Shown here: positions 1-64,000 of the stretch, in pieces
Layout of the letters: each line of letters begins with the position of its first letter
How positions within the stretch are numbered: the stretch's first letter is position 1
Virus record (IMG/VR): IMGVR_UViG_2908567220_000002
Span: 32,001 to 96,000 of that record
Source of the DNA: a virus
Taxonomy: Duplodnaviria; Heunggongvirae; Uroviricota; Caudoviricetes
Length of the DNA: 64,000 nt
Direction: 5' to 3' (one strand)
Program-made: the position numbers and the translations under genes
The notes under the pieces: generated by a model
The model's input: the letters and a program-made list of their open reading frames with translations, nothing else
Database searches by the model: none
What the model was told of the DNA's origin: nothing

Positions 1-39
1 ACAAACAAAAACAATCAACTGAACAAAAAAGAAAATAAA

Positions 40-573
40 TCATCTTGTTAACCTGAAATGTTTAGAAAAAGATGACTTAAAACTTGCAACAGGCTCCAAT
101 ACAGCATGTAAATCTCTTGTAAACCACTTAGTTTCCTGCATGCCCATTTTCAGTAACTTTGAAAGTTGATTGTTACAAGCAATAAAATCTCTCTTGAAAT
201 CATTTATACCCGATGTTTTTTTTGCACAGAACCCAGCAATTAGTTTTTTTACAGGAATTCCGCAACACCAGGCCAACTCCTCCTCAAAATTTCTTTTCTG
301 CTGCAAAAGATAAACTTTATGCCCTCTGTTTTTAAGGAACTTTACATTTTCAATGAATCTTGCAGATTGCTCCACTTCATCACTATCAAAGACAATTAGT
401 ATATCACTTCCCTTCGGAATAGTAATCGCATAATTTCTTATGCTCTCTTGCCAAAAGTTTCTTTTTACAATTGATTTGGCATCAATAACTCTCTGTTGTT
501 TCATCTTCTGAAAAAGAGAGTTTTCTGTTTCACCTTCGACAAAAATTATTCTTATTTTAGACAACCCCGCCAT
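40..573 (-). CDS. RloB-like (AbiLii-like) TOPRIM-type partner of upstream ATPase; putative abortive-infection effector
   Basis: 177 aa ORF; N-terminal RIIFVEGETE motif typical of RloB/OLD-TOPRIM family; start overlaps ATPase stop by 1 nt (TGATG). Confidence 0.6.
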   Translation of the reverse strand: MAGLSKIRIIFVEGETENSLFQKMKQQRVIDAKSIVKRNFWQESIRNYAITIPKGSDILIVFDSDEVEQSARFIENVKFLKNRGHKVYLLQQKRNFEEELAWCCGIPVKKLIAGFCAKKTSGINDFKRDFIACNNQLSKLLKMGMQETKWFTRDLHAVLEPVASFKSSFSKHFRLTR

Positions 574-1853
574 CAGAGTAGCTCCGATACTAATGATGTG
601 TCAGGTAAGACACCAAAGACATCTCTCTCAACAGCGTTTCGCATGCTACGGTCATTTTTTTTAACAACTGAATTTGCTTCAACAAACTCCGAATAGTCTT
701 TCGTTTTTTTAATAAAAATGAACGAGTGAACAGGCAGATCCAACTCAAAAATATCCATGTTATGTGTTGTATAGAAAAACTGAGTATTTTCTTTCAAATT
801 AGATATAATCAGCGCCACAATCATACGCTCTAACTCTGAATGTGTATAAGCCAATTTCTCGTCAAGAAAATAAGTCATTGATGGTATTAGAGATTGCTTA
901 CCTAGTCTTTCACAATCAGAGATAATAGCGCTTATAAAATGCGCTACCGTCACTGCCTCGTATGTTCCTCGAGAAAGACGGTCTGAGTTAATTATTTCAC
1001 CTTTACTGGTAACGACAAGAGAATCAGAGTTTTTAAATTTAATCAGATAAACCGCAGATGATTTATTTTCATCCCCGTCACTTTCAGACTCCAGCATCTC
1101 GGTAACTCCTATAATACTTGAATCGAAAGTGCGAATTATCCTTTCAAGAATATTTTTATTCATTCCTGAAATTGCAGTGGTACTCTCTTTAGTTTCAGAC
1201 AACAAATAGTACCATCCACCAAAAAACTTAAGTTGCTTGAAAAACTCCAATACAACTGGTTCGCTATCAGTAGCTAGTTCCTGAAAAAAATATTCTGTAT
1301 CTCCTGGGGCCCTTCCAGAAAAGAGTTGATTCAGTTTTTCTGTGGTTTTATAGCAAGAATCATTTAATGCTATTTGAACAAAACCATATTTAATTTCTTT
1401 GATTATGTGCGCTCCGCCTTCACTGGTAGCAAAGCGTACATACAAACGATGATGAAAATGTTCCTCCGTAGCAAAGTCCACTTCAAACGAAGCATCATTA
1501 TTTTTATTATTCACTCGCAGATTACTCCGCAACTCTTTGGTTCTTAGAAACACCTGAATTCCACAAAGAATTCGCCCTAGTGACGTCTTACCTGAAGCAT
1601 TCCCCCCCGTTATGATACAGACTTTTTTATAGTAAAATTTAGGCCGTCCAGCCAAAAACTCCCCATCAAGAGGCATGTTTACAGGTTTCCTTGGATAGGA
1701 CAGGTTAAGCTCTGCATCCTCAAAAGCGTACAAATTGATAAATCTCAATCGTGTAAATATCATTCTTATCTTCCATATGTTGGAACTTAACGTAAGTATT
1801 GTCCAGACCTTGATGAACGTCAACAAGATTGATAGCTGATGCACTTCTATCAT
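573..1853 (-). CDS. ABC/AAA-type ATPase (AbiLi-like), first gene of two-gene putative defence pair
   Basis: Walker A GGNASGKTS, Walker B YFLDE, C-terminal TTHN H-loop-like motif; likely true start at internal Met MIFTRLRF (about 1763), where a GGAAG RBS precedes ATG. Confidence 0.65.
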   Translation of the reverse strand: MIEVHQLSILLTFIKVWTILTLSSNIWKIRMIFTRLRFINLYAFEDAELNLSYPRKPVNMPLDGEFLAGRPKFYYKKVCIITGGNASGKTSLGRILCGIQVFLRTKELRSNLRVNNKNNDASFEVDFATEEHFHHRLYVRFATSEGGAHIIKEIKYGFVQIALNDSCYKTTEKLNQLFSGRAPGDTEYFFQELATDSEPVVLEFFKQLKFFGGWYYLLSETKESTTAISGMNKNILERIIRTFDSSIIGVTEMLESESDGDENKSSAVYLIKFKNSDSLVVTSKGEIINSDRLSRGTYEAVTVAHFISAIISDCERLGKQSLIPSMTYFLDEKLAYTHSELERMIVALIISNLKENTQFFYTTHNMDIFELDLPVHSFIFIKKTKDYSEFVEANSVVKKNDRSMRNAVERDVFGVLPDTSLVSELL

Positions 1854-2410
1854 CAGTTATCAGAAAAGCACCGAAGTGCCACGCACATTGGAAGGAAAAG
1901 CATGGTTTCAGCCATCGCCAACCAAACATCAATGCGATTTCTACAAGTTTTCAGGCTCCAGTCAGGGTGATTCTTTTTTAACTGTTCTGCCATTTTCAGC
2001 TTGCTCATTCCCAGCCCTTCATATCTTTGTCGGAGGATACAAATCAATCCCGGATGCTCTGCCAACACTTCACTAATTACCCGATCGATACATAACGCCT
2101 CGGCATCAGTACAATAAGCCAGCCCGCTCTTTTGCTTGCTGTTGATCATCTCACGCAAAAACGCTTCCAGCTCAGTTTTATCAATCCCTGATTTTTTTAT
2201 TCTGCGCAGAGCTTCATTGATCGCAGTTTTTGTAAGTGTTTTGGATGCCAGCAACTGATTGAACATATTTCCTGGTTTGCCACCACCTATGTACGACCAA
2301 CGCCCCCACATCCGTAATTTCCCCTGGATCCAGACGGCTTCCAGCGTTTTTAGACGTAAATGCTCGCCGCTTTTGCCTGTAATTTCCGGGTATATCATAT
2401 TTACGATCAC
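1853..2410 (-). CDS. putative late antiterminator Q-like protein (prophage A)
   Basis: 185 aa ORF immediately downstream of rusA in early-right operon, the canonical Q position; assignment mainly positional. Confidence 0.5.
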   Translation of the reverse strand: MIVNMIYPEITGKSGEHLRLKTLEAVWIQGKLRMWGRWSYIGGGKPGNMFNQLLASKTLTKTAINEALRRIKKSGIDKTELEAFLREMINSKQKSGLAYCTDAEALCIDRVISEVLAEHPGLICILRQRYEGLGMSKLKMAEQLKKNHPDWSLKTCRNRIDVWLAMAETMLFLPMCVALRCFSDN

Positions 2411-2416
2411 TCACTC

Positions 2417-2767
2417 TCAATTTTGTAAATCTTCACGCCCAGCCGCCCCCCCAGGAACGCGCTGACCGCGCACAATATTGATTTCATCAAACTGCTCGTC
2501 GTCTATGAGAAGTCCGGCATGCGTCAGCGCATCCAGTGGTGCTTTCAGAATATTGTCCAGGTCACAACGGCGCTTATCCGGTGGCTCTGCAATAATCTTT
2601 ATCGCCAGCCTTCCGGACAGGTTTAATTTCAGTCGCTGCTGGCGAACAATTAGCGCCACATCACGGCGATAACGCTCACCGGCTTTTGAAACAAAATATG
2701 TGCTGCCACGACGTCGCCAGTAGGTATTCACCGTCGGCGGGTAAGGCAAAACAAACTCTATACGCAT
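2417..2767 (-). CDS. rusA: Holliday junction resolvase RusA
   Basis: 116 aa; LPYPPTVNTYWRRRG and DLDNILKAPLDALTHAG motifs characteristic of RusA. Confidence 0.9.
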   Translation of the reverse strand: MRIEFVLPYPPTVNTYWRRRGSTYFVSKAGERYRRDVALIVRQQRLKLNLSGRLAIKIIAEPPDKRRCDLDNILKAPLDALTHAGLLIDDEQFDEINIVRGQRVPGGAAGREDLQN

Positions 2768-2779
2768 CAGTAACCTCTT

Positions 2780-3829
2780 TTACCCGAGCACGCCGGTTGC
2801 AAAGGCGTGATCAAGAAAACGAAAAATTAAATCAACCTGAGAACCATGCTTTTCTTCGAACGCCAGCGGATCCGCATGAAGTTCGTTGTGATGCTCCCGG
2901 CACAGCGGTAGCGTGAAAATATCGTGAGCTTTTGTCCCCATTCCGCCCTGAGCATGACCAATCAGGTGATGGGGATCATCAGCTGGCTTACCACAGCACG
3001 AACACGGCTGTGTCTTTACCCAGCGTGTGTATTTCTCATTGACCCAACGGCGACGTTTAGGTCGTTTCATGAAAGATTCTGGAGACTCCGGATCAACAGT
3101 GATGCTGACCACCGTCTTTTTGTGAGGCGGGTTTTGTTGCTGGTAGGCGTGGCGCAGCGGCACAATATTTTTTGTGCGCTGCTTCAGTATGCTGGTGGCG
3201 CTCTGCTCTCCCGGTACGATGTCACTTTCGCGATACACCGAGTGGATTTTTTCCGCACGTAACCCCAGAGAACGACGTAATACTGCTTCCGGTAGCGCGT
3301 CCGCCACCTGATTGCAGACCGCCCACCAGGATAATTCAGCCAAAGATAATTCACGCTCCTGCGTACCGCTTATTGCGTGACCGATGACGTCAATCATCCA
3401 TGCTGACAGGTTTTGATGAGCAAGTTGCTCGAGTGATTCGGATGTCTGGTCACGCAGCTGGTTGTCGCAGTGCCAGCACAACACCATTGCGCCGGTACCA
3501 TAACGGTGAATGACGGTTTCGCTGTGATGATAATCGCCGTGTGGCCACTGGCAGGATTTAATATGGCGCAACAGCCAGTCAGACAATGCACCAGCACCAC
3601 CAGCAGCACGAATCACCCGTGCGTTACTGAAAAACGGCAGCAATGTTTTGTCTTCCACCAGCGGCTGGCGAGCGGCGGGAACAACCCCGGACGGCAGATT
3701 ACGCATGCTTTTCGGTTCCGGCTCCACCAGTACCCGGGTATTGTGGAATACCGGCATGGATTCACGGCCCGGCTTAACGATCACCAGCCCGAGTTCCGGT
3801 ACCAGAACAGGTCGAAGTAATACCCGCAC
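2780..3829 (-). CDS. DUF968 (YdfU-like) nin-region protein
   Basis: 349 aa; C-terminal CSCCGKP...HHLIGH...CREHHNELH zinc/HNH-like motif; sits between rusA and Rem-like gene as ydfU does in Qin. Confidence 0.7.
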   Translation of the reverse strand: MRVLLRPVLVPELGLVIVKPGRESMPVFHNTRVLVEPEPKSMRNLPSGVVPAARQPLVEDKTLLPFFSNARVIRAAGGAGALSDWLLRHIKSCQWPHGDYHHSETVIHRYGTGAMVLCWHCDNQLRDQTSESLEQLAHQNLSAWMIDVIGHAISGTQERELSLAELSWWAVCNQVADALPEAVLRRSLGLRAEKIHSVYRESDIVPGEQSATSILKQRTKNIVPLRHAYQQQNPPHKKTVVSITVDPESPESFMKRPKRRRWVNEKYTRWVKTQPCSCCGKPADDPHHLIGHAQGGMGTKAHDIFTLPLCREHHNELHADPLAFEEKHGSQVDLIFRFLDHAFATGVLG

Positions 3830-3830
3830 G

Positions 3831-4103
3831 TTACCTCCAGATGCGTTGCTGGAATGTGCGGGACGGACGCGGTGGGCGTTCGGAGTAAGGAAGCCTGACG
3901 GAGATTATCCAGTGACGATAATCGAGGCTGAGGGCTTTCTTAATCTCGTATCCGTGTCTGCGGTAGCACTGAATTAGCCACTCGACCTGTTCTTCAGTAC
4001 ATGGTGGGTGTTGGTACCAGTCGGTTTTAAATGCGTGTGAACGCCGCCCATGCCGGATGGCAAGGTCGGTATCAGAATTGTGAAATTTGGTTTTGTGCGC
4101 CAT
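3831..4103 (-). CDS. Rem-like small phage protein
   Basis: 90 aa ORF between hok and DUF968, matching Qin gene order; near-identical second copy at 51421..51699. Confidence 0.5.
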   Translation of the reverse strand: MAHKTKFHNSDTDLAIRHGRRSHAFKTDWYQHPPCTEEQVEWLIQCYRRHGYEIKKALSLDYRHWIISVRLPYSERPPRPSRTFQQRIWR

Positions 4104-4174
4104 CTGTTTTCTCTGCTGGCGCAGCAGGTGTCAGGTGTTCAGGCTGACGTGCGAATTGTAAACCAGAATGCCAG

Positions 4175-4202
4175 GAAAAAACAAAACCCGCCGAAGCGGG
4201 TT
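4175..4202 (-). terminator. rho-independent terminator downstream of hok
   Basis: minus-strand hairpin AACCCGCttcgGCGGGTT followed by T-run; same element recurs downstream of hok copy 2. Confidence 0.45.
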
Positions 4203-4270
4203 AAGTGCGGGTGCGTTGAGGATGCCTGACTCATCAGAGGTGGCGAGGGATTTCTCCCTCGCCTGGTCTC

Positions 4271-4426
4271 TTACTCCTCAGGTTCGTAAGCTGTGAAGAC
4301 AGCGACCTCCGTCTGGCCGGTTCGGATTCGTACCTCGCAGAGGTCTTTCCTCGTTACCAGTGCCGTCATTATGACGGTTAAACAGATGACGATCAGGGCG
4401 ATTAACATCGCCTTTTGCTGCTTCAT
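4271..4426 (-). CDS. hokD: Hok/Gef family type I toxin (HokD/RelF-like), 51 aa
   Basis: MKQQKAMLIALIVICLTVIMTALVTRKDLCEVRIRTGQTEVAVFTAYEPEE; track ORF 4271..4483 extends upstream in frame, true start at internal Met. Confidence 0.8.
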   Translation of the reverse strand: MKQQKAMLIALIVICLTVIMTALVTRKDLCEVRIRTGQTEVAVFTAYEPEE

Positions 4427-4836
4427 AGCCTGCTTCTCCTTGCCTTTCGGCACGTAAGAGGCTAACCTAGATTTGCCGTTCATAGATTGAGCCTCAGATT
4501 AATGTATAAGCGTCTTGCAGGACGCATAATGTTAACTGGGGCTTTTCTCTATCTGCCTTTGGTGTTCATGCTTGAGGCAGATAGCCTCAAGCACCCGCAG
4601 CAATTTTACTTAACTCCCCTTTTCCCACAAATCGTTTTTATCCCTACTGGTAATGTTCTCCCGATGTGGGATTCCCACATTGGAACGAATTCAATCAGTT
4701 AAAGACTCATCAGAATCTCACCTTTCTAAGTGCCCACAGGTGAGGCATTGCAATAAAAATAGCAAACGTGTATAAAAGGAGGTAATGCATGTTTTTCCAG
4801 TCTTATCAATCCATTACTGAGAGTTAAGGGGGCGCC

Positions 4837-5631
4837 GTGGATCGGTGCGGTAATTATTTACTTAAAGATGGTCGCAGTTTAGGACAAGGGAGTTTTGGCG
4901 AAGTATTTAAGGTTGATGTCTATAACTTAACCCAGACCCACATGACCACATATGCTCGCAAATACTTTTCACCTTGCCCGGACTTTGACAAGACCGCTAT
5001 AAAAGAGTTGACTGATTTAAGACAGCGTTTTTTAGTTGAGATCAAAACACAATGCACTCTCAATAGAATAAACTATGATTCAATAGCGCCAATAGTTTTA
5101 TTTAATACAAATGGTGATAAACCTTATTTTGTTATGGAATTGGCAGAGTGTAACTTATATGAAGCCATCCGCAATGGTATGAATTACGCGGAGAGGAAGT
5201 CTGCTGTTACTCAGATTTTAAAAGGAATTATCACCATACATGAAAACAACTATATACATCGTGATTTAAAACCAGGAAACATACTTTATTATGCCGATGG
5301 AAAGTATAAAATATCTGATTTTGGTCTAGTAAAAGACAGAGATACCTTACGGGCCGAAATCAAAACAAAATTTAAGCCTAATCACATGGGCACAGATGGA
5401 TATCGAGCGCCCGAAATACATGATAGCGGTCTTTTTTCTTTTCAAAGCGACATATTTGCAGCAGGTAAAATTATCACTGATATATATCCCACAGAAAGAA
5501 GTGAAAAATTAAAAAGATTGATTGCAAAATGTTGCGCACATTGGCCTGAAGAACGATATCAAAGCACACGGGAGTTACTGGAAGATTTTTTAAAAGTGAC
5601 GGGGGAGGTAAATCATGAAGAACATAATTGA
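4837..5631 (+). CDS. Hanks-type Ser/Thr protein kinase
   Basis: 264 aa; glycine loop GQGSFGEV, catalytic loop HRDLKPGN, DFG and APE motifs; GTG start with AAGGGGG RBS. Confidence 0.85.
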   Translation: MDRCGNYLLKDGRSLGQGSFGEVFKVDVYNLTQTHMTTYARKYFSPCPDFDKTAIKELTDLRQRFLVEIKTQCTLNRINYDSIAPIVLFNTNGDKPYFVMELAECNLYEAIRNGMNYAERKSAVTQILKGIITIHENNYIHRDLKPGNILYYADGKYKISDFGLVKDRDTLRAEIKTKFKPNHMGTDGYRAPEIHDSGLFSFQSDIFAAGKIITDIYPTERSEKLKRLIAKCCAHWPEERYQSTRELLEDFLKVTGEVNHEEHN

Positions 5632-6331
5632 AATGGCATGTTTTAGCCTAAAACAACCCCAAAAAAAAGAAAATGAAGACTTTTATTTACCGCCATCTTT
5701 TGATAGCGATTTTAACATTGTCTTTGCAGTAGCTGATGGGGTTGGTTCCTCTGAACATTCAATGCTTGCATCTCATGCAGCCATTCGTGGCATTAGACAC
5801 ACGCTAGGCACTTCCTTTTTCTCAATTGAAAGTGCATTTCATTCAGCTAAAAAAGAAATTGACAATTTAGATATTAGCACTGCCACAACCTTAACAATTG
5901 TTCAGATCAAAAAAAATGAAGTGTTAATTGGTCATTCCGGTGATTGCCGAGTATACTTCAATAAAAACAACAAACTAAATCAGTTAACCACTGATCAAAC
6001 GAGATATCAAGAACTCCTTGATTCTGGTGAACATAAATTACGTAATTTAAGAAATCATAAAGAACGGCTATCTTCAGTCCTAACGAATGCTTTATCAAAT
6101 ACAACGGATTTGAATTTTGAGTTAATGTCTTTTCCGATTAGCCAGCTAATTTATAATGGCTATCTTCAACTCTATGCAATGACTGATGGTGCCTATAAGC
6201 ATTGGGATGTCAGACCAAGGTTTTCTGAGAAGACAATGCTCTCACCAACAGCTTTTGCGAGTAGTTTAAGAAAAAGGATTGAGAAAAACATAATGGATGA
6301 TTACACTTTTATAGGCGTAAAAGTAACCTAA
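5615..6331 (+). CDS. PP2C/PPM-family Ser/Thr phosphatase
   Basis: 238 aa; VADGVGS, GDCRVY and MTDGAY metal-binding motifs; GGAGG RBS; start overlaps kinase 3-prime end by 17 nt. Confidence 0.8.
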   Translation: MKNIIEMACFSLKQPQKKENEDFYLPPSFDSDFNIVFAVADGVGSSEHSMLASHAAIRGIRHTLGTSFFSIESAFHSAKKEIDNLDISTATTLTIVQIKKNEVLIGHSGDCRVYFNKNNKLNQLTTDQTRYQELLDSGEHKLRNLRNHKERLSSVLTNALSNTTDLNFELMSFPISQLIYNGYLQLYAMTDGAYKHWDVRPRFSEKTMLSPTAFASSLRKRIEKNIMDDYTFIGVKVT

Positions 6332-6590
6332 TTTTAGATATCCAAGATATTTACTCTAATTTAACCATAGTATTCCCAACCTCTTTTTATTGGGGGTTGG
6401 GTTCATTAAAGTCACCATTTTCTATTTCTTTCCCGTTAGAGGATATATTATTTCCAGATAAAGAAAGCAACTTCTTATGCAACTTCATATCACGCCATGC
6501 TTCCACCGCGGTAACTCTACATAGTCCATTAACAGTTCATGCCATTCTTCAAAACTGGCGTTATATTTAGTTGAAGCAAAATCAGCCATT

Positions 6591-6764
6591 TTATTCTTCC
6601 TCTTCGTCTTTTATTTCGTGATATGAGTAATTGCAGTAGTTAAAGAAAATATCTTTTGCTTCGTCATGTATTTCATCAGGCGTCGCATCATCATCCACTT
6701 CGAATTCATCCTCGAAATCTCCACCGGCTATTCCCGTTTCAATAATTATTTTGAACTTTCGCAT
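6591..6764 (-). CDS. small acidic hypothetical protein (57 aa)
   Basis: manually translated minus-strand ORF MRKFKIIIETGIAGGDFEDEF..., below the 60 aa track cutoff; followed by a 34 aa ORF. Confidence 0.3.
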   Translation of the reverse strand: MRKFKIIIETGIAGGDFEDEFEVDDDATPDEIHDEAKDIFFNYCNYSYHEIKDEEEE

Positions 6765-6853
6765 TTAACTACCGCCCTGCCGGACAGCCTCCTGATGTTC
6801 TGAGGGCGCCCCCCTCCGGTTAAGGATTAAATTTTTAACAGTGCTAAATTTAA

Positions 6854-7210
6854 TTATTCAGTTCTTGATTTTGTCGCCCTGCGTATCCGCGCTTTCGCGT
6901 TACGCTCAATCTGAATTAGCTTTTCTATATTTTTCCGCCTTTCCTGTTCCTCCTGGAGCAATAACCTTACATCATCTGCCAGTCTGGTTTCTCTTTTCGC
7001 CACAGAGAGCATCCAGTCAAATGGCTCCACAACTGCACCGCAGATTTTACAGCGGACCTGACGCTCTTTTTCGTCAACCCGGACAGAGGCGTGATGGCAA
7101 TATGGTCTTTCCGATGGCTCATAAAGAAAATTAACCTGATTACGAGGGTCATCCTCTTTTGCCGGAAATAAAACGATATTGCTTAACTCATCTTCTGGTT
7201 TTATTTCCAT
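6854..7210 (-). CDS. hypothetical phage protein with Cys/His cluster
   Basis: track ORF 6854..7291; probable start at MEIKPEDEL; CHH...CKIC motif. Confidence 0.45.
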   Translation of the reverse strand: MEIKPEDELSNIVLFPAKEDDPRNQVNFLYEPSERPYCHHASVRVDEKERQVRCKICGAVVEPFDWMLSVAKRETRLADDVRLLLQEEQERRKNIEKLIQIERNAKARIRRATKSRTE

Positions 7211-7907
7211 GCTCCTCTCCTTTGATGCGAATGCCAGCGGCGCGTGGCACATTAACTTCCACGATGCGCACAGTTGGTTTGTACATCTCAATCGCTGTCA
7301 GCCAGTCAGCTCCTGTCATGCGTTTTTCCGCATCGCCATTAGTCCACTGAACCGGCACACCAATAGCCTTCATCGCGATTTCTATTTCCCCGGCAATGGC
7401 GCTTTTTCCGCAACCAGTAAAACCAGATACAACGACAAGAACTTCGCCTTTGGCTGGTTTTATTTCCCGTGCTTCCAGTTCTGCTATGCGCTTACTTCCA
7501 TCCGCGATTACTCCCTCGTAATACTCACGCTGCTCGTTGAGTTTTGATTTTGCTGCTTCAAGCTCAACGCGCAGCTTCCCTACCGTTAGCGCAATCTCCT
7601 CGTTCTCCTGGTCGCGGCGTTTTATGTATTGCTGGTTTCTTTCCCGTTCATCCAGCAGTGCCAGTACGGTAGCCGGGTTAGCCTCTGCTATAAATGCTGC
7701 GTTTGCATAAGCCTGAGCATCTGTTTCAACCAGGCAGTTAGCATGACATTCTGCAATCACGCCACCGGGTTCTCCTTTCCATTTTTGACAAACAAAAACT
7801 CCTGTTAAATTGCCGTACTGGTTAACAGATGTATGCCCTACGATGTAGCTTCCTTTAGTTGCTTTTTCTGCCTTGGCACGCAGTACCTGATAGTCAATCT
7901 TGCTCAC
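7188..7907 (-). CDS. ea22-like early protein
   Basis: 239 aa with coiled-coil middle region, resembles Ea22 family of lambdoid early-left/right regions. Confidence 0.55.
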   Translation of the reverse strand: MSKIDYQVLRAKAEKATKGSYIVGHTSVNQYGNLTGVFVCQKWKGEPGGVIAECHANCLVETDAQAYANAAFIAEANPATVLALLDERERNQQYIKRRDQENEEIALTVGKLRVELEAAKSKLNEQREYYEGVIADGSKRIAELEAREIKPAKGEVLVVVSGFTGCGKSAIAGEIEIAMKAIGVPVQWTNGDAEKRMTGADWLTAIEMYKPTVRIVEVNVPRAAGIRIKGEEHGNKTRR

Positions 7908-8388
7908 TGGTTGCCTCCTTCACAAAAATAATCCAATGTGTTTTATCGTTCTTGCCGGTGCGCTGGCTGATGATTGGTTTCGCGTCGGTTAGTGCCAATA
8001 TCTGGCGGACAGGCACTTGCGTTTCATTCCATTTAAAAATCAGAATGCCGTGTGGCCACAACACACGAAAGGCTTCTTTAAATCCCTGCCTCAAATCATC
8101 ACGCCAGGTATCTTTATTCAGCCGCCCATATTTCTTTCCCATCCAGGCGTTATCACCAACACGCTCAAGATGCGGAGGGTCGAATACAACAACCGGAAAC
8201 GATGCGTCTGCAAATGGTAATGCACGAAAATCTGCTATCAGGTCAGGGCTAATTATCAGTCGTCGTCCATCACATAATGTGTGCTCTTCCTTTCTGATAT
8301 CGCTAAATATCGCCCGGTCGTCATTCTTATCGAACCAGAACATGCGGCTGCCACAGCACATATCAAGAATGGTTGCCGGTGCACTCAC
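7894..8388 (-). CDS. putative DNA methyltransferase (small, DPPH motif)
   Basis: 164 aa; SAM-binding-like LDMCCGSR and catalytic-like VVFDPPH motifs. Confidence 0.5.
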   Translation of the reverse strand: MSAPATILDMCCGSRMFWFDKNDDRAIFSDIRKEEHTLCDGRRLIISPDLIADFRALPFADASFPVVVFDPPHLERVGDNAWMGKKYGRLNKDTWRDDLRQGFKEAFRVLWPHGILIFKWNETQVPVRQILALTDAKPIISQRTGKNDKTHWIIFVKEATSEQD

Positions 8389-8807
8389 TGCGCTACCTCC
8401 TGAAAATTACCCTGATAAAACGACAATATGCGCTGCATAACTTCGCTCTTCCGGCACTCACAGCAAATTATATTTTGGTGCCTGTCATAACGACGTATTT
8501 CTCCGTCTGGTAATGACCAGATAAGATCCGGATCAGCCACAGATGCTTTCTTCACTTTCGCCCTCGAGAGTTTTTTGCGGGCGTTTTGCCAGTCCTTACG
8601 CGCCTGCTCAGACGGGAATAACCCGTAACCAGAGTTGTATACATCGCCGCTGGCAACCAGCTCTCTTGCGAGAACGCTCATCAGATATCTTGTCGCACCT
8701 GTCTTGACTTCCAGTTGCCGTAACGTCTCACGCCCACTCTGGCGTACGAGTTCAACAACCTGTCCTTTAATTTTTTCCCGCTCTTCTTGTGTAAAAACTT
8801 TTGCCAC
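8385..8807 (-). CDS. conserved hypothetical phage protein, possible winged-helix
   Basis: 140 aa; homolog in prophage B at 55796..56218. Confidence 0.5.
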   Translation of the reverse strand: MAKVFTQEEREKIKGQVVELVRQSGRETLRQLEVKTGATRYLMSVLARELVASGDVYNSGYGLFPSEQARKDWQNARKKLSRAKVKKASVADPDLIWSLPDGEIRRYDRHQNIICCECRKSEVMQRILSFYQGNFQEVAQ

Positions 8808-8847
8808 AAGCCCTCCTGAAAATTACCTCATGACCAGAAATTAACAC

Positions 8848-9924
8848 TTACCCCCTGAAGCCCGGCGGAATTTCGTTATCCGGTTCAGAAATATGATTCA
8901 CACAACGCTGGTTGTTCGTGCCGCTTACCGGGAGCAACCAGGGGTTCTCAAAATTCCGGTCCGGTCCAAAAAACGTCGTCGCTCGCTGAACAAATTCCGT
9001 TCCCGTTTTCCCGGTAGCCGCCAAGTATCTTGCGTAACGCCTCACGCCATCCAGCATGGCCTCTGGTGGCACCCCCTCGCGTAATCTGGCCTTCCAGGCA
9101 CTGAAAGCGGATTTCTTCGGGTTTGCCCCAGCACGCAACGGGTACTCCCGCCAGACCTGTTCGAACACATCCGGATAATCCACTCGTCCCACAGACTGCC
9201 CGGTGTTTTCCGGGACTACCCGATCGGCTTCCCGCTGAATGGCGGAATCGGCTTCGGGCTGCTGCAGTTGGTGTGATTGCTCCGGCCTTGCGGTCATCAC
9301 CTGCTGCACAGCGCCCGAATCGGCTTTCAGCGCATACGCTGAATCGGCTTCCGGTGTCGTGCCTGCTAGCTGACCAAGATTGACGGTCTGAACATCCCCT
9401 GCCTGGTTCGTGGCGTTTTTTACGCCATGGACCATAGTGTTTTGATCTTCTTGATCTGTATCTTTATCTGTATCTTTATCTGTCGTGACTCGTCGTGACA
9501 TGTGCGTGACATTTCGTGACGCGCCGTGACAATCGCCATTTTGTTCCCGCTTTCTTTCCCTCTCTCGCTGCGCCCTCTTGCGCTCTGCCGGAGATTTTGC
9601 GGTTTGCGAAATATTGCCGTTGTCCTCTTTAAGCACCTGGCGTTTTTCCCATCCAGTGATTAAATCACCATCAAGTACCCGCCCCTGCATCGTCTGCAAA
9701 ATTGAATCAATTACCTCTTCTGTCACGTCGAGCGCACTTGCCAAATCTTCTGTCGTGACATCAATGTGACCTCGCGTGACATTTCGTGACGCGCTCACCA
9801 GGAGGTGGATATACACTGCCATCACTGTTGCAATTGGCTGCCCTGACACCCTGGCAATTGTTCGCCACTTAGGGTCATTTGGCATGTCATGCCATAATCT
9901 GAGCCAGGCGTTAGCCATACTCAC
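8848..9924 (-). CDS. replication initiation protein (replisome organizer-like)
   Basis: 358 aa; C-terminal region including ...QRCVNHISEPDNEIPPGFRG shared with the prophage B O-like protein. Confidence 0.6.
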   Translation of the reverse strand: MSMANAWLRLWHDMPNDPKWRTIARVSGQPIATVMAVYIHLLVSASRNVTRGHIDVTTEDLASALDVTEEVIDSILQTMQGRVLDGDLITGWEKRQVLKEDNGNISQTAKSPAERKRAQRERERKREQNGDCHGASRNVTHMSRRVTTDKDTDKDTDQEDQNTMVHGVKNATNQAGDVQTVNLGQLAGTTPEADSAYALKADSGAVQQVMTARPEQSHQLQQPEADSAIQREADRVVPENTGQSVGRVDYPDVFEQVWREYPLRAGANPKKSAFSAWKARLREGVPPEAMLDGVRRYARYLAATGKTGTEFVQRATTFFGPDRNFENPWLLPVSGTNNQRCVNHISEPDNEIPPGFRG

Positions 9925-9989
9925 CTCTTCTGATACCGAATCTTTTTACTCACGAGTTGCCGGAAGCGATTCGATATGGCTATTGTCAG

Positions 9990-10415
9990 TCAATGTACTG
10001 CCACAGCATTTCCTGCCGGGCCACCACGGTTCATCTGATTGAAACCGGCGATTGCCACTGCGACAAAATCATCAGCGTCTCTCACCAGTCGCTCCCGCGT
10101 CTCCACCAGCTCCCGAAAATAAGCTGAACTGTGGCTGCGCATTCGGGCCACCAGCAGAGGTGGCATTGCTTTTTCGATAGCTGGTAACAACGCCTGAATT
10201 TTTTTAACCGCATCAGGGGTGTCTTTCTCCACCCAGCGGAAAATTTTCTGAGTATTGCGAGCCAGGGCTTCCGGATGGCTGTCGTCATACAGTTCCGGGA
10301 ACGTCATTCCCAGCTCGAAATACGCTTTGGTAATTTTCGCAGCCGGTACTTTTTCGCCGTCCGGATGCGCCCAGGCATTCATCGCCATGCGGATGTGTTC
10401 ATGCTTGATTTTCAT
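9990..10415 (-). CDS. YdaT-like (CII-position) regulatory protein
   Basis: 141 aa, MKIKHEHIRMAMNAW...; directly downstream of cro-like gene; paralog at 58764..59189. Confidence 0.55.
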   Translation of the reverse strand: MKIKHEHIRMAMNAWAHPDGEKVPAAKITKAYFELGMTFPELYDDSHPEALARNTQKIFRWVEKDTPDAVKKIQALLPAIEKAMPPLLVARMRSHSSAYFRELVETRERLVRDADDFVAVAIAGFNQMNRGGPAGNAVAVH

Positions 10416-10666
10416 GAATCAACTCCCATCAGCTTTTTCGTAGTAGTTTTATTCCTGCCAATAGTTAAAATTGCATCGGCAGAAAATAATCCGTTTGATG
10501 CAAGAGCGATTTTTTCAGCGTAATTTGTTTCGCCGGTATATTCTGTGCGAGGCAATTTTCCGTTATCCATCCATTTATAGATTGCTCTTTGGCTGACACC
10601 ACAAACGTCGGCCACAACAGCAACGCGAACAGTTTTGATTACATCTTCAAGTGTTTTCTGGTTCAT
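10412..10666 (-). CDS. Cro/YdaS-like HTH regulator
   Basis: track ORF 10412..10738, probable start MNQKTLEDV; HTH VADVCGVSQRAIYKW; divergent from repressor. Confidence 0.6.
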   Translation of the reverse strand: MNQKTLEDVIKTVRVAVVADVCGVSQRAIYKWMDNGKLPRTEYTGETNYAEKIALASNGLFSADAILTIGRNKTTTKKLMGVDS

Positions 10667-10690
10667 ATCACCCTCACAATGTGAACTTTG

Positions 10691-10721
10691 AGTACATGCT
10701 ATAACAGAACTGACAGTACAT
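10691..10721. promoter_or_regulatory. putative right operator region (AGTACAT repeats)
   Basis: AGTACAT at 10691 and 10715 between divergent cro-like and repressor genes; same motif recurs downstream of repressor. Confidence 0.35.
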
Positions 10722-10745
10722 TCAAGAGCGAATATCATTGAACTT

Positions 10746-11165
10746 ATGGTTCATGAAGATAAAGCGCGTAAAGAGTTCGCCAGTAGGCTTGCGCTAGCCT
10801 GTGAAAACGCTGGTTATGAACAACATGGAAGGCAGGCAGAAATTGCCCGTCGAATGAAATTAACACCAAAAGCGGTTAGCAAATGGTTTAATGGCGAAAC
10901 AATTCCTCGCCGGGAGAAATTAAGGGAATTAGCAACACTAATAGGAACAACACCAACCTATCTTTTGGGAGAGGATACAGAAGAAAGTGGACAGGTACGT
11001 TTCTATCAGGAGTTAAATCCAAGACAAAAAATCATCATTGACCTTCTGGACGAGCTCCCTGACAGTGAGACAGATGAACTTTTAAAAACTCTTGAAGAGA
11101 AAAAACAGAAGTACAATGCAATTTACGAAGAGTTAGCACGAAAGAAAAAACAAAAAGCCTCTTAA
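10746..11165 (+). CDS. CI-like prophage repressor
   Basis: 139 aa; HTH QAEIARRMKLTPKAVSKWFNG; divergent from cro-like gene. Confidence 0.7.
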   Translation: MVHEDKARKEFASRLALACENAGYEQHGRQAEIARRMKLTPKAVSKWFNGETIPRREKLRELATLIGTTPTYLLGEDTEESGQVRFYQELNPRQKIIIDLLDELPDSETDELLKTLEEKKQKYNAIYEELARKKKQKAS

Positions 11166-11240
11166 ACCAGCATAAATCCGGTAGCGCCTTCCTCCGGGTT
11201 TGTGCTTCACTTTATCCCATCTCATTTTTTTACACACAAA

Positions 11241-11281
11241 ATGTACTAAAAGTACTTTACAACAATGAACGCAAAGTACAT
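11241..11281. promoter_or_regulatory. putative left operator region (ATGTACT/AGTACAT)
   Basis: ATGTACTaaaAGTAC palindrome and AGTACAT repeat downstream of repressor. Confidence 0.3.
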
Positions 11282-11459
11282 TATATGCCTGCCACCCACC
11301 CCGCCCCACAGAATGCAGGGCAATACTTCGAGTTACCAGGCAGTGGTCAGGGGGTAAGTAGCCAGCCCGAGGCGTAAGAACATGACGGCAGGGTTCAACT
11401 TTAACTATGCAGCAGGTTTTTGTTCCGCTACCCCGGCGTTAAGGGGAAATGAGGTCAAC

Positions 11460-11615
11460 ATGGATACTATCGATCTTGGCAACAACGAATCTCTGGTATA
11501 CGGCGTGTTTCCCAACCAGGACGGAACGTTCACCGCGATGACGTATGCCAAAAGCAAAACGTTTAAAACCGAATCTGGCGCGCGTCGTTGGTTGGTAAGA
11601 CATTCAGGTGAATAA
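11460..11615 (+). CDS. YdfA/YdaF-like small protein (DUF1391-like)
   Basis: 51 aa MDTIDLGNNESLVYGVFPNQDGTF...; GAGG RBS; paralog at 60240..60392. Confidence 0.55.
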   Translation: MDTIDLGNNESLVYGVFPNQDGTFTAMTYAKSKTFKTESGARRWLVRHSGE

Positions 11616-11616
11616 A

Positions 11617-11763
11617 ATGAACGAAACAGAATTAAAACACGTTATCGCTCTGCTTCTGGAGGATGCAAAACGCCTCCAGCAACTGGAACCAAATGCAGGC
11701 ACTGAAGCCCGCATCTGGCTGGCATTGTACGCTATTGAGTCAGGTCGTGATGATGAAGGTTAA
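11617..11763 (+). CDS. small hypothetical protein (48 aa)
   Basis: MNETELKHVIALLLEDAKRLQQLE...; ATG 1 nt after the upstream stop. Confidence 0.35.
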   Translation: MNETELKHVIALLLEDAKRLQQLEPNAGTEARIWLALYAIESGRDDEG

Positions 11764-12044
11764 GCATCATCTAAGTTTTTTACATAGCGCCCATTAGATT
11801 CGGTAACAAGAACACCGGGATTTTTCTTAACTTTTGAGGCCACTGATTCAGCAAGGTCAGCAACAGATTCTTTGTCTTCATTCTTGCTTGAATATATATA
11901 TTCGGCATTAGGAAGACGGTAGGTGTTCCCTAAAGAGGTTGTAATCGTTCTGGAGAATCCCTTTGCTTCCATTCGTTCATGAAGCTTATCGTAATCAGCG
12001 GAACTGGAATCGCGAAGTTCGATCCTGACTGTAAATTTTGCCAT
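11760..12044 (-). CDS. hypothetical protein
   Basis: track ORF 11760..12056; GGAGG RBS supports start at MAKFTVRIELRD. Confidence 0.45.
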   Translation of the reverse strand: MAKFTVRIELRDSSSADYDKLHERMEAKGFSRTITTSLGNTYRLPNAEYIYSSKNEDKESVADLAESVASKVKKNPGVLVTESNGRYVKNLDDA

Positions 12045-12074
12045 TTTATCCTCCATTTAGGTTCTGGGTTAGAA

Positions 12075-12330
12075 ATGGAGACCAATACGGGGCTACGTGT
12101 GGTCGTGCGCCGGACACGGATAAGAATCCGGCACTGACAGTTTACTGAAAGGATATTTCCCTGAAAAGTCAGGGCATAACACGAAAGCGTACGGCGAAGG
12201 CCTTCACCTATGAGGCTTGTCGTTAATTTCTTCGACCGTGCGCTTCCGGTTGTGGCACTCCGCGAAATGGCGCGGCGGTAAGTATGGCGGGGTTATTCCT
12301 TCCCCCGTTGAGGACACCGGGTTGTCAGGT
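12075..12330. other. conserved structured non-coding region (copy 1)
   Basis: about 250 nt with no ORF of 60 aa or more, multiple inverted repeats (GGTTGTCA...TGACAACC, CCGCGaaatggCGCGG); second copy at 60990..61310. Confidence 0.35.
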
Positions 12331-12626
12331 TGACCATACGCTTAAGTGACAACCCCGCCATAACTCATACTGCTATAGATATATGGGGACTAACCGGAGG
12401 AAAAATGATAGTTCAATGCACAGACGGGAATAATAAGCTGCTCTGGTCATACGATACCGTCAGCCAGAAACACATAATGAATATGACTTTTATAAAGGAC
12501 GGTACTCAACAAAAAATCATTACCGCCCTTGCAAGTGCATTAACTCAGGCGACAAGCCAAATTCTGCTATCTGATAACGTTAATGGAGTATCTGATATTG
12601 GCTCGATGACCGGGAGGGAGTGCTAA
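12330..12626 (+). CDS. hypothetical protein
   Basis: 98 aa ORF; overlaps 3-prime end of convergent ORF 12567..12836; lies where prophage B has dicF. Confidence 0.3.
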   Translation: MTIRLSDNPAITHTAIDIWGLTGGKMIVQCTDGNNKLLWSYDTVSQKHIMNMTFIKDGTQQKIITALASALTQATSQILLSDNVNGVSDIGSMTGREC

Positions 12627-12836
12627 TACAACATTCCAGTAACCCGAGTGGGGCACGGTAATATTGGCAGGGAATCGTTCATAGAAACCGCCGTAATAGG
12701 TAAAACGCCCGCCCCGCTTGAAAGCCTGGTAATTTGAATCATCCATTAATAAAACATTAATCTGGTGTGAACATTGAACCCTGACAAGGTCACCATCATT
12801 CATGTGTTCACGACTATGTATATGGGACATAAACAC
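12567..12836 (-). CDS. hypothetical protein
   Basis: 89 aa ORF convergent with 12330..12626. Confidence 0.3.
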   Translation of the reverse strand: MFMSHIHSREHMNDGDLVRVQCSHQINVLLMDDSNYQAFKRGGRFTYYGGFYERFPANITVPHSGYWNVVLALPPGHRANIRYSINVIR

Positions 12837-13347
12837 TCCTTTTTACTGTGGAAAGCTAAATCATATCACGGTCTATGAAGTAAAAAGTGAATTTCGTGAT
12901 GCGGTGAATGCGGCTCAGCGCACGCAGAACAGTTAAAAACACAAGTGTTATGGGTGAATCATCCGGCGTTAATTGCTAACTGGTTAACGTCACCTGGAGG
13001 CACCAGGCACCGCATCACAAAGTTCACTTAGGTGATGAAAGGTAGAGAAAATGTTGAATGTAGCTATTGAAAACCAGAACGGGTGGAATTATAGTGCACC
13101 TGCACCTCATAAAACGGGTGCCGGGCGTGGAAACCCGATGTTCACTAACGCGCATAACCGCGCTCAGGCGGTTTTTTTATGCGTAATGCACAGCCACATT
13201 CAGATTATGGTGGGACGTGCAGGGCAGCCGCAAGGCTGGCCGGGTTCGTTAGTGACCGGTATTTCCACCCCTGTACGTCTCACCACCCTTATGGTCGTGG
13301 AAAACCTTGGTGGTGAGTTAATCAAATTCACTAACGAGGCTGCTATC

Positions 13348-13902
13348 ATGGCTACTATCCCTACCCTTTCTCAACCTGACGTAACCATCGAAAATGGTCG
13401 CGCTGTCACTACGTCTGTTGCGATCGCCGAGTTCTTTGGCAAACGCCACGACAATGTTATTCAAAAAATAAAATTACTGGATTGCTCCCCTGAATTCACT
13501 GCCCTTAATTTTAAGGTGAGCGAATACACCGACTCAACCGGGCGCAAACTCCCTATGTACCAAATCACCAAAAACGGCTTCGTTTTCCTGGTGATGGGCT
13601 TCACGGGCAAAAAAGCCGCAGCTTTCAAGGAAGCCTACATCGCTGAATTCGATCGCATGGAGGCAGAGTTGTACCAGCTTAATACCACTACCACAGACAA
13701 AATAATTCCTGGTGATGGTCGCACTCTCGTTGTTCACTTCGACGAACGCGGCAATATCAAATTCACCGAAACCGTTCCTGACGGCGCTCTCGTCTGTACT
13801 CTGGATACTTTCCGCTTTTATCTGGAGAAGCAGGGGTGGACTCTTGTAAACAGGAGCGCAATTAAAAATATGACCGTCGAGCAGTTGCTGAGTATTAAAT
13901 AG
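13348..13902 (+). CDS. Rha-family phage regulatory protein
   Basis: Rha-like N-terminal motif VAIAEFFGKRHDNVIQKIK; GAGG RBS before internal Met of track ORF 13051..13902; upstream extension judged non-coding. Confidence 0.6.
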   Translation: MATIPTLSQPDVTIENGRAVTTSVAIAEFFGKRHDNVIQKIKLLDCSPEFTALNFKVSEYTDSTGRKLPMYQITKNGFVFLVMGFTGKKAAAFKEAYIAEFDRMEAELYQLNTTTTDKIIPGDGRTLVVHFDERGNIKFTETVPDGALVCTLDTFRFYLEKQGWTLVNRSAIKNMTVEQLLSIK

Positions 13903-13948
13903 TTTTCTGGAATTTTCTTAATGCGACAAATTTATTAAGGAGATAATT

Positions 13949-14170
13949 ATGATTGCTCATCACTTCGGAACTGATGATATTCCTCGTCAGTGCGTGACTC
14001 CCGGTGATTATGTTATTCATAAAGGAAGAACATATATTGCTTCGGTAAACAATATAAAAAAACACCGGCTCTATATTCGTGATTTTTCCACACAACACTG
14101 TATTAATGAAACCATGATTAAAGTCTTCCTTGATCGTGATGGTTTACCTGTAAAGGCGGAGTCGTGGTGA
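13949..14170 (+). CDS. hypothetical protein
   Basis: 73 aa with strong AAGGAG RBS. Confidence 0.45.
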
Positions 14171-14287
14171 GCTGTAATAAAATAACTACCCCAATACGAC
14201 ATTCAGTTTAATAAATACATCAGATTCGATTCTTATATGCCAGCAATGGCAGTGACTTGTTCACCCCTAAATCTGTAATGAGGTTTA

Positions 14288-16726
14288 TTGATGAGCACGA
14301 ATAAAGAAGTGTTTGCGCTATATTGCGAAGCTAAAAATGACAAGGTCAGAAAGCGTCTCGGTATTAAAGGTGGCTTTTTCTGGATCGAAGCCAAAAAACT
14401 TTCCGTTGCAGTTTCCCGCTGTATTGCCGCTATGGACGATGCTGGCTACGACGAAGATGATTTCAAAAAAACAGTTCGCGTCCATTTGCCTGTTCTAAAT
14501 GACCTGCCACCTGAAGGCGTATTTGATACTGATTTCTGTAACCGTTACGAAAAAGGTGGAGAAGATGGCATCACAATGATGCCGGTACCGTCCAGCAACA
14601 GCGATGAAAACAGTAACGCCGCTAATACTAACGTCAACGGCGAAGACATGATTGAGATTGAGGAGAATATTCTTCTGCCGGTTTCAGGTCAGCTTCTGCC
14701 TGTTAGATGGCTGGCACAGCACGGCAGCGAAAAACCTGTCACGCATGTTTCACGGGATGAACTGCGGGCATTACATAACGCACAGGAAGAAAAACTTCCC
14801 GCCGTTACCGCTCTGGCCATCTCAAATAAAGCAGTGCAACTCGAACCGCTGGAGATTCGGGATTTGTACAAACTGGTGCGGGACACTGACAAAGTTTTTC
14901 CCGCCCCCGTAAATTCAGACCTGGGACTGATGACTTCCTTCATCGAAGCATACCTGGACGCTGACTACACCAATCGCGATCTGCTTACAAAAGAGTGGAT
15001 GAAAGGAAATCATGTTTCGCGAATCAGCCGCACACCATCCGGCGCTAACGCTGGCGGCGGTATTCTTACCGATCGCGGCGAAGGTTTTGTACACGATGAT
15101 GCATCACTGGCGCGCGACGTAGCCACTGGCGTGCTGGCCCGTTCAATGGACGTGGACATTTATAACCTTCATCCGGCACACGCTAAACGCGTCGAGGAAA
15201 TTATCGCTGAAAATAAACCGCCCTTTTCTGTTTTCTTCAGCAAATTCATCACCATGCCGGGCCACAAGGATTTCTCCCGTGCCATCGTGGTTGCCTCCGT
15301 GAAAGAATCACCAGTTGGTATAGAGGCTATGCCCCACCGTGTCACCGAATACCTGAATAAAGTGCTGACTGAAACCGATCATGCCAACCCTGATCCGGAA
15401 ATCGTGGATATTGCCTGCGGTCGCTCCTCTGCCCCGATGCCGCAGCGTGTAACTGAAAAAGAAAAACATGATGAAGAAAAACCGCAACCATCTGGCGCAA
15501 TGGCAGATGAACAGGCAACGGCTGAAACAGTGGAACCGGATGCAACTGAACATCATCCGGACACGCAGCCGGTGGATGCTCAGCCACAGGTGAATTCTGT
15601 TGATGCGAAATATCAGAAACTGCGGGCAGAACTCCATGAAGCTAGGAAAAACATTTCGCCTAAAAATCCTGTCGACGCAAACAAATTACTGGCAGCCTCT
15701 CGCGGAGAATTTGTTGAAGGGATTAGTGACCCGAATGATCCGAAATGGGTTAAGGGGCTCCAGACTCGCGAGTCTTCGAACCAGAATCAACCAGAAGTGG
15801 AACAAACCAAGCCAGAATCGGGACAAAATAGCCAGGATGCACACCAAAATGAACCAAAAACGATACATCCGGAGCCAGCAGCGCAACATGCACAGAAAAA
15901 TCCCTGTAATGTTTGTGGGGAAACTGGCGGGGGCACATGCCCTGACTGTGCCTCAGTAATGGGTGACGCAACTTACCATGAGACATTCTGCGAGGAAGAT
16001 TCAGATGAATCTCAGGAAAAAGCTCCGGAGGAGATGGAAAACCCTGAACATCCGCATCCGGAAAATACTGACAGCAATCAGCATAACAATAGCGGTGATA
16101 AAACTGACAGGACGACAAATTCCTTAATTAATATGCACGGTCATCAGAAAAGAACATCCACCAGCAGAATGTGTCACCATCTGATGATCGACCTTGAAAC
16201 AATGGGAAAAAATCCTGATTCCCCGATTATCTCAATAGGTGCAATATTTTTCGATCCGCAAACCGGAGAGATGGGACCAGAATTTAATAAAACCATCGAT
16301 CTGGAAACTGCTGGCGGAGTCATTGATCGGGACGCGATCAAGTGGTGGCTGAAGCAATCACGCGAAGCGCAATCTGCCATTCTGACCGATGAAATCCCGT
16401 TAGATGATGCACTGCTGCAATTGCGGGAATTTATCGCCGAAAACTCCGGTGAATTGTTTGTTCAGGTCTGGGGAAATGGAGCCAACTTCGACAACGTGAT
16501 TTTGCGCCGTTCATATGAACGGCAGGGTATCCCCTGCCCGTGGCGCTACTACAACGATCGCGATGTACGCACAATCATTGAACTGGGAAAATCCATAGAC
16601 TTCGATGCCAGGACGCCTATTCAATTCGAAGGCATACGCCACAATGCGCTGGATGATGCCCGTCACCAGGCGAAATACGTTTCAGCAATCTGGCAAAAAC
16701 TGATCCCGAATCAGTCTGATTTTTAA
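14288..16726 (+). CDS. phage exonuclease with C-terminal DEDDh 3-prime-5-prime exonuclease domain
   Basis: 812 aa; C-terminal [13 protein letters not shown] and HNALDDA exo motifs; acidic Gln-rich linker with [15 protein letters not shown] Zn-ribbon-like motif; recE position of left operon. Confidence 0.7.
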
Positions 16727-16789
16727 TGTTCAACCCCAGTCGTCGCCCCCAGCTATAGTGGCGGCGACCATGATTAGCGAACGATACTC

Positions 16790-17038
16790 ATGGCAAGACT
16801 TATTCTGCTCACTGAGTGGGCAAAAGAGGAATTCAGCGATCCGGTCCCTACTCCGGGCACGTTAAGTAAATACGCTAAAGCCGGAATGATATTTCCTCTC
16901 CCCAAAAAAGTTGGAAGACACTGGCGAGTGGATCCGCGAGCTCGCTTTGTCGGAATGGTAAACAAGCCGGAGGTGATCGCCACAGATCACCCTGCTTTAA
17001 AGAGGATACTGGAAGATGGCACGCCCGCGAAAATATAA
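16790..17038 (+). CDS. xis: excisionase (Xis-like)
   Basis: 82 aa, lambda Xis-like pattern, overlaps start of int. Confidence 0.6.
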   Translation: MARLILLTEWAKEEFSDPVPTPGTLSKYAKAGMIFPLPKKVGRHWRVDPRARFVGMVNKPEVIATDHPALKRILEDGTPAKI

Positions 17039-18146
17039 AACCGCTGTTCCGGGATTATCTCCGTATTTTGACAAAAGAAATAACAAAGTTTACTGGCGTT
17101 ACAGGCATCCCATCACAGGTAAAAATCATGGACTCGGCAGTATTGACCAGAAACTGGCGGAAACCATTGCAGCAGAAGCGAACAGCCGTCTTGCCAGACA
17201 ACAAATGGAGCAAATGCTCAGTCTGCAGGAGAAAATTATTAGTGATACCGGCGGCGCATCAACCGTTTCCATTTTTCTGAATAATTACAGAAAAATTCAA
17301 CAGGAAAGATATGAGAACGGAGAGATCAAACTCAGCACGCTGAAGCAAAAAGCGGCTCCTCTCAGGGTGTTTGATGAACGTTTTGGAGCCAGGCCGCTAG
17401 ATGCCATAACAGTAAAAGATGTGGTATCGGTGCTGGAAGAATACAAGGCAAAGGGACATAACAGAATGGGACAAATTTTCAGGAAGGTATTGATCGATGT
17501 TTTCCGGGAGGCTCAACAAACGGGTGATGTCCCGCCAGGCTTTAACCCGGCTGAATCGGCAAAAAAACCGCAAGTGCGGATATCAAGACAGCGACTGACT
17601 TTTGATGAGTGGATGATGATTTATAACGCAGCGGAAAAGGATGGTTACTTTTTACAGCGCGGCATGCTGCTGGCACTGATGACGGGCCAGCGTCTTTCGG
17701 ATATTTGCAAAATGCAGTTTTCGGATATCCGGGATGGTTACCTTCATGTCGAACAGCAAAAAACAGGAGCCCGGATAGCCATTCCTCTGGCTCTGCGTTG
17801 CGACAAATTAAATCTTACCCTGGGTGACGTGGTGTCATCCTGTCGTGATTACATCCTTAGTCCGTGGTTATTGCACCATCATCACGCTAAGGGGATGGGT
17901 AAGCGCGGCGGGATGGTTAAACCAGCAACGTTAACAGTCGCATTTAAAAAAGCCCGGGATTCTGTGGATTACAACTGGCGTGCTAATGGCACGCCACCCT
18001 CTTTCCATGAGCAAAGATCTTTATCAGAACGATTGTTCAGAGAACAGGGAATTGATACCAAAATTTTGCTGGGCCATTCGAATCAAAAAATGACCGATGT
18101 TTACAACGATGCACGCGGTAAGGAGTGGAAAAAACTGGTCATTTGA
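17016..18146 (+). CDS. int: tyrosine-type integrase
   Basis: 376 aa; catalytic-domain motifs RLSDI..., HEQRSLSERL, LLGHSNQKMTDVY. Confidence 0.9.
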   Translation: MARPRKYKTAVPGLSPYFDKRNNKVYWRYRHPITGKNHGLGSIDQKLAETIAAEANSRLARQQMEQMLSLQEKIISDTGGASTVSIFLNNYRKIQQERYENGEIKLSTLKQKAAPLRVFDERFGARPLDAITVKDVVSVLEEYKAKGHNRMGQIFRKVLIDVFREAQQTGDVPPGFNPAESAKKPQVRISRQRLTFDEWMMIYNAAEKDGYFLQRGMLLALMTGQRLSDICKMQFSDIRDGYLHVEQQKTGARIAIPLALRCDKLNLTLGDVVSSCRDYILSPWLLHHHHAKGMGKRGGMVKPATLTVAFKKARDSVDYNWRANGTPPSFHEQRSLSERLFREQGIDTKILLGHSNQKMTDVYNDARGKEWKKLVI

Positions 18147-18200
18147 TGACCAGTTTTGCAGAAGAGTTTTGCAGAGATTTTGCAGAGAAAATTAGAAGCG

Positions 18201-18312
18201 GTATCCGGCAGAGAACATAAACACCCACGGATCCAGTCGTACCGCGTCTTTCACGGGGGTTCCATTAAATTTATAGCTGGCGGTTGTGTCGATATCCATG
18301 TACCACACTGGT
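18201..18312 (-). other. phage-borne 3-prime end of ompW (attachment core) at junction between prophage A and B
   Basis: minus-strand translation VWYMDIDTTASYKFNGTPVKDAVRLDPWVFMFSAGYRF* resembles OmpW C-terminus; no upstream ompW coding sequence (in-frame stop). Confidence 0.6.
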
Positions 18313-18854
18313 AGGTTTCAAAAAACACAATAACCAATTGTATTTGAAGCAAAAAAACAAGACTTTGAGATGTTTTTTTGTACCTTTTTTTATGCTTTTA
18401 ACTGTCTGATTTTATTGAAATCTTTTTTAGTTTTGCAGAAGGAATTTTTTACTTGATTGTAACTTTTTCGTTTTTTTGGGGCTAATTGACGCGCAATGCT
18501 GGGCGGGGAGCGCACAGCCAAAAAAACCGAAATTGACCGCTAATTACTGCCAATCATCATCGCTCTGATTGAGCGTAAATCATTCAGGTTATTCAGTTCT
18601 TCCTTCTGCTCTCGCTGACGTCAATAAATCCCATCATTGCGATCAACCTCATCCTTAACCATTGATGCGAGCAGTTCTTCCAGTTTCTGCGCTGACAGCT
18701 TTACCTGGTGATCTTCAGCATCTTCCCGGGCTATTGTGGTTCGCGCAGTGGCTGATTTTGCTGACATCACCACAGGGGGCAGACGGACCATTGAACCATG
18801 GCCTCCGGAACAAATAAGGGCAAAAATAACAACCACTATCGAAAGCTCACAAAC

Positions 18855-19052
18855 TAACCGCAGCACGTTCCTGCATACGACGTGTCTGCGGCATAATCCC
18901 AATGATTACTCCCTGACAGGATTTGCAGGCCACTCAATATCAGGTACAGTTGATGTATCAACACGATTCAACAATACCCGATATTTATTCCATGCCTCCA
19001 GCAACGATCTTTCTTCCTCCGTTGCGATTTCCAGATCTACAGCATCCTGCAG
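18855..19052. repeat. direct repeat copy 1 (tfa 3-prime end plus downstream hairpin)
   Basis: about 90 percent identical by eye to 19905..20087. Confidence 0.6.
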
Positions 19053-19175
19053 TGGCGCAATATACTCACTGAATTCCTGGATGTAGAACTGTGTGGTGAC
19101 GGTCTTCCAGCCATTCGGCTCCTGCTGTATCGAAGCATACCAGGCTATTTCAATATCGCTATGCTGCGGCAGCAT
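18906..19175 (-). pseudogene. tfa: tail fibre assembly protein Tfa, C-terminal fragment
   Basis: 89 aa ORF ending ...[28 protein letters not shown]; lacks Tfa N-terminal half. Confidence 0.55.
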
Positions 19176-19231
19176 TTAACCCCTTGTAATTCATCGCCAT
19201 AATTGATTTAATTCACAAATAAAACTATAAC

Positions 19232-19900
19232 ATGGTGAAATCAATGAAAAAAAACACAGATGATGGGGCTAAAATTTACACACCACTTACCCTAAAGCTT
19301 TATGACTGGTGGGTTTTGGGAGTATCAAATCGGCTTGCATGGGGATGTCCTACAAAGGAACACCTTCTTCCACACTTTCTGGAACATGTAGGTAACAACC
19401 ATCTGGATATTGGTGTTGGAACTGGGTTTTACCTTACTCACGTACCTGAGAGTAGTCTGATATCTTTAATGGATTTGAACGAAGCTAGCCTGAACGCGGC
19501 ATCTACAAGGGCTGGGGAATCAAAAATTAAACATAAAATTAGCCATGATGTTTTTGAACCTTATCCCGCGGCGTTACATGGTCAATTTGATTCCATTTCC
19601 ATGTTTTACCTTCTTCACTGCCTGCCTGGAAATATATCTACAAAAAGCTGTGTAATACGCAATGCGGCGCAGGCCTTAACTGACGATGGAACTCTATACG
19701 GAGCCACAATTCTTGGCGATGGAGTTGTGCACAATAGCTTCGGTCAAAAACTGATGCGCATTTACAATCAGAAAGGCATCTTTTCAAACACAAAAGATTC
19801 CGAAGAAGGCTTAACACATATACTCTCAGAGCATTTCGAGAATGTTAAAACCAAGGTTCAAGGTACTGTAGTAATGTTTTCCGCTTCAGGGAAAAAATAG
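19232..19900 (+). CDS. class I SAM-dependent methyltransferase
   Basis: 222 aa; motif I LDIGVGTGFY, acidic post-I LMDLNE, motif II-like DSISMFYLLHCLP; lies between duplicated tfa fragments. Confidence 0.7.
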   Translation: MVKSMKKNTDDGAKIYTPLTLKLYDWWVLGVSNRLAWGCPTKEHLLPHFLEHVGNNHLDIGVGTGFYLTHVPESSLISLMDLNEASLNAASTRAGESKIKHKISHDVFEPYPAALHGQFDSISMFYLLHCLPGNISTKSCVIRNAAQALTDDGTLYGATILGDGVVHNSFGQKLMRIYNQKGIFSNTKDSEEGLTHILSEHFENVKTKVQGTVVMFSASGKK

Positions 19901-19904
19901 CATC

Positions 19905-20087
19905 CAACCGCAGCACGTTCTTGCTTAAGACGTGCTGCGGCATAATCCCAATGATTACTCCCTGACAGGATTTGCAGGCCACTCAATATCAGGTGCAGTT
20001 GATGTATCAACACGGTTCAGCAACACCCGATACTTTTTCCAGGCTTCCAGCAATGAGGTTTCTTCCTCCGTTGCGATTTCCAGCTCA
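19905..20087. repeat. direct repeat copy 2 (tfa 3-prime end plus terminator hairpin)
   Basis: matches 18855..19052; contains CAGCACGTtcttgcttaagACGTGCTG hairpin with T-run on minus strand. Confidence 0.6.
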
Positions 20088-20089
20088 AC
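19955..20089 (-). pseudogene. tfa: tfa 3-prime fragment without start codon
   Basis: in-frame minus-strand translation ...[44 protein letters not shown] directly after stf stop, no initiator Met. Confidence 0.5.
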
Positions 20090-20137
20090 AACAGTCTGAA
20101 CGTACCGGGAACAGCCTCCTTCAGAGCTTGAAGGATA

Positions 20138-23100
20138 TCAATGTTCGCTTCCTGTTAACTGCCGGACAAGTGCAACCAGTTCGCTTACCTGATTTTCCAG
20201 AGTGCTGATCCGGGTGTCTGCTGTTGCCAGATTTTCACGTAGCGTTGTGTTTTCCTCTTCCAGCGCGGTAACGCGATCATCTGTTTCACGGGCGACCTGA
20301 ACAAGTAAACCCGTCACGGCGGCGTAGTCAACATTAAGATAGCGCGTTTCTTCGCGTAGCTCGTTGCCGTCAACGGTCGGGCCTTGCAACTCTTCACCAT
20401 AATGAGTAAACGATCCCACAGCTTCTGGTATCGCCTCCATTACTTCCTGTGCAATAACGCCAGCATAAGGCATCCCGTTTTCCCTGAGCGTGTAGGTGTA
20501 TCCGTTCATTTTACGGATTGCTTTCGTCGCGTCGCTGATAACGAGAATATCGTCTTTAAGGTCGCGGTCTGATGACTGATTCAGCGTTGTGCAATTAATA
20601 GCGCCATTTACATCAAACAACTGGCCTGCTGACGTTTTTTGCGCATAAAACAGATACGCAGCAGACGTTCCAACCTCAAAAACGTTTTGTCGAGTACTGG
20701 AACCCCACACCCTGACAGAAAACGGCAGTTCTGCATTGCCTGAGTTCTGTAAAACAAAACGATTACCAGTCCCTGATTGCTTTGTAAGGGTTAAATCAAC
20801 GGTTGAGTTAACCTCATTCTTGTTGATAGTGAGCGCCTGCGCTGTAGCCCCGTTAACAGCACCTGTTTTGAGTTGAACCGCGCCGTCATTACCATTTAAC
20901 AGTATCTCAGCTCCGCTAAAGAAATTTTTTAGCGACAGCATCTTACTTACGCCGACTGATGAACCCAACGCCCACGCGAGAGAATTACCGGTGCTATCAA
21001 ACCCACGTACAAAGCAATCCATTTTGCTATAGTCTGACGTGCTTCCAAGGACATCAATTCGCCCTCCGCCAGATTTTACCGGACTAGATGTGGTTAACGA
21101 CCTGACAGTTATATCCTGATTCCATCCGGAAACAACAACCTGACTCCACGCTGTCCAGTTTCCATTAACAACAAAGCGAACGTATATACGTTTTGTGTCG
21201 CTGTTAATCAGCGTTTGCATGTTCGCATAATCTGAATCCCTAACCTTACGAGTCGACTCTACACGGAGCAAAAAGTTACCGGTTACACCGTCAGGCTTGT
21301 TGGTGATATTTGCACCACCTCCAGAGGATGGACAACTATAGTATTTAACCGCCCCGGCATCTGACCTGATGGTCAGGTTGTTAAGATCAACCTTCTGGCC
21401 GCCAATGTTTTCAGGCTCGATGGCTCCTGCTATCCCGGCACTGAACGTAGCAGCGGCTGAAAACGCTGTCGTACCTTTGAAAGCCAGTTGACCACCAATC
21501 GTTAATCCCTTGTCGAGTTTCGCTTGCGTGATCAATTTGCTGTTTTGTTTCTGATCAGGACTCTCGCCAAAAGCCAGATCCCCATTAGTATCAATTCCAA
21601 GATACTTTTGGTTCACGTTGTCTAACTTAAACCCAATGGACACATTTTCAGAAGAACCGGAACGCGTTAAAACCAACGGCGTGTGCTGTACTCCATAGAT
21701 GCTGAGCGTAGTTGCCGATGAGTCAGTGTCGGTATTTGCAATCTCAATCGTTCTGCTTTTAATTTTATACGCTACTGTGAGATCACGGACTTCAACCCTC
21801 CCGTCGTGACGAACAACAAGATCCCCTCCTGATGTCCCCCCTGCTGTCTTTGCCCTGATGCGAACTTCGCCAAGCGAATCAGTGTTAGGACCAGCATAGA
21901 TTATGCCGCGCTCTGTGTTATCGCCAGTATAAAACCGCAAAGCGGTGACTCCACTGTCTGCCCGCAGGAAGACTGACGGTGTACCTTTTTTGATTGTCAA
22001 GTCACCGGTCATTGTATCGCCGGTTTTTTTTACCTGCGCATCGTTCGTTACGTTGCCAAGTCCAACATCCGATTTCGACGGCTTGTTTGCCGAGCCGTAT
22101 AGCTCATTGACGCTAAAAGTCCCGTTGTTAAGCCGGGCATCGGTGCCGGCATAGATCTTAATCTTCGCGGTTGAGTAGTCGATATTGATCGCTGACCACG
22201 TATCGCCGCACCGCGAGAATATACCAGAACCGTGGCTATAAATGGTCGCCGTGCTTCCGGTCGGCTTATCACCGCGCCAGAAATGACCACCTTTGTCACG
22301 CAGAGCTTTTAAGATCTCTACATCGCTCATCTTGCCGTTTGTTGATATCCCGCTACCGCCAAGACCGAAAGCGCCTGTAAGCATAGCATTAGAAAGACCC
22401 AAATCTGCTTTAGTCGGCTTGTTTAACTGGTCGTAAATCCTTACAACGGGGCTTTCAACATATCCAGAAGGCGCGGCGGTTTGCTTAACAAATCCGTCTG
22501 GAATGTATAATTCCGTGCGTGCCGTCTGCGCCAGTACCGCAACCTTTGCGCCGTTGATAAATGCGCGCTGGAAGGCCCAAACCTCAATAAAGCCATCACC
22601 TTTAACCAGGCCGTAACGCATCTGGTTGTTATCGGTCAGCCCGGTTGACCCTAAGCGGCGTATACTCAGATGACGAGAAACATTATCCGCACTAAGCAAA
22701 GAAGGCATACCGCGCGCCGAGATCTCGATAAAGTCAATGTTTCCGTAAGGGGAGCCGTAGTTACCAGCGTTAGTAACCATTAGCGTTACATGGCAATTGC
22801 CGCTTCCGGGATCGGAAAGTTTCGCGATCTTTATGTAAAAAGACTCATTACCAGTAACAACGGGCCAATCGTATTGCGTCATCGGGCTGACGAGTCCCCC
22901 GACCTTGTCGAGATATTCTTTCGCCTTGTTCTCTGACGCTTTAGCGTTGGTTTCGCTGACCTTTGCTGCTGCCTCACTATTTTTCGCGTTGGTTTCTGAT
23001 TTTTTGGCTGCTGTCGCGGAGTTTGCCGATGCAGTTTGTGAGTCTGCTGCCGCCTGTGCGCTGTTATCCGCATTCGTCTCAGACGTTTTTGCGGCCTTCG

Positions 23101-23917
23101 CGGAATTTCCTGCCGCCGTTGCCGAGGAAGCTGCACTACTGGCACTTGATGATGCGTTCGTTTCTGATGATTTCGCTGCCTCTTTTGAGGCCGCCGCATC
23201 CCGGGATGAGGTGGCAGCTTCTGACGCTTTCGTGGTCGCGGTGGATGCAGAAGTGGCTGCAGATTTTTGTGACGCTGCAGCATTCGTTTCTGACGTTTTC
23301 GCCGCACCGGCACTGGTGGCTGCCGCGCTTTTTGAAGACTCTGCGGCGGCAGCACTTTTTAATGCTTCAGTGGCCTTTGTTGATGCCGTTCCTGCGCTGG
23401 AAAAAGCCTCCTGAGCCGACGTCGCGGCCTGTCCGGCTGACGTTCTGGCTGCGCGTGCTGAGTCTGCAGCATCAGTCGCATGGGTTGCCGCCTCACGGGC
23501 TGATGTGCCGGCATCGCTGGCTGACTTCTTCGCGGCTGCCGTGTTCTGTGCCACTGCGGACGCGTTACGCGCCACCTCTGCCACCATCAGTTCAAAGCGG
23601 CGCAGTGCCTCCGGACGGGCATCATCCTCCGTCATGGCACCGAGAAAATCATTCAGCGTACCCGGTTGTGAGTCTTCATACACGGTGATGGTCCCGGCAT
23701 GCGATGGCGGGAAGCCTTCCACCAACAGAATAACGCTGTACTGACCGTACTCAACGTCCATGCTGTAACGCCCTGCTTCATCCGGATTTTCAGATGCCAC
23801 CGTGTTCACCACCACCGTGGTGCTGTTACGTTTTGCTTTCAGCTGGATTGTGCAGTTCTGTACCGGTTTACCTGCACCGTCTTTCAGTACACCTGAAATC
23901 TTTACTGCCATATTCAC
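20138..23917 (-). CDS. stf: side tail fibre protein with C-terminal intramolecular chaperone (S74-like) domain
   Basis: 1259 aa; N-terminus MAVKISGVLKDGAGKPVQNCTIQLKA... matches lambda Stf; Ala/Ser-rich repeats; C-terminal DLKDDI...NGYTYTLRENG... chaperone-like region. Confidence 0.85.
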   Translation of the reverse strand: MNMAVKISGVLKDGAGKPVQNCTIQLKAKRNSTTVVVNTVASENPDEAGRYSMDVEYGQYSVILLVEGFPPSHAGTITVYEDSQPGTLNDFLGAMTEDDARPEALRRFELMVAEVARNASAVAQNTAAAKKSASDAGTSAREAATHATDAADSARAARTSAGQAATSAQEAFSSAGTASTKATEALKSAAAAESSKSAAATSAGAAKTSETNAAASQKSAATSASTATTKASEAATSSRDAAASKEAAKSSETNASSSASSAASSATAAGNSAKAAKTSETNADNSAQAAADSQTASANSATAAKKSETNAKNSEAAAKVSETNAKASENKAKEYLDKVGGLVSPMTQYDWPVVTGNESFYIKIAKLSDPGSGNCHVTLMVTNAGNYGSPYGNIDFIEISARGMPSLLSADNVSRHLSIRRLGSTGLTDNNQMRYGLVKGDGFIEVWAFQRAFINGAKVAVLAQTARTELYIPDGFVKQTAAPSGYVESPVVRIYDQLNKPTKADLGLSNAMLTGAFGLGGSGISTNGKMSDVEILKALRDKGGHFWRGDKPTGSTATIYSHGSGIFSRCGDTWSAINIDYSTAKIKIYAGTDARLNNGTFSVNELYGSANKPSKSDVGLGNVTNDAQVKKTGDTMTGDLTIKKGTPSVFLRADSGVTALRFYTGDNTERGIIYAGPNTDSLGEVRIRAKTAGGTSGGDLVVRHDGRVEVRDLTVAYKIKSRTIEIANTDTDSSATTLSIYGVQHTPLVLTRSGSSENVSIGFKLDNVNQKYLGIDTNGDLAFGESPDQKQNSKLITQAKLDKGLTIGGQLAFKGTTAFSAAATFSAGIAGAIEPENIGGQKVDLNNLTIRSDAGAVKYYSCPSSGGGANITNKPDGVTGNFLLRVESTRKVRDSDYANMQTLINSDTKRIYVRFVVNGNWTAWSQVVVSGWNQDITVRSLTTSSPVKSGGGRIDVLGSTSDYSKMDCFVRGFDSTGNSLAWALGSSVGVSKMLSLKNFFSGAEILLNGNDGAVQLKTGAVNGATAQALTINKNEVNSTVDLTLTKQSGTGNRFVLQNSGNAELPFSVRVWGSSTRQNVFEVGTSAAYLFYAQKTSAGQLFDVNGAINCTTLNQSSDRDLKDDILVISDATKAIRKMNGYTYTLRENGMPYAGVIAQEVMEAIPEAVGSFTHYGEELQGPTVDGNELREETRYLNVDYAAVTGLLVQVARETDDRVTALEEENTTLRENLATADTRISTLENQVSELVALVRQLTGSEH

Positions 23918-23975
23918 CCCACAAAAAAGCCCGCCTGAACCGGCGGGCTGTCATAACACTGTGTTACCTGGCTAA

Positions 23976-24575
23976 TCAGAACTTATAACCAACACCCACG
24001 ATGAACCCGTCAGTGCGCCAGTCGCCACTGCCGGAGCCTTCATAAGCGACATCAACGGCCACGGATTCGGTCGGGTTAAACTGCACGCCAGCCCCCCACG
24101 CCAGAGACATGTTGCTGTGGCGACCGTCATCACTTCCGGTCAGCACATCGTGCGTTTTCCCCTTGTTGTCAGTTACGCGGAGATAATCCCCGGAGAAAGT
24201 CGACACACGGCTGTAAGCCATACCCGCCATCGCATACGCGCTGAACCATTCATTCACGCGCACAGACGGCCCCGCCATCACGCTGAACCAGCGGTTACGC
24301 ACGGAATCTTCATGCCAGCGGGTATCGCTGTAACGGGTCAGCTGGCGATTCTTGTCTCCTGCATAGCTGAATGACGTCACCAGCCCCAGCGTATCCGTAA
24401 ACTCATAACGGTATTTCACGTTAATCCCGTTCAGATTATCGCTGCCGGGAGCGTTCGTACGGGCATGAAGATACCCTGCGCTCAGTGTGGCCTGCTGCTC
24501 AGACGCCCATGCAGGCGCACCGGATACGGCCAGACAGATGGCTGCGGACAAAATGGCTGCACAAACTTTACGCAT
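23976..24575 (-). CDS. lom: Lom/Ail family outer membrane protein
   Basis: 199 aa with signal peptide and beta-barrel pattern ending GYKF, lambda lom position. Confidence 0.85.
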   Translation of the reverse strand: MRKVCAAILSAAICLAVSGAPAWASEQQATLSAGYLHARTNAPGSDNLNGINVKYRYEFTDTLGLVTSFSYAGDKNRQLTRYSDTRWHEDSVRNRWFSVMAGPSVRVNEWFSAYAMAGMAYSRVSTFSGDYLRVTDNKGKTHDVLTGSDDGRHSNMSLAWGAGVQFNPTESVAVDVAYEGSGSGDWRTDGFIVGVGYKF

Positions 24576-24643
24576 AATTACCTCTCGCTTTTCTGCAATA
24601 AAAAAGGCGCCAGAAATGGCGCCCGCATATGGGTTATGAAAAT

Positions 24644-27600
24644 TCAGCTAATCGTGATACCTGCTGTGGATTTCTTCATCACCACAACCAGCAAATCACT
24701 GATACTGGCTGTGGGATACCAGTCATTTACCAGCCACGCTGATACCGAAAACTCCAGCGTCATGTGACCGCGACCAGCAGGCATATCAATAACACCTGTA
24801 TAAACCAGCGTATTATCCAGCGCGGTACGGTTATAAATTTCAGCACCGTTTTTCTTCACTATCAGGCGGCATGACGAATAAATATCGTTATTCTCCCGCT
24901 CATGTTTAGCGCCACGAAACGCCACCGCGGGAATAACAATCTGCCGGTCAAACGGCTGATCGTCATAAACCCTGACGGTAATGGTCCCTGATGGCCACCG
25001 CTCCGGTGCACGGGAGTCCCGGGGGAAAGCTTTGCCCACTGTTTTAACGAGATCGCCTTCAATCTGGTTCGCAGACAGTTTTCCCAGAACCCGACAGTTT
25101 TCATTTATCGTGACATTGTTGAGCGTCCCGGCGTTCGCATTCACACTGCCACTGATATCCGCATTTTTCGCCGTCAGTCGCCCGTCCGGTGTCAGGGAAA
25201 ATGCCGGTGGATTTCCACCGCTGGTAATGGTGGGGGCCGTCAGGCGTTTCAGGAACACGTCGTTCATGAATATCTGATCGCCCTGACCAACAAACATCGG
25301 TTTTGTGTTGCCATTCGCAGGATTAACCATCGCAATCCTGTCCGCCGCCAGCAGCACCTGACTCTGCATGCCGTCAGGGGTGTTCTCAATACCGGCACCA
25401 ATACCCGCGATATAAAGGCGTCCGTCCTGCATCTGCTGCAGCTTCACAGCCCACATGCTGTTCAGGTTATTATTTGTATCAACCTGAACCTTCTGTATCT
25501 GCTGAATTGCCGCACTCTGGTCTTCCAGTTTCTTATTGACGGTCTGCGTGATTTCATTGCTGACATCCGTAATGGACGTCCTGATTTCAGCCAGGTCAGG
25601 CGCAAGCTGACCGTTATCAATCTGCGTCCACAGCTCCTGAGCCAGATGGGTTTTCCCTATCTCGCCTTTGAAAAAATCCAGATAGCCGGATGCGTCATCA
25701 CTCGGCTGACCAACAGCCTCCACGAATGCCGATTTGCCAACGGTGTTCACACTGCGAACGTAAAAATAATAATTATGGCCCGGTTTGATATTGATACTGG
25801 CGGCTATCCAGTACAACGCCGTACCAAGATAGCGTGCTGTGGTTTCAACCTGCCTGATATCCGCAATCCGCTTTTCCGAGAACCAGAACTCAAACTGTAC
25901 CGTCGGATCATAAACCGCAAGATGCGGCGTGGCGGTTATCTGAAAATAGCCCGGCGTCAGCTCAATCCGCGACGGCGCTGCCGGTGCGGCAATCCGGAAC
26001 GATACCGACGCCGGATCGCCCTGCTGCCCCCACGCATTTACTGCCCGGACTGTCAGCCTGTAGTTCCCCAGAGCCAGTTGTGTGAAGCGGTAAGTGGTTT
26101 CCGTCGTCCGGGCCGTGCTGACCAGCCGCTCACTGCCGTCATCCGCTGCCACGGTCAGGCGAAGCAGGAAGCTCACGCCCTTCACCACCTTCGGCGTGTC
26201 CCAGCGGGCCAGCACCTGGTATTCCCCGCTGTCTGCGGTGACTTCTGCGGTCAGATGCTGCACTGCTGGCGGCGTGACACCATTCACCGTGCCGCTCTGG
26301 TCGCCGTCAAAGTGCGCCCCGTTATCCACGATGGCCTCTTTTTCCGGTACATGCTGCACGGCGGTGATGGCATACGTGCCGTCATCGTTCTCACGGATAC
26401 TCACGCAGCGGAACAGGCGCTGGCGCAGCGTCGGCAGCTTCAGCCCCCATACGCTGTATCCGGCAACGCCGTCAGGAACACGGCTCACTTTTACCTTCAC
26501 GCCGTCGGTGACGGACTGGACCTCCACGCCGACCGGATTGCCACTTCCGTCAACCAGGCTTATCAGCGTGGTACCGGAGGATGGCAGCGTGATTTCACGG
26601 TCGAGCGTCAGCGTCCGGGTCTGGCTGTTCACCGCCAGCACGCGCCCGCCGGTGCTGATACCGGCATAGTCATCATCGCAGATTTCAATGACATCGCCCG
26701 GTACATGGCGAAGCCCTTCAGCACCCACGCTGAAGTCCACGGTCTGCGTTTCCAGCAGCTCCGTTTTAATCAGCCACAGCCCGGCGCGGTGTGCCTGCCC
26801 CCGGCTGGTACAGCCAAAGGCATCCATCTTCGTGACGTTACGACCGTAACGGGCAATGGCCTGCGAGTCCTCCACAAGCTCTGTTGCCGTCTCCCAGCCG
26901 TTATCCGGGTCAATCCAGTTCACTTCAACGGCATTATGGCGGTCTTTCAGGGCGCTGAAGCTGTAGCGGAATGGTGCGCCATCATCCGGCATCACCACAT
27001 TACTGCGGTTATAGGTCCACACCTTATCCGATGGTCGGTCCTGCACGAACGTCAGCGTCTGCCCGTTCCATACCGGCATACAGCGCATCGCCGAGCAGAA
27101 ATCACTGAGCACATCCCACGCCTTACGTTGTGTGGTCAGGTACGCATTACAGGTGATGCGCGGCTCCGTACCGCCAAAGCCGTCCGGCACCGACTGGTCA
27201 CAATGCTGGCCGATGACATACAGCGCCCATTTGTCCACATCCGCCGCACCAAGACGTTTCCCCATGCCGTAGCGCGGATGGGTCAGCATATCCCACAGAC
27301 ACCAGGCCATGTTGTTGCTGTATGCTGGCTTAAACGTTCCGTCCCAGATACCGCTGTATTGCCGCGTCTGCGGGTTATAGTTCGACGGCACCTGCAGAAT
27401 GCGCCCGTGCAGATGATAATTACGGCTCACCTGCTGGCTGCCGAACTGCTCCGAATCCACCTGCACGCCGACCAGTGCCGTGTTCGGGTAGCACTGTTTC
27501 ACATCGATGATTTCGGTGTATGACGACCAGAGCGTTTTGTTCTGCAGCTGGTCTGTGGTGCTGTCCGGCGTCATCCTGCGCATCCGGATATTAAACGGGC

Positions 27601-28123
27601 GCGGCGGCAGGTTACCCACCACCACCGAGGCCAGATACTGCGAGGTGGTTTTGCCCTTAATGGTGATGTCTTTTTCCGTCACCCAGCCACCATTACGCTG
27701 GATCTGAACCAGCAGGCGGACTTCCGACGGATTCCTGTCCCCCTTTGAGGTGGTTTCCACCAGTGCCTGCACGCCGAAGGTAAAACGCAGTCGGTCAATG
27801 TTTGCCGACGTGATGGTCCGGGTGATCGGCGTGTCGTATTTCACTTCCGTACCCAGCACCGTCTCGGAGCCGGAGGATTCAAATCCCTCCGGCGGTGTCT
27901 GCTCCTGCTCACCGGCCCGGAACACCACCGTGACGCCGGAGATGTTGGTATTCCCCTCACTGTCCAGCACCGGCGTACTGTTCAGCAGCACGCTTTTTAA
28001 TCCATCCACCGGACCTTCAATCGGCCCTTCGCTGATGGCATCGATCACACTCAGCAACTGCGTGGACTTCAGGTTGTCCTTCGCTTCGCGCGGAGTATGC
28101 CCCTTACTGCTGCCTTTACCCAT
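24644..28123 (-). CDS. J: tail tip host specificity protein J
   Basis: 1159 aa, N-terminus [24 protein letters not shown]..., lambda J synteny. Confidence 0.9.
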
Positions 28124-28182
28124 TCGTCACGCTCCATAAACGACAAAACCGCCCGCAGGCGGTTTCACATAAACGTTTTTCA

Positions 28183-28830
28183 TCAGCGACCAATCACCAC
28201 AACCTGACCACCATCCCCTTCGTCTGCCGTGCTGATCTCCTGAGAGACCACCTGCGACCCCACGCGCATTTCACCGTACAGAACGGGCAGAACATTGCCC
28301 TGGGCAACCATGTTATCCAGTGAGGAGAAATAGGTGTTCTGTTTGCCGTTATCTGTACTTGCTGCCGTGGGCGTCCTGGCTTTCGGTGCCAGCATCTGCG
28401 CCACTCCGCCAAGGATCATACTGGCCCCCGCAGCATACATGCCCGATAAAGCCGCAGCTCCCAGCCAGCCTGCAGGGTTCCACCACGCCACTGCAATCAG
28501 CGCCGCACCCAGCACCGCCTGAAACACACCGCCACTTTTTGCTCCCGCCAGACGCGGCACGATGTGGATCACGGCACCATTTGCCAGCGGCTCATTAAGA
28601 CGGGCAGACAATTCGGTTTCACCTGCATCACGCCCGGCAATCCGTATCTGATACCAGCCCTCATTCAGTTTCTGACGAAACACCGGGAGCTGTGTGGCCA
28701 GTGCGCGGATGGCTTCAGCCCCCGTTTTCACACGAAGGTCGATGCGGCGGCCAAATCGTTGCAAATCCCCGTAAAGGCAGATGCGTGCCATTCCCGGTGA
28801 CGCCAGAGGGAGTGTGTGCGTCGCTGCCAT
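28183..28830 (-). CDS. I: tail assembly protein I
   Basis: 215 aa, lambda I synteny and similarity. Confidence 0.8.
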   Translation of the reverse strand: MAATHTLPLASPGMARICLYGDLQRFGRRIDLRVKTGAEAIRALATQLPVFRQKLNEGWYQIRIAGRDAGETELSARLNEPLANGAVIHIVPRLAGAKSGGVFQAVLGAALIAVAWWNPAGWLGAAALSGMYAAGASMILGGVAQMLAPKARTPTAASTDNGKQNTYFSSLDNMVAQGNVLPVLYGEMRVGSQVVSQEISTADEGDGGQVVVIGR

Positions 28831-29471
28831 TTGTCGGTGTACCTCTCTCGTTTGCTCAGTTGTTCAGGAATATGGTGCAGCAGCTCGCCGTCACCACAGT
28901 AAATGGCGGCATGATTCGGCACCGATGAACCAAAGCAGCACAGCAGCACATCGCCCGGTTGTGCTGATGACAACGGCACCTGATACAGCCCTGTGGCCTC
29001 CAGATTATCCAGATAGAGATTCTGACCGTGACGCCACCAGTCATCCCCGCGATGAAAATCCGGCATCTCAATCCCCGCCAGATGATAAGCATCCCGGAAC
29101 AGCGTGTAACAGTCCGTCACTCCGTGCTCAAAGCGCCGCCCGGTGAGATGCGGCACACAGCGGAACTTATGAATCGTCCCCCGGCAAACCAGCCACCACG
29201 GCAAATCACTCTGCACCTGCAGCCGCCGGTCGGCCTCACTCAGCCAGGGCAGACCACCGGGGTGGCTGTGGACCAGCGCCACAATCTCACCCTGCATTTC
29301 TGCCCGCAGCCAGTCCTCCGGCGACATCCGGAAATACGCCTCCGGCTCACCGGAGATATTCACGCAGGGAAAATATCTTTCCCCTTCCGGCGTTCTCACC
29401 ACGAAGCCGCACGACTCCGCTGGCGCACATCGCCGGGCGTGCGCCAGAATCGCTGATTCTGTCTGTGTCAT
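28728..29471 (-). CDS. K: tail assembly protein K (NlpC/P60-like)
   Basis: 247 aa, lambda K synteny; overlaps I start as in lambda. Confidence 0.8.
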   Translation of the reverse strand: MTQTESAILAHARRCAPAESCGFVVRTPEGERYFPCVNISGEPEAYFRMSPEDWLRAEMQGEIVALVHSHPGGLPWLSEADRRLQVQSDLPWWLVCRGTIHKFRCVPHLTGRRFEHGVTDCYTLFRDAYHLAGIEMPDFHRGDDWWRHGQNLYLDNLEATGLYQVPLSSAQPGDVLLCCFGSSVPNHAAIYCGDGELLHHIPEQLSKRERYTDKWQRRTHSLWRHREWHASAFTGICNDLAAASTFV

Positions 29472-29476
29472 GGGAT

Positions 29477-30175
29477 TTACTGCGAAAGTTTGTTAATGGA
29501 AAGGAAGCCGCCAAAGTTGCCGACGTTATTGCGAAACTTACAGCCGCTCAGGCATTTGCTGCATTTATCCTTCGTGATATCGGACGTCGGCTGGTCATAT
29601 TCATCCGCGACAGCCGGACCGCTATAACCGCACTCGTCACCGCGATAGGTCCAGGTGCAGGTGTTGGCCAGCATGATACGTCCCGGAAAAACAGCGCCAT
29701 CCGTTTCCGTCGGCGTGGACAGTACAAAGGAGGCACTCACCGCGCTCAGTTCGCTGCACTGCTCAATGCGCCAGCGGCTGATCACCTCCTGCTCCGGATC
29801 GGCGTAACTGTTTCCGTTGACGAAGTTCACCGCATCCAGAAAACGGGCGTAAACCTTACGCCGGACCACCGTTCCGCCGACCAGACTCTGCATATCTTCC
29901 GCCATCCCGGTGACCATACCGTACAGGTTAGAAACCGTCAGCGTGGGGCGCGTACTGGTGCCTTTGCCATTCAGTTCAAAACCGCTCCCCTGAATGGGAT
30001 ACGGCTGATACTGTCGCCCCTGCCAGGTGACCGGCTCACCTTTTTCGTTCTGCTCATTACAGAAAAAATAACGTTCTCCACCGACCTCTGTCAGGTCGAT
30101 TTCCCAGAGCACCACGCTGGCCGACTGCTCCGCACGGGTGCATTCATTCAGTGTTTCCTGCCGGATATCCTGCAT
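29477..30175 (-). CDS. L: minor tail protein L
   Basis: 232 aa, lambda L synteny and similarity. Confidence 0.85.
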   Translation of the reverse strand: MQDIRQETLNECTRAEQSASVVLWEIDLTEVGGERYFFCNEQNEKGEPVTWQGRQYQPYPIQGSGFELNGKGTSTRPTLTVSNLYGMVTGMAEDMQSLVGGTVVRRKVYARFLDAVNFVNGNSYADPEQEVISRWRIEQCSELSAVSASFVLSTPTETDGAVFPGRIMLANTCTWTYRGDECGYSGPAVADEYDQPTSDITKDKCSKCLSGCKFRNNVGNFGGFLSINKLSQ

Positions 30176-30504
30176 CAGTTCACCACCTGTTTAAACTCTG
30201 CGCTGAACCCAACACGCAACATACTGACCTGCGACGACCATTTTGCGCAGGTCACCTTTATCTGCCTGTAACCATAAGGCGGCGTCCACAGAAAGGCCTT
30301 CCAGCCCCCGTGCTCAGCCAGAAACGACTCCAGCGCCGTGGCCTCCTCACGGGAGACAGACAGCGTCACGCTGTACGTTTTCAGGTCAGCGTTCAGCCCG
30401 GCAGGCGCACGCTGGGAATAGCCATCACCAAAGCGCACCTCCCTGACGGAAGGAGCCGATGTCACATCCATCCCGGGTTTCACTTTCCAGCGGAAGGTTT
30501 TCAT
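30175..30504 (-). CDS. M: minor tail protein M
   Basis: 109 aa, lambda M synteny. Confidence 0.85.
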   Translation of the reverse strand: MKTFRWKVKPGMDVTSAPSVREVRFGDGYSQRAPAGLNADLKTYSVTLSVSREEATALESFLAEHGGWKAFLWTPPYGYRQIKVTCAKWSSQVSMLRVGFSAEFKQVVN

Positions 30505-33062
30505 CGTCCACCTCCGGAGAACAGACCACCATCGCGCATCTGTGCCTGGATTTCATCACGGGCACCCTTGCGGGCCATGTCATACACCGCCTTCATCATC
30601 TGTGGACCTGGCAGACCATTCGTACCGTCGTTCTGAATCACCACGTTGTTGTTCTGCTCAAACCTGATACCCTCTGAACGCCGCATTTGCGCCGGACTTC
30701 CGGTGCCACCGACATAACCGCCGGTGGCATAGCCGCGCATCAGCCGGTAGAGATTTCCCACGCCAATCCGGCTGGTTGCCTCCTTCGTGAAGACAAATTC
30801 ACCACGGTGAACAATCCCCGCTGGCTCATATTTGCCGCCGGTTCCCGTAAATCCTCCGGTTGCAAAATGGAGTTTCGCCGCAGCGGCCTGAATGGCTGTA
30901 CCGCCTGACGCGGATGCGCCGCCACCAACAGCCCCGCCAATAGCGCTGCCGATACTCCCGACAATCCCCACCATTGCCTGCTTAAGCAGAATTTCTGTCA
31001 TCATGGACAGCACGGAACGGGTGAAGCTGCGCCAGTTCTGTTCACTGCCGGTCAGCATCGCCGCCATATTCTGCGCAATACCATCAAAGGTCTGCGTGGC
31101 AGCACTTTTAACCTGCGACATACTGTCCGTGGCACTCTCTTCCCACTCACTCCAGCCTGACCTGAGGCCTGCCATCCAGCTCCCGCGAAGCTGGTCTTCA
31201 GCCGCCCAGGTCTTTTTCTGCTCTGACATGACGCTATTCAGCGCCAGCGGATTATCGCCATACTGTTCCTTCAGGCGCTGTTCCGTGGCGTCCCGCGCTG
31301 CCTGCCGGTCAGTCAGCCCCCGGTTTTTCGCCTCAATGGCTGCCCGTTTTGCCCGTTGCTGCTGTGCGAATTTATCCGCCTGCTGCGCCAGCGCGTTCAG
31401 GTGCTCCTGATACGTGACCTTATCGCCAAGTGCAGCCAGCTGGCGTTTGTACTCCAGCGTCTCATCTTTATGCGCCAGCAGGGATTTCTCCTGTGCGGAC
31501 AGCTGGCGACGTTGCGCCGCCTCCTCCAGTACCGCGAACTGACTTTCTGCCTTCCACAAATCCCGGCGCTGCTGGCTGATTTTCTCATTCGCTCCGGCAT
31601 GCTTCTCCAGCGTCCGGAGTTCTGCCTGAAGCGTCAGCAGGGCAGCATGAGCACTGTCTTCCTGACGATCGCCCGCAGACACCTTCACGCCGGACTGTTT
31701 CGGCTTTTTCAGCGTCGCTTCATAATCCTTTTTCGCCGCCGCCATCAGCGTGTTGTAATCCGCCTGCAGGATTTTCCCGTCTTTCAGTGCCTTGTTCAGT
31801 TCTTCCTGACGGGCGGTATATTTCTCCAGCGGCGTCTGCAGCCGTTCGTAAGCCTTCTGCGCCTCTTCGGTATATTTCAGCCGTGACGCTTCGGTATCGC
31901 TCTGCTGCTGCGCATTTTTGTCCTGTTGAGTCTGCTGCTCAGCCTTCTTTCGGGCGGCTTCAAGCGCAAGACGGGCCTTTTCACGATCATCCCAGTAACG
32001 CGCCCGCGCTTCATCGTTAACAAAATAATCATCCTTGCGCAGATTCCAGATGTCGTCTGCTTTCTTAAACGCAGCCTCTGCCTTAATCAGCATCTCCTGC
32101 GCGGTATCAGGACGACCAATATCCAGCACCGCATCCCACATGGATTTGAATGCCCGCGCAGTCCTGTCTGCCCAGGTCTCCAGCGTGCCCATGTTCTCTT
32201 TCAGGCGGCGGGTCTGGTCATCAAACCCTTTCGTTGCGGCCTCGTTCGCCGCCTGCAATGCCCCGGCTTCATCGCCGGAACGCTGCAACTGAGCAACATA
32301 CGCAATCTGCTCCGCCGTCACGTTATGGAACTGGCGTGCCATCGCCGTCAGCCCCGACGTCGGGTCTGTGGTCAGCTTCCCGAAGGCTTCAGCGACCTTG
32401 TCCACCTCCACGCCGGATGCAGAGGAGAAACGCGCCACACTCTGGCTGATGGACGCAATCTGAGCCTCACCGCTTACCCCCGCCTTAACCAGTGCGCTGA
32501 GTGACTCGCTGGTCTGGTTAAACGTCAGCCCTGCCGCCTGCCCGGCTCTGGACAGGACCAGCATACGATCTGCCGTCAGTCCCGCCTGATTGCCGGAAAG
32601 GACCAGCGTTTTATTGAAATTGGACAGGGTTGAGTCACCCTGATACCAGGCATACGCCAGCGCACCGGTCGCCACCGCCAGCGAAGTGATACCAACCATC
32701 GGCAGGGTGATCGCACCGGTAAGCCCCCTGAACATGGGGATCATCCCGCCGAAGGAGTCCTTCACCTGACCACCCTGTTGCAGCAGGATGAGCCACGGAT
32801 TCTGCCCCCCTGCAAGCTGCGTGGCCACGTCGGTGAACTGCGCAGGCAGCATACGCATGGCAGCTTTATACTGCCCGACGGAAATCCCCGCTTTCTGTGC
32901 AGCCAGCGCCTGCCGGTTCATTGACTGTTCAACGACTGCCGCTGTTTTTTTCGCATCACTTTCCGTACCGGAAAAATGACGCCTGACTCTGGCCATCTGC
33001 TCGTCAAATCTGGCCGCATCCAGACTTAAATCAACGACCAGATCGCCTACCGGTTCAGCCAT
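30501..33062 (-). CDS. H: tail tape measure protein H
   Basis: 853 aa, coiled-coil rich, lambda H synteny. Confidence 0.85.
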   Translation of the reverse strand: MAEPVGDLVVDLSLDAARFDEQMARVRRHFSGTESDAKKTAAVVEQSMNRQALAAQKAGISVGQYKAAMRMLPAQFTDVATQLAGGQNPWLILLQQGGQVKDSFGGMIPMFRGLTGAITLPMVGITSLAVATGALAYAWYQGDSTLSNFNKTLVLSGNQAGLTADRMLVLSRAGQAAGLTFNQTSESLSALVKAGVSGEAQIASISQSVARFSSASGVEVDKVAEAFGKLTTDPTSGLTAMARQFHNVTAEQIAYVAQLQRSGDEAGALQAANEAATKGFDDQTRRLKENMGTLETWADRTARAFKSMWDAVLDIGRPDTAQEMLIKAEAAFKKADDIWNLRKDDYFVNDEARARYWDDREKARLALEAARKKAEQQTQQDKNAQQQSDTEASRLKYTEEAQKAYERLQTPLEKYTARQEELNKALKDGKILQADYNTLMAAAKKDYEATLKKPKQSGVKVSAGDRQEDSAHAALLTLQAELRTLEKHAGANEKISQQRRDLWKAESQFAVLEEAAQRRQLSAQEKSLLAHKDETLEYKRQLAALGDKVTYQEHLNALAQQADKFAQQQRAKRAAIEAKNRGLTDRQAARDATEQRLKEQYGDNPLALNSVMSEQKKTWAAEDQLRGSWMAGLRSGWSEWEESATDSMSQVKSAATQTFDGIAQNMAAMLTGSEQNWRSFTRSVLSMMTEILLKQAMVGIVGSIGSAIGGAVGGGASASGGTAIQAAAAKLHFATGGFTGTGGKYEPAGIVHRGEFVFTKEATSRIGVGNLYRLMRGYATGGYVGGTGSPAQMRRSEGIRFEQNNNVVIQNDGTNGLPGPQMMKAVYDMARKGARDEIQAQMRDGGLFSGGGR

Positions 33063-33489
33063 ACCGGACTCCTCCTGCGATCCCTTCTGATACTGTCATC
33101 AGTATTACGTCATCCTCCGTCATGCCCGCCACATCCGGGGAAGCGGGGATAACTTCATTCCCGTCCGGGTCAAAGCGGACGCCTCCGGCAAGCCCTGCCG
33201 CTTTCTGCATCAGCACATCATCTTCAGGCTCTTCGTCAGCCTCACACCGGTTCAGCAGACTGAAATCCAGCGGATGCATATCCGGATCGCTGAAAAACAG
33301 GCTGAGTACGGTGTACGTCAGCCCGGAAAAGTGCATATCCAGCAGAACATCATGAAAATAATGGGTACTGTAAAAGCGGTGCCAGTCGGCATACTCCGTG
33401 GATGACATCCCGGCAAGCATGGCGCGCCAGTCGGGTCGCCCCATCTCACGCGCCAGTTTCAGGGCAAAACTCAGCTCACCGTCGAACAC
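33055..33489 (-). CDS. T: T segment of tail assembly chaperone GT (made by -1 frameshift from G)
   Basis: 144 aa ORF in -1 frame relative to G, beginning at slippery site. Confidence 0.6.
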   Translation of the reverse strand: MFDGELSFALKLAREMGRPDWRAMLAGMSSTEYADWHRFYSTHYFHDVLLDMHFSGLTYTVLSLFFSDPDMHPLDFSLLNRCEADEEPEDDVLMQKAAGLAGGVRFDPDGNEVIPASPDVAGMTEDDVILMTVSEGIAGGVRYG

Positions 33490-33893
33490 TTTCCCGCAGA
33501 AACAGGCTCTGCTGGCCCGGCGTCATCTGCCTGTTCAGGTGCATCATTCACAACAAACTCAGACATACCGGACAGACGCATTACCACGTTTTCAGCCTGA
33601 GCAATTGCCTCCGTGGGCCAGGTGGTAAGCACTTCCTGCTCAATCTGCGTAATGGCTTCATTCATGGACGGCAGCTTTGTCTTCTGCGGATGGCTATGCC
33701 ACAGGGACATCGCCACCAGAAACGCCCCGCCTCTGATAAGATCCTCTACAGACACCTGCAGGTTGCCGCTGGATTCAGCCTTTTTTTCCTGCTCTTTCAA
33801 CCAGGCAAGATGCTCAATACGCTGCAGGGCTGACAGTTCAGAAAGCGTGACGGTCACGCCGTTATGTTCAAATGATTCGGTTTTCAGGAACAT
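33471..33893 (-). CDS. G: tail assembly chaperone G
   Basis: 140 aa, lambda G synteny. Confidence 0.8.
   Translation of the reverse strand: MFLKTESFEHNGVTVTLSELSALQRIEHLAWLKEQEKKAESSGNLQVSVEDLIRGGAFLVAMSLWHSHPQKTKLPSMNEAITQIEQEVLTTWPTEAIAQAENVVMRLSGMSEFVVNDAPEQADDAGPAEPVSAGKCSTVS
33489..33495 (-). other. programmed -1 ribosomal frameshift slippery heptamer GGGAAAG
   Basis: minus-strand GGGAAAG a few codons before G stop; frame arithmetic puts T in -1 frame. Confidence 0.55.
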
Positions 33894-33908
33894 CGCTGAC
33901 TCTCCGGA

Positions 33909-34679
33909 TTAACTGTCGGTGACGGTGATTCCTGCAACCACAGCAAGTTCACCATTACCGGATACAACCGGAATGTTGACCTTGCCTGCAGCAACACCTT
34001 TCACGGTGATGGTCATACCACTGACCGACACGGTGGCTTTTGTTTTATCCGCAGACACCGCACGGAAGCTCTTGTCGGTTGCGCCTTCCGGCTGGAATGC
34101 CACGGTCAGCGTGATGCTCCGCCCTTTCACCACCGAGGAGCTGGCAGGCGTAACGGTCATGCCGGTTGCCGCCGTCACCGTACTGCGATCTTCTGCCATT
34201 GACGGACGGCCCACATTGGTGACCTTCACCGTACGGGTGATCACTTCCTTCGCCGTCACCGCCTTACCGATACTGCTGACCCAGCCACGGAACACATCGA
34301 CCGTGCCGTTCGGGAAGCGGATTTTATAGGCACGGGTATCACCTTCATTAAACCACGCCAGCAGCGCCTGCTGCCCCTGCTCTCCGGGCATCCACGCCAG
34401 CGTGAAGCTGGTATCTCCGGCGGATTTCTGCCCCTGCCCGGTCGCGGTCCAGTCCGCATCTTCATCATCGAGATAACTGTCGTCATAGGACTCAGCGGTC
34501 AGTTCGCCGGGCGTCAGGTCTTTAACTTTTGCCAGACGCGACCAGTCAACGTCTGAAAGCGGGTTCGCATAAGGGTCACCGCTCCCCTTATAAACCCACA
34601 GGGTGGTCCCGGCACCTTTCACCGGCATTACAGGATTTGGTACAGGCATAGCGTCCTCACATTTCATAGGTAATGACAT
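33909..34679 (-). CDS. V: major tail protein V
   Basis: 256 aa, lambda V synteny with C-terminal Ig-like region. Confidence 0.85.
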
Positions 34680-35052
34680 AAGTCAGATCGGCTGAACTCC
34701 ACAGGCCCGCATCATCGTCGCGCCGGTAGTCATAGCCACTGGCCACCATACTGGTGATCAAATCTGACAGTGCCGGGATATCGCTCATCACCGGATAAAT
34801 CCGGGACTCCATCCACGAATCCAGCTCTGAATCCGGCACCTGAGCAGGCAGGAAAACTTCAATATGCAGCTCCGCCTGCCAGGTATCGCTGTCCAGCTCT
34901 TCGCCCGTGTATTCAGCGCCGGTGAGATAAACGGCAATTGCCGGAAAATCTTCCTCATCAAAAACAGCGGGGCGACCATCAAAAAGCGTCGCCCCGGCGT
35001 CATGCTTCTCCAGTGCATCCAGTACGGCTGCACGGAGTTCAGTATGTTTCAT
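34657..35052 (-). CDS. U: minor tail protein U
   Basis: 131 aa, lambda U synteny. Confidence 0.8.
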
Positions 35053-35627
35053 CGCTTTATTACCATTCTCAGTTGATGCTGCAGCGCATAGCCCAGCTCT
35101 TTCGGAAGACGCTCACGCCGTATCCGCTCAATATTCTGTTTAAACGCCGTGGTAAGCGGCACCGCCATCGGGATTTTCACCACATCAATGGGGTAACGGT
35201 TTTTCCCGGCCACACGCTGCATGACATGCCACCGGCCATTTTTCAGTTGCTGAATAAACGCGCCGGGAATACGACGGTTACCCACCACAAGCACGCTGCC
35301 GCCACCTTTCAGGGATGAACGCTGCCCCTTTTTACGACGCCTGCGGCGGGACAGGACAACCCGCGCATTACCCAGCCTGATTACGGGCAAATCCCCCCGG
35401 TTAACTTTGATTCTGGCCTGCGGATTTTTGACCGTGGCCCTTTTCAGCCTGGCCCTTTCCTTTACCAGTTTCCGGCGTACCTTTGTCTCACGGGCAACCT
35501 GTGACGCAGACTGCGATATCGCGGATGACGCAACGCGGTTAATGGCTATTGCGGCGGCACCAGGCACCGCCGTTTTGCTGATACGGCTGAGGTTTTCAAC
35601 GGCCTGCTCAAGACCTTTTATGGCCAT
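35049..35627 (-). CDS. Z: tail completion protein Z
   Basis: 192 aa, lambda Z synteny. Confidence 0.8.
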   Translation of the reverse strand: MAIKGLEQAVENLSRISKTAVPGAAAIAINRVASSAISQSASQVARETKVRRKLVKERARLKRATVKNPQARIKVNRGDLPVIRLGNARVVLSRRRRRKKGQRSSLKGGGSVLVVGNRRIPGAFIQQLKNGRWHVMQRVAGKNRYPIDVVKIPMAVPLTTAFKQNIERIRRERLPKELGYALQHQLRMVIKR

Positions 35628-35638
35628 ACATCCCCCTT

Positions 35639-35992
35639 TCAGCGGCGACGGTTAACGGCAGGCGGTACGCCCCGTCCAAGCCAGAGATGACAACTTCCGC
35701 CATCATCCGGCGAAACCCGATCTACCCAGAAATTTTCCTCACCGATGGTCAGCGTGTCTCCACGCCGCAGCTGCCGCACCTCATCAGTCCGGACAAACAG
35801 GGACGGGCTGGAGCCTTCAACGCGCACGCCCTGTCCGGCATAGCTGATATTTTCAGGGTCATCAAAAACACCACGTATCACAGCACCGGACTGCTCACCG
35901 GATGTCATGGTGGCTGACGTTCCCATGTACCCGCGTATCGTTTCATCAGCGCGAGCAATGGCAGCATCGAACAGGTTATCGAAATCAGCCAC
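35639..35992 (-). CDS. FII: head-tail joining protein FII
   Basis: 117 aa, lambda FII synteny. Confidence 0.8.
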   Translation of the reverse strand: MADFDNLFDAAIARADETIRGYMGTSATMTSGEQSGAVIRGVFDDPENISYAGQGVRVEGSSPSLFVRTDEVRQLRRGDTLTIGEENFWVDRVSPDDGGSCHLWLGRGVPPAVNRRR

Positions 35993-36003
35993 AGCGCCTC
36001 CCG

Positions 36004-36402
36004 TTATTGCATTCTGGCCAGGCCACGTTCTGTCATTTCGGCTGCCACACCGGCAGAGACACGAAACGCCGTTCCCGGCAGCACAAATGCCACAGGTTTA
36101 TCCCGCGTGGCGTGAAGTGCATCAGTATGCAGCGTCACCAGTGCCACGACCGTGACCAGTTCAGCCGTATCCTGAATCACGGTATCCGGCTGCGCTGATA
36201 CCACCTCATTTTCATGCCCGGTCAGCACATTTTCCCGGCTGAGAGGGGTGTCCTGACCGGCAGTTTCATCCGTGTCATCAAGCTCTTCTTCCAGCTCTGC
36301 CACACGAAGCGCCAGTTCTTCTTTCGTTCCCGTCAAACTGACATCGCGGTTCAGTTGCTCACCCAGCTCCTGAAGACGGGCAATCAGTTCATCTTTCGTC
36401 AT
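36004..36402 (-). CDS. FI: DNA packaging protein FI
   Basis: starts MTKDELIARLQELGEQLN as lambda FI; track ORF extends 13 codons upstream. Confidence 0.8.
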   Translation of the reverse strand: MTKDELIARLQELGEQLNRDVSLTGTKEELALRVAELEEELDDTDETAGQDTPLSRENVLTGHENEVVSAQPDTVIQDTAELVTVVALVTLHTDALHATRDKPVAFVLPGTAFRVSAGVAAEMTERGLARMQ

Positions 36403-36443
36403 GAACTCCTCCACAGAGAGAAAATGGCCCCGAAGGGCCATGA

Positions 36444-37469
36444 TTACGCCAGTTGTACAGACACGAACTCATCAGGATCAGCCAGCAGCATCAGCGGTGC
36501 TGACTGAATCATGGTGAACTCACGCGCCGGATCGCCGGTGGTCACCCAGTTTTTCGGGTAACGGGCAGAGGCGTTAATGCCTTCGCGCTGTGCGTCCGCA
36601 TCCTGAATGCAGCCATAGGTGCGCAGACCGCGTGCCTGAGTGTTCCCCAGCACCATCGTGTTGTCCGGCAGGAAGTTCTTTTTGACGCCGTTTTCCACGT
36701 ACTGTCCGGAATACACGACGATGGCCACATCGCCATACATCCCCTTGTAGGACACCGCTTTGCCCAGGTCTTTCACCGCTGTCTCCAGCTCGGAATGAGA
36801 GCCGCGACGAGTATCCAGCTTCTCCTTGACGGCTTTGAAGGAACGGAACAGCGCCCAGCCTTTCGGATCAAACACGATGATATTCACCACTCCGCTGGCG
36901 TTCAGCGCGTAGGCTTCGATATCGTCGGTCGGGTCATACGTGGACTTGTCACGCTTGCTCCACTCCGTGCTGCCGGACTGCGTGATGTTGTTGGCCGCAC
37001 TGCGGCCCATATCCACCTCAACCGGATCGAAGGCTTCACCGGTCATGGTGTATTTGCCCTTAAGCACGGCAGAAACTGCCTGCATCTCTTCCACCTGGGC
37101 AATGGCCAGCTCTTCGTCACGCATGTTCTGCATGATGATGCGACGGCGACGGTAAGCCGGGTCCGCCAGATTCTGCGGATCTTCATCCGGCAGGCGACGC
37201 AGGGTCATCTGCGGATTCACTTCATGCTTGGGTTTGACATATCCCGGCGTAAATTCAGAGGTGGAGCCGCCACGGGAGCGGATAACCTCACCGGAAACAA
37301 TCGGCGAAACGTACAGCGCCATGTTTACCAGTCCCGGAATTTGTGAGAGATAGACTTTTTCCGTGGTGAAGGGATAGCTCTCACGGAAAAAGAGACGCAG
37401 AAACAGCGGATCAAACTTAAATTTCTGCTCATTTGCCGCCAGCAGCTGGGCGGTTGTGTACATCGACAT
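36444..37469 (-). CDS. E: major capsid protein E
   Basis: starts MSMYTTAQLLAANEQKFKFDP as lambda gpE; track ORF extends 9 codons upstream. Confidence 0.9.
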   Translation of the reverse strand: MSMYTTAQLLAANEQKFKFDPLFLRLFFRESYPFTTEKVYLSQIPGLVNMALYVSPIVSGEVIRSRGGSTSEFTPGYVKPKHEVNPQMTLRRLPDEDPQNLADPAYRRRRIIMQNMRDEELAIAQVEEMQAVSAVLKGKYTMTGEAFDPVEVDMGRSAANNITQSGSTEWSKRDKSTYDPTDDIEAYALNASGVVNIIVFDPKGWALFRSFKAVKEKLDTRRGSHSELETAVKDLGKAVSYKGMYGDVAIVVYSGQYVENGVKKNFLPDNTMVLGNTQARGLRTYGCIQDADAQREGINASARYPKNWVTTGDPAREFTMIQSAPLMLLADPDEFVSVQLA

Positions 37470-37524
37470 AAAAAAATCCCGTAAAAAAAGCCGCACAGGC
37501 GGCCTTTAGTGATGAAGGGTCAGG

Positions 37525-37857
37525 TTAAACGATGCTGATTGCCGTTCCGGCAAACGCGGTCCGTTTTTTCGTCTCATCGCTGGCAGCCTTCGGCCAGAGC
37601 ACATCCTCATAACGGAACGTGCCGGACTTGTAGAACGTCAGCGTGGTGCTGGTCTGGTCAGCAGCAACAGCAAGAATGCCGACAGCAGCACCGTCGGTGG
37701 TGCCATCCCACGCAACCAGCTTACGGGTGGAGGTGTCCAGCATCAGCGGGGTCATTGCAGGCGCTTTCGCACTCAATCCGCCTGGCGCGGTTGCGGTATG
37801 AGCCGGGTCACTGTTGCCCAGCGGCTGGTAATGGGTAAAGGTTTCTTTGCTCGTCAT
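37525..37857 (-). CDS. D: head decoration protein D
   Basis: [27 protein letters not shown]... matches lambda gpD. Confidence 0.9.
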
Positions 37858-37866
37858 AAACATCCC

Positions 37867-39166
37867 TTACACTGGTGTGTTCAGCAAATCGTTAACGGCA
37901 TCAGATGCCGGGTTACCTGCAGCCAGCGGTGCCGGTGCCCCCTGCATCAGACGATCCAGCGCAGTGTCACTGCGCGCCTGTGCACTCTGTGGTGCTGCGG
38001 CCAGAATGCGGCGGGCCGTTTCCACGGTCATACCGGGGGTTTCTGCCAGCACGCGGGCCTGTTCTTCGCGTCCGTGAGCCTCCTCACAGTTGAGGATCCC
38101 CATAATGCGGCTGTTTTCTGCCGCAACCGCTGCGGTGATCTGCGCGTTCACGTCCGGCTGCGCCGCGCTGGCGTTCTCGCCCTCCGTCGCTGGCACCACG
38201 TCAGTAACGTCAGCCTGCGAAGCAGTGGCTGAAACAGTTGTTGATTGAGTCTCTTTGGTCATTCGCCCTCCTGAGAGACGGGATTTACGTGCATCCAGTG
38301 CATCACGCATGACGGTGATCGCATCGGTACTGTTAACAAGTTCATCAGCCAGTCCGGCATCAATGGCCTCCTGACCGCTGTACACTGCAGCCTCGGTATC
38401 CAGCACAGCCTGCACGGACAGGCCGGTATATGCCGACACCTTCTGTGCAAACATCCGGCGGGTTGCATCCATCCGGGACTGCAGTGTTTCCCGGACATCA
38501 TCCGGTAGATGGCTGTAGGGGTTGCCATCCACCTTATGGCTGCCGCTGTAAATCAGCGTGATTTCCACGCCCTGTTTCTCCAGCGCAGCACCGTAATTAC
38601 TGTGAGCCATCATGACGCCGATGGAGCCTGTCCGGGCGGTCTGCGTGACCAGACGCCGGGAGGCGGCGCTGGCAAGCAGCTGACCTGCACTGCAGTTCAT
38701 GTCGTTGGCCAGCGCCCATACCGGTTTTATGTCTCGCACACGGGCGATGATGTCAGCACAGTCAAATGCTCCCGCCACCATCCCGCCCGGTGTGTCCATA
38801 TCCAGCAGAATGCCGTCCACCATCGGGTCGCTGGCAGCCTGTTGCAGACGGGCGATAATGCCGTTGTAACCGGTCATCCCCGAATACGGCTGCAGCGCCC
38901 GCGTCCGGCTGACCAGCGTGCCGGAAACCGGCAGCACGGCGATGCCGTTCATGACCTGATAACTGCGGGCCTGTCGTGGTCCGTCATCATCACCGGATAA
39001 CGCCAGCGTCGCGGGTGCCTCTCCGGCAGTCAGGCTGTCGCCGGACACCGCATCCGTCAGGCGACTGATCCCAAGCTGGCCTGCAAGCGCACAAAAGAAA
39101 ACCCGCGCATAGGCGGGTTCAAGCATCAGCGGCTCATTAAAAGCCATGCTGGCAATATGCGGGAGA

Positions 39167-39186
<20 letters not shown>
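37867..39186 (-). CDS. C: head maturation protease/scaffold C (S49 peptidase; Nu3 scaffold in frame in C-terminal part)
   Basis: matches lambda gpC from VTAELRNLPHIASMAFNEP; likely GTG start; track ORF 37867..39321 begins upstream. Confidence 0.85.
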
Positions 39187-42867
<3,681 letters not shown>

Positions 42868-42893
<26 letters not shown>

Positions 42894-43413
42894 TCAGCAA
42901 CCCCGGTATCAGTTCATCCAGCGCGGCTGCTTTGTTCATGGCTTTGATGATATCCCGTTTCAGGAAATCAACATGTCGGTTTTCCAGTTCCGGAAAACGC
43001 CGCTGTACCGAGAGAGGGATCCCGTCAAGAATACTGGCAATTTCACCTGCGATCCGTGACAGCACGAAAGTACAGAATGCGGTTTCCACCACCTCTGCGG
43101 AGTCTCTGGCATTCTTCAGCTCCTGTGCGTCGGCCTGCGCACGCGTAAGTCGATGGCGTTCGTACTCAATAGTCCCAGGCTGGAGATCTGCCTCACTGGC
43201 AGCCCTGTAATCCACAACCTCTTTACGGAGTTTTTCATTTTCGATATCAGCTTCCCTCTGCGCATACCACTGAATTGCCATGGCGGTATCAAATACAGAT
43301 TCAACGCCCTTACCACCTCCGGAGACGCAAGGGAGTCCCTGAGACTGCCAGCGTTCAATCGTTCGCGGATCCACGTTGAAAATTTCGGCAAGTTTCTTTT
43401 TATTAACCTTCAT
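42868..43413 (-). CDS. Nu1: terminase small subunit Nu1
   Basis: 181 aa, lambda Nu1-like N-terminal HTH. Confidence 0.85.
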
Positions 43414-43589
43414 GAAACAGTCTCACAATAAATACAGGGGCCGACATGAAAGTGCCCGAAAATGACTTTTTTAGGCGTTTTCATGTCGGACCTTTTACGG
43501 ATTCGATATTAGAAAAAACAAATAGTTATGTTCGAGAAGTACCGACATGATTTTCCCCGGAAAATTTTCATAAATAGCGAAAACCCGCG

Positions 43590-43601
43590 AGGTCGCCGCC
43601 C
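43590..43601 (-). other. cos cohesive-end site (cosN 12-nt overhang)
   Basis: plus AGGTCGCCGCCC is reverse complement of lambda GGGCGGCGACCT, about 180 bp upstream of Nu1 start. Confidence 0.7.
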
Positions 43602-43824
43602 CGTAACCTGTCGGATCGCCGGAAAGGACCCGCCAACGACTTTCGCGTGCAGGCATTAAAAATTTTGCAGTTCCATGCCTAGTTGAAACCTCGATTTCTA
43701 TAACATCCAATTTTGTAAATTTAGATATAGCTCAACTTTTCCCAATGTTTTCAAGTGTATAAAAACAATTGGCGTTACGCCATAACACTATACTTAGGAT
43801 AAGTAAAGATTTTAAGGAGTTTTA

Positions 43825-44892
43825 ATGAGTCAACATCAATATTACCCACAGCTGAAATGGAAGCCTGCTGAATATGAATCTCTGATGCTTTTAGATCAAA
43901 CTACGCTCTCTGGTTTTACTCCGATCATTACCATTCCAGACATAGACTGGGATTATGAAAACGAATGCTACAAGAAGAGTTTGAGTTCTTACTTATCTGA
44001 CTTCGGTATTAACCTTGCGGCATCCTGGAAAGCCAATCGTCCTGTTTTGCTGGATGTTAAATATTTAGATAAACATGGTTCGAGCCGCCATCATCCTCTA
44101 GATATGTGTATCCAAGATGCTAGAGTAAATGGTAAGGAAATTATCCCTGTTGTCTCTCCCGCATATTCAACAAACTATATACATGCTGTTCAACGCAACT
44201 TAATCAATGGGCTCGCTATATCTATCACCCCCCAGACATGGCACCAATTCACAAGTCTGGTTAACCACTTAAATATTCATCCTAGTTTAATTGATGTAAT
44301 CATTGATTTTGGAGATATTCAAAACGCAACTGATAGTTTAAAACAACAAGCATTAAGCATGGTCAACACATTATCAGGCCAAGCTCCGTGGAGAAACTTG
44401 ATTTTATCTTCAACCGCATACCCTGCATCACAGGCAGGGATACCGCAACATCAAGTTCATCATATTCCGCGCCATGAATACGATCTTTGGATGTATGTAG
44501 TACAGAATTTTAGCAATGGAAGAACGCCAAGTTTTAGTGATTATCCCACCGCTAGCTCTACCATTACGAGCGTAGACCCACGCTTCATGTCTCAGTATGT
44601 CTCAGTGAGATATTCGAACGATACCTCATGGATCTTTGTAAAAGGTACCGCAGTTAAAGGAAATGGATGGGGCCAAACTAAAAACTTATGTACTACCCTT
44701 GTTAGTTCGCCAGAGTATCAAGTCTTTGGCTCCAAATTTAGTTGGGGGGATGATTACATTTACCAAAGATCATTAGGCGCTAACAAATCTGGCGGCTCTA
44801 AAGAATGGCGTAAAGTTGCACATACGCACCATATTACGTTAGTCGTGAGACAGCTTTATTGGTTGGCGCAGACTCAGCCTGCCAAGCCTTAA
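43825..44892 (+). CDS. beta-protein-like (sce7725-like) hypothetical protein
   Basis: 355 aa; N-terminal YYPQLKWKPAEYESL resembles conserved start of beta-protein family (recalled, not searched); convergent with next gene, 59 nt 3-prime overlap. Confidence 0.45.
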   Translation: MSQHQYYPQLKWKPAEYESLMLLDQTTLSGFTPIITIPDIDWDYENECYKKSLSSYLSDFGINLAASWKANRPVLLDVKYLDKHGSSRHHPLDMCIQDARVNGKEIIPVVSPAYSTNYIHAVQRNLINGLAISITPQTWHQFTSLVNHLNIHPSLIDVIIDFGDIQNATDSLKQQALSMVNTLSGQAPWRNLILSSTAYPASQAGIPQHQVHHIPRHEYDLWMYVVQNFSNGRTPSFSDYPTASSTITSVDPRFMSQYVSVRYSNDTSWIFVKGTAVKGNGWGQTKNLCTTLVSSPEYQVFGSKFSWGDDYIYQRSLGANKSGGSKEWRKVAHTHHITLVVRQLYWLAQTQPAKP

Positions 44893-45454
44893 CTTTCCAG
44901 CCTACGCGTTTCTTTAAGGCTGTTCTGACTTCAAGCCTGAGATTCGCTATTGGAATATTTTCCGCAATAATATTCCATAACTCAAATCGGGGCTTGCTTT
45001 TGATTCCTTTGGAATAGCCCCATCGTTCAAGTACGTCGATACATTCATCTTTCCAAAGCAATTGAGCGAGCATCAATGAGTTATGGTTTCGATTAAGCTT
45101 TTCTCCACGCATGTGCTTTATAAGAATGGCGCCTTTTGGCCCAACAGAAACCGTTTTAACGCCCCACCAACCTGGGATTAACTTTAATGCTCCCTCAAGA
45201 TGTTTCTCAGCTACGACAAGAGTAACCTTGTCCATTACAGAAGAATAATGCTTGATTTGAAGAGGCAAACGCTCCAAAGAGTCATATTCACTTTTGAGCT
45301 CGTACCCGTGTATAACACCATTTATTACAGCAATGTCTGCTCTACTGGCGCCAAGGGATATGGAAAATTCATCGACCACAAGGCAGTCAGGATCTAAATG
45401 CGATTCTTTCAAAAGCTTATGATGCACCGCGAACCTAACATCTTGATCTTTCAT
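44834..45454 (-). CDS. putative PD-(D/E)xK-like nuclease-fold protein (sce7726-like)
   Basis: 206 aa; candidate D...E-x-K core in RADIAVINGVIHGYELK. Confidence 0.45.
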   Translation of the reverse strand: MKDQDVRFAVHHKLLKESHLDPDCLVVDEFSISLGASRADIAVINGVIHGYELKSEYDSLERLPLQIKHYSSVMDKVTLVVAEKHLEGALKLIPGWWGVKTVSVGPKGAILIKHMRGEKLNRNHNSLMLAQLLWKDECIDVLERWGYSKGIKSKPRFELWNIIAENIPIANLRLEVRTALKKRVGWKVKAWQAESAPTNKAVSRLT

Positions 45455-45799
45455 GACTTCTCCTTACTCCCTCCGTTACTGAATTATAGCGCACTGCATT
45501 TTACTGCATTTGAGAGATTTGACCACTTCAATCACAAAATGCTTATCTGCAGCAACAAGATTCATAGCCATACGACTATGGTGATTACCTTTTGTCTGGA
45601 AAACTGACCATTCCACGAAGATCAGATAGGTCTATAGAATCTTGGTTTGTCATAGCGTTCGCCTTACTTTGAGATGAACCTTTGCTGCATAGGAGATCAG
45701 CCCGTCAAGGCTCACCAGCACTAACTGACTACTCAAAGGCTCATTCCAAAGGGTTTGGTTCGACGTGGTTGAGTGCGCTGCGGTGCGCGGTGAAATACC

Positions 45800-45835
45800 T
45801 GTACAAAAATGCCCCGCATCTGCGAGGCATTTTCC
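45800..45835. terminator. bidirectional terminator-like hairpin between Rz and moron pair
   Basis: AAATGCCCCGCAtcTGCGAGGCATTT hairpin with T-runs on both strands. Confidence 0.35.
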
Positions 45836-45870
45836 TGAAAGTCACTTGTTAAATTTCAGTGAAATTAAAA

Positions 45871-46323
45871 TTATTTTAAGCACTGCGTCCTGATGTACTC
45901 CTGCAAGTAGTTAACCTGCGCGGTTATCTTGTCGATTCCACTTCGGAGACGGTAATAATTGAGTTCAGCATCTGCTGTAAGTCCTGGGCTTTCTCCATTG
46001 CCCATGCCGCTGGCTCCGGTCGTTGACTTTGCACAGGTGGCGGCGACTTGCAGGCGCTTACGCCCAACAGAAACATCAGCACGTAGACTTTCGATAGTCG
46101 CGTTAGCATCAGCAAGCTCCTTTGTGTATCTGGCGTCGAGTTCTGCTACATCACGTTGACGCTTCTGCATGTCAGCGATGATGTACGTGGCTTTATCGCG
46201 CTGTTCTTTATAGGTAATGGCATTATCACGGTAATGATTAACAGCCCATGACAGGCAGACGATGATGCAGATAACCAGAGCATAAATAATCGCGGCGACT
46301 CTGCTCACTGATCTATCCCCCAA
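45871..46323 (-). CDS. Rz: i-spanin Rz
   Basis: 150 aa with N-terminal TM and coiled-coil, downstream of endolysin. Confidence 0.75.
45924..46115 (-). CDS. Rz1: o-spanin Rz1 (embedded in Rz, alternate frame)
   Basis: 63 aa with lipobox LGVSAC and Pro-rich region. Confidence 0.65.
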
Positions 46324-46838
46324 CAGGCTAATGCGCTTTCCTGGTCACGACGAATAACCTGTCCATAGCAGTTATTTGAACGTATGCGGCAATCGCGCCC
46401 ACCATCTTTTATCCACCAGCGAATCGCCTCGCATGCACCTTTACGATCACCGGCATTCAGCCGCTTATAAAACGTCGACGGGAAACACTTACCGGGGCCA
46501 ATGTTATAGGGACAGAATGACGCTATACCCGCTTTTTGTGGTTCGGTCAGTGGTACTTTAATATTGCGCTCCACCCATGCCAGCGCCTTATCACGCTCAA
46601 TGGCGTTGACCTGGTCGCATTTTTCCTTCGACAGTTTCATACCGGGAAAAACGGGTTTTCCATCCACCATCGTGGCACCCCGACAGATGGTCCAGATGCC
46701 GGACCCATCGCGGTATGCCGTTGTGTGGTTACCTTCTTTTTCATCCAGAAACTGGTCGAGAATATCAGGCGCGGGCGCACCGACGGCAATCAGTGCCAGA
46801 ACGGCAGCCGACAGGCCGTATCTGATTTTTGCGTTCAT
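46305..46838 (-). CDS. R: SAR-type endolysin (lysozyme)
   Basis: 177 aa; N-terminal signal-anchor-release segment; E...D...T catalytic pattern ([19 protein letters not shown]). Confidence 0.85.
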
Positions 46839-46901
46839 GGATATTTATCAGGATTTATCGGTTTCTGCCCACGGACAGGTTTATCTGTTCCGGTCAGTGA
46901 C

Positions 46902-47252
46902 TTAAGGTTGTGATTCCGGAGGAGTCTTCAGAGAACCAGTAATTCTTCCCGGTAGCTTTCCTTTGTAGGTTATCCATACATTCTGCGCCTCTAAAATTAC
47001 GGGGCGCTTTTCCGGCGACTGCTCATCCCCTTCACATAACCCGGCAGCAACATCCAGGAAGACCTGTCTGATGCTCATTCTGGCTGCTGCCTCATAAAAC
47101 TCCAGCGCGGCACCTTCAACACGGTCCAGCGAGATGTCCAGGTCAAAAATTTCACCGTCAAAGCGTTTTTTGTCCCGTAACGCTAAAGTTACCGTAACTT
47201 TATTCTCAAAATTGCGGATCCCTTTCACAATCAGTTCATAGTTTTGAGTCAT
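46902..47252 (-). CDS. hypothetical protein between holin and endolysin
   Basis: 116 aa ORF, no recognisable motif. Confidence 0.45.
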   Translation of the reverse strand: MTQNYELIVKGIRNFENKVTVTLALRDKKRFDGEIFDLDISLDRVEGAALEFYEAAARMSIRQVFLDVAAGLCEGDEQSPEKRPVILEAQNVWITYKGKLPGRITGSLKTPPESQP

Positions 47253-47256
47253 TGAA

Positions 47257-47472
47257 TTACTCTCCCCGTGCCGCCTTACGCTTGTCTTCTTTAATCTTGA
47301 AATAAAGGTTTGTCAGATACGTCAGCAAGCCAAATACCAGACTACCCAGCACACCTATTGCCGCCCACTGTGAGGGCGTGACTTTATCGAGCAACTGTAA
47401 AAACCAGTACCCGGCACTACCTGCTGAGGTGCCATAGGCGACACCCGTTGTTAACTTATCCATGGATTTCAT
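47257..47472 (-). CDS. S: pinholin (S21-like holin)
   Basis: [26 protein letters not shown]... resembles phage 21 S; dual-start MKSM; track ORF 47257..47535 extends upstream. Confidence 0.8.
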
Positions 47473-47539
47473 AACCCCACCTCGCAGATGCGGGTGCTGT
47501 GTAATGGAAATAAAAAGGCCACCTGACGTGGCCACCAGA

Positions 47540-48592
47540 TTATTTCCCCACCAGCTCGTTTATCTCTTTCACTGTCTGGTTAAACCGCTCTGACTCAAGC
47601 TCAACACCTAAGGCCCGACGCCCCAACGCCATTGCTGCTTTTATTGTGGAACCGGATCCCATAAAAAAATCAGCAACCAGATCACCTGGTCGACTACTGG
47701 CATTGATTATTTGCCTGAGCATATCCGCCGGTTTCTCACACGGATGTTTCCCCGGGTAGAACTGAACGGGTTTATGCATCCAGACATCGGTATAAGGCAC
47801 GGAGACTGATACGGAGAAATAGCGCCGGAGAGATTTAAACTCATCCAGCAATTCAGAATATTTACGATTCAGTGAATCATAAGATGCCACCAGCTGGTGG
47901 TGTGGTTGTTCCAGTTGTTGTTCCTGAAACTTCTCTGCCGCTATACGGGAAAACAGTGCCTGTAACTTCCGATAGTCAGCCTCATTCGGCAACTGCCACT
48001 GACTGGCACCAAACCAGTGGGAAACCATATTTTTCTTACCTGTGGCTTCGGCAATTTGTTTTGCCGTTATACCCAGTTCGGCACGAGCATCCCTGAAATA
48101 CGATATCAGCGGTGCCATTATGTGCTGTTTGAGTTCCCTTTCTTTTGCTGCATAGCCGTCACTTTTGCCGCGATATGGCCCCTGGTAATGTTCAGCAAAC
48201 AGAACGCGCTCTGTGGCAGGAAAATATGCGCGCAGACTTTCTTTATTACACCCATTCCAACGTCCGGACGGCTTCGCCCAGATGATATGGTTAAGCACGT
48301 TGAAACGTTCACGCATCATGATCTCAATATCAGATGCCAGGCGATGCCCACAGAACAGGTAAAGGCTTCCGGCAGGTTTTAACACCCGCCAGAACTGGGC
48401 CAGACAGTGGTCCAGCCACTTAAGGTAATCATCGTCGCCCTTCCACTGGTTATCCCAGCCCTCAGGCTTCACTTTAAAGTACGGCGGGTCCGTGACTATC
48501 AGGTCAACAGAATTTTCGGGTAACGACCGGATAAATTCCAGGCAGTCGGCGTTGATTAACTCACAACTGGATATTTTTACAGTATTAAGCAT
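47540..48592 (-). CDS. DNA methyltransferase, probably N6-adenine (DPPY motif)
   Basis: 350 aa; catalytic IVTDPPYF, C-terminal SAM-binding DFFMGSGST. Confidence 0.8.
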
Positions 48593-48743
48593 GGATCATT
48601 AAGCCTGTCTCTGATAGGCTCATTCTGCTTTTGCGCAAAGCAGTGGGCCTGAGGTTTGCTTGTGAACCCAACGCATGAGCAGATGGCTGGTGAGTGCCCC
48701 TAACACCCACCAGCCGCCCATTTACCACAAATAAAAAAAGCCT

Positions 48744-48941
48744 TCACTGCGGAAGGCGTCTGTAACAACCGAACTGATAGTCTGCCAGACCCGCCATAAC
48801 CAGCTGGGTCAGTATTAACTGGCAGCGTTCGCGTGAAAGGTAAGTATTCTGCGCAATCTCCCCGACTGTCGCCGGGTCGGTAACGCTTAATTCATTAAAC
48901 ACCACTCTGGCGGTTTCTGTCATATCCTGCTGTTTTAGCAT
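48744..48941 (-). CDS. small hypothetical protein, possible HTH
   Basis: probable start MLKQQDMTET within track ORF 48744..49028. Confidence 0.3.
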   Translation of the reverse strand: MLKQQDMTETARVVFNELSVTDPATVGEIAQNTYLSRERCQLILTQLVMAGLADYQFGCYRRLPQ

Positions 48942-49061
48942 GTCTTTTTCCCTTTTCCGGTTAACGTGACACACCAATAACTCTTGTCGAAAAAGCCAGC
49001 AAGCTGAAAGACAGGTATTCACCGCCACCAGCGCGTTTACTGTACTGACGCGATTTCAGTC

Positions 49062-49085
49062 ATAAAAAACCCGCCAGGCGGCGGG
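49062..49085 (-). terminator. candidate tR-prime-like terminator downstream of Q-like gene
   Basis: minus-strand hairpin CCCGCCgcctGGCGGG followed by TTTTTT, about 80 nt after Q-like stop. Confidence 0.4.
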
Positions 49086-49167
49086 GTGTAAAAAATCCTC
49101 TAACGTCAGGCATAAAACGCCCATCGTTAGAGCAAATTTACCACAGATTCGGGAAAAATCAACAACA

Positions 49168-49989
49168 CTATCGCGTTACCCTCTTTAACTGCCGCTCCGC
49201 CCATGCCTCTTCAATGTCAAACCGAACCACCAACGTATCGTAAAAGCGTTTCACTGATTTTTTCCACGTATCAAGCGTGATAGCACTCGTCACTTTGCGT
49301 ATGGCATTAAATGCCTCCGTTGATGGTAGTCTTTCACAGCCACGACCATCACAACGCTGGCAGTCTCTGATAACAGGCATACCACGTTTTACCGACTCTT
49401 CACGATGAATGGCGACACCACGCCCACGGCAATCCTTACAGGCGGTGGAAACCTCACCCTTTCCGCCACACTCCGGACAGGCAACTTTTACCACCTCCCT
49501 GACTTTTTTCCATTCTTCCCAGTAAGACGGATACACACCTTTCGTACACTTTGCCCATACCGGCGGCTTACCATCCGGATACTGGACCTTGTTTGTAAAA
49601 ACTATGCTTTCAATAAATTTTTCCCCATAGCAACAAGGGCACTGCTTTTTACTCGCTGCGCTGCGGGCATAATCCTCAAAAGCGTACGAAGCCATAATGC
49701 GCATCACTACCGGTTTTATTTCTGCCGGAAGTTTTCTCAACGCCGCCACACGATCGCACCGACTGAGTGCATAATCTGCCAGTAATTCTGTTGCCCGCGC
49801 CCTGTCATTCATACTGATGCCCATTTTCCCAAGGAACGCAGAAAACCCCATCTCAGCCCGATTCTGTGTCATGCCCTGCGCGGCCATCACATCAGTGATA
49901 CTCAGCGCATCTTTCGACGTTGAGGCCGATGCATCAGTCAGGCCGGGGGATTTTGGGGAGTAGTATTTCGGTAAATCTTCCAGTTTCAT
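49168..49989 (-). CDS. putative late antiterminator Q-like protein with Zn-finger motifs (prophage B)
   Basis: 273 aa with CxxC clusters (CPECGGKGE, CKDCRGRG, CQRCDGRG); downstream of rusA, upstream of lysis module; assignment positional. Confidence 0.45.
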   Translation of the reverse strand: MKLEDLPKYYSPKSPGLTDASASTSKDALSITDVMAAQGMTQNRAEMGFSAFLGKMGISMNDRARATELLADYALSRCDRVAALRKLPAEIKPVVMRIMASYAFEDYARSAASKKQCPCCYGEKFIESIVFTNKVQYPDGKPPVWAKCTKGVYPSYWEEWKKVREVVKVACPECGGKGEVSTACKDCRGRGVAIHREESVKRGMPVIRDCQRCDGRGCERLPSTEAFNAIRKVTSAITLDTWKKSVKRFYDTLVVRFDIEEAWAERQLKRVTR

Positions 49990-50360
49990 TTTTTGACCTG
50001 CTCTTCATGCATTATGGGGTAAATCTTCACCCCCAGACGTCCACCAGATACTGGCTGACCACGAACGATATTGATTTCATCAAACTGCTCATCGTCCATT
50101 AACACTCCCGCATGCGTCAGCGCATCCAGCGGTGCTTTCAGGATATTGTCCAGGTCGCGACGACGCTTATCCGGTGGCTCTGCAATCACCTTTATCGCCA
50201 GCCTTCCGGACAGGCTTAATTTCAGCCGCTGCTGGCGAACAATAAGCGCCACTGCCCGGCGATAACGCTCCCCGGCTTTTGATACAAAATATGTGCTGCC
50301 ACGGCGTCGCCAGTAAGTGTTCACCGTCGGCGGGTAAGGTAAAACCAAATCTATGAGCAT
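49986..50360 (-). CDS. rusA: Holliday junction resolvase RusA (copy 2)
   Basis: 124 aa, same conserved core as 2417..2767 with divergent termini. Confidence 0.9.
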   Translation of the reverse strand: MLIDLVLPYPPTVNTYWRRRGSTYFVSKAGERYRRAVALIVRQQRLKLSLSGRLAIKVIAEPPDKRRRDLDNILKAPLDALTHAGVLMDDEQFDEINIVRGQPVSGGRLGVKIYPIMHEEQVKK

Positions 50361-50372
50361 CAGTCACCTCTT

Positions 50373-51419
50373 TTACCCAAGCACGCCAGTTGCAAAGGCG
50401 TGATCAAGAAAACGAAAAATTAAATCAACCTGAGAACCATGCTTTTCTTCGAACGCCAGAGGATCCGCATGAAGCTCGTTGTGATGCTCCCGACACAGCG
50501 GTAGCGTGAAAATATCGTGAGATTTTGTCCCCATTCCGCCCTGACCATGACCAATCAGGTGATGGGGATCGTCGGCTGGCTTACCACAACACGCACACGG
50601 CTGTGTCTTCACCCAGCGTGTGTATTTCTCGTTAACCCAGCGGCGACGTTTAGGTCGTTTCATGAAAGATTCCGGAGACTCAGGATCAACGGCAATGCTG
50701 ACCACCGTCTCTTCCTGTGGCGGGTTTTGCTGGTGGGCGTGAGGCAGCGGCGCAAGATTTTTTGTGCGCTGCTTCAGTATGCTGGTGGCGGTCTGCTCTC
50801 CCGGTACGATGTCGCTTTCACGGTACATTGAGCGGATTTTTTCCGCACGCAACCCCAGCGAACGACGTAATACCGCTTCCGGTAGCGCGTCCGCCACCTG
50901 ATTGCGGACCGCCCACCAGGATAATTCAGCCAGAGATAATTCACGCTCCTGCGTACCGCTTATTGCGTGACCGATGACGTCAATCATCCATGCTGACAGG
51001 TTTTGATGAGCAAGTTGCTCGAGTGATTCGGATGTCTGGTCACGCAGCTGGTTGTCGCAGTGCCAGCACAACACCATTGCGCCGGTACCATAACGGTGAA
51101 TAACGGTTTCGCTGTGATGATAATCGCCGTGTGGCCACTGGCAGGATTTAATATTGCGCAACAGCCAGTCAGACAATGCACCAGCACCACCAGCAGCACG
51201 AATTACCCGTGCGTTACTGAAAAACGGCAGCAATGTTTTGTCTTCCACCAGCGGCTGGCGAACGGCAGGAACGACCCCGGACGGCAGATTACGCATGCTT
51301 TTCGGTTCCGGCTCCACCAGTACCCGGGTATTGTGGAATACCGGCATGGATTCACGGCCCGGCTTAACGATCACCAGCCCGAGTTCCGGTACCAGAACAG
51401 GTCGAAGTAATACCCGCAC
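50373..51419 (-). CDS. DUF968 (YdfU-like) protein (copy 2)
   Basis: 348 aa, near-identical to 2780..3829. Confidence 0.7.
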   Translation of the reverse strand: MRVLLRPVLVPELGLVIVKPGRESMPVFHNTRVLVEPEPKSMRNLPSGVVPAVRQPLVEDKTLLPFFSNARVIRAAGGAGALSDWLLRNIKSCQWPHGDYHHSETVIHRYGTGAMVLCWHCDNQLRDQTSESLEQLAHQNLSAWMIDVIGHAISGTQERELSLAELSWWAVRNQVADALPEAVLRRSLGLRAEKIRSMYRESDIVPGEQTATSILKQRTKNLAPLPHAHQQNPPQEETVVSIAVDPESPESFMKRPKRRRWVNEKYTRWVKTQPCACCGKPADDPHHLIGHGQGGMGTKSHDIFTLPLCREHHNELHADPLAFEEKHGSQVDLIFRFLDHAFATGVLG

Positions 51420-51420
51420 G

Positions 51421-51699
51421 TTACCTCCAGATGCGTTGCTGGAATGTGCGGGACGGACGCGGTGGGCGTTCGGAGTAAGGAAGCCTGACGGAGATTATCC
51501 AGTGACGATAATCGAGGCTGAGGGCTTTCTTAATCTCGTATCCGTGTCTGCGGTAGCACTGAATTAGCCACTCGGCCTGTTCTTCAGTGCATGGGGGATG
51601 CTGGAACCAGTCAGATTTGAAAGTGCGGGAACGCCGCCCGTGCCTGCTGGCAAAGACGGCAGAATCATCAGAATTGTGTAATTTGGTATCGTGCGCCAT
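51421..51699 (-). CDS. Rem-like small protein (copy 2)
   Basis: 92 aa paralog of 3831..4103. Confidence 0.5.
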   Translation of the reverse strand: MAHDTKLHNSDDSAVFASRHGRRSRTFKSDWFQHPPCTEEQAEWLIQCYRRHGYEIKKALSLDYRHWIISVRLPYSERPPRPSRTFQQRIWR

Positions 51700-51758
51700 C
51701 GGTTGTCTCTGCTGGCGCAGCAGGTGCCAGTTGTTCAGGCTGGCTCACGTATTATAAC

Positions 51759-51980
51759 TTATTCCCGAACTACCTTGAAACCGAGTCTTTCCAAGTATTC
51801 AATGAATGCCTCAACAGATAACACTACATGATCATCAGGAATTAACGCTGTGTAGGTAATACCCCCATTCTCAACGCGCACAGCATAGAGGCCATCTTCA
51901 CTAAAAATTTCACGTAATTCTTCGATTTTCATCAACAGAATCCTTCCAGATAAATAGCACTCCCCCTGTTCGGGGTCCAT
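51759..51980 (-). CDS. hypothetical small protein
   Basis: 73 aa; absent from syntenic position in prophage A. Confidence 0.45.
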   Translation of the reverse strand: MDPEQGECYLSGRILLMKIEELREIFSEDGLYAVRVENGGITYTALIPDDHVVLSVEAFIEYLERLGFKVVRE

Positions 51981-52057
51981 CCCTCTTCTCCCTGCGCGCT
52001 ACTTAAGTATTTTTGATTCTATTCTGGCACCGTCCAAAACTTCAAACACGTTGAAAA

Positions 52058-52083
52058 TAAAAACAAAAAACCCGCCGAAGCGG
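52058..52083 (-). terminator. rho-independent terminator after HTH-ImmA gene
   Basis: minus-strand hairpin CCCGCttcgGCGGG followed by T-run, just downstream of stop at 52090. Confidence 0.45.
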
Positions 52084-52089
52084 GTATAC

Positions 52090-53196
52090 TCAAACAATCT
52101 GGAAAATATTTCTTGGATTTGTAATAGGTCTGTTGATGGAGAACAACTCACGAATTAAATCTTGGCTCAAGCCAGTTTTCATAAGAATTCTTAGCCAGGT
52201 TGCATCATCCAGCATTTCAATCGCCTCGGCCAGCATGCCGGGTTCTTCAGGGCGCAAAAGTTCATCACCAGGTTCAACTCTCGTATACCCTCTGGAATTA
52301 AGATGCATATAGCCAGTTCTTGCCTGTTCCTGGGTCAATAAGCCTAATGCGCTGGCTCGATAAATACACATTTTAAGGCTGATTTTCCATCTAAGTTTAA
52401 ATTCAACCAGAGCATTCCAGTCGAATTGCTTACCTCGTATTCGTGGAAATTCTTTAATGAAAGATAACCTGGGAACTAATAAGGCGCTCGAAAAGTGATC
52501 GGCTTGTGATTCCGTAAGTTTATCACCTGTCGTTATGCCCTCATGCATTACTAAATGCCCTAATTCATGACCTAAATCAGAGCGAAATCTACATATGCTT
52601 TTTTTAACATTGTTCCTGATGATAACAGGCCTGTTATTGTGAACAGTAAAAGCATCAACACGATCATCGACTCCCGTAACATGCGCAACGATTACCCCTA
52701 AACTCTCCGCCAATTTAACCATTGATGATATAGGGCCAAGACCTAAATTCCAGGCACGGCGACAATCTTCTGCCACTCGCTCAATATCATTCGGAGTAAG
52801 TAATTCAGCCCCTGGGTGCTCCGGTATGTTAACGTCAGGAAATTCGATTTCACCTTCAACAGCAGAAATTATAATATTAAGAATCTCAGCCCTGGCCAAT
52901 ACACTATTAGTCAGCGTTTGAGTCCTGGACTTCTTACTCCGAAAATGGCAGACATCACTTTCCAGAGCGTATTTTCGTTCAGTAAAAAGAAAACTGGACT
53001 TAATCATAAGCGCTGAAGATATTAACTCAAGACATTGCTCCGATGGCCTGCACCCCTTCTCCAGTTTGCTAACGAATTGCTTTGTCTTGCCAATTTTTTC
53101 GGCTAACTCTTCACAAGAAAGCCCAACAGCCATTCTCGCTAGTTTGAGCTTATCACCCCGATACTCAGTGAAGTTATTCACCTGATGTTCCATCAC
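52090..53196 (-). CDS. XRE-family HTH fused to ImmA/IrrE-type zinc metallopeptidase
   Basis: 368 aa; N-terminal HTH LSCEELAEKIGKTKQFVSKLEKG; HEXXH motif HELGHLVMH. Confidence 0.75.
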   Translation of the reverse strand: MMEHQVNNFTEYRGDKLKLARMAVGLSCEELAEKIGKTKQFVSKLEKGCRPSEQCLELISSALMIKSSFLFTERKYALESDVCHFRSKKSRTQTLTNSVLARAEILNIIISAVEGEIEFPDVNIPEHPGAELLTPNDIERVAEDCRRAWNLGLGPISSMVKLAESLGVIVAHVTGVDDRVDAFTVHNNRPVIIRNNVKKSICRFRSDLGHELGHLVMHEGITTGDKLTESQADHFSSALLVPRLSFIKEFPRIRGKQFDWNALVEFKLRWKISLKMCIYRASALGLLTQEQARTGYMHLNSRGYTRVEPGDELLRPEEPGMLAEAIEMLDDATWLRILMKTGLSQDLIRELFSINRPITNPRNIFQIV

Positions 53197-53824
53197 TGCT
53201 CACATCCAAATCTTTATCCTTCGTACGCCGACGAAGAGGCACCTTATTAATCTCCGCTTCGTCAGGGAGTGTGTTATAATCAAGAGGCATAAGCGGCATC
53301 GATGCTGTAGATTGATGAGAAACTATACTAATCTGAGCACCATAAGTATTAAATCCAACAAGAGCTACCTCCCAACGAGGCAGTGTGGACTCTAATTCAC
53401 CATCGCCCTCTTCGGATAAAAAAGGCTCAGCTATGACTCGCCATGTAATATCTTGCTCAGCCTCAACATCACCAAACAATGAGAGCTGCTCATACTCTAC
53501 TTTATTTCGACGCAGACGATGTTTCTTTTTGGGGTTATTAATGCAATCTTTGGTAAATTGTAGCGGAACTTTATTTAAAGCAACTACATAGTCCAACCCC
53601 TTGGAAATCATCTCAAGGCCAGGAATTGCATCTTCATTTTGAATAAGATGATTTCTGACCCAATCATAAGCCCTTACACCTTCAGACCAGTTGCTGTCTA
53701 ATGCGTGCTTATGATAGTACAGCTGCTCAAGTACGTTAGCGATCTCCGCCAACAAGTGGCGAACATAGTTTTCAGCAAGATAAGGTTGAAATTCCCAACA
53801 AGGAGCTAACTGATTTTCATTCAT
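53174..53824 (-). CDS. hypothetical protein, upstream partner of HTH-ImmA gene
   Basis: 216 aa, no recognisable motif; 3-prime end overlaps start of HTH-ImmA gene by 23 nt. Confidence 0.5.
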   Translation of the reverse strand: MNENQLAPCWEFQPYLAENYVRHLLAEIANVLEQLYYHKHALDSNWSEGVRAYDWVRNHLIQNEDAIPGLEMISKGLDYVVALNKVPLQFTKDCINNPKKKHRLRRNKVEYEQLSLFGDVEAEQDITWRVIAEPFLSEEGDGELESTLPRWEVALVGFNTYGAQISIVSHQSTASMPLMPLDYNTLPDEAEINKVPLRRRTKDKDLDVSSDGTSGE

Positions 53825-53898
53825 TTCAAGTTTCGCTTTTTTTAGAATTCGTAAACCACATATTTTCGCATTTTTCTATTTTTGTCAACCAGACTAAT

Positions 53899-53920
53899 GC
53901 AAAAACCCGCCGAAGCGGGT
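53899..53920 (-). terminator. rho-independent terminator downstream of hok copy 2
   Basis: same AACCCGCttcgGCGGGTT hairpin plus T-run as at 4175..4202. Confidence 0.45.
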
Positions 53921-53989
53921 TAAGTGCGGGTGCGTTGAGGATGCCTGGCACATCAGAGGTGGCGGGAGATTACTCCCCCGCCGGGTCTC

Positions 53990-54145
53990 TTACTCCTCAG
54001 GTTCGTAAGCTGTGAAGACAGCGACCTCCGTCTGCCCGGTTCGGATTCGTACCTCGCAGAGGTCTTTCCTCGTTACCAGTGCCGTCACTATGACGGTTAA
54101 ACAGATGACGATCAGGGCGATTAGCATCGCCTTTTGCTGCTTCAT
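53990..54145 (-). CDS. hokD: Hok/Gef family type I toxin (copy 2)
   Basis: 51 aa MKQQKAMLIALIVICLTVIVTALVTRKDLCEVRIRTGQTEVAVFTAYEPEE within track ORF 53990..54202. Confidence 0.8.
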   Translation of the reverse strand: MKQQKAMLIALIVICLTVIVTALVTRKDLCEVRIRTGQTEVAVFTAYEPEE

Positions 54146-54436
54146 AGCCTGCTTCTCCTTGCCTTTCGGCACGTAAGAGGCTAACCTACGTGTGTAGAGC
54201 ATAGATATGGCCTCAGATTAATGTTAAGCGTCTTGCCGGACGCGTAATGTTAACTGGGGCTTTTCTCTATCTGCCTTTTGGTGTTCATGCCTGAGACAGA
54301 TAGCCTCAAGCACCCGCTGCAATTCTACTTAACTCTCCTTTTCCCGCAAACCGTTTTTATCCCCAGCGGCAAATCGAATACACCACCAGCGCCACCGCCA
54401 TCGCAATTCCTACCGTTGTTAATGCTTCAGGCCAGG

Positions 54437-54781
54437 TCATCGTAAAATATCCTCCACGCTTATCAGTCCGTTCCGCTCCAGATAACTCATCGCCTTATCC
54501 GGTAATTTGCAGTCTGGCTTCGCTTTCCTCAGTTGCCAGGTTAACTGCTTTACCAGCATGGTTAACTCATCGACCAGACGCTGATATCCCACTGGTTTGT
54601 ATTCATGCAATTTACCGGCTGGCTCTGCTGCCAGCGATACCAGTGCGATTTCCAGAACAGCAATATCCATCTTATATGTGCGGATGATGTCATGGTCGAT
54701 TGTGCCCGGTATGCACAGTCTCTGTGCTTCAATAGTCTCCTCTGCGTGAGCTATTAACTGCTCTCTGGTAAAAGTCGTCAT
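54437..54781 (-). CDS. hypothetical phage protein
   Basis: 114 aa; start overlaps stop of upstream small ORF (ATGA). Confidence 0.5.
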
Positions 54782-54945
54782 GCCGTAGCCCCTTCTTGAT
54801 ATTTTTCAAACCAGAACACAACCGGCTCTGCTTCCAGTGATGCCAGCGCAATCCGTGCCAGTTCCATTTGTTCACCACGGGTAAGCCCGTTTTCAAGCGG
54901 GTTTTTAATGAACAATTCAATACGTTCTTTGGTAATAGTGGTCAT
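54778..54945 (-). CDS. small hypothetical protein (55 aa)
   Basis: manually translated [34 protein letters not shown]...; GGAG RBS; below track cutoff. Confidence 0.4.
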
Positions 54946-54955
54946 GTGTTACTCC

Positions 54956-55219
54956 TTAACCCGCAGTGCTTTCAACTGATGAGGGGAACAAAATCTTTTC
55001 ATCAAACCCTGCATTCATATCATGAACAGCAACACACCAATCCATCGACGAACGATTATCAAGAGCCTCCATGATTTCATCCATGCGGCGTAGGTCATAC
55101 AGGTAAATGCTTTTATCGCCAATGGTGTAAAAGCCAATTTTTTTCGGTGATGGACAGCGATCAAGAACTTCCTGTAATTCGTTCAACCATGCCCGTTCTT
55201 TTTTTGTCAAAGTTGCCAT
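54956..55219 (-). CDS. hypothetical protein
   Basis: probable start MATLTKKERAWLNELQ within track ORF 54956..55309. Confidence 0.45.
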   Translation of the reverse strand: MATLTKKERAWLNELQEVLDRCPSPKKIGFYTIGDKSIYLYDLRRMDEIMEALDNRSSMDWCVAVHDMNAGFDEKILFPSSVESTAG

Positions 55220-55220
55220 A

Positions 55221-55439
55221 TCAGTTTTCCTTATACGGATTAATTTTATTGTGCAGTGTGTTGAACGACGCCCATACAACGTCGGTATACAATTCAGTAA
55301 CTGGCTCAATTATTTTCCCGATTGCCCAGACAAAAATTAGAGGGGATATCGGTATCATCAATACGATAAACAGAATGAGAAACAAAAATTCTGTCGCTCT
55401 ACTTTTTTGCGGATATTCTTTTCTGAATAATGTAGTCAT
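55221..55439 (-). CDS. small putative membrane protein
   Basis: 72 aa with hydrophobic segment FLFLILFIVLMIPISPLIFVWAIG. Confidence 0.4.
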   Translation of the reverse strand: MTTLFRKEYPQKSRATEFLFLILFIVLMIPISPLIFVWAIGKIIEPVTELYTDVVWASFNTLHNKINPYKEN

Positions 55440-55471
55440 TTCTTACCGCCCTTTCGGGCGGCCTCCCGACA

Positions 55472-55684
55472 TTAATCGTTGTGGTAACTCATGGCTTCAT
55501 TTGCAGCATCAACCGGATCAACTTCCCACCAGCAATAATTTGGTGCGTTTCCTTCAGGTGTCCACGGTTCTAATTCATTTTTTGCCACATTCTCGTCGCC
55601 AGTAATTTTAAAAATCTGTTCAGAGAATTTTTTCACCCACTCGTTATATTTTTCAGTGTTAATAATTTTCTGTGTATTTGACAT
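55472..55684 (-). CDS. hypothetical protein
   Basis: 70 aa ORF in early operon. Confidence 0.4.
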   Translation of the reverse strand: MSNTQKIINTEKYNEWVKKFSEQIFKITGDENVAKNELEPWTPEGNAPNYCWWEVDPVDAANEAMSYHND

Positions 55685-55795
55685 AGATATACCTCCAGTT
55701 AAGGATTAAATTTTATTTACAGTGCTGAACTTAATTATTCAGATTTGGATTATGCTTTCTCTTTCTCTTCACGAAGTTCCGATTGTTAATTTGGC

Positions 55796-56218
55796 TCACA
55801 ACAGCACCTTCTGAAAATTCCCCTGATAGAAAGCCAGTACACGCTGCATAGCTTCACTCTTCCGGCACTCGAGACAGATTATGTTCAGACGCCTGTCGTA
55901 GCGGCGTATTTCGCCATCTGGTAATGACCAGATAAGGTCCGGATCAACCGCAGATGGTTTCTTCAGCTTTGCCCTTGAGAGTATTTTGCGTGCATTTTGC
56001 CAGTCTTTACGAGCCTGTTCAGACGGGAATAACCCGTAACCAGAGTTGTATACATCACCACTGGCAACCAGCTCTCTGGCCAGAAGGCTCATCAGATATC
56101 TTGTTGCCCCAGTTTTAGTTTCCAGTTGTCGTAACGTCTCGCGCCCACTCTGGCGTACGAGTTCAACAACCTGCCCTTTAATTTTTTCCCGCTCTTCTTG
56201 TGTAAATACTTTTGCCAT
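55796..56218 (-). CDS. conserved hypothetical phage protein (paralog of 8385..8807)
   Basis: starts MAKVFTQEEREKIKGQVVELVRQ, about 85 percent identical to prophage A copy. Confidence 0.5.
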   Translation of the reverse strand: MAKVFTQEEREKIKGQVVELVRQSGRETLRQLETKTGATRYLMSLLARELVASGDVYNSGYGLFPSEQARKDWQNARKILSRAKLKKPSAVDPDLIWSLPDGEIRRYDRRLNIICLECRKSEAMQRVLAFYQGNFQKVLL

Positions 56219-56233
56219 AAGCGCCTCCGGCAA

Positions 56234-57004
56234 TCACTTTTCCGATACAACACGGCGGGAAGAATCAGTAATCTGTCGAACAATATCCCGGTGCTTGTTC
56301 AGCTCCCGCAGCGCGGCGCAGACTCGCTCCCACTTCTGAACATCACTTTTCGCCCTGCGCAGCGCCAGGTTTGCCCTGCGAAGGGACGGAAAAATCAGCT
56401 CATCTGCTTGCGTTTCGGTAAACGATGGCAACGGCTGCACAATGTCCGCCACAGTTTCTGTTTTAATTTCTTCCTGTGTTGCGGCTTCCCGGACTGGTAA
56501 CGCAGCACCTGCTGGCTGAGGAAAGGCCTTACCATCACTTTCCGTTACCAGCGCGGCTTTCGGCTCTGCTGGTAAATTATCGCCCGGCATGCAGTAACGA
56601 AATTTACCGTTCTGATTAACGCGTGCCAGCCGCCCCGTTGCGGTTACCACCGCCAGCGTGGAAGCAACCTTGCGAGTACTGACACCGAACTTACCCGCCA
56701 GTTCCTCACACGTTTTAGCCCCATCCTGACCGATAAACTCAATCATCATGTCTGCGGTAACTTTTTGTTCGACCTCCCCGGTCAGCATATCCTGTGCTTC
56801 AGATTTTACTGGCCGCTCTTCGGTTACCCGGGATTCACCTTCGCCAGCCAGAAACCAGGTGTGACCAGTTTTATCAACGACGCCTTTTCTTTTGAGTTCC
56901 CACAGCTCGTTGACAGCCTCTTCACGACTGATTCCAAGGCGAGCTGCCACCACATGTGAAGAGGCTTTTTTCAGTGCTTTCAGTGCGTCAGATACGGTTT
57001 CCAT
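56234..57004 (-). CDS. hypothetical protein with N-terminal winged-helix-like region
   Basis: 256 aa between DnaC-like gene and 140 aa gene. Confidence 0.45.
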   Translation of the reverse strand: METVSDALKALKKASSHVVAARLGISREEAVNELWELKRKGVVDKTGHTWFLAGEGESRVTEERPVKSEAQDMLTGEVEQKVTADMMIEFIGQDGAKTCEELAGKFGVSTRKVASTLAVVTATGRLARVNQNGKFRYCMPGDNLPAEPKAALVTESDGKAFPQPAGAALPVREAATQEEIKTETVADIVQPLPSFTETQADELIFPSLRRANLALRRAKSDVQKWERVCAALRELNKHRDIVRQITDSSRRVVSEK

Positions 57005-57025
57005 TAAAATTTCCTCCGGACAAAA

Positions 57026-57772
57026 TTACTTCACAACCCTCATATTGCTGACATTTGGACGCCAGCTATCCCAGTTAAACGTCACCCATCGACCACCGTT
57101 CATGGTCATGCGGTCCATAATCCTCTCACCAAGAAGCGTACTCATTGCGGCATGATTCAGGTTTGTTAACATCCCGACACTGCACAGTGATGCTGTCCGG
57201 CGATCAATTATCTGGTGCAATACCACCTGCTCGTTTTTCGTCTCCCGCTGAACGCCTATTTCATCCAGGACCAGCAAATCAACCCCGCAAAGCTCCTGTA
57301 AAAATTTTTCCCCGGATTTGCCGTTGTCGTAGCTGTCATGCAACACGCTCATGACGTCAGACACGGTGACGATAATCACGCTGCGCCCCTTCACCATCAG
57401 CCGGTTGCCCATCGCCGCTGCAAGGTGATTTTTCCCGGTGCCGGTTTTACCGCTGAACACAAAATTCGTGCACCCGGTCATCAGTTCGTCAGCTATGGAT
57501 TTGGCCTGGCTCAGCGCGTATTTTTGCCCGTCGTTCTGCACCTGATAATTTGCAAACGAGCATTTGCTGTGCAGAGGCTGGATGCCCGAACGATTCAGGA
57601 TTTTTTCCACCCGCAACTGGCGATTCTGGCGGTTAATCTCCTCGCTGCGTTTTCGTCCTTCAGCAAGTTGCCATTCCCGCCACTCCTCCACCGTCCGGTA
57701 CGGTGGAACCGACCCCTGTGGTGCAAGTCTGCGAATACGTTCAAGAACCCCAACTGCCGCAATGTTTTTCAT
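57026..57772 (-). CDS. DnaC-like replicative helicase loader (IstB-like ATPase)
   Basis: 248 aa; Walker A GKTGTGKNHLAAA, Walker B LLVLDEIG. Confidence 0.85.
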   Translation of the reverse strand: MKNIAAVGVLERIRRLAPQGSVPPYRTVEEWREWQLAEGRKRSEEINRQNRQLRVEKILNRSGIQPLHSKCSFANYQVQNDGQKYALSQAKSIADELMTGCTNFVFSGKTGTGKNHLAAAMGNRLMVKGRSVIIVTVSDVMSVLHDSYDNGKSGEKFLQELCGVDLLVLDEIGVQRETKNEQVVLHQIIDRRTASLCSVGMLTNLNHAAMSTLLGERIMDRMTMNGGRWVTFNWDSWRPNVSNMRVVK

Positions 57773-57778
57773 GACACG

Positions 57779-58756
57779 TCACCCCCTGAATCCCGGCGGT
57801 ATTTCAGTGTCCGGTTCAGAAATGTGATTCACGCAACGCTGCGCAGGCGAACGCCCCAGGCGGATAACCAGTTCATCCCATTTTTCCCGGAGTTTTGCCG
57901 GACTCATGATGTTTTTTACCCAGAACGAATCCCGCTGGAGACGCCCAAACATTTCACAAATTTGTCTGTGAGTTCTGCCATCCAGCATCCGCATTGTGCG
58001 AACGTCATTGGCCCATGCTGTCCAGTTGGGTTCTTTCGGTCTAGTGATCTCGCCATCATAGCTGGCCGCCTGCTCGTAAAGACTCACGATTCGTCCCCAG
58101 ATCCACTGTGCGCACACCAAATCTTCCTGACTTCCCCACTGGCGTTTTTTCGCACTGAACACAACCGCGTCAGGGTGTCGGGTTAAAAAATCCTGTTCAG
58201 CCGTCTGCGGGTCCGGTTGCGAAGCGTCCGGACAAGAAGATCTTTTATCTGACGGATCAGGTTTTAATACTGACGGATCGGGGTCAATCATCGCCCCCCT
58301 AATCGGCAGTTTTTTATCAACAGTTGATCCATCAAAATTTGACGGGTCAACCGTTGAGGGGTCAATATTTGACGGGTCAACTGTTAACGGGTCATTTTTT
58401 GCCGGGCTAATTTTTCTTTTCGGTTTATATGACTCACGCGCCGCCGCCGCAGCTGCTTCGAGTTTTTCCACATTAAGCCGATAGATATTGCTTACATTAC
58501 GCCCACCGACCTTACGCTCTTCCTTCGTCAGCCAGCCCTCTTTCGCCAGTTCTGCAATAGCCGATTTCACTGTGGATTCACTTCTTGCACCGATCTGACG
58601 CCGGATAGTTTCAATGGCAGGCCATGACACGCCCTCGTCATTGCTGTAGTCTGCAAGACGGGCCATAACCGCCACCCTGGATAAGATCATGCCGGTGAAG
58701 GCGCACCCTTCCCAGACAAGACCATGAAGCTTGCTGCTCATAAAACCCCCGAACAC
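57779..58756 (-). CDS. replication initiation protein O-like
   Basis: 325 aa; N-terminal wHTH; Pro/Asp-rich linker; C-terminal region shared with prophage A replication protein. Confidence 0.65.
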   Translation of the reverse strand: MFGGFMSSKLHGLVWEGCAFTGMILSRVAVMARLADYSNDEGVSWPAIETIRRQIGARSESTVKSAIAELAKEGWLTKEERKVGGRNVSNIYRLNVEKLEAAAAAARESYKPKRKISPAKNDPLTVDPSNIDPSTVDPSNFDGSTVDKKLPIRGAMIDPDPSVLKPDPSDKRSSCPDASQPDPQTAEQDFLTRHPDAVVFSAKKRQWGSQEDLVCAQWIWGRIVSLYEQAASYDGEITRPKEPNWTAWANDVRTMRMLDGRTHRQICEMFGRLQRDSFWVKNIMSPAKLREKWDELVIRLGRSPAQRCVNHISEPDTEIPPGFRG

Positions 58757-58763
58757 CGTGCTT

Positions 58764-59189
58764 TTAGTGCATCACCACAGCATTCCCTGCCGGGCCGCCG
58801 CGATTCATCTGGTCATACAAAACAACCGCTGACGCAACAAAATCATCGACATCCTTCACCAGCCGATCCCTCCGTTCGACGATCTCACGGTAATATTCAG
58901 AACTGTGGCTGCGCATACGGGCCACCAGCAAAGGCGGCATCGCCTTTTCGATCGCCGGTAACAGAGCCTGCATTTTTTCAACAGCATCAGGGGTGTCTTT
59001 CTCTACCCAGCGGAAAATTTTCTGGGTATTGCGAGCCAGGGCTTCCGGATGGCTGTCGTCATACAGTTCTGGGAACGTCATACCCAACTCAAAATAAGCC
59101 TGGGTTATTCCAGCTGCTGGAACTTTTTCGCCATCAGGACGCGCCCAGGCATTCATCGCCATGCGGATGTGTTCATGCTTGATTTTCAT
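58764..59189 (-). CDS. YdaT-like (CII-position) regulatory protein (copy 2)
   Basis: 141 aa, about 85 percent identical to 9990..10415. Confidence 0.55.
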   Translation of the reverse strand: MKIKHEHIRMAMNAWARPDGEKVPAAGITQAYFELGMTFPELYDDSHPEALARNTQKIFRWVEKDTPDAVEKMQALLPAIEKAMPPLLVARMRSHSSEYYREIVERRDRLVKDVDDFVASAVVLYDQMNRGGPAGNAVVMH

Positions 59190-59454
59190 GAATCAAGCTC
59201 CTAGAAAGTGGTTGTGTTAACGTTTTGGTATCTTCCAGCTCGGGCCAAATATTCATCCAATCAAAAGGCCTTAGTTGCTGACGTGTAACTTCACCATTAC
59301 TGGCTCGCTCAATAAGGACACATAACGATGCCCCTAACACTTGACCTTTACTCAATGCCTTTCTTAGATAACCGATGCTGGTACCACACTCGCATGCAAA
59401 CATACGCTGTTCATCTGACGAAAGAGAATTGAGAAATATTCTTAATTCTTCCAT
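59173..59454 (-). CDS. Cro-like HTH regulator
   Basis: 93 aa; HTH-like CGTSIGYLRKALSKGQV; divergent from repressor. Confidence 0.5.
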   Translation of the reverse strand: MEELRIFLNSLSSDEQRMFACECGTSIGYLRKALSKGQVLGASLCVLIERASNGEVTRQQLRPFDWMNIWPELEDTKTLTQPLSRSLIHENQA

Positions 59455-59483
59455 AGCTACTCCTTAGTAAACACAGCAAAGAA

Positions 59484-59519
59484 TACCCACAGGTAAACAA
59501 AAGTCAATACCCACAGGTT
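59484..59519. promoter_or_regulatory. putative right operators (TACCCACAGGT repeats)
   Basis: TACCCACAGGTA at 59484 and TACCCACAGGTT at 59508 between divergent cro-like and repressor genes. Confidence 0.35.
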
Positions 59520-59554
59520 GTTTACCTTGCGGTAATCGCATCTATTATTTACCT

Positions 59555-59974
59555 ATGGACAAATATGAATTTAGACGACAGCAACTCATCAAAATTCGTG
59601 ATGAGAAATGCGATGGTAAAGCGGTTAACGTGGCCAGAAAGATCGGGCGCGAGCCTTCTTATGTATCAAGAATGTTGTACCCAGAGGGGAAAAAGGGAAA
59701 AAAACGGATCGCTGATGATATGGTGGAGATTATCGAAGAGTCCTTTGGGTTACCCCGGGGATGGATGGATGGTATCGTTTCATCATCAACGAACACAGCC
59801 TCCAGTTATGAAACAAGGGTTCTAACGCCACGACAACGTATTTTTTTAGATCTCTTAGACGAACTGCCAGAAAGTGAAGCGGATAAATTATTAAAAACTC
59901 TTGAAGAGAAAAAACAGTATTACAATATGATCTACGAAGAAATCCGTAAAAAGAAAGCACAAAACGCATCATAG
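59555..59974 (+). CDS. CI-like prophage repressor (different specificity from prophage A)
   Basis: 139 aa; N-terminal DNA-binding region differs from prophage A repressor, C-terminal region conserved. Confidence 0.7.
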   Translation: MDKYEFRRQQLIKIRDEKCDGKAVNVARKIGREPSYVSRMLYPEGKKGKKRIADDMVEIIEESFGLPRGWMDGIVSSSTNTASSYETRVLTPRQRIFLDLLDELPESEADKLLKTLEEKKQYYNMIYEEIRKKKAQNAS

Positions 59975-60016
59975 CTCACCAAACAACTAGTCACCAGTTA
60001 AGACACCGCAAAAATT

Positions 60017-60053
60017 TACCCATGGGTATTTACTTTTTAAATACCTATGGGTA
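60017..60053. promoter_or_regulatory. putative left operators (TACCCATGGGTA-like palindromes)
   Basis: TACCCATGGGTA at 60017 and TACCTATGGGTA at 60042 downstream of repressor. Confidence 0.3.
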
Positions 60054-60239
60054 TCCTTCTTTTCATACCAACCCACCCCGCCCCACAGAATGCAGGGCAA
60101 TACTTCGAGTTACCAGGCAGTGGTCAGGGGTTAAGTAGCCAGCCCGAGGCGTAAGAACATGACGGCAGGGTTCAACTTTAATAACTATGCAGCAGGTTTT
60201 TGTTCCGCTACCCCGGCGTTAAGGGGAAATGAGGTCAGC

Positions 60240-60392
60240 ATGGATACTATCGATCTTGGCAACAGCGAATCTCTGGTATGTGGCGTGTTCCCCAACCAGG
60301 ACGGTACGTTCACCGCGATGACGTATACCAGAAGCAAAACGTTTAAAACTGAAGCTGGCGCGCGTCGCTGGTTAACCAGAAACACTGACTGA
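60240..60392 (+). CDS. YdfA/YdaF-like small protein (DUF1391-like)
   Basis: 50 aa MDTIDLGNSESLVCGVFPNQDGTF... paralog of 11460..11615. Confidence 0.55.
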   Translation: MDTIDLGNSESLVCGVFPNQDGTFTAMTYTRSKTFKTEAGARRWLTRNTD

Positions 60393-60403
60393 TGAGGTTG
60401 ACG

Positions 60404-60724
60404 ATGGAATTTAAAGATTTACCAGTACCATTCCAGGAAATGGCATCGAATGTGGTTCGCTCTCAACTGGCGACTCTTGACCTGAGTACCGTAGAAAAAG
60501 AAACCATCGACAATATATCCGGTAACGTACGCCGAGCCTTTATCGGGCTGTACGAAGAGAAGCAGCTCTCTGATAACCAGGATTTACATGAAAAATACTT
60601 CCTGGATCTAATGGACATCATTGATAAGGGGTTTGGCTTGTTAATGAAAAAGAAAGGGATTCGAATAGAACCCCTTGAAAATTACTTTGCAACAAAAAGC
60701 ATTAATTCTTTTGATTCAAAATAA
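60404..60724 (+). CDS. hypothetical protein
   Basis: probable start MEFKDLPVPFQ with GAGG RBS within track ORF 60392..60724. Confidence 0.4.
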   Translation: MEFKDLPVPFQEMASNVVRSQLATLDLSTVEKETIDNISGNVRRAFIGLYEEKQLSDNQDLHEKYFLDLMDIIDKGFGLLMKKKGIRIEPLENYFATKSINSFDSK

Positions 60725-60977
60725 GAGAATTAATTACAGACTTAACATGCTCTTTCTCATGATTGAAGCTCTCATGATTGAAAGTGCCGGGTTGAAGCGA
60801 GTCGATATAATCAACAAGACTCTGTCGTACGACTTCATTTTTATCCATAACAGATGCAAGAAATGAAATTGCTAAAAGAGTTATATCACTACGCGCCGCA
60901 GCATGTTGCAATGCTTTATCAAAATTATTAATCTGGCGTATCAGGGAGTTAATGATTTCATCATTTTCAGTCGACAT
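60702..60977 (-). CDS. hypothetical protein
   Basis: probable start MSTENDEIINSL with AGGAGG RBS within track ORF 60702..61190. Confidence 0.45.
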   Translation of the reverse strand: MSTENDEIINSLIRQINNFDKALQHAAARSDITLLAISFLASVMDKNEVVRQSLVDYIDSLQPGTFNHESFNHEKEHVKSVINSLILNQKN

Positions 60978-60989
60978 TTCACCCTCCTG

Positions 60990-61310
60990 AGGGTTGGTGA
61001 TTAAGGAGTTCTCCACGGGTGAGGTGGAGTGCGTGCGCCGGACACGGGTGAGCATCCGGCACTGACAGTTTACTGAAAGGATATTTCCCTGAAAAGTCAG
61101 ACCATAACGCGAAAGCGCACGGCGAGGTAGCTGGTTCATAGATAGCCTGTCGTTAAATTTTCGTCGACCGTGCGCTTCCGGTTGTGGCAATCCGCGAAAT
61201 GGCGCGGCGGTAAGTATGGCGGGGTTATTCCTTCCCCCGTTGAGGACACCGGGTTGTCAGGTTGACCATACGCTTAAGTGACAACCCCGCTGCAACGCCC
61301 TCTGTTATCA
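60990..61310. other. conserved structured non-coding region (copy 2), upstream of dicF
   Basis: homologous to 12075..12330; conserved flanks with a variable centre. Confidence 0.35.
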
Positions 61311-61312
61311 AT

Positions 61313-61365
61313 TTTCTGGTGACGTTTGGCGGTATCAGTTTTACTCCGTGACTGCTCTGCCGCCC
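61313..61365 (+). ncRNA. dicF: DicF small regulatory RNA
   Basis: TTTCTGGTGACGTTTGGCGGTATCAGTTTTACTCCGTGACTGCTCTGCCGCCC followed by T-run, matches remembered Qin DicF; just upstream of dicB. Confidence 0.7.
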
Positions 61366-61539
61366 TTTTTAAAGTGAATTTTGTAATGTGGTGAATGCGG
61401 CTGAGCGCACGCGGAACAGTTAAAACCAAAAACAGTGTTATGGGTGGATTCTCTGTATCCGGCGTTAATTGTTAACTGGTTAACGTCACCTGGAGGCACC
61501 AGGCACCGCATCACAAAATTCATTGTTGAGGACGCGATA

Positions 61540-61728
61540 ATGGAAACGTTATTACCAAACGTTAATACGTCTGAAGGTTGTTTTGAAATTGGTGTCAATA
61601 TCAGTAACCCTGTATTTACTGAAGATGCCATTAACAAGAGAAAACACGAACGGGAGCTATTAAATAAAATATGCATTCTTTCAATGCTGGCCCGTTTACG
61701 TCCGATACAAAAAGGATGCTGGCAATGA
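61540..61728 (+). CDS. dicB: cell division inhibitor DicB
   Basis: 62 aa METLLPNVNTSEGCFEIGVNISNPVFTEDAINKRKHERELLNKICILSMLARL...; internal start of track ORF 61435..61728. Confidence 0.8.
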   Translation: METLLPNVNTSEGCFEIGVNISNPVFTEDAINKRKHERELLNKICILSMLARLRPIQKGCWQ

Positions 61729-61916
61729 ATACAGCATTTGCACTTGTTCTGACAGTTTTTCTTGTTTCCGGAGAGCCAGTTGATATTGCAGTCAGTGTTC
61801 ACAGGACAATGCAGGAGTGTGTGACTGCAGCAACCGAACAGAAAATTCCCGGTAACTGTTACCCGGTCGATAAAGTTATTCACCAGGATAATAACGAAAT
61901 CCCGGCAGGTCTTTAA
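61725..61916 (+). CDS. ydfD: YdfD-like small membrane protein
   Basis: 63 aa MNTAFALVLTVFLVSGEPVDIAVSVHRTMQEC...; start overlaps dicB stop (ATGA). Confidence 0.7.
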   Translation: MNTAFALVLTVFLVSGEPVDIAVSVHRTMQECVTAATEQKIPGNCYPVDKVIHQDNNEIPAGL

Positions 61917-62008
61917 AACAGTTCCGTAATAAATATCCGGTTTCATTCTTATATGCCAGCAATGGCAGGGATTTGTTCACCCTTAAATCTGTAATGAGGT
62001 AAAACAAA

Positions 62009-64000
62009 ATGAGTAAAGTCTTTATTTGCGCCGCCATTCCGGACGAACAGGCAATAAAGGAAGAAGGTGCCGTCGCTGTAGCCACTGCCATTGAAGCCGG
62101 TGATGAACGTCGCGCCCGCGCAAAATTTCACTGGCAATTCCTGGAGCATTATCCGGCTGCTCAGGACTGCGCTTATAAATTTCTTGTCTGCGAGGATAAA
62201 CCCGGTATACCCCGCCCTGCCCTCGATTCCTGGGATGCTGAATATATGCAGGAAAACCGCTGGGATGAGGAGTCTGCTTCCTTTGTCCCGGTTGAGACTG
62301 AATCCGATCCGATGAACGTCACTTTTGACAAGCTGGCCCCTGAAGTACAGAACGCTGTCATGGTTAAGTTCGACACATGTGAAAACATCACCGTTGATAT
62401 GGTTATTAGCGCACAGGAATTGTTGCAGGAAGACATGGCAACATTCGACGGACATATCGTTGAGGCATTGATGAAAATGCCAGAAGTTAACGCCATGTAT
62501 CCGGAGCTTAAGCTGCATGCCATCGGGTGGGTTAAGCATAAATGTAAGCCTGGTGCCAAATGGCCCGAAATTCAGGCAGAGATGCGCATCTGGAAAAAAC
62601 GTCGCGAAGGTGAACGCAAGGAAACCGGAAAATACACGTCTGTTGTTGATCTCGCCCGCGCCAGAACCAATCAACAGCACAGTGAAAATTCAACAGGAAA
62701 AATCAGCCCGGTCATTGCTGCCATTCATCGCGAATACAAGCAGACATGGAAAACACTGGATGACGAACTGGCCTACGCTCTCTGGCCTGGTGATGTGGAT
62801 GCCGGAAACATTGACGGCAGCATCCATCGCTGGGCAAAAAATGAAGTTATCGACAACGACCGCGAAGACTGGAAGCGTATCTCGGCATCAATGCGCAAAC
62901 AGCCTGATGCCCTTCGCTACGACCGCCAGACTATTTTTGGCCTTGTCCGTGAACGTCCGATCGACATTCACAAAGACCCTGTGGCACTGAACAAATACAT
63001 TACTGAATACCTGACTACAAAGGGCGTGTTTGAAGATGAAGGAAGAAATCAGAGCGCAACTGATACTCTCTCGTCGCCAGTACCAGAAACTGATGCAGTG
63101 GAAACGGCAATTCCGGGCAACGAAAAAACCGAATGCAAAGTGGAAGTCGAACCATCTGTAGAGCGTGAGGGGCCGTTCTACTTCCTCTTCACCGACAAGG
63201 ATGGCGAAAAATACGGTCGCGCAAACAAACTTTCTGGTCTGGAAAAAGCACTAGCCTTGGGAGCTACGGAAATCACAAAAGAGGAATACTTCGCACGTAA
63301 AAACGGCACGTACTCAGGTTCACAACAAAATACTGGTGCATCTGACACGACCGCACAACCAGAGCCGGTAAAAGTTACCGCTGACGAAGTAAACAAAATT
63401 ATGCAGGCAGCCAATATCAGCCAGCCTGACGCCGATAAGTTGCTTGCTGCCTCTCGCGGAGAATTTGTTGCAGGGATTAGCGACCCGAATGATCCGAAAT
63501 GGGTAAAGGGGATTGAAACCCGCGATTCTGTAAACCAGAACCAGCAAGAATCGGAACAGAACGACCAGAAAGCGGAACAAAACAGCCCAAATACGCAACA
63601 AAACGAGCCAGAAACGAAACAACCTGAGCCAGTAGCGCAACAGGAACCGGAAAAAGTCTGCACCGCCTGCGGTCAAAGCGGTGGCGGCAACTGCCCTGAT
63701 TGTGGCGCGGTGATGGGTGACGCAACATACCAGGAAACATTCGATGAAGAGAATCAGGTTGAAGTTCAGGAAAATGATCCGAAGGAAATGGAAGGCGCTG
63801 AACATCCACACAAGGAGAATGCTGGTAGCGCTCAGGATCACGCCAGCGATAGTGAAACTGGCGAGACGGCAGATCCCTTAATTACGATGAACGGTCATCA
63901 CGTTATCACATCCACCAGCAGAATGTGTCACCATCTGATGATCGACCTTGAAACAATGGGAAAAAATCCTGATTCCCCGATTATCTCAATAGGTGCAATA
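62009..64000 (+). CDS. phage exonuclease (copy 2), 3-prime partial at window edge
   Basis: open frame from ATG 62009 to window end, not in ORF track; C-terminal portion matches 14288..16726 including LLAASRGEF...[10 protein letters not shown] and [24 protein letters not shown]. Confidence 0.65.
   Translation, partial: MSKVFICAAIPDEQAIKEEGAVAVATAIEAGDERRARAKFHWQFLEHYPAAQDCAYKFLVCEDKPGIPRPALDSWDAEYMQENRWDEESASFVPVETESDPMNVTFDKLAPEVQNAVMVKFDTCENITVDMVISAQELLQEDMATFDGHIVEALMKMPEVNAMYPELKLHAIGWVKHKCKPGAKWPEIQAEMRIWKKRREGERKETGKYTSVVDLARARTNQQHSENSTGKISPVIAAIHREYKQTWKTLDDELAYALWPGDVDAGNIDGSIHRWAKNEVIDNDREDWKRISASMRKQPDALRYDRQTIFGLVRERPIDIHKDPVALNKYITEYLTTKGVFEDEGRNQSATDTLSSPVPETDAVETAIPGNEKTECKVEVEPSVEREGPFYFLFTDKDGEKYGRANKLSGLEKALALGATEITKEEYFARKNGTYSGSQQNTGASDTTAQPEPVKVTADEVNKIMQAANISQPDADKLLAASRGEFVAGISDPNDPKWVKGIETRDSVNQNQQESEQNDQKAEQNSPNTQQNEPETKQPEPVAQQEPEKVCTACGQSGGGNCPDCGAVMGDATYQETFDEENQVEVQENDPKEMEGAEHPHKENAGSAQDHASDSETGETADPLITMNGHHVITSTSRMCHHLMIDLETMGKNPDSPIISIGAI

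What the first reader, a model, noticed from the sequence alone, without database searches (positions are those of the whole stretch)
40..1853. AbiL-like ATPase plus RloB-like pair immediately downstream of the Q-like antiterminator of prophage A
A Walker A/B ATPase with a C-terminal TTHN motif is translationally coupled (1-nt overlap) to a 177 aa protein starting RIIFVEGETE, the hallmark of RloB/OLD-TOPRIM proteins. This architecture matches AbiLi/AbiLii abortive-infection systems. It sits where late genes should begin, so it would be expressed from the late promoter or its own promoter; only about 90 nt separate the Q stop from the probable ATPase start, leaving little room for a standard PR-prime/tR-prime arrangement.
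Basis: partly seen in the sequence, partly recalled or inferred. Interest (0 to 1): 0.6.

Follow-up and report, generated by a model that had tools for sequence, protein, structure and literature searches.

The report
AbiL-like ATPase–TOPRIM defence cassette in prophage
A lambdoid E. coli prophage carries, just after its Q antiterminator gene, a small horizontally acquired two-gene cassette (an ABC-type ATPase and a minimal TOPRIM nuclease) that brings its own promoter and is most likely an abortive-infection anti-phage system of the AbiL/PARIS kind; this is a real but fairly ordinary find.

Summary
On the minus strand, a 396-aa ABC ATPase (573-1763; the ORF can extend to 1853) overlaps a 177-aa protein (40-573) by one base (TGATG). 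Both lie directly downstream of a DUF1133/Q-like gene (1853-2410).

- **ATPase:** it has Walker A, signature, Walker B and H-loop (TTHN) motifs. It matches PADLOC AbiLi (E 4e-25; 50 of 50 homologues), and its model resembles Rad50 and PtuA.
- **Small protein:** it belongs to a family of ~170-aa proteins (at least 615 clusters). The predicted topology is TOPRIM-like, with near-invariant E13, D63xD65 and NxExE. It stays below the Pfam RloB and OLD-TOPRIM cut-offs and matches PADLOC AbiLii only weakly. Structure searches do not separate it from generic Rossmann-like folds.
- **Pairing:** the ATPase sat immediately upstream of the small gene at every homologue locus I examined. These loci were prophage ends, a restriction-modification island and plain chromosome, from enterobacteria to Clostridiales.
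- **Promoter:** a conserved sigma-70 promoter (TTGACG-17-AATACT) plus a palindrome travels with the enterobacterial cassettes.
- **Late region:** in near-identical ETEC B7A, the conserved promoter/short-RNA/terminator block that directly follows Q in cassette-free prophages lies downstream of the pair. The 35% GC cassette is therefore an insertion between Q and the late-control region, not a late gene.

Defence function and nuclease substrate are inferred, not shown.

The parts
1853..2410 (-). Q-like antiterminator gene (DUF1133 type). This is context: the cassette is inserted at its 3' end.
   Evidence: Pfam DUF1133 E 8e-99 and Phage_antitermQ 31.5 bits, above the 26-bit cut-off. PHROG 753 'anti-termination protein Q-like' E 1e-74. 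It is 74-75% identical to the Q genes of H10407 and E41; only the last ~10 residues differ in all three.
1867..1880 (-). Terminator-like hairpin (GGCACTTCGGTGCT followed by TTTTCT) inside the last codons of Q.
   Evidence: Consensus scan on the B7A copy, L001 13880-13867, which corresponds to window 1880-1867. It is weak, a pattern match only.
1795..1823 (-). The cassette's own sigma-70-type promoter: -35 TTGACG (1823-1818), 17-nt spacer, -10 AATACT (1800-1795).
   Evidence: Found by the consensus scan. TTGACG and ATACT are invariant in five cassette alleles from unrelated genomic contexts, while the sequence further upstream is unrelated (A5).
1771..1785 (-). Conserved palindrome TTCCA-N5-TGGAA overlapping the ribosome-binding site (GGAAGA, 1774-1769). 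It is a candidate operator or translational control element.
   Evidence: Invariant in all five alleles. As an RNA hairpin it is weak: -4.8 kcal/mol, z -1.4.
573..1763 (-). AbiLi-like ABC (SMC/Rad50/OLD-type) ATPase, 396 aa. Motifs: Walker A nt 1584-1607, Walker B nt 858-863, H-loop TTHN nt 759-770.
   Evidence: PADLOC AbiLi PDLC02335 E 4e-25, matched by 50 of 50 homologues. Invariant motifs in A4. AF2 model pLDDT 86.9. Foldseek hits to Rad50, PtuA, the SMC head and Thermus scotoductus OLD (Ts OLD) at E 1e-9 to 1e-7.
40..573 (-). Minimal TOPRIM-like putative nuclease effector, 177 aa. Motifs: EGETE nt 523-537, DSD nt 379-387, NFEEE residues 95-99.
1..39 (-). Right junction of the cassette. The homology shared with cassette-free prophages (late-promoter-like block, short RNA, terminator) begins at about window base 1 and continues off-window.
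   Evidence: Alignment of B7A, H10407 and E41. Sequence after the small gene's stop is not conserved among cassette alleles.

Best explanation
This is a self-contained, horizontally acquired two-gene anti-phage cassette of the ABC-ATPase plus TOPRIM-nuclease kind. AbiL is the closest family and PARIS is the best-understood analogue.

**Shown here.**
- The unit spans about 1.8 kb (window ~40 to ~1830-1870) at 35% GC.
- It comprises its own conserved sigma-70 promoter, a palindrome at the ribosome-binding site, an AbiLi-like ATPase gene and an overlapping gene for a ~170-aa TOPRIM-like protein.
- The same unit occurs at unrelated loci.
- In this prophage it is inserted between the 3' end of the Q gene and the conserved late-control block, so it is not part of the Q-dependent late operon.

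**Inferred.**
- It is transcribed from its own promoter in the lysogen, and additionally by early read-through through Q after induction.
- The ATPase acts as infection sensor and holds the nuclease inactive.
- A cue from a superinfecting phage releases or activates the TOPRIM nuclease.
- The nuclease then cuts nucleic acid and aborts the infection. Host tRNA is the most likely substrate, by analogy with AriB and P2 Old; DNA nicking, as in GajA, is the alternative.
For: **Architecture and motifs:**

**ATPase family.** AbiLi is the best PADLOC model for the ATPase and for all 50 aligned homologues. The ATPase model matches Rad50, PtuA, SMC and OLD heads.

**Small protein.**
- The model is confident (pLDDT 90.6). 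Glu follows b1 and DxD follows b3, which are the defining TOPRIM features as stated in PMC12065111.
- AbiLii is the only recurrent PADLOC match.

**Pairing.** The ATPase lay immediately upstream, overlapping or within 4 nt, at every locus returned for seven homologues. These loci were:
- beside prophage integrases;
- beside phage lysozyme genes in Acinetobacter;
- beside a HindVP restriction enzyme, methylase and Vsr island in Clostridiales;
- at the ttcA site;
- in plain Erwinia chromosome.

**Own promoter:** conserved across five contexts.

**Insertion.**
- GC is 35% in the pair against ~50% in the flanks.
- In H10407 and E41, Q is followed directly by the block that lies downstream of the pair in B7A.

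**Rarity.** Seven of 5426 complete E. coli genomes carry this allele and 17 carry a near-full-length copy of any allele.

**Mechanistic precedents.** PARIS AriA/AriB (PMC11464382; bioRxiv 10.1101/2025.02.04.636281) and P2 Old as a tRNase (bioRxiv 10.64898/2026.07.10.737580).
Against: - There are no experimental data for this family. Both proteins sit in PHROG families of unknown function.
- The small protein is below the Pfam RloB and OLD-like_TOPRIM cut-offs, and its AbiLii match is only E 0.0018.
- Foldseek against the PDB found nothing at E <= 1e-3.
- Profile searches of PDB sequences are non-significant; the best is the chain 1t6t, at E 0.17.
- The mechanism of AbiL itself is still unknown (review PMC13064643), so the sensor/effector and tRNA steps rest on analogy.
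- The late-promoter assignment of the downstream block is inferred. The simple promoter scan did not flag it.
Confidence: 0.7

Rival explanations
1. A toxin-antitoxin-type addiction module (TOPRIM toxin, ATPase antitoxin). Its selected role would be to stabilise the prophage or island rather than to defend against phages.
For: NetFlax places AAA-ATPase antitoxins with TOPRIM_OLD/RloB toxins inside the type II TA network (PMC10440598). The overlapping genes and the conserved palindrome at the promoter/RBS resemble autoregulated TA operons. This prophage also carries a hok-family toxin.
Against: The two roles are not exclusive: PARIS behaves as a TA pair and is a defence system. The cassette also sits in plain chromosome in Erwinia and next to a restriction-modification system, which fits defence islands better than stabilisation of one element.
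Confidence: 0.12
2. A Q-dependent late (or PR'-leader) gene pair, transcribed from the phage late promoter.
For: The pair lies immediately after Q, and only 89 nt separate the two genes.
Against: - The promoter in the 89-nt gap belongs to the cassette. It is conserved at loci that have no Q gene at all.
- The Q-type-specific block plus strong terminator that abuts Q in H10407 and E41 lies downstream of the pair.
- The part upstream of that terminator is absent from phages with other Q types, while the terminator and the region beyond it are shared.
Confidence: 0.05
3. An SMC/Rad50/RecF-like ATPase with a nuclease partner that the phage uses for its own DNA replication, recombination or repair.
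For: Foldseek's top hit for the ATPase is Rad50, and SMC heads also match. There are weak SMC_N and RecF matches.
Against: - The best-scoring family models are defence ATPases: AbiLi, mad3, AriA and PtuA.
- No coiled-coil or Mre11/SbcD-type partner is present.
- The cassette is rare (7 of 5426 complete E. coli genomes carry this allele and 17 a near-full-length copy of any allele), dispensable and positionally promiscuous.
- The prophage already has RecE-type and RusA functions.
Confidence: 0.05
4. The small protein is not a nuclease. It would be a non-catalytic Rossmann-like adaptor or regulator of the ATPase, and the ATPase itself, or a host factor, would be the effector.
For: Structure searches give generic Rossmann, CheY and SIS folds at equal or better scores than TOPRIM proteins. 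No curated model reaches its cut-off.
Against: Near-invariance of exactly the TOPRIM metal-binding positions (E13, D63, D65), plus a second acidic cluster (E97, E99) and K127, across 149 representatives that share only 21% mean column identity.
Confidence: 0.05

Closest known systems
AbiL (AbiLi/AbiLii) of Lactococcus lactis, as modelled in PADLOC
   Same: Both are two co-directional genes, an ABC ATPase followed by a TOPRIM/RloB-type protein. The ATPase and all 50 aligned homologues hit the AbiLi model best (E 4e-25 to 6e-32). AbiLii is the only recurrent PADLOC match of the small-protein family.
   Different: - The effector match is weak: E 0.0018 here and 5.9e-7 at best in the family.
- Pfam RloB is not reached.
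- The host is an enterobacterial prophage rather than a lactococcal plasmid.
- AbiL's own mechanism is unknown beyond acting after transcription in Ceduovirus infection (PMC13064643).
PARIS (AriA/AriB)
   Same: Both pair an ABC ATPase with a separate TOPRIM nuclease and are often carried by phages or satellites. In PARIS, AriA is the sensor and antitoxin, and AriB is a released tRNase effector (PMC11464382).
   Different: AriA models match only at about 1e-7. There is no DUF4435/AriB match for the small protein. The effector here is about half the size of the 35-kDa AriB.
OLD-family nucleases (P2 Old, Gabija GajA)
   Different: In OLD and GajA the ATPase and TOPRIM domains are fused in one polypeptide. 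Gabija also needs the GajB helicase. Here there are two separate overlapping genes and no helicase.
Septu / retron-associated PtuA-PtuB
   Same: PtuA structures are among the best structural matches of the ATPase (E 2e-9).
   Different: The PtuB effector is an HNH nuclease, not a TOPRIM protein. PtuA HMM matches are weak (E 0.002-0.004).
MADS mad3/mad4
   Same: mad3 is the second-best PADLOC model for the ATPase (E 2e-11; 45 of 50 homologues). mad4 is a TOPRIM (DUF4276) protein (PMC12065111).
   Different: mad4 matched only 3 of 23 small-protein homologues, at E 0.017. From my own knowledge, MADS is a multi-gene methylation-associated system; no such partner genes flank the cassette.

Membership tests
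AbiL (PADLOC definition: AbiLi + AbiLii) | ATPase matches the AbiLi HMM | tested here: met
   PDLC02335 E 9.6e-26 (426-aa form) and 4.3e-25 (396-aa form). All 50 aligned homologues match, with a best E of 6e-32.
AbiL (PADLOC definition: AbiLi + AbiLii) | Partner matches the AbiLii HMM | tested here: inconclusive
   PDLC02337 gives E 0.0018 (17 bits) for the window protein. It matches 18 of 23 close homologues and 71 of 149 distant family members, with a best E of 5.9e-7. This would probably fall below PADLOC's own thresholds, which I could not run.
AbiL (PADLOC definition: AbiLi + AbiLii) | Two adjacent co-directional genes, ATPase first | tested here: met
   There is a 1-nt overlap here. The same order was found at every homologue locus examined.
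AbiL (PADLOC definition: AbiLi + AbiLii) | Confers abortive-infection phage resistance | not testable with these tools
   This needs plaque and efficiency-of-centre-of-infection assays.
Pfam RloB (PF13707) | Score at or above the gathering cut-off (31.5 bits) | tested here: not met
   The window protein scores 16.2 bits, E 0.012. Only 7 of 23 and 4 of 149 family members match at all, with a best E of 7e-4.
TOPRIM superfamily | Conserved Glu after b1 and a DxD motif after b3 (as defined in PMC12065111) | tested here: met
   In the model, b1 is residues 8-12 followed by E13, and b3 is residues 57-63 running into D63-S-D65. These residues are near-invariant in 149 representatives.
TOPRIM superfamily | Fold similarity to solved TOPRIM domains above other folds | tested here: inconclusive
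ABC ATPase of the AAA_15/AAA_21 (OLD/SMC-like) class | Walker A, signature, Walker B and H-loop motifs, and an ABC-head fold | tested here: met
   GGNASGKT, LSRGT, DE and TTHN are invariant in A4. Foldseek hits Rad50, PtuA, SMC and OLD at E 1e-9 to 1e-7 with probability 1.00. Pfam AAA_15 itself is just below cut-off (28.7 against 32.1 bits), but many homologues carry precomputed PF13175 or PF13304 hits.
PARIS | AriB-type (DUF4435) TOPRIM effector and AriA-type ATPase | tested here: not met
   No DUF4435 or AriB match in the Pfam or PADLOC scans of the protein or its family. AriA models match only at about 1e-7, far weaker than AbiLi.
Lambdoid Q-dependent late operon | Gene lies downstream of the late promoter/terminator unit served by Q | tested here: not met
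   The conserved Q-adjacent block with its strong terminator lies downstream of the pair in B7A, which is 99.6-99.7% identical. The pair has its own promoter, conserved at loci that lack Q. The late-promoter identity of the block is inferred, not demonstrated.

The most novel reading that the evidence does not exclude
The ~170-aa TOPRIM proteins (at least 615 clusters at 50% identity, invisible to the curated Pfam cut-offs) paired with AbiLi-like ATPases could be a distinct, experimentally untouched subtype of ATPase-TOPRIM immunity. Its stripped-down nuclease may differ from AriB or AbiLii in substrate or in how it is activated. Its placement between Q and the late promoter would add early read-through transcription on induction to a constitutive own-promoter level, which would tie defence dosage to the prophage's own life cycle.
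Probability: 0.2. Interest if true: 0.55.

Novelty: new variant of a known kind. Interest (0 to 1): 0.33.

Why it matters
- It adds a compact, portable ATPase plus minimal-TOPRIM cassette to the AbiL/PARIS group. RefSeq labels it only 'ATP-binding protein / hypothetical protein', and standard thresholds for the effector probably miss it.
- AbiL has no known mechanism. A small, E. coli-native relative with a 177-aa effector would be a convenient model for testing whether all ATPase-TOPRIM pairs work like PARIS, a question raised explicitly in PMC13064643.
- It documents the junction between Q and the late-control block as a cargo insertion site that leaves late control intact.
- None of this would surprise a specialist.

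Tried and rejected
**Searches that found little or nothing.**
- Sequence searches of the PDB with the ATPase, and with profiles A3 and A6, found nothing significant.
- Foldseek of the small-protein model against the PDB found nothing at E <= 1e-3.
- The afdb50 fold library was unavailable.
- NCBIfam gave no meaningful hits.
- Megablast of the cassette against the phage collection found no match.
- tblastn found only two distant phage homologues and one plasmid homologue.

**Weak or negative regulatory evidence.**
- The conserved palindrome folded as an RNA hairpin is not better than shuffles: z -1.4.
- The simple promoter scan did not flag the presumed late promoter in the downstream block.
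- Rfam gave only a sub-threshold, full-length isrK-like match there: 21.6 against 50 bits, E 0.15. I treat this as a hint only.

**Families considered and rejected as memberships.**
- PARIS: no DUF4435 match.
- Septu: no HNH effector.
- Gabija and Old: ATPase and TOPRIM are not fused here, and there is no helicase.
- MADS: no partner genes.
- RecF/SMC repair ATPases: matches at E about 0.01 only.

**Other.**
- The 426-aa reading of the ATPase ORF is rejected in favour of the 396-aa one.
- I could not obtain a bona fide RloB or AbiLii alignment for a profile-profile comparison.
Full report
**1. Observation**

All relevant genes are on the minus strand. In order they are a DUF968 gene (2780-3829), RusA (2417-2767), a Q-like gene (1853-2410), a large ORF (573-1853) and a 177-aa ORF (40-573). 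The last two overlap by one base: the sequence TGATG holds stop TGA at 575-573 and ATG at 573-571.

The functional start of the large ORF is ATG 1763-1761, giving 396 aa. The evidence is:
- Fifty homologues align from MIFTR and are about 396-400 aa long.
- PGAP uses that start in ETEC B7A.
- GGAAGA lies 5 nt upstream.
- A conserved promoter lies inside the longer reading frame.

The Q identity is sound. DUF1133 scores E 8e-99, Phage_antitermQ scores 31.5 bits against a 26-bit cut-off, and PHROG 'anti-termination protein Q-like' scores E 1e-74.

**2. The ATPase**

Alignment A4 (50 sequences, 35-89% identity to the window protein) has these invariant motifs:
- Walker A: G53, N55, G58, K59, T60.
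- ABC signature: R262, S264, G266, T267.
- Walker B: D301, E302.

Pfam AAA_15 is just under its cut-off (28.7 against 32.1 bits). PADLOC's AbiLi model PDLC02335 matches at E 4e-25 and is matched by all 50 homologues. The weaker matches are mad3 (2e-11), PDC-M12A, AriA (1e-7) and PtuA.

The AlphaFold model (pLDDT 86.9) matches Rad50, E. coli PtuA (Septu and retron complexes), SMC heads and the Thermus scotoductus OLD nuclease (Ts OLD) at E 1e-9 to 1e-7.

**3. The small protein**

A word-indexed search found only 25 relatives, none with a Pfam assignment. A full HMMER profile search found 615 representative clusters at E <= 1e-3. The 150 best listed are mostly about 160-190 aa long.

Across 149 representatives (mean column identity 21%), the near-invariant positions are E13, G14, E17, D63, D65, N76, Q92, N95, E97, E99, F126 and K127.

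The AlphaFold model is confident (pLDDT 90.6, pTM 0.86). Its order of elements is b1(8-12)-a1-b2(34-37)-a2-b3(57-63)-a3-b4(86-92) followed by a helical tail. Glu follows b1 and DxD follows b3, which are the defining TOPRIM features as summarised in PMC12065111.

Curated models do not reach their thresholds:
- RloB scores 16.2 against 31.5 bits, and OLD-like_TOPRIM 14.7 against 23.2 bits.
- PADLOC AbiLii scores E 0.0018.
- At family level, AbiLii is the only recurrent PADLOC match (18 of 23 and 71 of 149 members; best 5.9e-7), while Pfam TOPRIM and RloB models match a minority weakly.

Structure comparison is compatible but not discriminating:
- Foldseek finds nothing at E <= 1e-3.

I therefore call it TOPRIM-like on motif and topology, AbiLii-like on weak profile evidence, and not a demonstrated member of Pfam RloB.

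**4. The pair is a portable unit with its own promoter**

The ATPase gene was immediately upstream, overlapping or within 4 nt, at every locus returned for seven small-protein homologues:
- Beside the integrase of Rac-like prophages (L004-L007).
- Alone between ttcA and a usp gene (L011).
- Next to a giant LPD/MuF protein in another prophage (L012-L014).
- In plain Erwinia chromosome (L015).
- Beside phage lysozyme genes in Acinetobacter (L008-L010).
- Beside an integrase (L019).
- Next to a HindVP restriction enzyme, C5-methylase and Vsr island in a Clostridiales bacterium (L016-L018).

The ~70 nt upstream of the ATPase start from five enterobacterial contexts align as follows (A5):
- TTGACG, a 17-nt spacer and (A/G)ATACT are invariant.
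- The palindrome TTCCA-N5-TGGAA, which overlaps the ribosome-binding site, is also invariant.
- Sequence further upstream is unrelated.

Sequence after the small gene's stop is not conserved. The cassette is therefore promoter plus two genes. As RNA the palindrome is a weak hairpin (z -1.4), so a DNA operator is at least as likely.

**5. Relation to the late region**

The window starts 39 nt after the small gene's stop, so I used ETEC B7A, which is 99.6% identical over window 1-2410. There the pair is followed by:
- a 280-nt spacer;
- a 65-aa ORF;
- a DNA methyltransferase;
- tRNA-Ile, tRNA-Arg and tRNA-Arg;
- TerB and DUF3927 genes;
- holins, an endolysin and terminase.

In H10407 and E41, prophages with the same DUF1133-type Q lack the pair, and Q is followed directly by that same spacer.

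The shared block begins at the H10407 Q stop. It contains three elements:
- A promoter-like element: TTGATT, 17 nt, then TGnTTCAAT. This is my reading; the simple scan did not flag it.
- About 75 nt of sequence downstream of it.
- A strong intrinsic terminator, AACCCGCTTTATGCGGGTTTTTTT.

The part upstream of the terminator is absent from phages with other Q types, whereas the terminator and the region beyond it are shared with phiP27 and Stx2 phages. That is what one expects of a Q-specific late promoter and Q-utilisation region. Rfam gives a full-length but sub-threshold isrK-like match exactly on this ~75-nt unit: 21.6 against 50 bits. IsrK is a terminated short transcript in the Gifsy-1 prophage whose read-through form is an mRNA (PMC4825925).

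GC content falls to 32-39% across the pair, against about 50% on both sides. The pair is therefore an insertion between the 3' end of Q and the late-control block. Q itself looks intact: it is 74-75% identical to the cassette-free alleles, and only the naturally variable last ~10 residues differ.

**6. Frequency**

This allele is in 7 of 5426 complete E. coli genomes, always after Q. Seventeen genomes carry a near-full-length copy of any allele detectable at DNA level. They are annotated only as ATP-binding protein plus hypothetical protein.

The allele is absent from deposited phage genomes at DNA level, and only two phage records hold distant protein homologues. Both proteins nevertheless fall in PHROG families of unknown function.

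**7. Mechanism**

Shown here: the architecture, the motifs, the family relationships, the portability, the cassette's own promoter and the insertion site.

Inferred by analogy: the ATPase senses a phage cue and restrains the nuclease, and release of the TOPRIM effector arrests the cell. The precedents are:
- PARIS, in which an AriA hexamer holds AriB, a phage trigger releases it, and AriB cleaves tRNA-Lys, tRNA-Thr and tRNA-Asn (PMC11464382).
- P2 Old, recently reported to be a tRNase.
- NetFlax, which places AAA antitoxins with TOPRIM/RloB toxins (PMC10440598).

AbiL itself has no established mechanism (PMC13064643). The substrate could equally be DNA, as for GajA.

**8. Verdict**

This is a real, correctly spotted AbiL-like ATPase/TOPRIM cassette. 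It is a divergent variant of a known kind and is probably under-detected by current effector models. It is not a late gene. Interest is modest.

Noticed in passing
window 4837-6331 (+): A Ser/Thr protein kinase (Pkinase E 1e-31) overlaps a PP2C phosphatase (E 1e-10). Both are on the opposite strand to the flanking prophage genes, between the hok gene and the replication region. At the equivalent position ETEC B7A carries a ParD/ParE pair instead, so this looks like a second variable cargo slot and possibly another defence-type module.
   Followed up: partly
window 4271-4483 (-): A Hok/Gef-family type I toxin gene (Pfam E 4e-23) lies in the same prophage.
   Followed up: partly
L001 11880-12005 (B7A; just beyond window base 1): A conserved Q-adjacent block: a promoter-like element (TTGATT-17-TGnTTCAAT), about 75 nt of sequence, and the strong terminator AACCCGCTTTATGCGGGTTTTTTT. 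It has a full-length but sub-threshold Rfam isrK match (21.6 against 50 bits). It may encode a short terminated late-promoter RNA of the IsrK type.
   Followed up: partly
window 1771-1785 (-): The palindrome TTCCA-N5-TGGAA overlaps the ATPase ribosome-binding site and is invariant in five diverged cassette alleles. It is weak as an RNA hairpin, so it may be an operator for autoregulation.
   Followed up: partly
L011 4171-6761: In one metagenome-derived enterobacterial contig, the cassette (89% ATPase identity) sits alone between ttcA and a usp gene. From my own knowledge, ttcA is the Rac prophage attachment region in E. coli K-12. No other phage genes were called within the 8.1-kb stretch retrieved.
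   Followed up: no
L012 6637-12534: A 2792-aa protein with LPD1, LPD5, LPD38 and MuF_C domains lies convergent to another allele of the cassette in an E. coli prophage.
   Followed up: no
window 1853-1897 (-): DNA homology to other DUF1133 Q alleles stops at about window 1897. The last ~10 codons of Q differ in every allele compared, and here they contain a terminator-like hairpin (1867-1880). The 3' end of Q therefore appears to be a recombination junction.
   Followed up: partly
window 17016-18146 (+): A lambda-type integrase marks the far end of the same Rac-like prophage, which also encodes RecE-like exonuclease VIII, Rha/Ash, an HTH repressor and YdaT. The prophage therefore spans roughly window 1-18200 and continues off the left edge.
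   Followed up: partly

Follow-up and report, generated by a model that had tools for sequence, protein, structure and literature searches.

What might a protein kinase and a protein phosphatase, encoded by two overlapping genes, do for the lambdoid E. coli prophage that carries them? The pair lies in a stretch of viral DNA of 64,000 nucleotides, analysed here as a whole and called the window, which holds two related lambdoid prophages; the host is polylysogenic. The initial annotation had proposed a kinase restrained by its cognate phosphatase, serving abortive infection or host modulation, and this is still the most plausible reading. More specifically, at a probability of about 0.45, the cassette would be a phosphorylation-based, toxin/antitoxin-like module for defence against, or exclusion of, competing phages.

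Both open reading frames and their 17-nt overlap were confirmed (Table 1). The kinase starts at a GTG with TAAGGGGG just 5' of it, exactly as in the RefSeq annotation, and the phosphatase starts at an ATG with GGGGGAGG just 5' of it. All motifs listed in the initial annotation were found again (GQGSFGEV, HRDLKPGN, DFG and APE in the kinase; VADGVGS, GDCRVY and MTDGAY in the phosphatase), and its calls of fold and enzyme class were upheld by profile searches and high-confidence structure models. The kinase matched Pfam Pkinase above the gathering score (1.4e-31) and PHROG 2361 'serine-threonine kinase' (2.6e-51), and its AlphaFold model (pLDDT 90.2) gave TM scores of 0.7-0.78 to solved kinases. 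It shows the Gly-rich loop, VAIK Lys, αC Glu, HRD, DFG, APE and bilobal fold that mark the Hanks-type superfamily, and it is a bare catalytic domain: Pfam yielded kinase-domain families only, and the model is a bare kinase fold. The phosphatase matched Pfam PP2C_2 (PF13672) above the gathering score (1.4e-10) and NCBIfam Stp1_PP2C under the equivalog cut-off (8.6e-19). Its model (pLDDT 93.9) came closest to PstP, tPphA, MspP and Stp1 in Foldseek (E about 1e-14, TM about 0.75), and the metal-binding Asp residues of motifs I, II, VIII and XI together with the β-sandwich fold place it in the PPM/PP2C superfamily. Judged from these complete catalytic motifs, both enzymes are catalytically intact.

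Table 1. Features of the kinase-phosphatase locus, in positions of the window
Feature	Position	Strand	Remarks
Low-GC block of prophage A	4645..6812		upstream non-coding DNA, kinase, phosphatase, 3' spacer, DUF7167 gene
Candidate sigma-70 promoter, weak	4748..4776	+	TTGCAA, 17 nt, TATAAA; read from sequence
12-codon uORF MFFQSYQSITES	4789..4827	+	AAGGAGG 5' of it; stops 9 nt short of kinase GTG
Kinase gene	4837-5631	+	795 bp, 264 aa; minimal Hanks-type RD Ser/Thr kinase (Pfam, PHROG, AlphaFold)
Phosphatase gene	5615-6331	+	717 bp, 238 aa; PPM/PP2C-family Ser/Thr phosphatase (Pfam, NCBIfam, AlphaFold)
GC-rich hairpin, 10 bp	6375..6401	+	44 nt past phosphatase stop, between convergent genes
DUF7167 gene	6591-6764	-	right of phosphatase
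Ea22-like gene	7191-7907	-	Ead_Ea22 3.3e-39

The two genes proved to be constant companions. At all 38 testable kinase-seeded viral loci from IMG/VR the phosphatase lay immediately 3' of the kinase, and a single intact kinase lay immediately 5' of the phosphatase at 22 of 24 phosphatase-seeded bacterial loci. No second kinase was found within ±6-8 kb at any of at least 60 family loci, and the window itself holds a single kinase ORF. Among 51 non-redundant pairs, 45 overlap or lie at most 9 nt apart, with a 4-nt overlap in 33, and the identity matrices of kinase and phosphatase correlated at r = 0.86, a value equalled in 0 of 999 Mantel permutations. All catalytic residues were retained in every pair (51/51): the G-loop, K42, E68, HRD, N148, DFG, D205 and R240 of the kinase are invariant, as are the metal-binding D22, D41, D110, D191, D228 and D229 of the phosphatase. 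In the kinase activation loop a Thr or Ser occupies position 177 in 51/51 and position 186 in 50/51 members. The family is a small one, made up of obligate kinase→phosphatase cassettes that are usually translationally coupled and inherited as a unit. Two decayed bacterial loci keep the phosphatase without an intact kinase, one with a split kinase (L016) and one with no kinase remnant (L021), an asymmetry to be expected if the kinase were the toxic partner, an argument drawn from these two loci.

This constancy also bears on a counter-defence role, in which the phage PP2C would wipe away phosphorylation laid down by host kinase defences of the Stk2, PD-T4-6 or KKP kind, with the kinase as an auxiliary. 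Kinase-based defences do occur in the same hosts (PMC11341870; PMC9519451) and the cassette is phage-borne, but such a role leaves unexplained both the intact kinase in 51/51 pairs and the kinase-first translational coupling. Nor were orphan phage phosphatases of this family seen, the two decayed bacterial loci being the only exceptions, and we regard counter-defence as highly improbable.

The local setting is that of an insertion into a Rac-like lambdoid prophage. In a self-BLAST of the window, homology to the second prophage ended at 4644 and restarted at about 6813, and the block in between has a GC content of about 35% (33-37%) against about 50% in the flanks. In the second prophage the homologous flanks (53902-54363 and about 55692) surround other small ORFs; the block has no counterpart there, in keeping with the initial annotation. 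Its statement that the pair is not core lambdoid content, and the moron-like nature of the insertion, are supported by the low GC and by the missing block. The position given for the pair, between hok and the ea22-like gene, was correct as to hok, the left neighbour (HOK_GEF 1.8e-23), and needs refinement on the right, where the DUF7167 gene and a gene for a 118-aa Zn-ribbon protein, both on the minus strand, precede the Ea22-like gene. DUF7167 was considered as a third component and rejected, being absent at all other family loci. Every flanking gene lies on the minus strand, so that the pair runs antisense to the early-right operon.

With every neighbour on the opposite strand, the pair would need a promoter of its own. 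The weak candidate of Table 1 was not called by a promoter consensus scan, its -10 hexamer being without the final T. The 12-codon uORF was rejected as a conserved leader, since it is not conserved upstream of the pair in the close Xenorhabdus/Photorhabdus relatives. Downstream, the region 6325-6425 folds at -21.3 kcal/mol (z = -2.3); its hairpin has no U-tract and hence does not qualify as a canonical intrinsic terminator, nor was it picked up by the terminator scan. The promoter and terminator scans gave no calls flanking the pair, and the sole two terminator-like calls overlie the kinase start codon.

How could such a pair protect a lysogen? The bare RD-type kinase would autophosphorylate conserved Thr/Ser residues of its activation loop, with T177 and T186 as the predicted sites, and, once active, phosphorylate many host (and phage) proteins, leading to growth arrest. 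The co-translated PP2C phosphatase would constantly undo this phosphorylation and keep the lysogen healthy, the pair acting as a type VII-like phosphorylation-based toxin/antitoxin. A competing phage might tip the balance, for example by way of a protein able to bind the phosphatase and inhibit it, much as T4 Gp59 acts on PfpC of KKP, or by cutting off the supply of phosphatase. The kinase, no longer checked, would abort the infection or slow it down. Since the pair runs against the early operon in the present prophage, we infer that it would be expressed in the lysogen from its own promoter and damped by read-through transcription upon prophage induction. The direct experimental precedent for a restrained kinase is the prophage module KKP (PMC11341870).

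Relatives of the cassette are widespread. It was found in 33/5426 complete E. coli genomes, and identical proteins are encoded by at least 1000 assembled contigs, in strains of O103, O145, O157, O45 and O121; it is common in STEC lineages rich in prophages. The pair is passed on as a unit among phages of Gammaproteobacteria, and moves among very different phage types and hosts. Near-identical phage DNA was absent from 50,697 phage records; the viable phages Flotzy and phiES15 carry distant pairs with similarity at the protein level only. Elsewhere the neighbours include endolysin, Q, RusA, Rz, TerS, Ant, KilA-N, portal and integrase genes, and most of the family is found at lambdoid moron sites (Q, lysis, terminase), which are variable accessory sites of temperate phages. 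The cassette is a horizontally acquired, self-contained, mobile unit borne as a prophage moron.

Such sites invite the thought that the cassette is expressed together with the late genes and takes over the host during the lytic cycle, retuning its Ser/Thr phosphorylation toward phage production, in spirit like the T7 gp0.7 kinase. The phosphatase would then limit collateral damage or wipe host phospho-signals. Such a role agrees with the co-orientation of cassette and upstream gene at 33/36 IMG/VR loci, amid Q, endolysin, Rz and TerS, with the place of the cassette in phiES15, straight after Q and past a terminator-like hairpin (the position of stx in Stx phages), and with that in Flotzy, between Rz and terS. 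However, in the window the pair runs opposite to the entire early-right operon and therefore cannot belong to the lytic transcript, and each lineage has kept 110-200 nt of non-coding DNA upstream of the pair, as morons with a promoter of their own typically do. Host-takeover functions are, moreover, normally encoded by early and not late genes, and many lysogeny-expressed morons are housed at the same Q-lysis-terminase sites. We consider a takeover role unlikely. In our weighing of a defence role, the late-gene co-orientation and the phiES15 site, which fit lytic as well as lysogenic expression, were counted against it.

The breadth of the family likewise touches on a regulatory role, or lysogenic conversion, in which the kinase/phosphatase balance would govern phosphorylation of host regulators, for example nucleoid proteins, and so control when this prophage or its co-residents are induced, or alter host physiology or virulence. 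This would parallel a second function of KKP, which also governs Pf lysogeny by phosphorylation of the H-NS-family protein MvaU (PMC11341870), and would suit both a polylysogenic host and the frequency of the cassette in prophage-rich STEC lineages. The sequence, however, reveals no specific substrate or regulatory link, and the spread over very different phages and hosts argues for a function that is host-generic and not prophage-specific. A regulatory role seems improbable to us.

As to neighbouring defence genes, RosmerTA (RmrT/RmrA) adjoins the hok of the sister prophage, and Gabija-family (GajA/GajB) matches adjoin the pair at one bacterial locus; by the logic of hotspots both were counted for a defence role. 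Of about 20 bacterial loci, however, just 1 has a known defence system next to the pair, which was counted against such a role, together with the lack of a PADLOC match for the phosphatase and the generic nature of the kinase matches described below.

The defence reading can be taken further, although only tentatively and with some doubt on our part. The family may represent a minimal type VII toxin-antitoxin immune switch, made of a single bare Hanks kinase and a single PP2C without sensor or adaptor domains, in which phages would be sensed wholly via the phosphatase or via the balance of the two enzymes. Its origin would be independent of KKP, and as a lambdoid moron it would have reached Enterobacterales, Vibrionales, Pasteurellales and other Gammaproteobacteria, major STEC lineages among them. 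The concept of prophage defence by kinases, or by kinases together with phosphatases, is already well established. As a working toxin/antitoxin defence, the pair would be simpler than any kinase-based immune module known so far, consisting of two small enzymes without accessory domains. It would lend itself to studies of how a phage upsets the kinase/phosphatase balance and which host phosphorylations halt a virus, and it would show that such prophage modules have more than one origin. Being common in prophages of Shiga-toxigenic E. coli, it could shape which phages, including therapeutic or Stx-converting ones, grow there. Neither current annotation nor the PADLOC models nor the published search for KKP picks up the cassette, and our literature searches by accession number and keyword found no published study of this two-gene family.

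How does the pair compare with known kinase systems? No PADLOC model matched the phosphatase at E ≤ 1. The kinase matched PD-T4-6 models at 1e-32 and the Stk2 model at 3e-25, but the best PD-T4-6 model (PDLC04047) was covered only at profile positions 16-202 of 327, and the Stk2 profile (500 positions) only at 162-360. Stk2 is reportedly a single-gene kinase defence (Depardieu et al. 2016); PD-T4-6 is another (Vassallo et al. 2022, PMC9519451). Both share the Hanks-type kinase domain with the present kinase, but their proteins are longer and the systems have no phosphatase. The same PADLOC models are matched as well or better by 933W Stk and KKP-type kinases, and housekeeping streptococcal kinases likewise match PD-T4-6 models (PMC11514479). 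Membership in PD-T4-6 or mad6 was rejected, the matches being generic and confined to the catalytic domain, and membership in Stk2 was rejected for want of a full-length profile match. As precedents, the single-kinase systems Stk2, PD-T4-6 (PMC9519451) and 933W Stk were counted for a defence role.

The parallel with 933W Stk was given too much weight in the initial annotation. Both are eukaryotic-like kinases encoded by accessory genes in lambdoid prophages of pathogenic E. coli. The 933W kinase is expressed in the lysogen and is said to underlie abortive infection of HK97. It differs from the present kinase in being a non-RD protein (HFD) of 348 aa, with no partner phosphatase and a place in the immunity region beside cI, and the two share 27% identity over the C-lobe only. 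The title of Friedman 2011, as it appears in PMC9122126, reports a tyrosine kinase by activity. It stands as a precedent for a prophage kinase, though not as a close relative.

The housekeeping Stk/Stp pairs (PknB/PstP, PrkC/PrpC, Stk1/Stp1) likewise join an RD Hanks kinase and a PPM phosphatase in one operon. In these the phosphatase removes phosphate from the kinase activation loop. Their kinases, however, sit in the membrane as large proteins, bear PASTA or other sensor domains and belong to the core chromosome, and their operons usually have the phosphatase first, unlike the present pair. The scores fell far short of the cut-offs for the NCBIfam equivalogs Stp1/IreP and Stk1 PASTA (phosphatase 68 vs 230 bits; kinase 88.9 vs 450). 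The TerY-P triad, reportedly a defence system (Gao et al. 2020), joins a Ser/Thr kinase and a PP2C phosphatase to the TerY vWA protein; no TerY/vWA gene was found near the pair, whose neighbours are hok, DUF7167, Zn-ribbon and Ea22.

This leaves KKP (PfkA/PfkB/PfpC), the kinase-kinase-phosphatase module of Pf6 and of P2/P4/Mu-like prophages (Guo et al., Nat Commun 2024, PMC11341870). KKP is a toxin/antitoxin that defends against T-phages and is set off by inhibition of its phosphatase; T4 Gp59 binds and inhibits PfpC, and neither kinase is toxic alone, the CSD/FHA accessory domains being required (PMC11341870). Like KKP, the present pair combines a prophage-borne Hanks-type Ser/Thr kinase and a PF13672 PP2C in one operon of Gram-negative hosts. 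It differs in having one kinase instead of two adjacent Pkinase genes, and this kinase has, by Pfam and the structure model, neither the C-terminal CSD (GFI/A motif) of PfkA nor the FHA domain of PfkB. The order is kinase→PP2C against phosphatase→kinase→kinase, the genes measure 795 and 717 bp, and the typical carriers are lambdoid phages; the published KKP search had required the order PP2C→kinase→kinase with genes of 900-1300 bp each (PMC11341870 Methods). A triplet in Klebsiella phage Kp4865-2, reached through a weak kinase match, is KKP-type by gene order and size only, with CSD/FHA unconfirmed by Pfam at E ≤ 0.01; its similarity to the present proteins is at superfamily level only (kinase 29%, phosphatase 32% over 76 aa). 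A search for KKP via the cold-shock domain, by CspA tblastn against phages, gave ordinary cold-shock genes only. Membership in KKP was rejected on the grounds of the one bare kinase, the reverse order, the shorter genes and the superfamily-level similarity, although PF13672 in a prophage is shared. Because KKP needed CSD/FHA domains that are absent here, the analogy may not transfer. The initial annotation recognised no named defence system, which is strictly right given the PADLOC results and the departures from KKP, but it had overlooked KKP itself. KKP is the closest characterised system, and the pair, as a self-restrained toxic switch against competing phages, would be a simpler relative of it.

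Two overlapping plus-strand genes were found in the first prophage exactly where the initial annotation had placed them, with the same lengths and 17 nt in common. RefSeq has the same two ORFs in E. coli O103:H2 12009, under the names 'serine/threonine protein kinase' and 'PP2C family protein-serine/threonine phosphatase', respectively. Profile searches matched the first product to Pfam Pkinase (1.4e-31) and PHROG 2361 (2.6e-51), and the second to Pfam PP2C_2 (1.4e-10) and NCBIfam Stp1_PP2C (8.6e-19, far under the equivalog cut-off). The phosphatase aligned to positions 273-517 only of PHROG 5650 (profile length 565), so this PHROG may include some longer phage proteins, which could be kinase-phosphatase fusions or ORFs merged in error. 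The AlphaFold model of the kinase (pLDDT 90.2) has a full bilobal kinase fold (TM 0.7-0.78), with disorder confined to the activation loop (172-178) and the final five residues. That of the phosphatase (pLDDT 93.9) found its best Foldseek matches in the bacterial PPM phosphatases MspP, tPphA, PstP and Stp1 (E ~1e-14, TM ~0.75). Profiles and models thus support both folds first proposed. Among 51 non-redundant pairs, kinase residues G16/G18/G21, K42, E68, H141-R142-D143, N148, D161-F162-G163, D205 and R240 and phosphatase residues D22, D41-G42, G109-D110, D191-G192 and D228-D229 are invariant. Both calls are solid, and the two enzymes are catalytically intact. RD kinases such as this one are normally activated by phosphorylation of the activation loop, which gives the phosphatase an obvious target; a Thr or Ser occupies loop position 177 in 51/51 members and position 186 in 50/51.

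The prophage is lambdoid and Rac-like, and all genes flanking the pair lie on the minus strand, so the pair is antisense within the early-right operon, against which the initial annotation also placed it. Its reported position between hok and the ea22-like gene held on one side, where hok (HOK_GEF 1.8e-23), DUF968, RusA and Q follow; on the other, DUF7167 and Zn-ribbon genes precede Ea22-like (Ead_Ea22 3.3e-39), DUF977, the replication genes and cro. Self-comparison of the window revealed two related Rac-like lambdoid prophage segments (2425-4644 vs 50019-54363; 8395-11593 vs 55806-60373), which share blocks of 83-95% identity (DUF968, hok, DUF977, replication region) with different accessory inserts between. 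Homology to the second prophage ends at 4644 and restarts near 6813, and the matching interval there (54363-55692) holds unrelated small ORFs, in agreement with the reported absence of the pair. The inserted block has a GC content of 33-37% vs ~50% in the flanks; together with that absence, this marks it as a horizontally acquired insert.

Features of the module and of the compared hok region (window coordinates)
Feature	Position	Strand	Description
Candidate promoter (weak)	4748-4776	+	TTGCAA-17 nt-TATAAA
12-codon upstream ORF	4789-4827	+	MFFQSYQSITES; perfect AAGGAGG Shine-Dalgarno; ends 9 nt ahead of kinase GTG
Kinase	4837-5631	+	264 aa; GTG start, TAAGGGGG ahead of start
Phosphatase	5615-6331	+	238 aa; ATG start, GGGGGAGG ahead of start
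DUF7167 gene	6591-6764	-	57 aa, very acidic; Pfam 7.1e-15; same low-GC block as pair
RosmerTA RmrT, second prophage	53174-53824	-	PADLOC 4.6e-25
RosmerTA RmrA, second prophage	52090-53196	-	PADLOC 6.2e-105; HTH_3 + Peptidase_M78

The antisense placement implies that the pair would be driven by a promoter of its own, for which we found a weak candidate, and suggests that pR read-through may silence it upon induction. The 12-codon upstream ORF is not conserved in Xenorhabdus/Photorhabdus relatives, which have in common a different conserved upstream region of ~140 nt. The acidity of the DUF7167 protein raises the possibility of a DNA mimic or of an anti-defence function; its gene is linked to the pair in no other family locus.

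A search for homologues returned two parallel and tight families, one of bare kinases (~255 aa) and one of PP2Cs (~245 aa), from Enterobacterales, Vibrionales, Aeromonas, Shewanella, Pasteurellales, Acinetobacter, Pseudomonas and Xanthomonas. Outside the family, kinase scores fall sharply, and kinases fused to a CSD or FHA domain were absent from the neighbours. A phosphatase-seeded scan (one genome per species, 24 family loci) found a single same-strand kinase directly upstream in 22; the exceptions have a split kinase (locus L016) or no kinase remnant (locus L021). In the reciprocal kinase-seeded scan of IMG/VR, the phosphatase lay directly downstream in 38 of 39 loci, the remaining contig stopping 325 nt past the kinase. 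Neither scan found a second kinase at any family locus. The genes overlap or lie ≤9 nt apart in 45/51 non-redundant pairs (4-nt overlap in 33/51), and their pairwise-identity matrices are correlated (r = 0.86, reached by 0/999 Mantel permutations). The two genes form a small family: of 1.84 billion representatives at 50% identity, only 11 matched the phosphatase at E ≤ 1e-30. A near-identical cassette occurs in 33/5426 complete E. coli genomes, including O103:H2, O145:H28, O157:H7, O45:H2, O121 and pig ETEC, and the exact proteins on at least 1000 assembled contigs, under generic names only.

On viral contigs, the cassette has endolysin, Q antiterminator, RusA, Rz spanin, small terminase and antirepressor genes as its neighbours; in bacterial genomes, it adjoins genes for KilA-N, TerL, portal, integrase, holin and Mu-like head proteins, plus some ordinary chromosomal genes. 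Distant versions are present in two sequenced, viable phages, lying between Rz and terS in Escherichia phage Flotzy and directly after Q in Cronobacter phage phiES15. In the latter, a strong terminator-like hairpin, GAGCCCACTTTGAGTGGGCTTTTTTATTG, separates Q from the kinase (locus L003, ~5900-5960), placing the cassette where Q-dependent read-through would drive expression; this is the site of stx in Stx phages. These settings mark the cassette as a lambdoid moron using several classic accessory sites, consistent with the initial view that the pair is not core lambdoid content. The cassette is co-oriented with its upstream gene in 33/36 loci, so the antisense placement in the window is atypical. 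Collectively, our results established how the module is built: its RD kinase and PPM phosphatase are both intact and stand in strict order, kinase first, with translational coupling, co-inheritance and a mobile accessory context. The two-gene family to which it belongs is conserved and uncharacterised.

By analogy with the prophage kinase-kinase-phosphatase system (KKP) and PknB/PstP-type pairs, the kinase could be toxic through broad phosphorylation, the phosphatase would restrain it by dephosphorylating its activation loop and/or substrates, and an infecting phage might upset this balance, leading to growth arrest or abortive infection. We give this defence or toxin-antitoxin role a probability of roughly 0.45. 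Modest support for this role comes from the only two decayed loci, where the kinase was lost but the phosphatase remains, from Gabija-family matches adjoining the pair at one bacterial locus and from the RosmerTA pair beside the sister hok, within a 2.1-kb insertion (51757-53900) that the first prophage lacks; given RosmerTA, the hok-flanking region behaves as a defence/accessory hotspot in both prophages. Against it, neither KKP kinase was toxic without the other, and their accessory domains were also required (PMC11341870); moreover, most relatives lie among late genes, where expression in the lytic cycle is just as plausible. The latter would fit host takeover during the lytic cycle, which we consider unlikely overall, as we do a role in prophage or host regulation; counter-defence is improbable.

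The closest characterised system, KKP, combines the PP2C phosphatase PfpC with the kinases PfkA (cold-shock domain) and PfkB (FHA domain) in one prophage operon, and the three form a tripartite toxin/antitoxin (Guo et al., 2024, PMC11341870). It governs Pf lysogeny via MvaU phosphorylation and protects against T-phages, triggered by phosphatase inhibition by T4 Gp59, and is defined operationally by the order PP2C, kinase, kinase and genes of 900-1300 bp (PMC11341870). In contrast, our pair has a single kinase that carries no accessory domain, its phosphatase comes last rather than first, and the genes measure 795 and 717 bp; failing every structural criterion, it was rejected as a KKP member. 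In the P2-like Klebsiella phage Kp4865-2 (unannotated record OK490418.1; locus L083, 3881-7072) we located a KKP-type triplet beside the integrase: a 364-aa PP2C, then two kinases (358 and 356 aa), of which the second has a GFI-like motif 'SGFIDGD'. Pfam detected neither CSD nor FHA in their C-terminal extensions at E ≤ 0.01. The window kinase is 29% identical to the first of these; the phosphatases align over 76 residues only (32% identity, pairwise E 2e-4), with no phmmer match. This weak similarity argues for a likeness in functional architecture only, rather than family membership.

PADLOC matches of the kinase (mad6 1e-37, PD-T4-6 1e-32, Stk2 3e-25) covered only the catalytic domain and were set aside, as 933W Stk and KKP-type kinases match these models equally well or better; PADLOC also labels housekeeping streptococcal kinases PD-T4-6 (PMC11514479). 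The phosphatase had no PADLOC match, and TerY-P was excluded because no vWA gene lies near the pair. 933W Stk, a tyrosine kinase according to the title of Friedman 2011 as listed in PMC9122126, differs in being 348 aa, non-RD and beside cI (27% identity, C-lobe). The pair thus remains, as first judged, outside the named defence systems, and our literature search found no publication on the two-gene family. Its minimal architecture, an origin that we take as independent and its prevalence in STEC prophages make it a good, easily testable candidate. KKP has already established prophage kinase/phosphatase switches; the pair is a variation on these, not a categorically new system, and what is new is an uncharacterised single-kinase, two-gene family.

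What the first reader, a model, noticed from the sequence alone, without database searches (positions are those of the whole stretch)
12075..12330. Conserved, highly structured ~250 nt non-coding element present in both prophages
Regions 12075..12330 and 60990..61310 are clearly homologous, contain no ORF of 60 aa or more, and are rich in inverted repeats (GGTTGTCA...TGACAACC, CCGCGaaatggCGCGG). The flanks are conserved while a central segment is variable. In prophage B the element lies directly upstream of dicF, so it may be the dicF precursor leader with RNase processing structures, or an independent regulatory RNA. The divergent minus-strand genes next to it differ between the prophages, which argues against it being merely their promoter.
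Basis: seen in the sequence. Interest (0 to 1): 0.5.

Follow-up and report, generated by a model that had tools for sequence, protein, structure and literature searches.

The report
Structured leader of DicF small-RNA cassette
Both copies are the folded, non-coding RNA leader that sits in front of the prophage small RNA DicF and is already known as its RNase III-processed precursor; it also contains a conserved four-armed fold that I did not find described in the papers and databases available here.

Summary
Window 12104-12358 and 61032-61290 are 91% identical, with unrelated flanks. Neither region carries a conserved reading frame.

Copy B is almost identical to the E. coli K-12 Qin ydfC-dicF untranslated region. 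That region is known: RNase III cuts it to give the 190-nt DicF species, and RNase E then releases the 53-nt DicF.

Comparative analysis adds an anatomy on the + strand:
- **5' module:** small hairpins followed by a roughly 21-bp hairpin.
- **3' module:** a 116-nt four-way junction with a candidate loop-to-internal-loop pseudoknot. Compensatory changes support it, and no Rfam family matches it.

The same junction lies about 36 nt downstream of phage P1's repressor-controlled ban promoter. In nearly every sampled case it is followed by DicF or a different DicF-like small RNA plus a terminator.

Copy A is a rare derivative, found in 8 of 5426 E. coli genomes, in which dicF was replaced by two genes. 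What the four-way junction does is not established. The main candidates are a processing or stability platform and a cis-acting control of terminator read-through.

The parts
12080..12104 (+). Copy A, leader hairpin (GACCAAUACG...CGUGUGGUC). Its sequence is not homologous to copy B's, but it occupies the same position.
   Evidence: Read from the sequence. The same leader type recurs in several viral contigs. Copy B has a different hairpin, CUCCAC...GUGGAG, at 61011-61029.
12109..12132 (+). Copy A, hairpin Ha (GCCGGA / UCCGGC with a 12-nt loop)
   Evidence: 96.8% of cells paired in 26 distinct relatives, with one pair changed on both sides.
12159..12174 (+). Copy A, hairpin Hb (CCCUGA AAAG UCAGGG)
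   Evidence: 91% of cells paired. One relative has CUCUGA/UCAGAG, a C-G to U-A change. The K-12 type carries a C.A mismatch at that pair.
12175..12254 (+). Copy A, long irregular hairpin of about 21 bp, homologous to the RNase III substrate of the K-12 dicBF transcript. The variable apical part is ~12198-12222. The position equivalent to the 5' end of the 190-nt DicF species is ~12243.
   Evidence: 98.5% of cells paired. 11 of 21 pairs vary on one side only and stay paired through G.U. The cut position is inferred from the reported 190-nt size mapped through alignment A4.
12249..12364 (+). Copy A, four-way-junction domain.
- P0: 12249-12256 with 12357-12364
- H1: 12260-12264 with 12271-12275
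- P2a: 12276-12279 with 12316-12319
- H2: 12288-12292 with 12303-12307 (pyrimidine-rich loop)
- H3: 12320-12327 with 12347-12354
- Candidate pseudoknot: GUAUGG 12282-12287 with CCAUAC 12334-12339
   Evidence: Covariance model R1 scores this copy at 162.2 bits. 96.7% of cells paired, against 31-57% when partners are slid by 1-3 columns. 10 pairs changed on both sides; 0 of 500 shuffles reach the observed values.
12405..12626 (+). Copy A, 73-aa ORF (phrog_21096) that follows the domain where dicF and its terminator normally sit. Together with the convergent DUF1883 gene at 12567-12836 it replaces dicF.
   Evidence: The arrangement occurs in only 8 of 5426 E. coli genomes.
61011..61101 (+). Copy B, 5' hairpins:
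- leader hairpin 61011-61029
- Ha 61037-61060
- Hb 61089-61100
61102..61187 (+). Copy B, long hairpin homologous to the K-12 RNase III substrate. The inferred cut that creates the 190-nt DicF 5' end is ~61175, give or take a few nt, in the 3' arm.
   Evidence: Predicted fold and pair counts. The processing itself comes from the literature on the near-identical K-12 sequence.
61181..61296 (+). Copy B, four-way-junction domain with the same architecture as copy A, offset by +48932. It forms the 5' body of the 190-nt DicF species.
   Evidence: R1 scores this copy at 169.5 bits. Pair counts.
61314..61365 (+). dicF, the 53-nt small RNA with its intrinsic terminator, 17 nt downstream of P0
   Evidence: Rfam RF00039, 76.7 bits.

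Best explanation
Both copies are the + strand untranslated leader of the DicF-type small-RNA cassette. That cassette sits in the repressor-controlled early-left operon (PL-like; dicBp in Qin) of Qin/Rac-type lambdoid prophages.

**Shown, by the literature on the near-identical K-12 sequence.** The region is transcribed as part of the polycistronic dicBF mRNA. RNase III is required for a stable 190-nt species. RNase E then cuts to release the 53-nt DicF.

**Shown here.**
- The size-estimated RNase III cut lies in the 3' arm of a conserved ~21-bp hairpin whose tip is free to vary.
- The rest of the 190-nt species, upstream of DicF, is a conserved 116-nt four-way junction (P0, H1, P2/H2, H3) with a candidate pseudoknot.
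- The 5' strand of P0 (GGUUGUGG) is also the 3' base of the RNase III hairpin, so the two structures exclude each other.

**Inferred.**
- While the long hairpin is intact, P0 cannot form. RNase III cleavage frees GGUUGUGG, which then closes the junction.
- This gives a compact structured 5' end that stabilises the long form and sets how fast RNase E releases the small RNA from the single-stranded spacer 17 nt downstream.
- It may also influence how much transcription passes the DicF terminator into dicB.

Copy A is an orphan. A two-gene cassette replaced dicF and its terminator, so there the domain now lies in the 5' UTR of a 73-aa ORF.
For: **Identity with the known leader**
- Copy B is nearly identical to K-12 ydfC-dicF (annotation).

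**Structure**
- Long hairpin: 98.5% of cells paired, with wobble-compatible one-sided changes.
- A second leader family has a compensated version of the stem: AGGCGCAUUUCC/GGGAGUGCGCCU in place of AAGCGCACGG/CCGUGCGCUU.
- Four-way junction: 96.7% paired against 31-57% when slid, 10 pairs with double changes, 0 of 500 shuffles as good.
- H2 has at least six different stems: GGGG/CCCC, CUGGGG/CUCCAG, CAGGUG/CACCUG, GGGU/ACCC, GAGG/CCUC and UGGG/CCCA.
- Compensated pairs: P0 C-G to U-A in the Ayreon type, P2a U-A to C-G in P7, H3 U-A to C-G in P1 and P7, and pseudoknot U-A to C-G in P1 with U.G intermediates.
- Clean loss of H1-H3 leaves a plain P0 hairpin in L005 and L264.

**Strand**
- The commonest states of two P0 pairs are U.G and G.U. 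These would be mismatches on the other strand.

**Context**
- In 129 instances the domain is followed within about 20-40 nt by DicF or another DicF-like small RNA plus a terminator.
- In P1 the domain starts about 36 nt after the C1-controlled ban promoter and is followed by the annotated dicF-like region and a terminator. That makes a ~180-nt unit equivalent to the 190-nt species.

**Not coding**
- The segment across the small ORFs varies in length by non-multiples of three (38, 39, 42 and 37 nt).
- The ORFs are intact in only 20 of 96 (+ strand) and 15 of 96 (- strand) distinct sequences.
Against: - The proposed role of the four-way junction is inference only.
- 28 of 122 cassettes sampled without regard to the domain lack it, yet keep the RNase III-type hairpin, the P0 hairpin, the small RNA and the terminator. 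The junction is therefore not needed to make a DicF-like RNA.
- Its unpaired nucleotides are far more conserved than a simple protective 5' structure would require. About 90 of 94 domain-bearing sequences in that sample match all 20 specified positions of the search pattern exactly. This points to a specific partner.
- Divergence is low and many variants are related, so the covariation statistics are inflated. The pseudoknot rests on one covarying position.
- RNAalifold recovers H1, P2a and H2, but picks an alternative register for H3 and does not predict P0.
- The minimum-energy fold of the copy B 190-nt RNA pairs part of the domain with the DicF terminator instead.
Confidence: 0.55

Rival explanations
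1. The four-way-junction domain is a cis-acting regulator of transcription elongation. In one version the nascent RNA makes RNA polymerase resistant to the small-RNA terminator and to later terminators, as the HK022 put RNA does. In the other it is a sensor whose fold decides termination at the DicF-type terminator, and so controls expression of dicB, kil, exo or ban downstream.
For: - The domain always lies just upstream of an intrinsic terminator inside an early operon whose downstream genes must still be expressed.
- In P1 it sits about 36 nt after the repressor-controlled ban promoter, and in Ayreon and cdtI a few hundred nt after PL. put RNA has the same kind of position.
- No N-type antiterminator family was detected among the neighbouring ORFs that were scanned.
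- One domain-less cassette, phiSTEC1589-Stx1c, is in a phage with an annotated N.
- The unpaired nucleotides are strongly conserved and the fold includes a pseudoknot, as expected for an RNA with a specific macromolecular partner.
- The GGUUG and CAAC motifs each occur three times and allow alternative pairings.
- The GGCGG stretch of the domain is identical to the 5' strand of most of the terminators.
Against: - There is no sequence or architectural similarity to put, which is two stem-loops of about 70 nt.
- There is only one copy per prophage and none in the rightward operon.
- Many domain-less cassettes sit behind the same ydfA-type genes in prophages with no obvious N, so the link with absence of N is not clean.
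- In Qin the domain lies roughly 950 nt from the promoter.
- No alternative pairing with the very different terminators (the P1 type against the GGCGG type) is conserved.
- There is no functional data.
Confidence: 0.2
2. The domain is an independent functional RNA. It could be a trans-acting regulator or a decoy for a host protein or RNase, using for instance the pyrimidine-rich H2 loop. The 190-nt RNA would then be a two-headed regulator rather than a precursor.
For: - The 190-nt species accumulates stably in stationary phase alongside the 53-nt form.
- The domain is much better conserved than the small RNA that follows it: at least 8 different small RNAs sit behind one domain.
- The H2 loop stays pyrimidine-rich (UCCUUC, UCCUCC, CUCCUU) while its stem changes.
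- Copy A keeps the domain without dicF.
Against: - No target or partner is known.
- RNA duplex predictions against neighbouring RNAs and translation-start regions were no better than shuffled controls: z between -2.0 and +0.8.
- Copy A is rare.
- The H2 loop motif is degenerate; some types have UUACUCUUU or UUAUUUCUU.
Confidence: 0.12
3. The conservation is mainly at the DNA level. The segment would be a mosaic-boundary linker kept similar by recombination between co-resident lambdoid prophages, or it would carry the promoter or operator of the divergent minus-strand genes.
For: - The element is one of three short homologous blocks separated by unrelated cassettes.
- The 3' 130 nt are almost identical between the two prophages although the whole element is 91% identical. 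That fits recent gene conversion.
- Deletions and replacements end exactly at its edges or at internal repeats (L016, L264 and copy A).
- Both copies in the window have a minus-strand gene starting about 30-50 nt upstream.
Against: - Compensatory and wobble-only changes that preserve + strand helices cannot be explained by selection on DNA.
- No minus-strand sigma-70-like site lies in the element.
- K-12 and many relatives have no minus-strand gene there.
- The RNA is experimentally detected in K-12.
- Recombination may explain the identity between A and B, but it does not explain the fold.
Confidence: 0.08
4. The element encodes a small protein: the 31-38-aa + strand ORF at 12217-12333 / 61170-61265, or the 37-aa minus-strand ORF at 12204-12317 / 61136-61249.
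For: Both ORFs are present in both copies in the window.
Against: - One-nucleotide length polymorphism in the C-run and larger H2 replacements shift the frame.
- The two halves of the ORF stay in one frame in only 20 of 96 (+ strand) and 15 of 96 (- strand) distinct homologues.
- K-12 itself carries the frameshift.
- The starts are GTG or TTG with no obvious ribosome-binding site.
Confidence: 0.02

Closest known systems
ydfC-dicF untranslated region of the E. coli K-12 Qin dicBF operon, the 190-nt DicF precursor (Faubladier et al. 1990; Ragunathan et al. 2023, PMC10448788)
   Same: - Copy B is nearly identical in sequence and has the same position, directly upstream of dicF and dicB and downstream of a DicA-type repressor and a DUF1391 gene.
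- The region from the size-estimated RNase III cut to the DicF terminator equals the four-way junction plus DicF.
   Different: - Copy A is 91% identical but has no dicF.
- Both window copies have a minus-strand gene upstream instead of ydfB and ydfC.
- The papers I could read describe cleavage sites only, not a fold. 'Secondary structure' occurs 0 times in PMC10448788.
'dicF-like region' downstream of the C1-controlled Pban (Op72) promoter of phages P1 and P7, as annotated in NC_005856
   Same: - 77-82% identity over about 98 nt of the junction, with the helices kept by compensatory changes.
- It is followed by a small-RNA-like hairpin and terminator, then by tRNAs, an STnc100-like element, tciABC and ban.
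   Different: - In P1 the domain is at the 5' end of the primary transcript, with no RNase III hairpin and no 5' module.
- P0 is uncertain in P1.
- The annotated feature covers only H3 and the small RNA, not the whole junction.
HK022 putL/putR processive-antitermination RNAs
   Same: Both are cis-encoded structured RNAs in early operons, downstream of repressor-controlled promoters and upstream of terminators, in phages without a detected N protein.
   Different: - put is two stem-loops of about 70 nt with a triplex, present in both the PL and PR operons, and its action on RNA polymerase is proven.
- Here there is a 116-nt four-way junction, one copy per phage, no sequence similarity and no functional data.
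RNase III sites in the phage lambda PL operon (the N-leader site and sib)
   Same: A long irregular hairpin within an early-left transcript whose cleavage changes the fate of the flanking RNA. This comparison rests on my own knowledge of lambda.
   Different: There is no sequence relation. Here the cleavage creates the 5' end of a small-RNA precursor rather than regulating translation of N or stability of int.
Intra-operonic and 3'-UTR-derived small RNAs released by RNase E (CpxQ, SdhX, SroC; review PMC9438474)
   Same: The small RNA is cut out of a longer mRNA by RNase E and ends at an intrinsic terminator.
   Different: As far as the review describes them, those precursors do not carry a large conserved multi-helix domain directly upstream of the small RNA.

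Membership tests
DicF precursor leader (dicBF operon 5' region of dicF) | Sequence homology to the K-12 ydfC-dicF intergenic region | tested here: met
   Copy B is almost identical to it. Copy A is 91% identical to copy B over ~255 nt.
DicF precursor leader (dicBF operon 5' region of dicF) | Lies directly upstream of dicF on the same strand, in the operon downstream of a DicA/RacR-type repressor | tested here: inconclusive
   - Met for copy B: dicF at 61314-61365, dicB at 61541, and an HTH repressor-like ORF at 59555-59974.
- Not met for copy A: there is no dicF, and orf73 and a DUF1883 gene take its place.
DicF precursor leader (dicBF operon 5' region of dicF) | RNase III cleavage gives the 190-nt species, and RNase E gives the 53-nt DicF | not testable with these tools
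   This is experimental and reported for K-12 only. Here only the conserved ~21-bp hairpin around the inferred site could be shown.
DicF RNA (Rfam RF00039) | Match to the DicF covariance model | tested here: not met
   The only DicF hit is at 61314-61365. Nothing lies inside either element, even at E up to 10.
Any curated RNA family (Rfam 15, including riboswitches, twister-sister and other ribozymes, AgvB, AsxR) | Covariance-model match at the gathering score or at E up to 10 | tested here: not met
   There is no hit over 12075-12370 or 60990-61310, and none over the P1, Ayreon or L286 homologues.
HK022 put-type antiterminator RNA | Two adjacent stem-loops of about 70 nt, with copies downstream of both early promoters | tested here: not met
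   The architecture is a four-way junction of 116 nt. There is one copy per prophage, on the leftward side only. The HK022 locus L008 (genome coordinates 22000-30000 only) gave no hit to model R1.
HK022 put-type antiterminator RNA | The nascent RNA binds RNA polymerase and suppresses pausing and termination in cis | not testable with these tools
   This needs transcription assays.
lambda-type nut site with N protein | boxA and a boxB hairpin next to an N gene downstream of PL | tested here: inconclusive
   - No N family was found among the 9 neighbouring ORFs scanned.
- CCCUGAAAAGUCAGGG only loosely resembles the lambda boxB, and that comparison is from memory.
- N proteins are diverse and only a few ORFs were scanned.
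tRNA or tRNA-like gene | Cloverleaf recognised by ARAGORN or the Rfam tRNA model | tested here: not met
   ARAGORN found 0 genes in both regions and there was no Rfam tRNA hit.
Small-protein gene | Reading frame conserved among homologues | tested here: not met
   Frame-shifting length variation. The ORFs are intact in 20 of 96 (+ strand) and 15 of 96 (- strand) distinct sequences.

The most novel reading that the evidence does not exclude
The 116-nt four-way-junction and pseudoknot domain is an autonomous, so far unclassified structured RNA module.

- It matches no Rfam family, and a match to its 3' end is found in about three quarters of complete E. coli genomes and in P1-type phage-plasmids.
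- It can be inserted into, or lost from, the loop of a simple hairpin.
- It has its own macromolecular partner.

The most interesting version is an RNA-only, put-like modifier of RNA polymerase, or a sensor, that governs read-through of the small-RNA terminator in early operons of phages lacking an N protein. That would be a second class of RNA-mediated antitermination.
Probability: 0.15. Interest if true: 0.8.

Novelty: new member of a known kind. Interest (0 to 1): 0.35.

Why it matters
DicF is one of the oldest known bacterial small RNAs, and prophage copies of it affect cell division, metabolism and EHEC virulence. Work has centred on the 53-nt form, and the 190-nt form has been treated as an intermediate.

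This analysis shows three things about the non-DicF part of the long form:
- It is a more strongly conserved, covariation-supported fold than DicF itself.
- It is shared with phage P1.
- It serves as a constant front end for a variety of different DicF-like small RNAs.

If the fold has its own activity, whether controlling RNase E release, terminator read-through into the toxic dicB or kil genes, or binding a host factor, it would add a regulatory layer to a cassette present in most E. coli genomes. If it does not, the finding is simply the known DicF leader, plus a rare copy that has lost dicF.

Tried and rejected
- **Genome-collection scan.** The single genome-contig scan used a 14-base pattern that was too unspecific. 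119 of 120 hits were chance and only E. albertii (L165) was real. Diversity outside Escherichia, Salmonella and P1 could therefore not be sampled.
- **Known prophage small RNAs.** Pas sRNAs lie in the late region near Q and the holin genes, so they are not this element. AgvB and AsxR are in Rfam and gave no hit.
- **HK022 put.** It has a different architecture, and model R1 found nothing in the part of HK022 that was fetched, coordinates 22000-30000.
- **RNA-RNA duplex predictions.** The domain was tested against C4, IsrK, DicF, the STnc100-like regions and the orf73 and dicB translation-start regions. None was better than shuffled controls.
- **tRNA-like idea.** ARAGORN was negative.
- **Promoter idea.** No minus-strand sigma-70-like site lies in the element.
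- **Coding idea.** The frames are not conserved.
- **Link between the domain and absence of N.** One N-carrying phage lacks the domain. However, many domain-less cassettes sit in DicA/ydfA-type prophages, so no clean correlation exists. A systematic N search was not done.
- **P1 genome paper.** Lobocka 2004 is not held in the library, so I could not read what it says about the dicF-like region.
- **Exact RNase III cut.** The cleaved nucleotide in Fig. S1 of PMC10448788 is marked only by colour, which the text copy does not keep. The site given here is estimated from the reported 190-nt size.
Full report

Yes. The alignment of the two regions and a BLAST of the two prophage segments against each other give one homologous block: 12104-12358 against 61032-61290, 90.8% identity, E 1e-99. 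Unrelated sequence surrounds it.

The last ~130 nt differ at a single base, while a central stretch (~12198-12222 / ~61125-61150) is unrelated. No ORF of 60 aa or more lies within the element, apart from an over-extended minus-strand ORF in copy B.

Rfam places dicF at 61314-61365 (76.7 bits), directly after copy B. Copy A has no dicF.

Single-sequence folding is better than shuffled controls: z = -3.56 for A and -2.23 for B. The complementary strand folds equally well (z = -4.35), so energy alone does not give the strand.

**2. What is it? The known part**

Copy B is almost base-for-base the K-12 Qin ydfC-dicF intergenic region (K-12 annotation). [quoted passage not shown] The published picture is:
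- The dicBF transcript starts at dicBp upstream of ydfA.
- RNase III is required for a stable 190-nt DicF species and generates its 5' end.
- RNase E is required for the 53-nt DicF.
- No internal promoter was found (PMC10448788; the review PMC9438474; all citing Faubladier et al. 1990).

A 190-nt RNA ending at the DicF terminator starts at about K-12 1649245.

**3. Anatomy from comparative analysis**

I collected relatives from several sources:
- phage records
- two IMG/VR pattern scans
- P1-type plasmids
- E. albertii

*(a) 5' module.* It starts with a leader hairpin that differs in sequence between A (12080-12104) and B (61011-61029). Then come hairpin Ha (12109-12132) and hairpin Hb, CCCUGA-AAAG-UCAGGG (12159-12174). 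A long irregular hairpin follows at 12175-12254 / 61102-61187.

In 26 distinct relatives the long hairpin is 98.5% paired. A second leader family keeps the same hairpin with compensated sequence: AGGCGCAUUUCC/GGGAGUGCGCCU instead of AAGCGCACGG/CCGUGCGCUU. The inferred 5' end of the 190-nt RNA falls in the 3' arm of this hairpin.

*(b) 3' module.* This is a 116-nt four-way junction at 12249-12364 / 61181-61296:
- closing helix P0 (GUUGUGGC with GCYRYAAC)
- H1 (CCGCG with CGCGG)
- P2a (CGGU with ACCG), leading through an 8 x 8 internal loop to H2, whose loop is pyrimidine-rich
- H3 (GGUUGUCA with UGACAACC)

On the raw MAFFT alignment of 68 distinct sequences, 95.5% of cells are paired, against 34-61% when the 3' partners are slid. 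8 pairs change on both sides and 0 of 500 shuffles reach the observed values. On a model-fitted alignment of 72 distinct sequences the figures are 96.7%, 10 pairs and 0 of 500.

Specific compensations:
- H2 occurs with at least six different stems.
- P0 changes C-G to U-A in the Ayreon and cdtI type.
- P2a changes U-A to C-G in P7.
- H3 changes U-A to C-G in P1 and P7.

GUAUGG, in the 5' strand of the P2 internal loop, is complementary to CCAUAC in the H3 loop. P1 has GCAUGG and CCAUGC, and two sequences show the U.G intermediate. This is a candidate pseudoknot, but it rests on one covarying position.

The commonest states of two P0 pairs are U.G and G.U. Together with the wobble-only variation in the long hairpin, this fixes the RNA on the + strand, the strand of the dicA-dicF-dicB operon.

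**Caveats on the structure**
- Divergence is low and many sequences are related, so the shuffle statistics overstate significance.
- The first scan pattern fixed 19 positions; the regex used for later counts fixed 20.
- RNAalifold recovers H1, P2a and H2, but chooses another register for H3 and does not predict P0. The register choice arises because GGUUG occurs three times.
- Minimum-energy folds reproduce the junction for the Ayreon version but not cleanly for copy B or P1.

*(c) A shared strand.* GGUUGUGG is both the 3' base of the long hairpin, where it pairs with CCAUAAC, and the 5' strand of P0. The two structures are mutually exclusive.

**4. Distribution and context**

A query spanning copy B and dicF matches 4328 of 5426 complete E. 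coli genomes, with up to 8 places per genome. The 3' end of the domain alone matches 4031 genomes.

In every phage examined the element lies in the sense direction in the early-left operon, between the immunity region and kil, dicB or exo.

The domain also occurs in P1 and P7 at 77-82% identity. There it starts about 36 nt after the -10 element of the C1-controlled ban promoter. The annotated "dicF-like region" and a terminator follow, then tRNAs, an STnc100-like element, tciABC and ban. In P1 the primary transcript up to the first terminator is therefore a ~180-nt counterpart of the 190-nt DicF species.

In 129 instances the domain is followed within about 20-40 nt by DicF, or by one of at least eight different DicF-like small RNAs, each with an intrinsic terminator.

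A sample taken through the conserved sequence downstream of the terminator, and so unbiased with respect to the domain, gave three results:
- About 94 of 122 cassettes carry the domain; 90 match the search pattern exactly and 4 differ by single substitutions.
- 28 of 122 lack the domain. They keep the RNase III-type hairpin and a plain P0 hairpin such as GGUUGUAAAUAACGAC.
- L264 and L005 show clean loss of H1-H3 from within P0.

The junction is therefore a modular, optional insert in a hairpin loop.

**5. Copy A**

Homology between A and B resumes at 12884-13026 with 61371-61522. In copy A, dicF and its terminator (about 80 nt) are replaced by about 525 nt. This insert carries a 73-aa ORF (12405-12626, phrog_21096) and a convergent DUF1883 gene.

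The arrangement occurs in only 8 of 5426 genomes. Copy A is a rare derivative and gives little support for a dicF-independent role.

**6. What it is not**
- **Not a curated RNA family.** There is no Rfam hit at E up to 10 over either copy or over the P1, Ayreon or L286 homologues.
- **Not a tRNA-like gene**.
- **Not coding.** The length polymorphism is out of frame, and the ORFs are intact in only 20 of 96 (+ strand) and 15 of 96 (- strand) distinct sequences.
- **No minus-strand sigma-70-like promoter** lies inside it.
- **Not a Pas, AgvB or AsxR small RNA** (and Rfam).

**7. Mechanism**

*Shown by the literature for the K-12 sequence:* transcription from dicBp, RNase III-dependent formation of the 190-nt RNA, RNase E-dependent release of the 53-nt DicF, and accumulation of both forms in stationary phase.

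*Shown here:* the fold, its strand, its modularity, and its constant position in front of variable small-RNA and terminator units.

*Inferred:*
- RNase III cleavage frees GGUUGUGG to close P0.
- The folded junction then forms a structured 5' body. This stabilises the long form and sets the rate at which RNase E cuts the single-stranded spacer 17 nt downstream.

Two things weigh against this being the whole story. The domain is dispensable in a quarter of cassettes. And its unpaired nucleotides are conserved far more than a protective structure needs, which suggests a specific partner.

The main rival is a cis-acting effect on transcription, either put-like antitermination or a terminator switch. 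What favours it is the invariable position just upstream of a terminator in early operons, right after the promoter in P1. What counts against it is the different architecture from put, the single copy per phage, and the lack of a clean link with absence of N.

An independent trans-acting or decoy role, and DNA-level explanations, rank lower. Recombination between the two co-resident prophages probably does explain why the 3' half is nearly identical.

**8. Novelty and verdict**

As stated, the finding is the known DicF precursor leader (copy B) plus a rare homologue that has lost dicF (copy A).

The added value is the covariation-supported four-way junction with a candidate pseudoknot. I did not find it in Rfam or in the papers I could read. 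It is shared with P1 and acts as a constant front end for diverse DicF-like small RNAs. Its function is open and can be tested directly.

I score overall interest at 0.35. The most novel reading not excluded is an autonomous module acting on RNA polymerase or on an RNase. I give that about 0.15 probability, and it would be of high interest if true.

Noticed in passing
window 4421-4596 (-) and 54140-54315 (-): Each prophage carries a hok/sok-type locus. Rfam sok (RF01794) scores 110 and 117 bits.
   Followed up: no
window 13089-13290 (+), then the ORF running to 13902: Prophage A has a P1 immI-like module: IsrK (13102-13178, 65.9 bits), C4 antisense RNA (13203-13290, 80.3 bits), a weak c4-a1b1 target hit (13089-13141) and an antirepressor-like ORF. 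The 283-aa ORF listed at 13051-13902 runs over these RNA genes, so its start is probably over-extended. Ayreon has the same IsrK/C4 pair, but on its rightward side.
   Followed up: partly
window 12899-13021 and 61377-61517 (+): Sub-threshold STnc100 (RF02076) matches of 33 and 39 bits, against a gathering score of 47. They lie in the conserved spacer that follows the DicF terminator and precedes dicB or the IsrK module. A similar match lies in the P1 ban operon at L006:3842-3961.
   Followed up: no
window 11760-12056 (-): The 98-aa minus-strand gene next to copy A matches phrog_8894. It also matches the GhoS endoribonuclease antitoxin family weakly (PF11080, 19.8 bits, just under the cut-off of 21). 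No GhoT-like partner was looked for.
   Followed up: no
window 12567-12626: The 73-aa + strand ORF (12405-12626) and the convergent DUF1883 gene (12567-12836, minus strand) overlap by 60 nt at their 3' ends.
   Followed up: no
window 60702-61190 (-); L002 2723-3160: RefSeq annotates a 145-aa hypothetical protein on the minus strand that runs into copy B. The likely true start is the ATG at 60977, behind a GGAGGG ribosome-binding site, which gives 91 aa. The extension looks like an annotation artefact over a structured RNA. The 91-aa protein matches no PHROG or Pfam family.
   Followed up: partly
L286 1590-1760 (PP818812.1, 'Actinobacillus phage vB_Apl-pPE4'): The unit made of the P0 3' strand, the DicF-like small RNA and the terminator is tandemly duplicated. 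The phage has a DicA/YdaT immunity region, Kil and exonuclease VIII typical of E. coli Rac-like phages, which sits oddly with the stated Actinobacillus host.
   Followed up: no
L016 1624-1759: A variant in which the sequence between the two CGCGAAA repeats is deleted. One repeat is in the 5' arm of the RNase III hairpin and the other in H1. The deletion removes the hairpin and the P0 5' strand but keeps the rest of the domain and a DicF variant.
   Followed up: no
L251-L284 (for example L254 4000-4345): A second, unrelated-looking leader family sits in front of DicF-like small RNAs: ACCACCGAAGCCCGGAGGUGGU...GGGAGUGCGCCUCCGGUUGUAAAUAACGAC. It has a compensated RNase III-type hairpin and a plain P0 hairpin, and no four-way junction. 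It accounts for about 23% of the sampled cassettes.
   Followed up: partly
window 12248-12334 and 12175-12364: GGUUG occurs three times (P0 5' strand, H3 5' strand, H3 loop). Its complement occurs three times as AAC or CAAC (base of the RNase III hairpin, H3 3' strand, P0 3' strand). Several mutually exclusive pairings are therefore possible. RNAalifold prefers the H3 register that would exclude the pseudoknot. Whether this reflects a real conformational switch is unknown.
   Followed up: partly

What the first reader, a model, noticed from the sequence alone, without database searches (positions are those of the whole stretch)
12330..12836. dicF-dicB-ydfD in prophage B versus replacement by two overlapping ORFs in prophage A
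Prophage B carries a DicF-like sRNA (61313..61365) followed by dicB and ydfD, the Qin cell-division-inhibition module. Prophage A keeps the flanking sequences (upstream conserved element and the dicF-downstream region at about 12880..13035) but has two convergent overlapping ORFs (98 and 89 aa) in place of dicF, and a Rha-family gene in place of dicB/ydfD. The two prophages therefore differ in host-interference cargo at a conserved locus.
Basis: partly seen in the sequence, partly recalled or inferred. Interest (0 to 1): 0.45.

Follow-up and report, generated by a model that had tools for sequence, protein, structure and literature searches.

The report
Two-gene prophage cassette replacing dicF
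In one of two related prophages the cell-division-inhibiting small RNA DicF has been swapped for a rare, mobile cassette of two real, tail-to-tail overlapping small-protein genes, a pairing conserved in many temperate phages and so far uncharacterised.

Summary
Prophage B carries a DicF gene identical to K-12 Qin (61314-61365), followed by dicB and ydfD. In prophage A, 525 bp (12359-12883) replace the 81 bp that hold dicF, between conserved structured flanks.

- Minus strand, 12567-12830: an 87-aa basic DUF1883 protein. It is a full-length homologue (36% identity) of C. difficile MrpB.
- Plus strand, 12405-12626: a 73-aa acidic protein. Its family has no Pfam or NCBIfam model (phrog_21096 only).

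The pair is a conserved unit. In 70 of 80 viral contigs, and in Enterobacterales and Pseudomonas prophages, the two genes are convergent with 18-111 nt of 3' overlap. The cassette sits at about nine different prophage positions. The small partner always runs with the surrounding phage genes and DUF1883 runs against them.

The dicF swap is independent of the neighbouring dicB/ydfD swap to isrK-C4-Rha-Kil. Prophage A therefore still encodes a division inhibitor (Kil).

Function is inferred, not shown. My best guess is a moron-type two-protein module acting on host division or envelope machinery, with reciprocal expression set by convergent transcription.

The parts
12108..12358 (+). Conserved, structured non-coding leader upstream of the dicF slot. 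It is shared with prophage B (61036-61290) and K-12 Qin, and forms the left recombination boundary.
   Evidence: 92% identity between A and B, 99% over the last 123 nt. Alignment with K-12 and loci L001-L003. RNA fold z = -3.7. No Rfam family matches.
12359..12883 (.). 525-bp cassette that replaces the 81-bp dicF segment (61291-61371 in prophage B).
   Evidence: Breakpoints. GC is 41.5%, against 55% and 48% in the flanks and 50% in the window. The cassette is present in 8 of 5426 complete E. coli genomes. The dicF segment is present in 3975.
12405..12626 (+). Gene for a 73-aa acidic small protein (the 'partner', phrog_21096 family). Predicted fold is three beta strands plus a long helix. GGAGG Shine-Dalgarno at 12396-12400.
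   Evidence: phrog_21096, E 1.9e-15. 38 distant relatives at E<=1e-3 among 1.84 billion representatives. dN/dS is 0.32 against L003, and 0.05-0.25 among the 59-aa variants, outside the overlap. AF2 pLDDT 82. No Pfam, NCBIfam, PADLOC or PDB relative.
12567..12830 (-). Gene for an 87-aa basic DUF1883 protein (MrpB-like). AGGAG Shine-Dalgarno at 12836-12840.
   Evidence: Pfam PF08980, 86.7 bits against a cut-off of 26. dN/dS 0.03 against L003. 36% identity over the full length to C. difficile MrpB, E 3e-20. PDB 2B1Y (Atu1913), E 4e-6.
12567..12626 (.). 60-nt tail-to-tail overlap of the two genes in a fixed antisense register (codon position 1 opposite position 3).
   Evidence: Substitutions against L003 fall on DUF1883 third positions (9 of 10), so the partner tail evolves freely. 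In other loci the overlap is 18, 21, 24, 42, 54, 60 or 111 nt, always a multiple of three in the HMM-confirmed pairs.
12860..12868 (-). Extended -10 promoter-like element TGATATGAT, 38 nt upstream of the DUF1883 start codon.
   Evidence: TGnTAT(G/A/T)AT is conserved at the same distance in the window, L001, L002 and L003, although the sequence further upstream differs. This is a consensus match only, with no expression data.
12884..13030 (+). Conserved long hairpin between the dicF slot and the dicB slot (right boundary). It has a 22-bp closing stem and resembles STnc100.
   Evidence: Inverted repeat 12885-12906 / 13008-13029. MFE -63.6 kcal/mol, z = -6.2. Rfam STnc100 scores 33.1 bits, below the gathering score of 47. 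85% identical to 61372-61528.
13089..14170 (+). Second cargo slot of prophage A. It holds an immI-like control region (weak c4-a1b1 match at 13089-13141, isrK at 13102-13178, C4 RNA at 13203-13290), a Rha-type antirepressor (13348-13902) and a Kil homologue (13949-14170). It sits where prophage B has dicB-ydfD.
   Evidence: Rfam isrK 65.9 bits and C4 80.3 bits. c4-a1b1 is weak. Pfam Phage_pRha 2.8e-31. phrog_294 Kil 2e-32.
61314..61365 (+). DicF sRNA gene of prophage B.
   Evidence: Rfam RF00039, 76.7 bits. Identical to K-12 dicF.
61540..61916 (+). dicB (61540-61728) and ydfD (61725-61916) of prophage B.
   Evidence: Pfam DicB 9.9e-37 and DUF1482 3.7e-25. ORFs.

Best explanation
The segment is a mobile, moron-type cassette of two genuine small-protein genes. 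By recombination between conserved structured flanks, it has replaced the dicF sRNA gene in the early-left (dicB-type) operon of a Qin-like prophage.

Shown:
- One gene (minus strand) encodes an 87-aa basic DUF1883 beta-sandwich protein, a full-length homologue of C. difficile MrpB.
- The other (plus strand) encodes a 73-aa acidic protein of an unnamed family.
- The two genes are inherited as a unit. They are convergent with overlapping 3' ends, in many temperate phages of Enterobacterales and Pseudomonas.
- The unit is inserted at about nine different genome positions.
- The small partner is always co-directional with the surrounding phage (lytic) genes. DUF1883 is always antisense to them.

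Inferred mechanism:
1. DUF1883 is transcribed from its own extended -10 promoter, independently of the repressed phage operon. It is therefore made in the lysogen.
2. The partner is made by read-through of the phage operon after induction.
3. Convergent transcription and the complementary 3' ends make expression of the two genes reciprocal or mutually dampening.
4. The acidic partner and the basic DUF1883 protein act together as a complex on a host target. By analogy with MrpA/MrpB (acidic plus basic pair, both needed, perturbing MinD-dependent septation), the target is most likely cell-division or envelope machinery. In that case the cassette would be a protein-based substitute for DicF in the division-inhibition region.
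For: Replacement and flanks.

DUF1883 gene is real: Pfam 86.7 bits; dN/dS 0.03; 912 homologue clusters.

Partner gene is real:
- PHROG hit.
- 38 distant relatives covering the full length.
- dN/dS 0.05-0.32 outside the overlap.
- Conserved Shine-Dalgarno and length in a 70-75% identical variant.

Pair conservation:
- 6 of 7 genome loci found through the partner alone also have a convergent, overlapping DUF1883 gene.
- The same holds for loci found through DUF1883: E. coli, Yersinia, Klebsiella, Serratia, Morganella, Providencia and P. aeruginosa prophages.
- 70 of 80 IMG/VR loci have both genes, with overlaps of 21, 24, 42, 54 or 60 nt.

Orientation rule: 70 of 70 viral loci have most flanking coding length on the partner strand, and 57 of 70 have both nearest neighbours on it. 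This holds across about nine distinct contexts.

Moron features: low GC; presence/absence polymorphism (8 vs 3975 genomes); conserved extended -10.

MrpB link:
- 36% identity over all 87 residues.
- pI 9.4 and 5.5 here, against 9.3 and 4.1 for MrpB and MrpA.
- MrpAB biology is taken from PMC12694794.
Against: - No expression, interaction or phenotype data exist for this cassette. The whole mechanism is inferred.
- The partner is not detectably homologous to MrpA (hhalign probability 0.2%). mrpAB are co-transcribed, not convergent.
- The cassette also sits in tail, lysis and cI-adjacent positions, so its place in the dicF slot may say nothing about function.
- Singletons exist: partner without DUF1883 in 10 of 80 viral loci and in X. 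innexi; DUF1883 without partner in Pantoea ananatis and Mesorhizobium; the partner is a pseudogene in a Klebsiella phage. The two proteins are therefore not strictly interdependent.
- The promoter is only a consensus match. The general scan did not list it, and found no terminator on the minus strand.
- The conserved upstream motif differs in the Erwinia, Pantoea and Xenorhabdus copies.
Confidence: 0.6

Rival explanations
1. The pair is a prophage-encoded defence or superinfection-exclusion module. DUF1883, made in the lysogen, blocks or aborts infection by other phages. The partner, made only from the prophage's own lytic transcripts, neutralises it so that the resident phage can replicate.
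For: - DUF1883 is antisense to the lytic operons and the partner is sense, in every context.
- The insertion sites are classical moron positions: between Q and the lysis genes, and next to the tape-measure gene.
- DUF1883 is a frequent N-terminal domain of bacterial TIR proteins, which are immune effectors (PMC9153377).
- phrog_9211 is a 268-position profile with DUF1883 at its N-terminus.
Against: - No PADLOC model matches either protein.
- The 87-aa protein has no effector domain.
- Standalone DUF1883 proteins at 50-60% identity also occur in Mesorhizobium, Methylopila and Acidobacteria. The Mesorhizobium locus examined lies beside an integrase, not in a phage.
- The only experimentally studied standalone homologue (MrpB) affects cell division, not phage resistance.
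Confidence: 0.2
2. The pair is a toxin-antitoxin (addiction) system. One protein is toxic and the other, or its antisense 3' RNA, is the antidote.
For: - Two small genes are inherited together on mobile elements.
- The complementary 3' ends recall type I systems with convergent 3'-overlapping transcripts (txpA/RatA, par of pAD1; from general knowledge).
- The proteins form an acidic and basic pair.
Against: - Neither protein matches any toxin or antitoxin family in Pfam, NCBIfam or PADLOC.
- Neither has a hydrophobic, membrane-toxin character (GRAVY -0.06 and -0.43).
- The genes are convergent, not a co-directional operon as in type II systems.
- Singletons of both kinds occur naturally. That is not expected if one partner were lethal alone.
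- MrpB and MrpA were each expressed alone in E. coli and detected there by western blot (PMC12694794).
Confidence: 0.08
3. Only the DUF1883 gene is real. The plus-strand ORF is a chance open frame in its 3' region, or a non-coding 3' UTR or antisense RNA.
For: - PGAP leaves the plus ORF unannotated in 6 of 8 E. coli genomes and truncates it to 49 aa in the other two.
- Only 3 clusters were found by the word-indexed search.
- Its last 19 codons evolve as dictated by the opposite strand.
Against: - The family is recovered in 38 representative clusters below 50% identity, with a conserved W..D..G..YxKDGTQQKIIxAL..AL.QA core.
- There is strong purifying selection outside the overlap (dN/dS 0.05-0.25).
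- It has a conserved Shine-Dalgarno sequence and start.
- The predicted fold is confident (pLDDT 82).
- Independent gene callers annotate it in Yersinia, Klebsiella, Serratia, Morganella and Providencia.
Confidence: 0.03
4. The small partner is a transcription factor, as implied by the name 'Rrf2 family transcriptional regulator' on Klebsiella copies, and it controls the DUF1883 gene.
For: NCBI records give that name to the 59-aa Klebsiella homologues. The protein has a long C-terminal helix.
Against: - No Rrf2 model in Pfam or NCBIfam matches these proteins, even at E<=10.
- The predicted fold has no helix-turn-helix.
Confidence: 0.04

Closest known systems
MrpA/MrpB of Clostridioides difficile (PLoS Pathog 2025, PMC12694794)
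   Same: - MrpB is an 87-aa basic standalone DUF1883 protein. It is 36% identical over the full length to the window protein.
- It works with a small acidic partner: pI 4.1 and 9.3, against 5.5 and 9.4 here.
- Both proteins are needed for the phenotype, and MrpB pulls down MrpA.
- The phenotype is cell elongation and misplaced septa, and MrpA binds MinD.
   Different: - The partner here is not homologous to MrpA.
- The genes here are convergent and overlapping. mrpAB are co-transcribed.
- The cassette here is prophage-borne and mobile. mrpAB are a chromosomal pair regulated by CmrT.
- No functional data exist for the phage pair.
dicF-dicB-ydfD module of cryptic prophage Qin (E. coli K-12)
   Same: Prophage B carries it almost unchanged. 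Prophage A keeps the same operon frame, leader and downstream hairpin.
   Different: In prophage A the sRNA is replaced by two protein genes, one of them antisense to the operon. dicB-ydfD is replaced by isrK-C4-Rha-Kil.
Phage morons (for example lambda bor and lom, HK97 gp15; from general knowledge)
   Same: - A small insert between conserved phage genes.
- Lower GC than its surroundings.
- A putative promoter of its own.
- Present or absent among otherwise homologous phages.
- Often antisense to the flanking operon.
   Different: - It carries two genes in a fixed tail-to-tail overlapping arrangement, one sense and one antisense to the host operon.
- No terminator was found.
Type I toxin-antitoxin loci with convergent 3'-overlapping transcripts (txpA/RatA, par of pAD1; from general knowledge)
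   Same: Convergent transcription units with complementary 3' ends would allow RNA-RNA pairing and RNase III cleavage.
   Different: Both transcripts here encode conserved soluble proteins. There is no hydrophobic toxin peptide, and no family match.
P1/P7 immI (c4-icd-ant) and Gifsy-1 isrK-anrP antirepressor control
   Same: The neighbouring slot of prophage A has isrK and C4 RNA matches above the Rfam gathering scores. These are followed by a Rha-type antirepressor with a long in-frame upstream ORF.
   Different: This concerns the adjacent slot, not the cassette itself. The a1/b1 target match is weak (24.7 bits against 46.7).

Membership tests
DicF RNA (Rfam RF00039), prophage B | Covariance-model score at or above the gathering score, over the full model | tested here: met
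   76.7 bits against 48, model positions 1-52 of 52.
DicF RNA (Rfam RF00039), prophage B | Location in the dicB operon, between the ydfABC-type genes and dicB, with identity to K-12 dicF | tested here: met
   100% identical to b1574. The flanking intergenic sequence is nearly identical to K-12 Qin.
DicF RNA, prophage A | Any DicF-like sequence in the equivalent slot | tested here: not met
   No DicF match in 12040-13320, even at E<=1.
DUF1883 (Pfam PF08980) | Pfam score above the gathering cut-off over the whole domain | tested here: met
   86.7 bits against 26, residues 3-87 on profile positions 3-87 of 89.
DUF1883 (Pfam PF08980) | Sequence relationship to the solved family member Atu1913 (PDB 2B1Y) | tested here: met
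   phmmer E 4e-6, residues 8-81.
MrpAB-type division modulators (C. difficile) | MrpB-like standalone DUF1883 protein of about 87 aa | tested here: met
   36% identity, 87 of 87 residues aligned, E 3e-20.
MrpAB-type division modulators (C. difficile) | MrpA-homologous partner | tested here: not met
   hhalign of the partner family alignment against MrpA gives probability 0.2%.
MrpAB-type division modulators (C. difficile) | The two genes are co-transcribed on one strand | tested here: not met
   The genes are convergent with a 60-nt overlap.
MrpAB-type division modulators (C. difficile) | Co-expression causes elongation and mis-septation, and the partner binds MinD | not testable with these tools
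   This needs expression and interaction experiments.
Partner family (phrog_21096) | Profile match over the whole protein, with the conserved core motif | tested here: met
   E 1.9e-15, residues 8-65 on profile positions 7-64 of 65. The motif is conserved in 28 aligned members.
Phage moron | Present or absent between otherwise homologous phages, with deviating base composition | tested here: met
   8 genomes against 3975. GC 41.5% against about 50%.
Phage moron | Own promoter and terminator | tested here: inconclusive
   An extended -10 is conserved in four cassette variants, but it is only a consensus match. No terminator was found.
Type II toxin-antitoxin | Co-directional two-gene operon with a recognisable toxin or antitoxin domain | tested here: not met
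   The genes are convergent. There are no Pfam, NCBIfam or PADLOC matches.
Known anti-phage defence systems (PADLOC-DB 2.0) | Match of either protein to a defence-system model | tested here: not met
   0 families at E<=0.1.
Rrf2 family transcriptional regulators (database name on Klebsiella partner copies) | Match to an Rrf2 HMM or a winged-helix fold | tested here: not met
   No Rrf2 hit at E<=10 in Pfam or NCBIfam. The model is three strands plus helices.

The most novel reading that the evidence does not exclude
The DUF1883/partner pair is a widespread, phage-borne two-protein modulator of the host division machinery (Min/FtsZ). It would be a proteobacterial counterpart of C. difficile MrpAB with a non-homologous partner.

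Its activity would be gated by convergent, 3'-overlapping transcription. DUF1883 is pre-made in the lysogen, and the partner arrives only with lytic transcription. The active pair would therefore form at induction and substitute for DicF.

An equally unexcluded variant is that standalone DUF1883 acts as a decoy or sensor related to DUF1883-TIR immune proteins.
Probability: 0.25. Interest if true: 0.7.

Novelty: new variant of a known kind. Interest (0 to 1): 0.5.

Why it matters
Prophage mosaicism at the dicF/dicB region is ordinary in itself. The replacement cargo is what deserves attention.

- It is an uncharacterised two-gene unit with an unusually rigid architecture: tail-to-tail overlap in a fixed antisense register, with one gene sense and one antisense to the phage operon.
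- The unit is conserved from E. coli to Pseudomonas and has been inserted independently at many prophage positions.
- One member is routinely missed or misnamed by annotation pipelines.
- The only studied relative of the other member (MrpB) perturbs cell division, and here the unit sits exactly where a division-inhibiting sRNA normally lies.

If the inferred function holds, this would be a new class of phage-encoded division modulators. It would also be a clear natural example of gene regulation by convergent overlapping transcription between two protein genes, and it would extend MrpAB biology to Gram-negative bacteria. The system is small and easy to test experimentally.

Tried and rejected
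- Global MAFFT alignment of the two loci misplaced the gap. I redid it with local-pair alignment and extra loci.
- blastn and tblastn of the cassette and the partner against the INPHARED phage collection found nothing for the partner. They found only three distant DUF1883 hits.
- The first dN/dS script was off by one base. It was corrected.
- The search for related loci with the 28-sequence alignment failed because no conserved stretch was found. It worked with a 10-sequence alignment.
- Pfam on longer proteins containing the partner domain gave no informative domain.
- MrpA homology of the partner is rejected.
- The Rrf2 name is rejected.
- ARAGORN found no tRNA in the window or in L002, although the Rfam tRNA model does match the L002 element.
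- The consensus promoter/terminator scan around the cassette was no better than shuffled sequence.
- I did not attempt a complex prediction, because the structure tool takes single chains only.
Full report
**1. Observation**

Rfam places DicF at 61314-61365 (+) with 76.7 bits against a gathering score of 48. Aligned with K-12 Qin, dicF is identical, and the whole ydfC-dicB intergenic region is nearly so. Downstream lie dicB (61540-61728; Pfam DicB 1e-36) and ydfD (61725-61916; DUF1482).

- 12330-12626 (+), 98 aa;
- 12567-12836 (-), 89 aa.

They overlap by 60 nt. A local-pair alignment of both loci with related loci fixes the breakpoints. The A-specific segment is 12359-12883 (525 bp) and the B-specific segment is 61291-61371 (81 bp, holding dicF). 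The left flank is 92% identical (99% over its last 123 nt) and the right flank is 85% identical.

**2. Both ORFs are real genes, but shorter than stated**

*The minus-strand gene.* It starts at ATG 12830, behind an AGGAG, and encodes 87 aa. It matches Pfam DUF1883 over its whole length (86.7 bits against a cut-off of 26). It also matches the solved Atu1913 structure 2B1Y (E 4e-6). Against a cassette variant that has diverged substantially at the DNA level (L003; pS 0.44), it shows 25 synonymous and 4 non-synonymous differences (dN/dS 0.03).

*The plus-strand gene.* It starts at ATG 12405, behind GGAGG, and encodes 73 aa. The upstream TTG start lies inside the leader that prophage B also has. 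The evidence that it codes for a protein is as follows:
- It has no Pfam, NCBIfam or PADLOC match, but it does hit phrog_21096 (E 1.9e-15).
- The word-indexed search found only three clusters. One is a 73-aa protein, 70-75% identical, in the same arrangement.
- The exhaustive HMMER search found 38 representatives below 50% identity. Nearly all are 58-110 aa and share the core W..D..G..Y-x-KDGTQQKII-x-AL..AL-QA.
- Outside the overlap, dN/dS is 0.32 against L003. Among the 59-aa variants from E. coli, Klebsiella, Morganella, Providencia and Serratia it is 0.05-0.25, with saturated synonymous sites.
- AlphaFold2 run on the family alignment gives three strands, a short helix and a long helix (pLDDT 82).

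The idea that the plus ORF is spurious is rejected.

**3. The two genes form a conserved unit with a rigid architecture**

Loci were recovered through the partner alone from GTDB genomes: Erwinia (two), Pantoea, Pectobacterium and Xenorhabdus (three). Six of these seven carry a DUF1883 gene on the opposite strand with overlapping 3' ends.

Loci recovered through DUF1883 homologues show the same arrangement. They come from E. coli (74% identical), Yersinia, Klebsiella, Serratia, Morganella and Providencia, with 21-24 nt overlaps.

In the very common P. aeruginosa prophage and phage vB_Pae_U8, the partner is present but unannotated, with a 111-nt overlap.

In IMG/VR, 70 of 80 partner-containing loci carry the pair, with overlaps of 21 (28 loci), 24 (24), 42 (6), 54 (8) and 60 (4) nt. 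Every HMM-confirmed overlap is a multiple of three, so the antisense register is fixed. The partner's C-terminal L-S-D-N-V-N is the reverse reading of DUF1883's I-N-V-I-R-stop. In the window's 60-nt overlap, substitutions follow the DUF1883 frame (9 of 10 at its third positions), and the partner's tail drifts.

Exceptions exist:
- partner without DUF1883: 10 of 80 viral loci, and X. innexi;
- DUF1883 without partner: Pantoea ananatis, and Mesorhizobium, where an unrelated co-directional 78-aa gene follows;
- a partner pseudogene in Klebsiella phage ST13-OXA48phi12.5;
- a Pasteurella locus with a convergent 60-aa ORF of similar pattern that falls below the HMM threshold.

These are documented.

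**4. It is mobile, and its orientation obeys a rule**

The unit occurs in these positions:
- the dicF slot (window; L001-L004);
- directly downstream of a cI-type repressor (Yersinia);
- between antiterminator Q and the holin/lysozyme genes (Serratia, Morganella, and the Xenorhabdus type);
- between the tape-measure gene and the distal tail genes (E. coli, Klebsiella, Providencia);
- between tail genes (Erwinia);
- near the terminase (Pantoea, Pseudomonas).

In all of them the partner is co-directional with the flanking phage genes and DUF1883 is antisense. In the viral set, 70 of 70 loci have most flanking coding length on the partner strand, and 57 of 70 have both nearest neighbours on it. 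Many of those loci are related, but they include 32 distinct partner sequences.

In E. coli the cassette is rare. It is in 8 of 5426 complete genomes, against 3975 genomes (6702 places) for the dicF segment. Its GC is 41.5%, against about 50% around it. An extended -10 (TGnTATnAT) lies 38 nt upstream of the DUF1883 start in four cassette variants whose further-upstream sequences differ. Together these are the hallmarks of a moron. The unusual feature is that it carries one sense and one antisense gene.

**5. The neighbouring slot assorts independently**

In E. coli 08-00022 (L001) and in two metagenomic contigs (L003, L004), the cassette is followed by dicB-ydfD. In strain A34 (L002) and in the window it is followed by a different module:
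- isrK (65.9 bits);
- C4 RNA (80.3 bits);
- a Rha-type antirepressor;
- a Kil homologue (phrog_294, 2e-32).

Two adjacent cargo slots are thus separated by a conserved long hairpin (12885-13029; 22-bp closing stem; z = -6.2; sub-threshold STnc100 match). Prophage A keeps a division inhibitor (Kil). The two prophages therefore differ in the kind of division-interference cargo they carry, not in whether they carry any.

**6. What it may do**

This section is inference.

The only experimentally studied standalone DUF1883 protein I could find is C. difficile MrpB (PMC12694794). I rebuilt the MrpA and MrpB sequences from that paper's S8 Table. The comparison gives these results:
- The window protein aligns with MrpB over all 87 residues at 36% identity (E 3e-20).
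- The partner family shows no similarity to MrpA (hhalign probability 0.2%).
- Both systems pair a basic DUF1883 protein (pI 9.4 here, 9.3 for MrpB) with a small acidic protein (pI 5.5, or 4.4 for the 59-aa form; 4.1 for MrpA).

[quoted passage not shown] MrpB pulls down MrpA, and MrpA binds MinD.

From this and the architecture, the best-supported model has four steps:
1. DUF1883 is made from its own promoter while the phage operon is repressed.
2. The partner is made by read-through after induction.
3. Convergent transcription and the complementary 3' ends couple the two expression states.
4. The two proteins act together on a host target, most plausibly the division or envelope machinery.

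Its presence in the dicF slot fits that model but does not prove it, because the unit also sits in tail and lysis modules.

The rivals are as follows:
- A defence or exclusion module, with the partner as a self-antidote. The orientation rule, the moron sites and the DUF1883-TIR architectures noted in PMC9153377 speak for it. There is no PADLOC match and no effector domain.
- A toxin-antitoxin pair. The convergent layout, the lack of family matches, and naturally occurring singletons of both kinds argue against it.
- A transcription-factor role for the partner. This rests only on the 'Rrf2' name on Klebsiella copies, which no HMM supports.

**7. Novelty and verdict**

Its refutation tests come out in its favour, and its interpretation is partly right. 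Cargo polymorphism at this locus is ordinary phage mosaicism.

The added result is that the 'two overlapping ORFs' are a conserved, mobile, uncharacterised two-gene module with a fixed tail-to-tail overlap and a strict orientation rule. One member is MrpB-like. The other is unnamed and frequently unannotated.

Full-text search of the held literature finds five papers mentioning DUF1883; the three distinct works listed do not concern phages. I rate this a new variant of a known kind (moron; DUF1883/MrpB small-protein pair), of moderate interest, with a testable and potentially more interesting functional hypothesis.

Noticed in passing
window 4421-4596 (-) and 54140-54315 (-): Each prophage carries a full-length match to the Rfam sok antitoxin RNA (110 and 117 bits against a gathering score of 59). 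This implies hok/sok-type type I toxin-antitoxin loci about 8 kb upstream of the dicF slot in both.
   Followed up: no
window 13051-13902 (+): A 283-aa ORF runs in frame from ATG 13051 through the isrK and C4 RNA genes into the Rha/antirepressor domain. PGAP annotates the long form (281 aa) in strain A34. This recalls the long and short Ant forms of P1 immI, but whether the long form is translated is unknown. A weak c4-a1b1 target match lies at 13089-13141.
   Followed up: partly
window 12885-13029 and 61373-61527; also K-12 Qin: A conserved, very stable long hairpin (22-bp closing stem, z = -6.2) separates the dicF slot from the dicB slot. It gives a sub-threshold Rfam STnc100 match (33 bits against 47). 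It is a plausible RNase III processing site and recombination joint.
   Followed up: partly
window 12108-12358 and 61036-61290: A ~250-nt conserved non-coding leader lies upstream of the dicF slot, with no Rfam family (fold z = -3.7). By eye, a small hairpin in it varies compensatorily between loci (GGGG...CCCC in the window, GGTGG...CCACC in L001). Its function is unknown.
   Followed up: partly
window 11760-12044 (-) versus 60702-60977 (-): There is a third polymorphic slot upstream of the leader. Each prophage has a different small gene antisense to the early-left operon, each with a good Shine-Dalgarno sequence. Prophage A has a ~94-98-aa protein (phrog_8894, with a sub-threshold GhoS-like Pfam hit of 19.8 bits against 21). 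Prophage B has an unrelated 91-aa protein with no Pfam match.
   Followed up: no
L002 (E. coli A34, NZ_CP028741.1) 4521-4595: A tRNA-like gene (Rfam tRNA 46.6 bits against 29; PGAP 'tRNA-OTHER'; not called by ARAGORN) is inserted between the cassette and the downstream hairpin. It is a further cargo variant in the same slot.
   Followed up: partly
partner genes in L001, L006, L030-L032 and RefSeq E. coli hits H1-H8; Klebsiella cluster: The small partner gene is unannotated in 6 of 8 RefSeq E. coli genomes and truncated to 49 aa in the other two. It is also missed in the P. aeruginosa phage/prophage records. In many Klebsiella records it is labelled 'Rrf2 family transcriptional regulator' without HMM support.
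   Followed up: yes
proteins P0071, P0081, P0082 (220-298 aa) and P0097, P0101, P0102 (110-191 aa); loci L107-L110: The partner domain also occurs fused to other sequence. It is C-terminal to an unknown ~150-230-aa region, or N-terminal to an unknown extension. The L107-L110 loci lack DUF1883. No Pfam domain was found in the extra parts.
   Followed up: partly
L035, L036 (Mesorhizobium) and the hit list: Standalone 86-91-aa DUF1883 proteins, 50-60% identical to the phage protein, occur far outside Enterobacterales (Mesorhizobium, Methylopila, Acidobacteria, Thermodesulfobacteriota). In the Mesorhizobium loci examined, the gene lies next to an integrase and a different small co-directional gene. 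This suggests that lineage-specific small partners may be a general feature of the family.
   Followed up: partly
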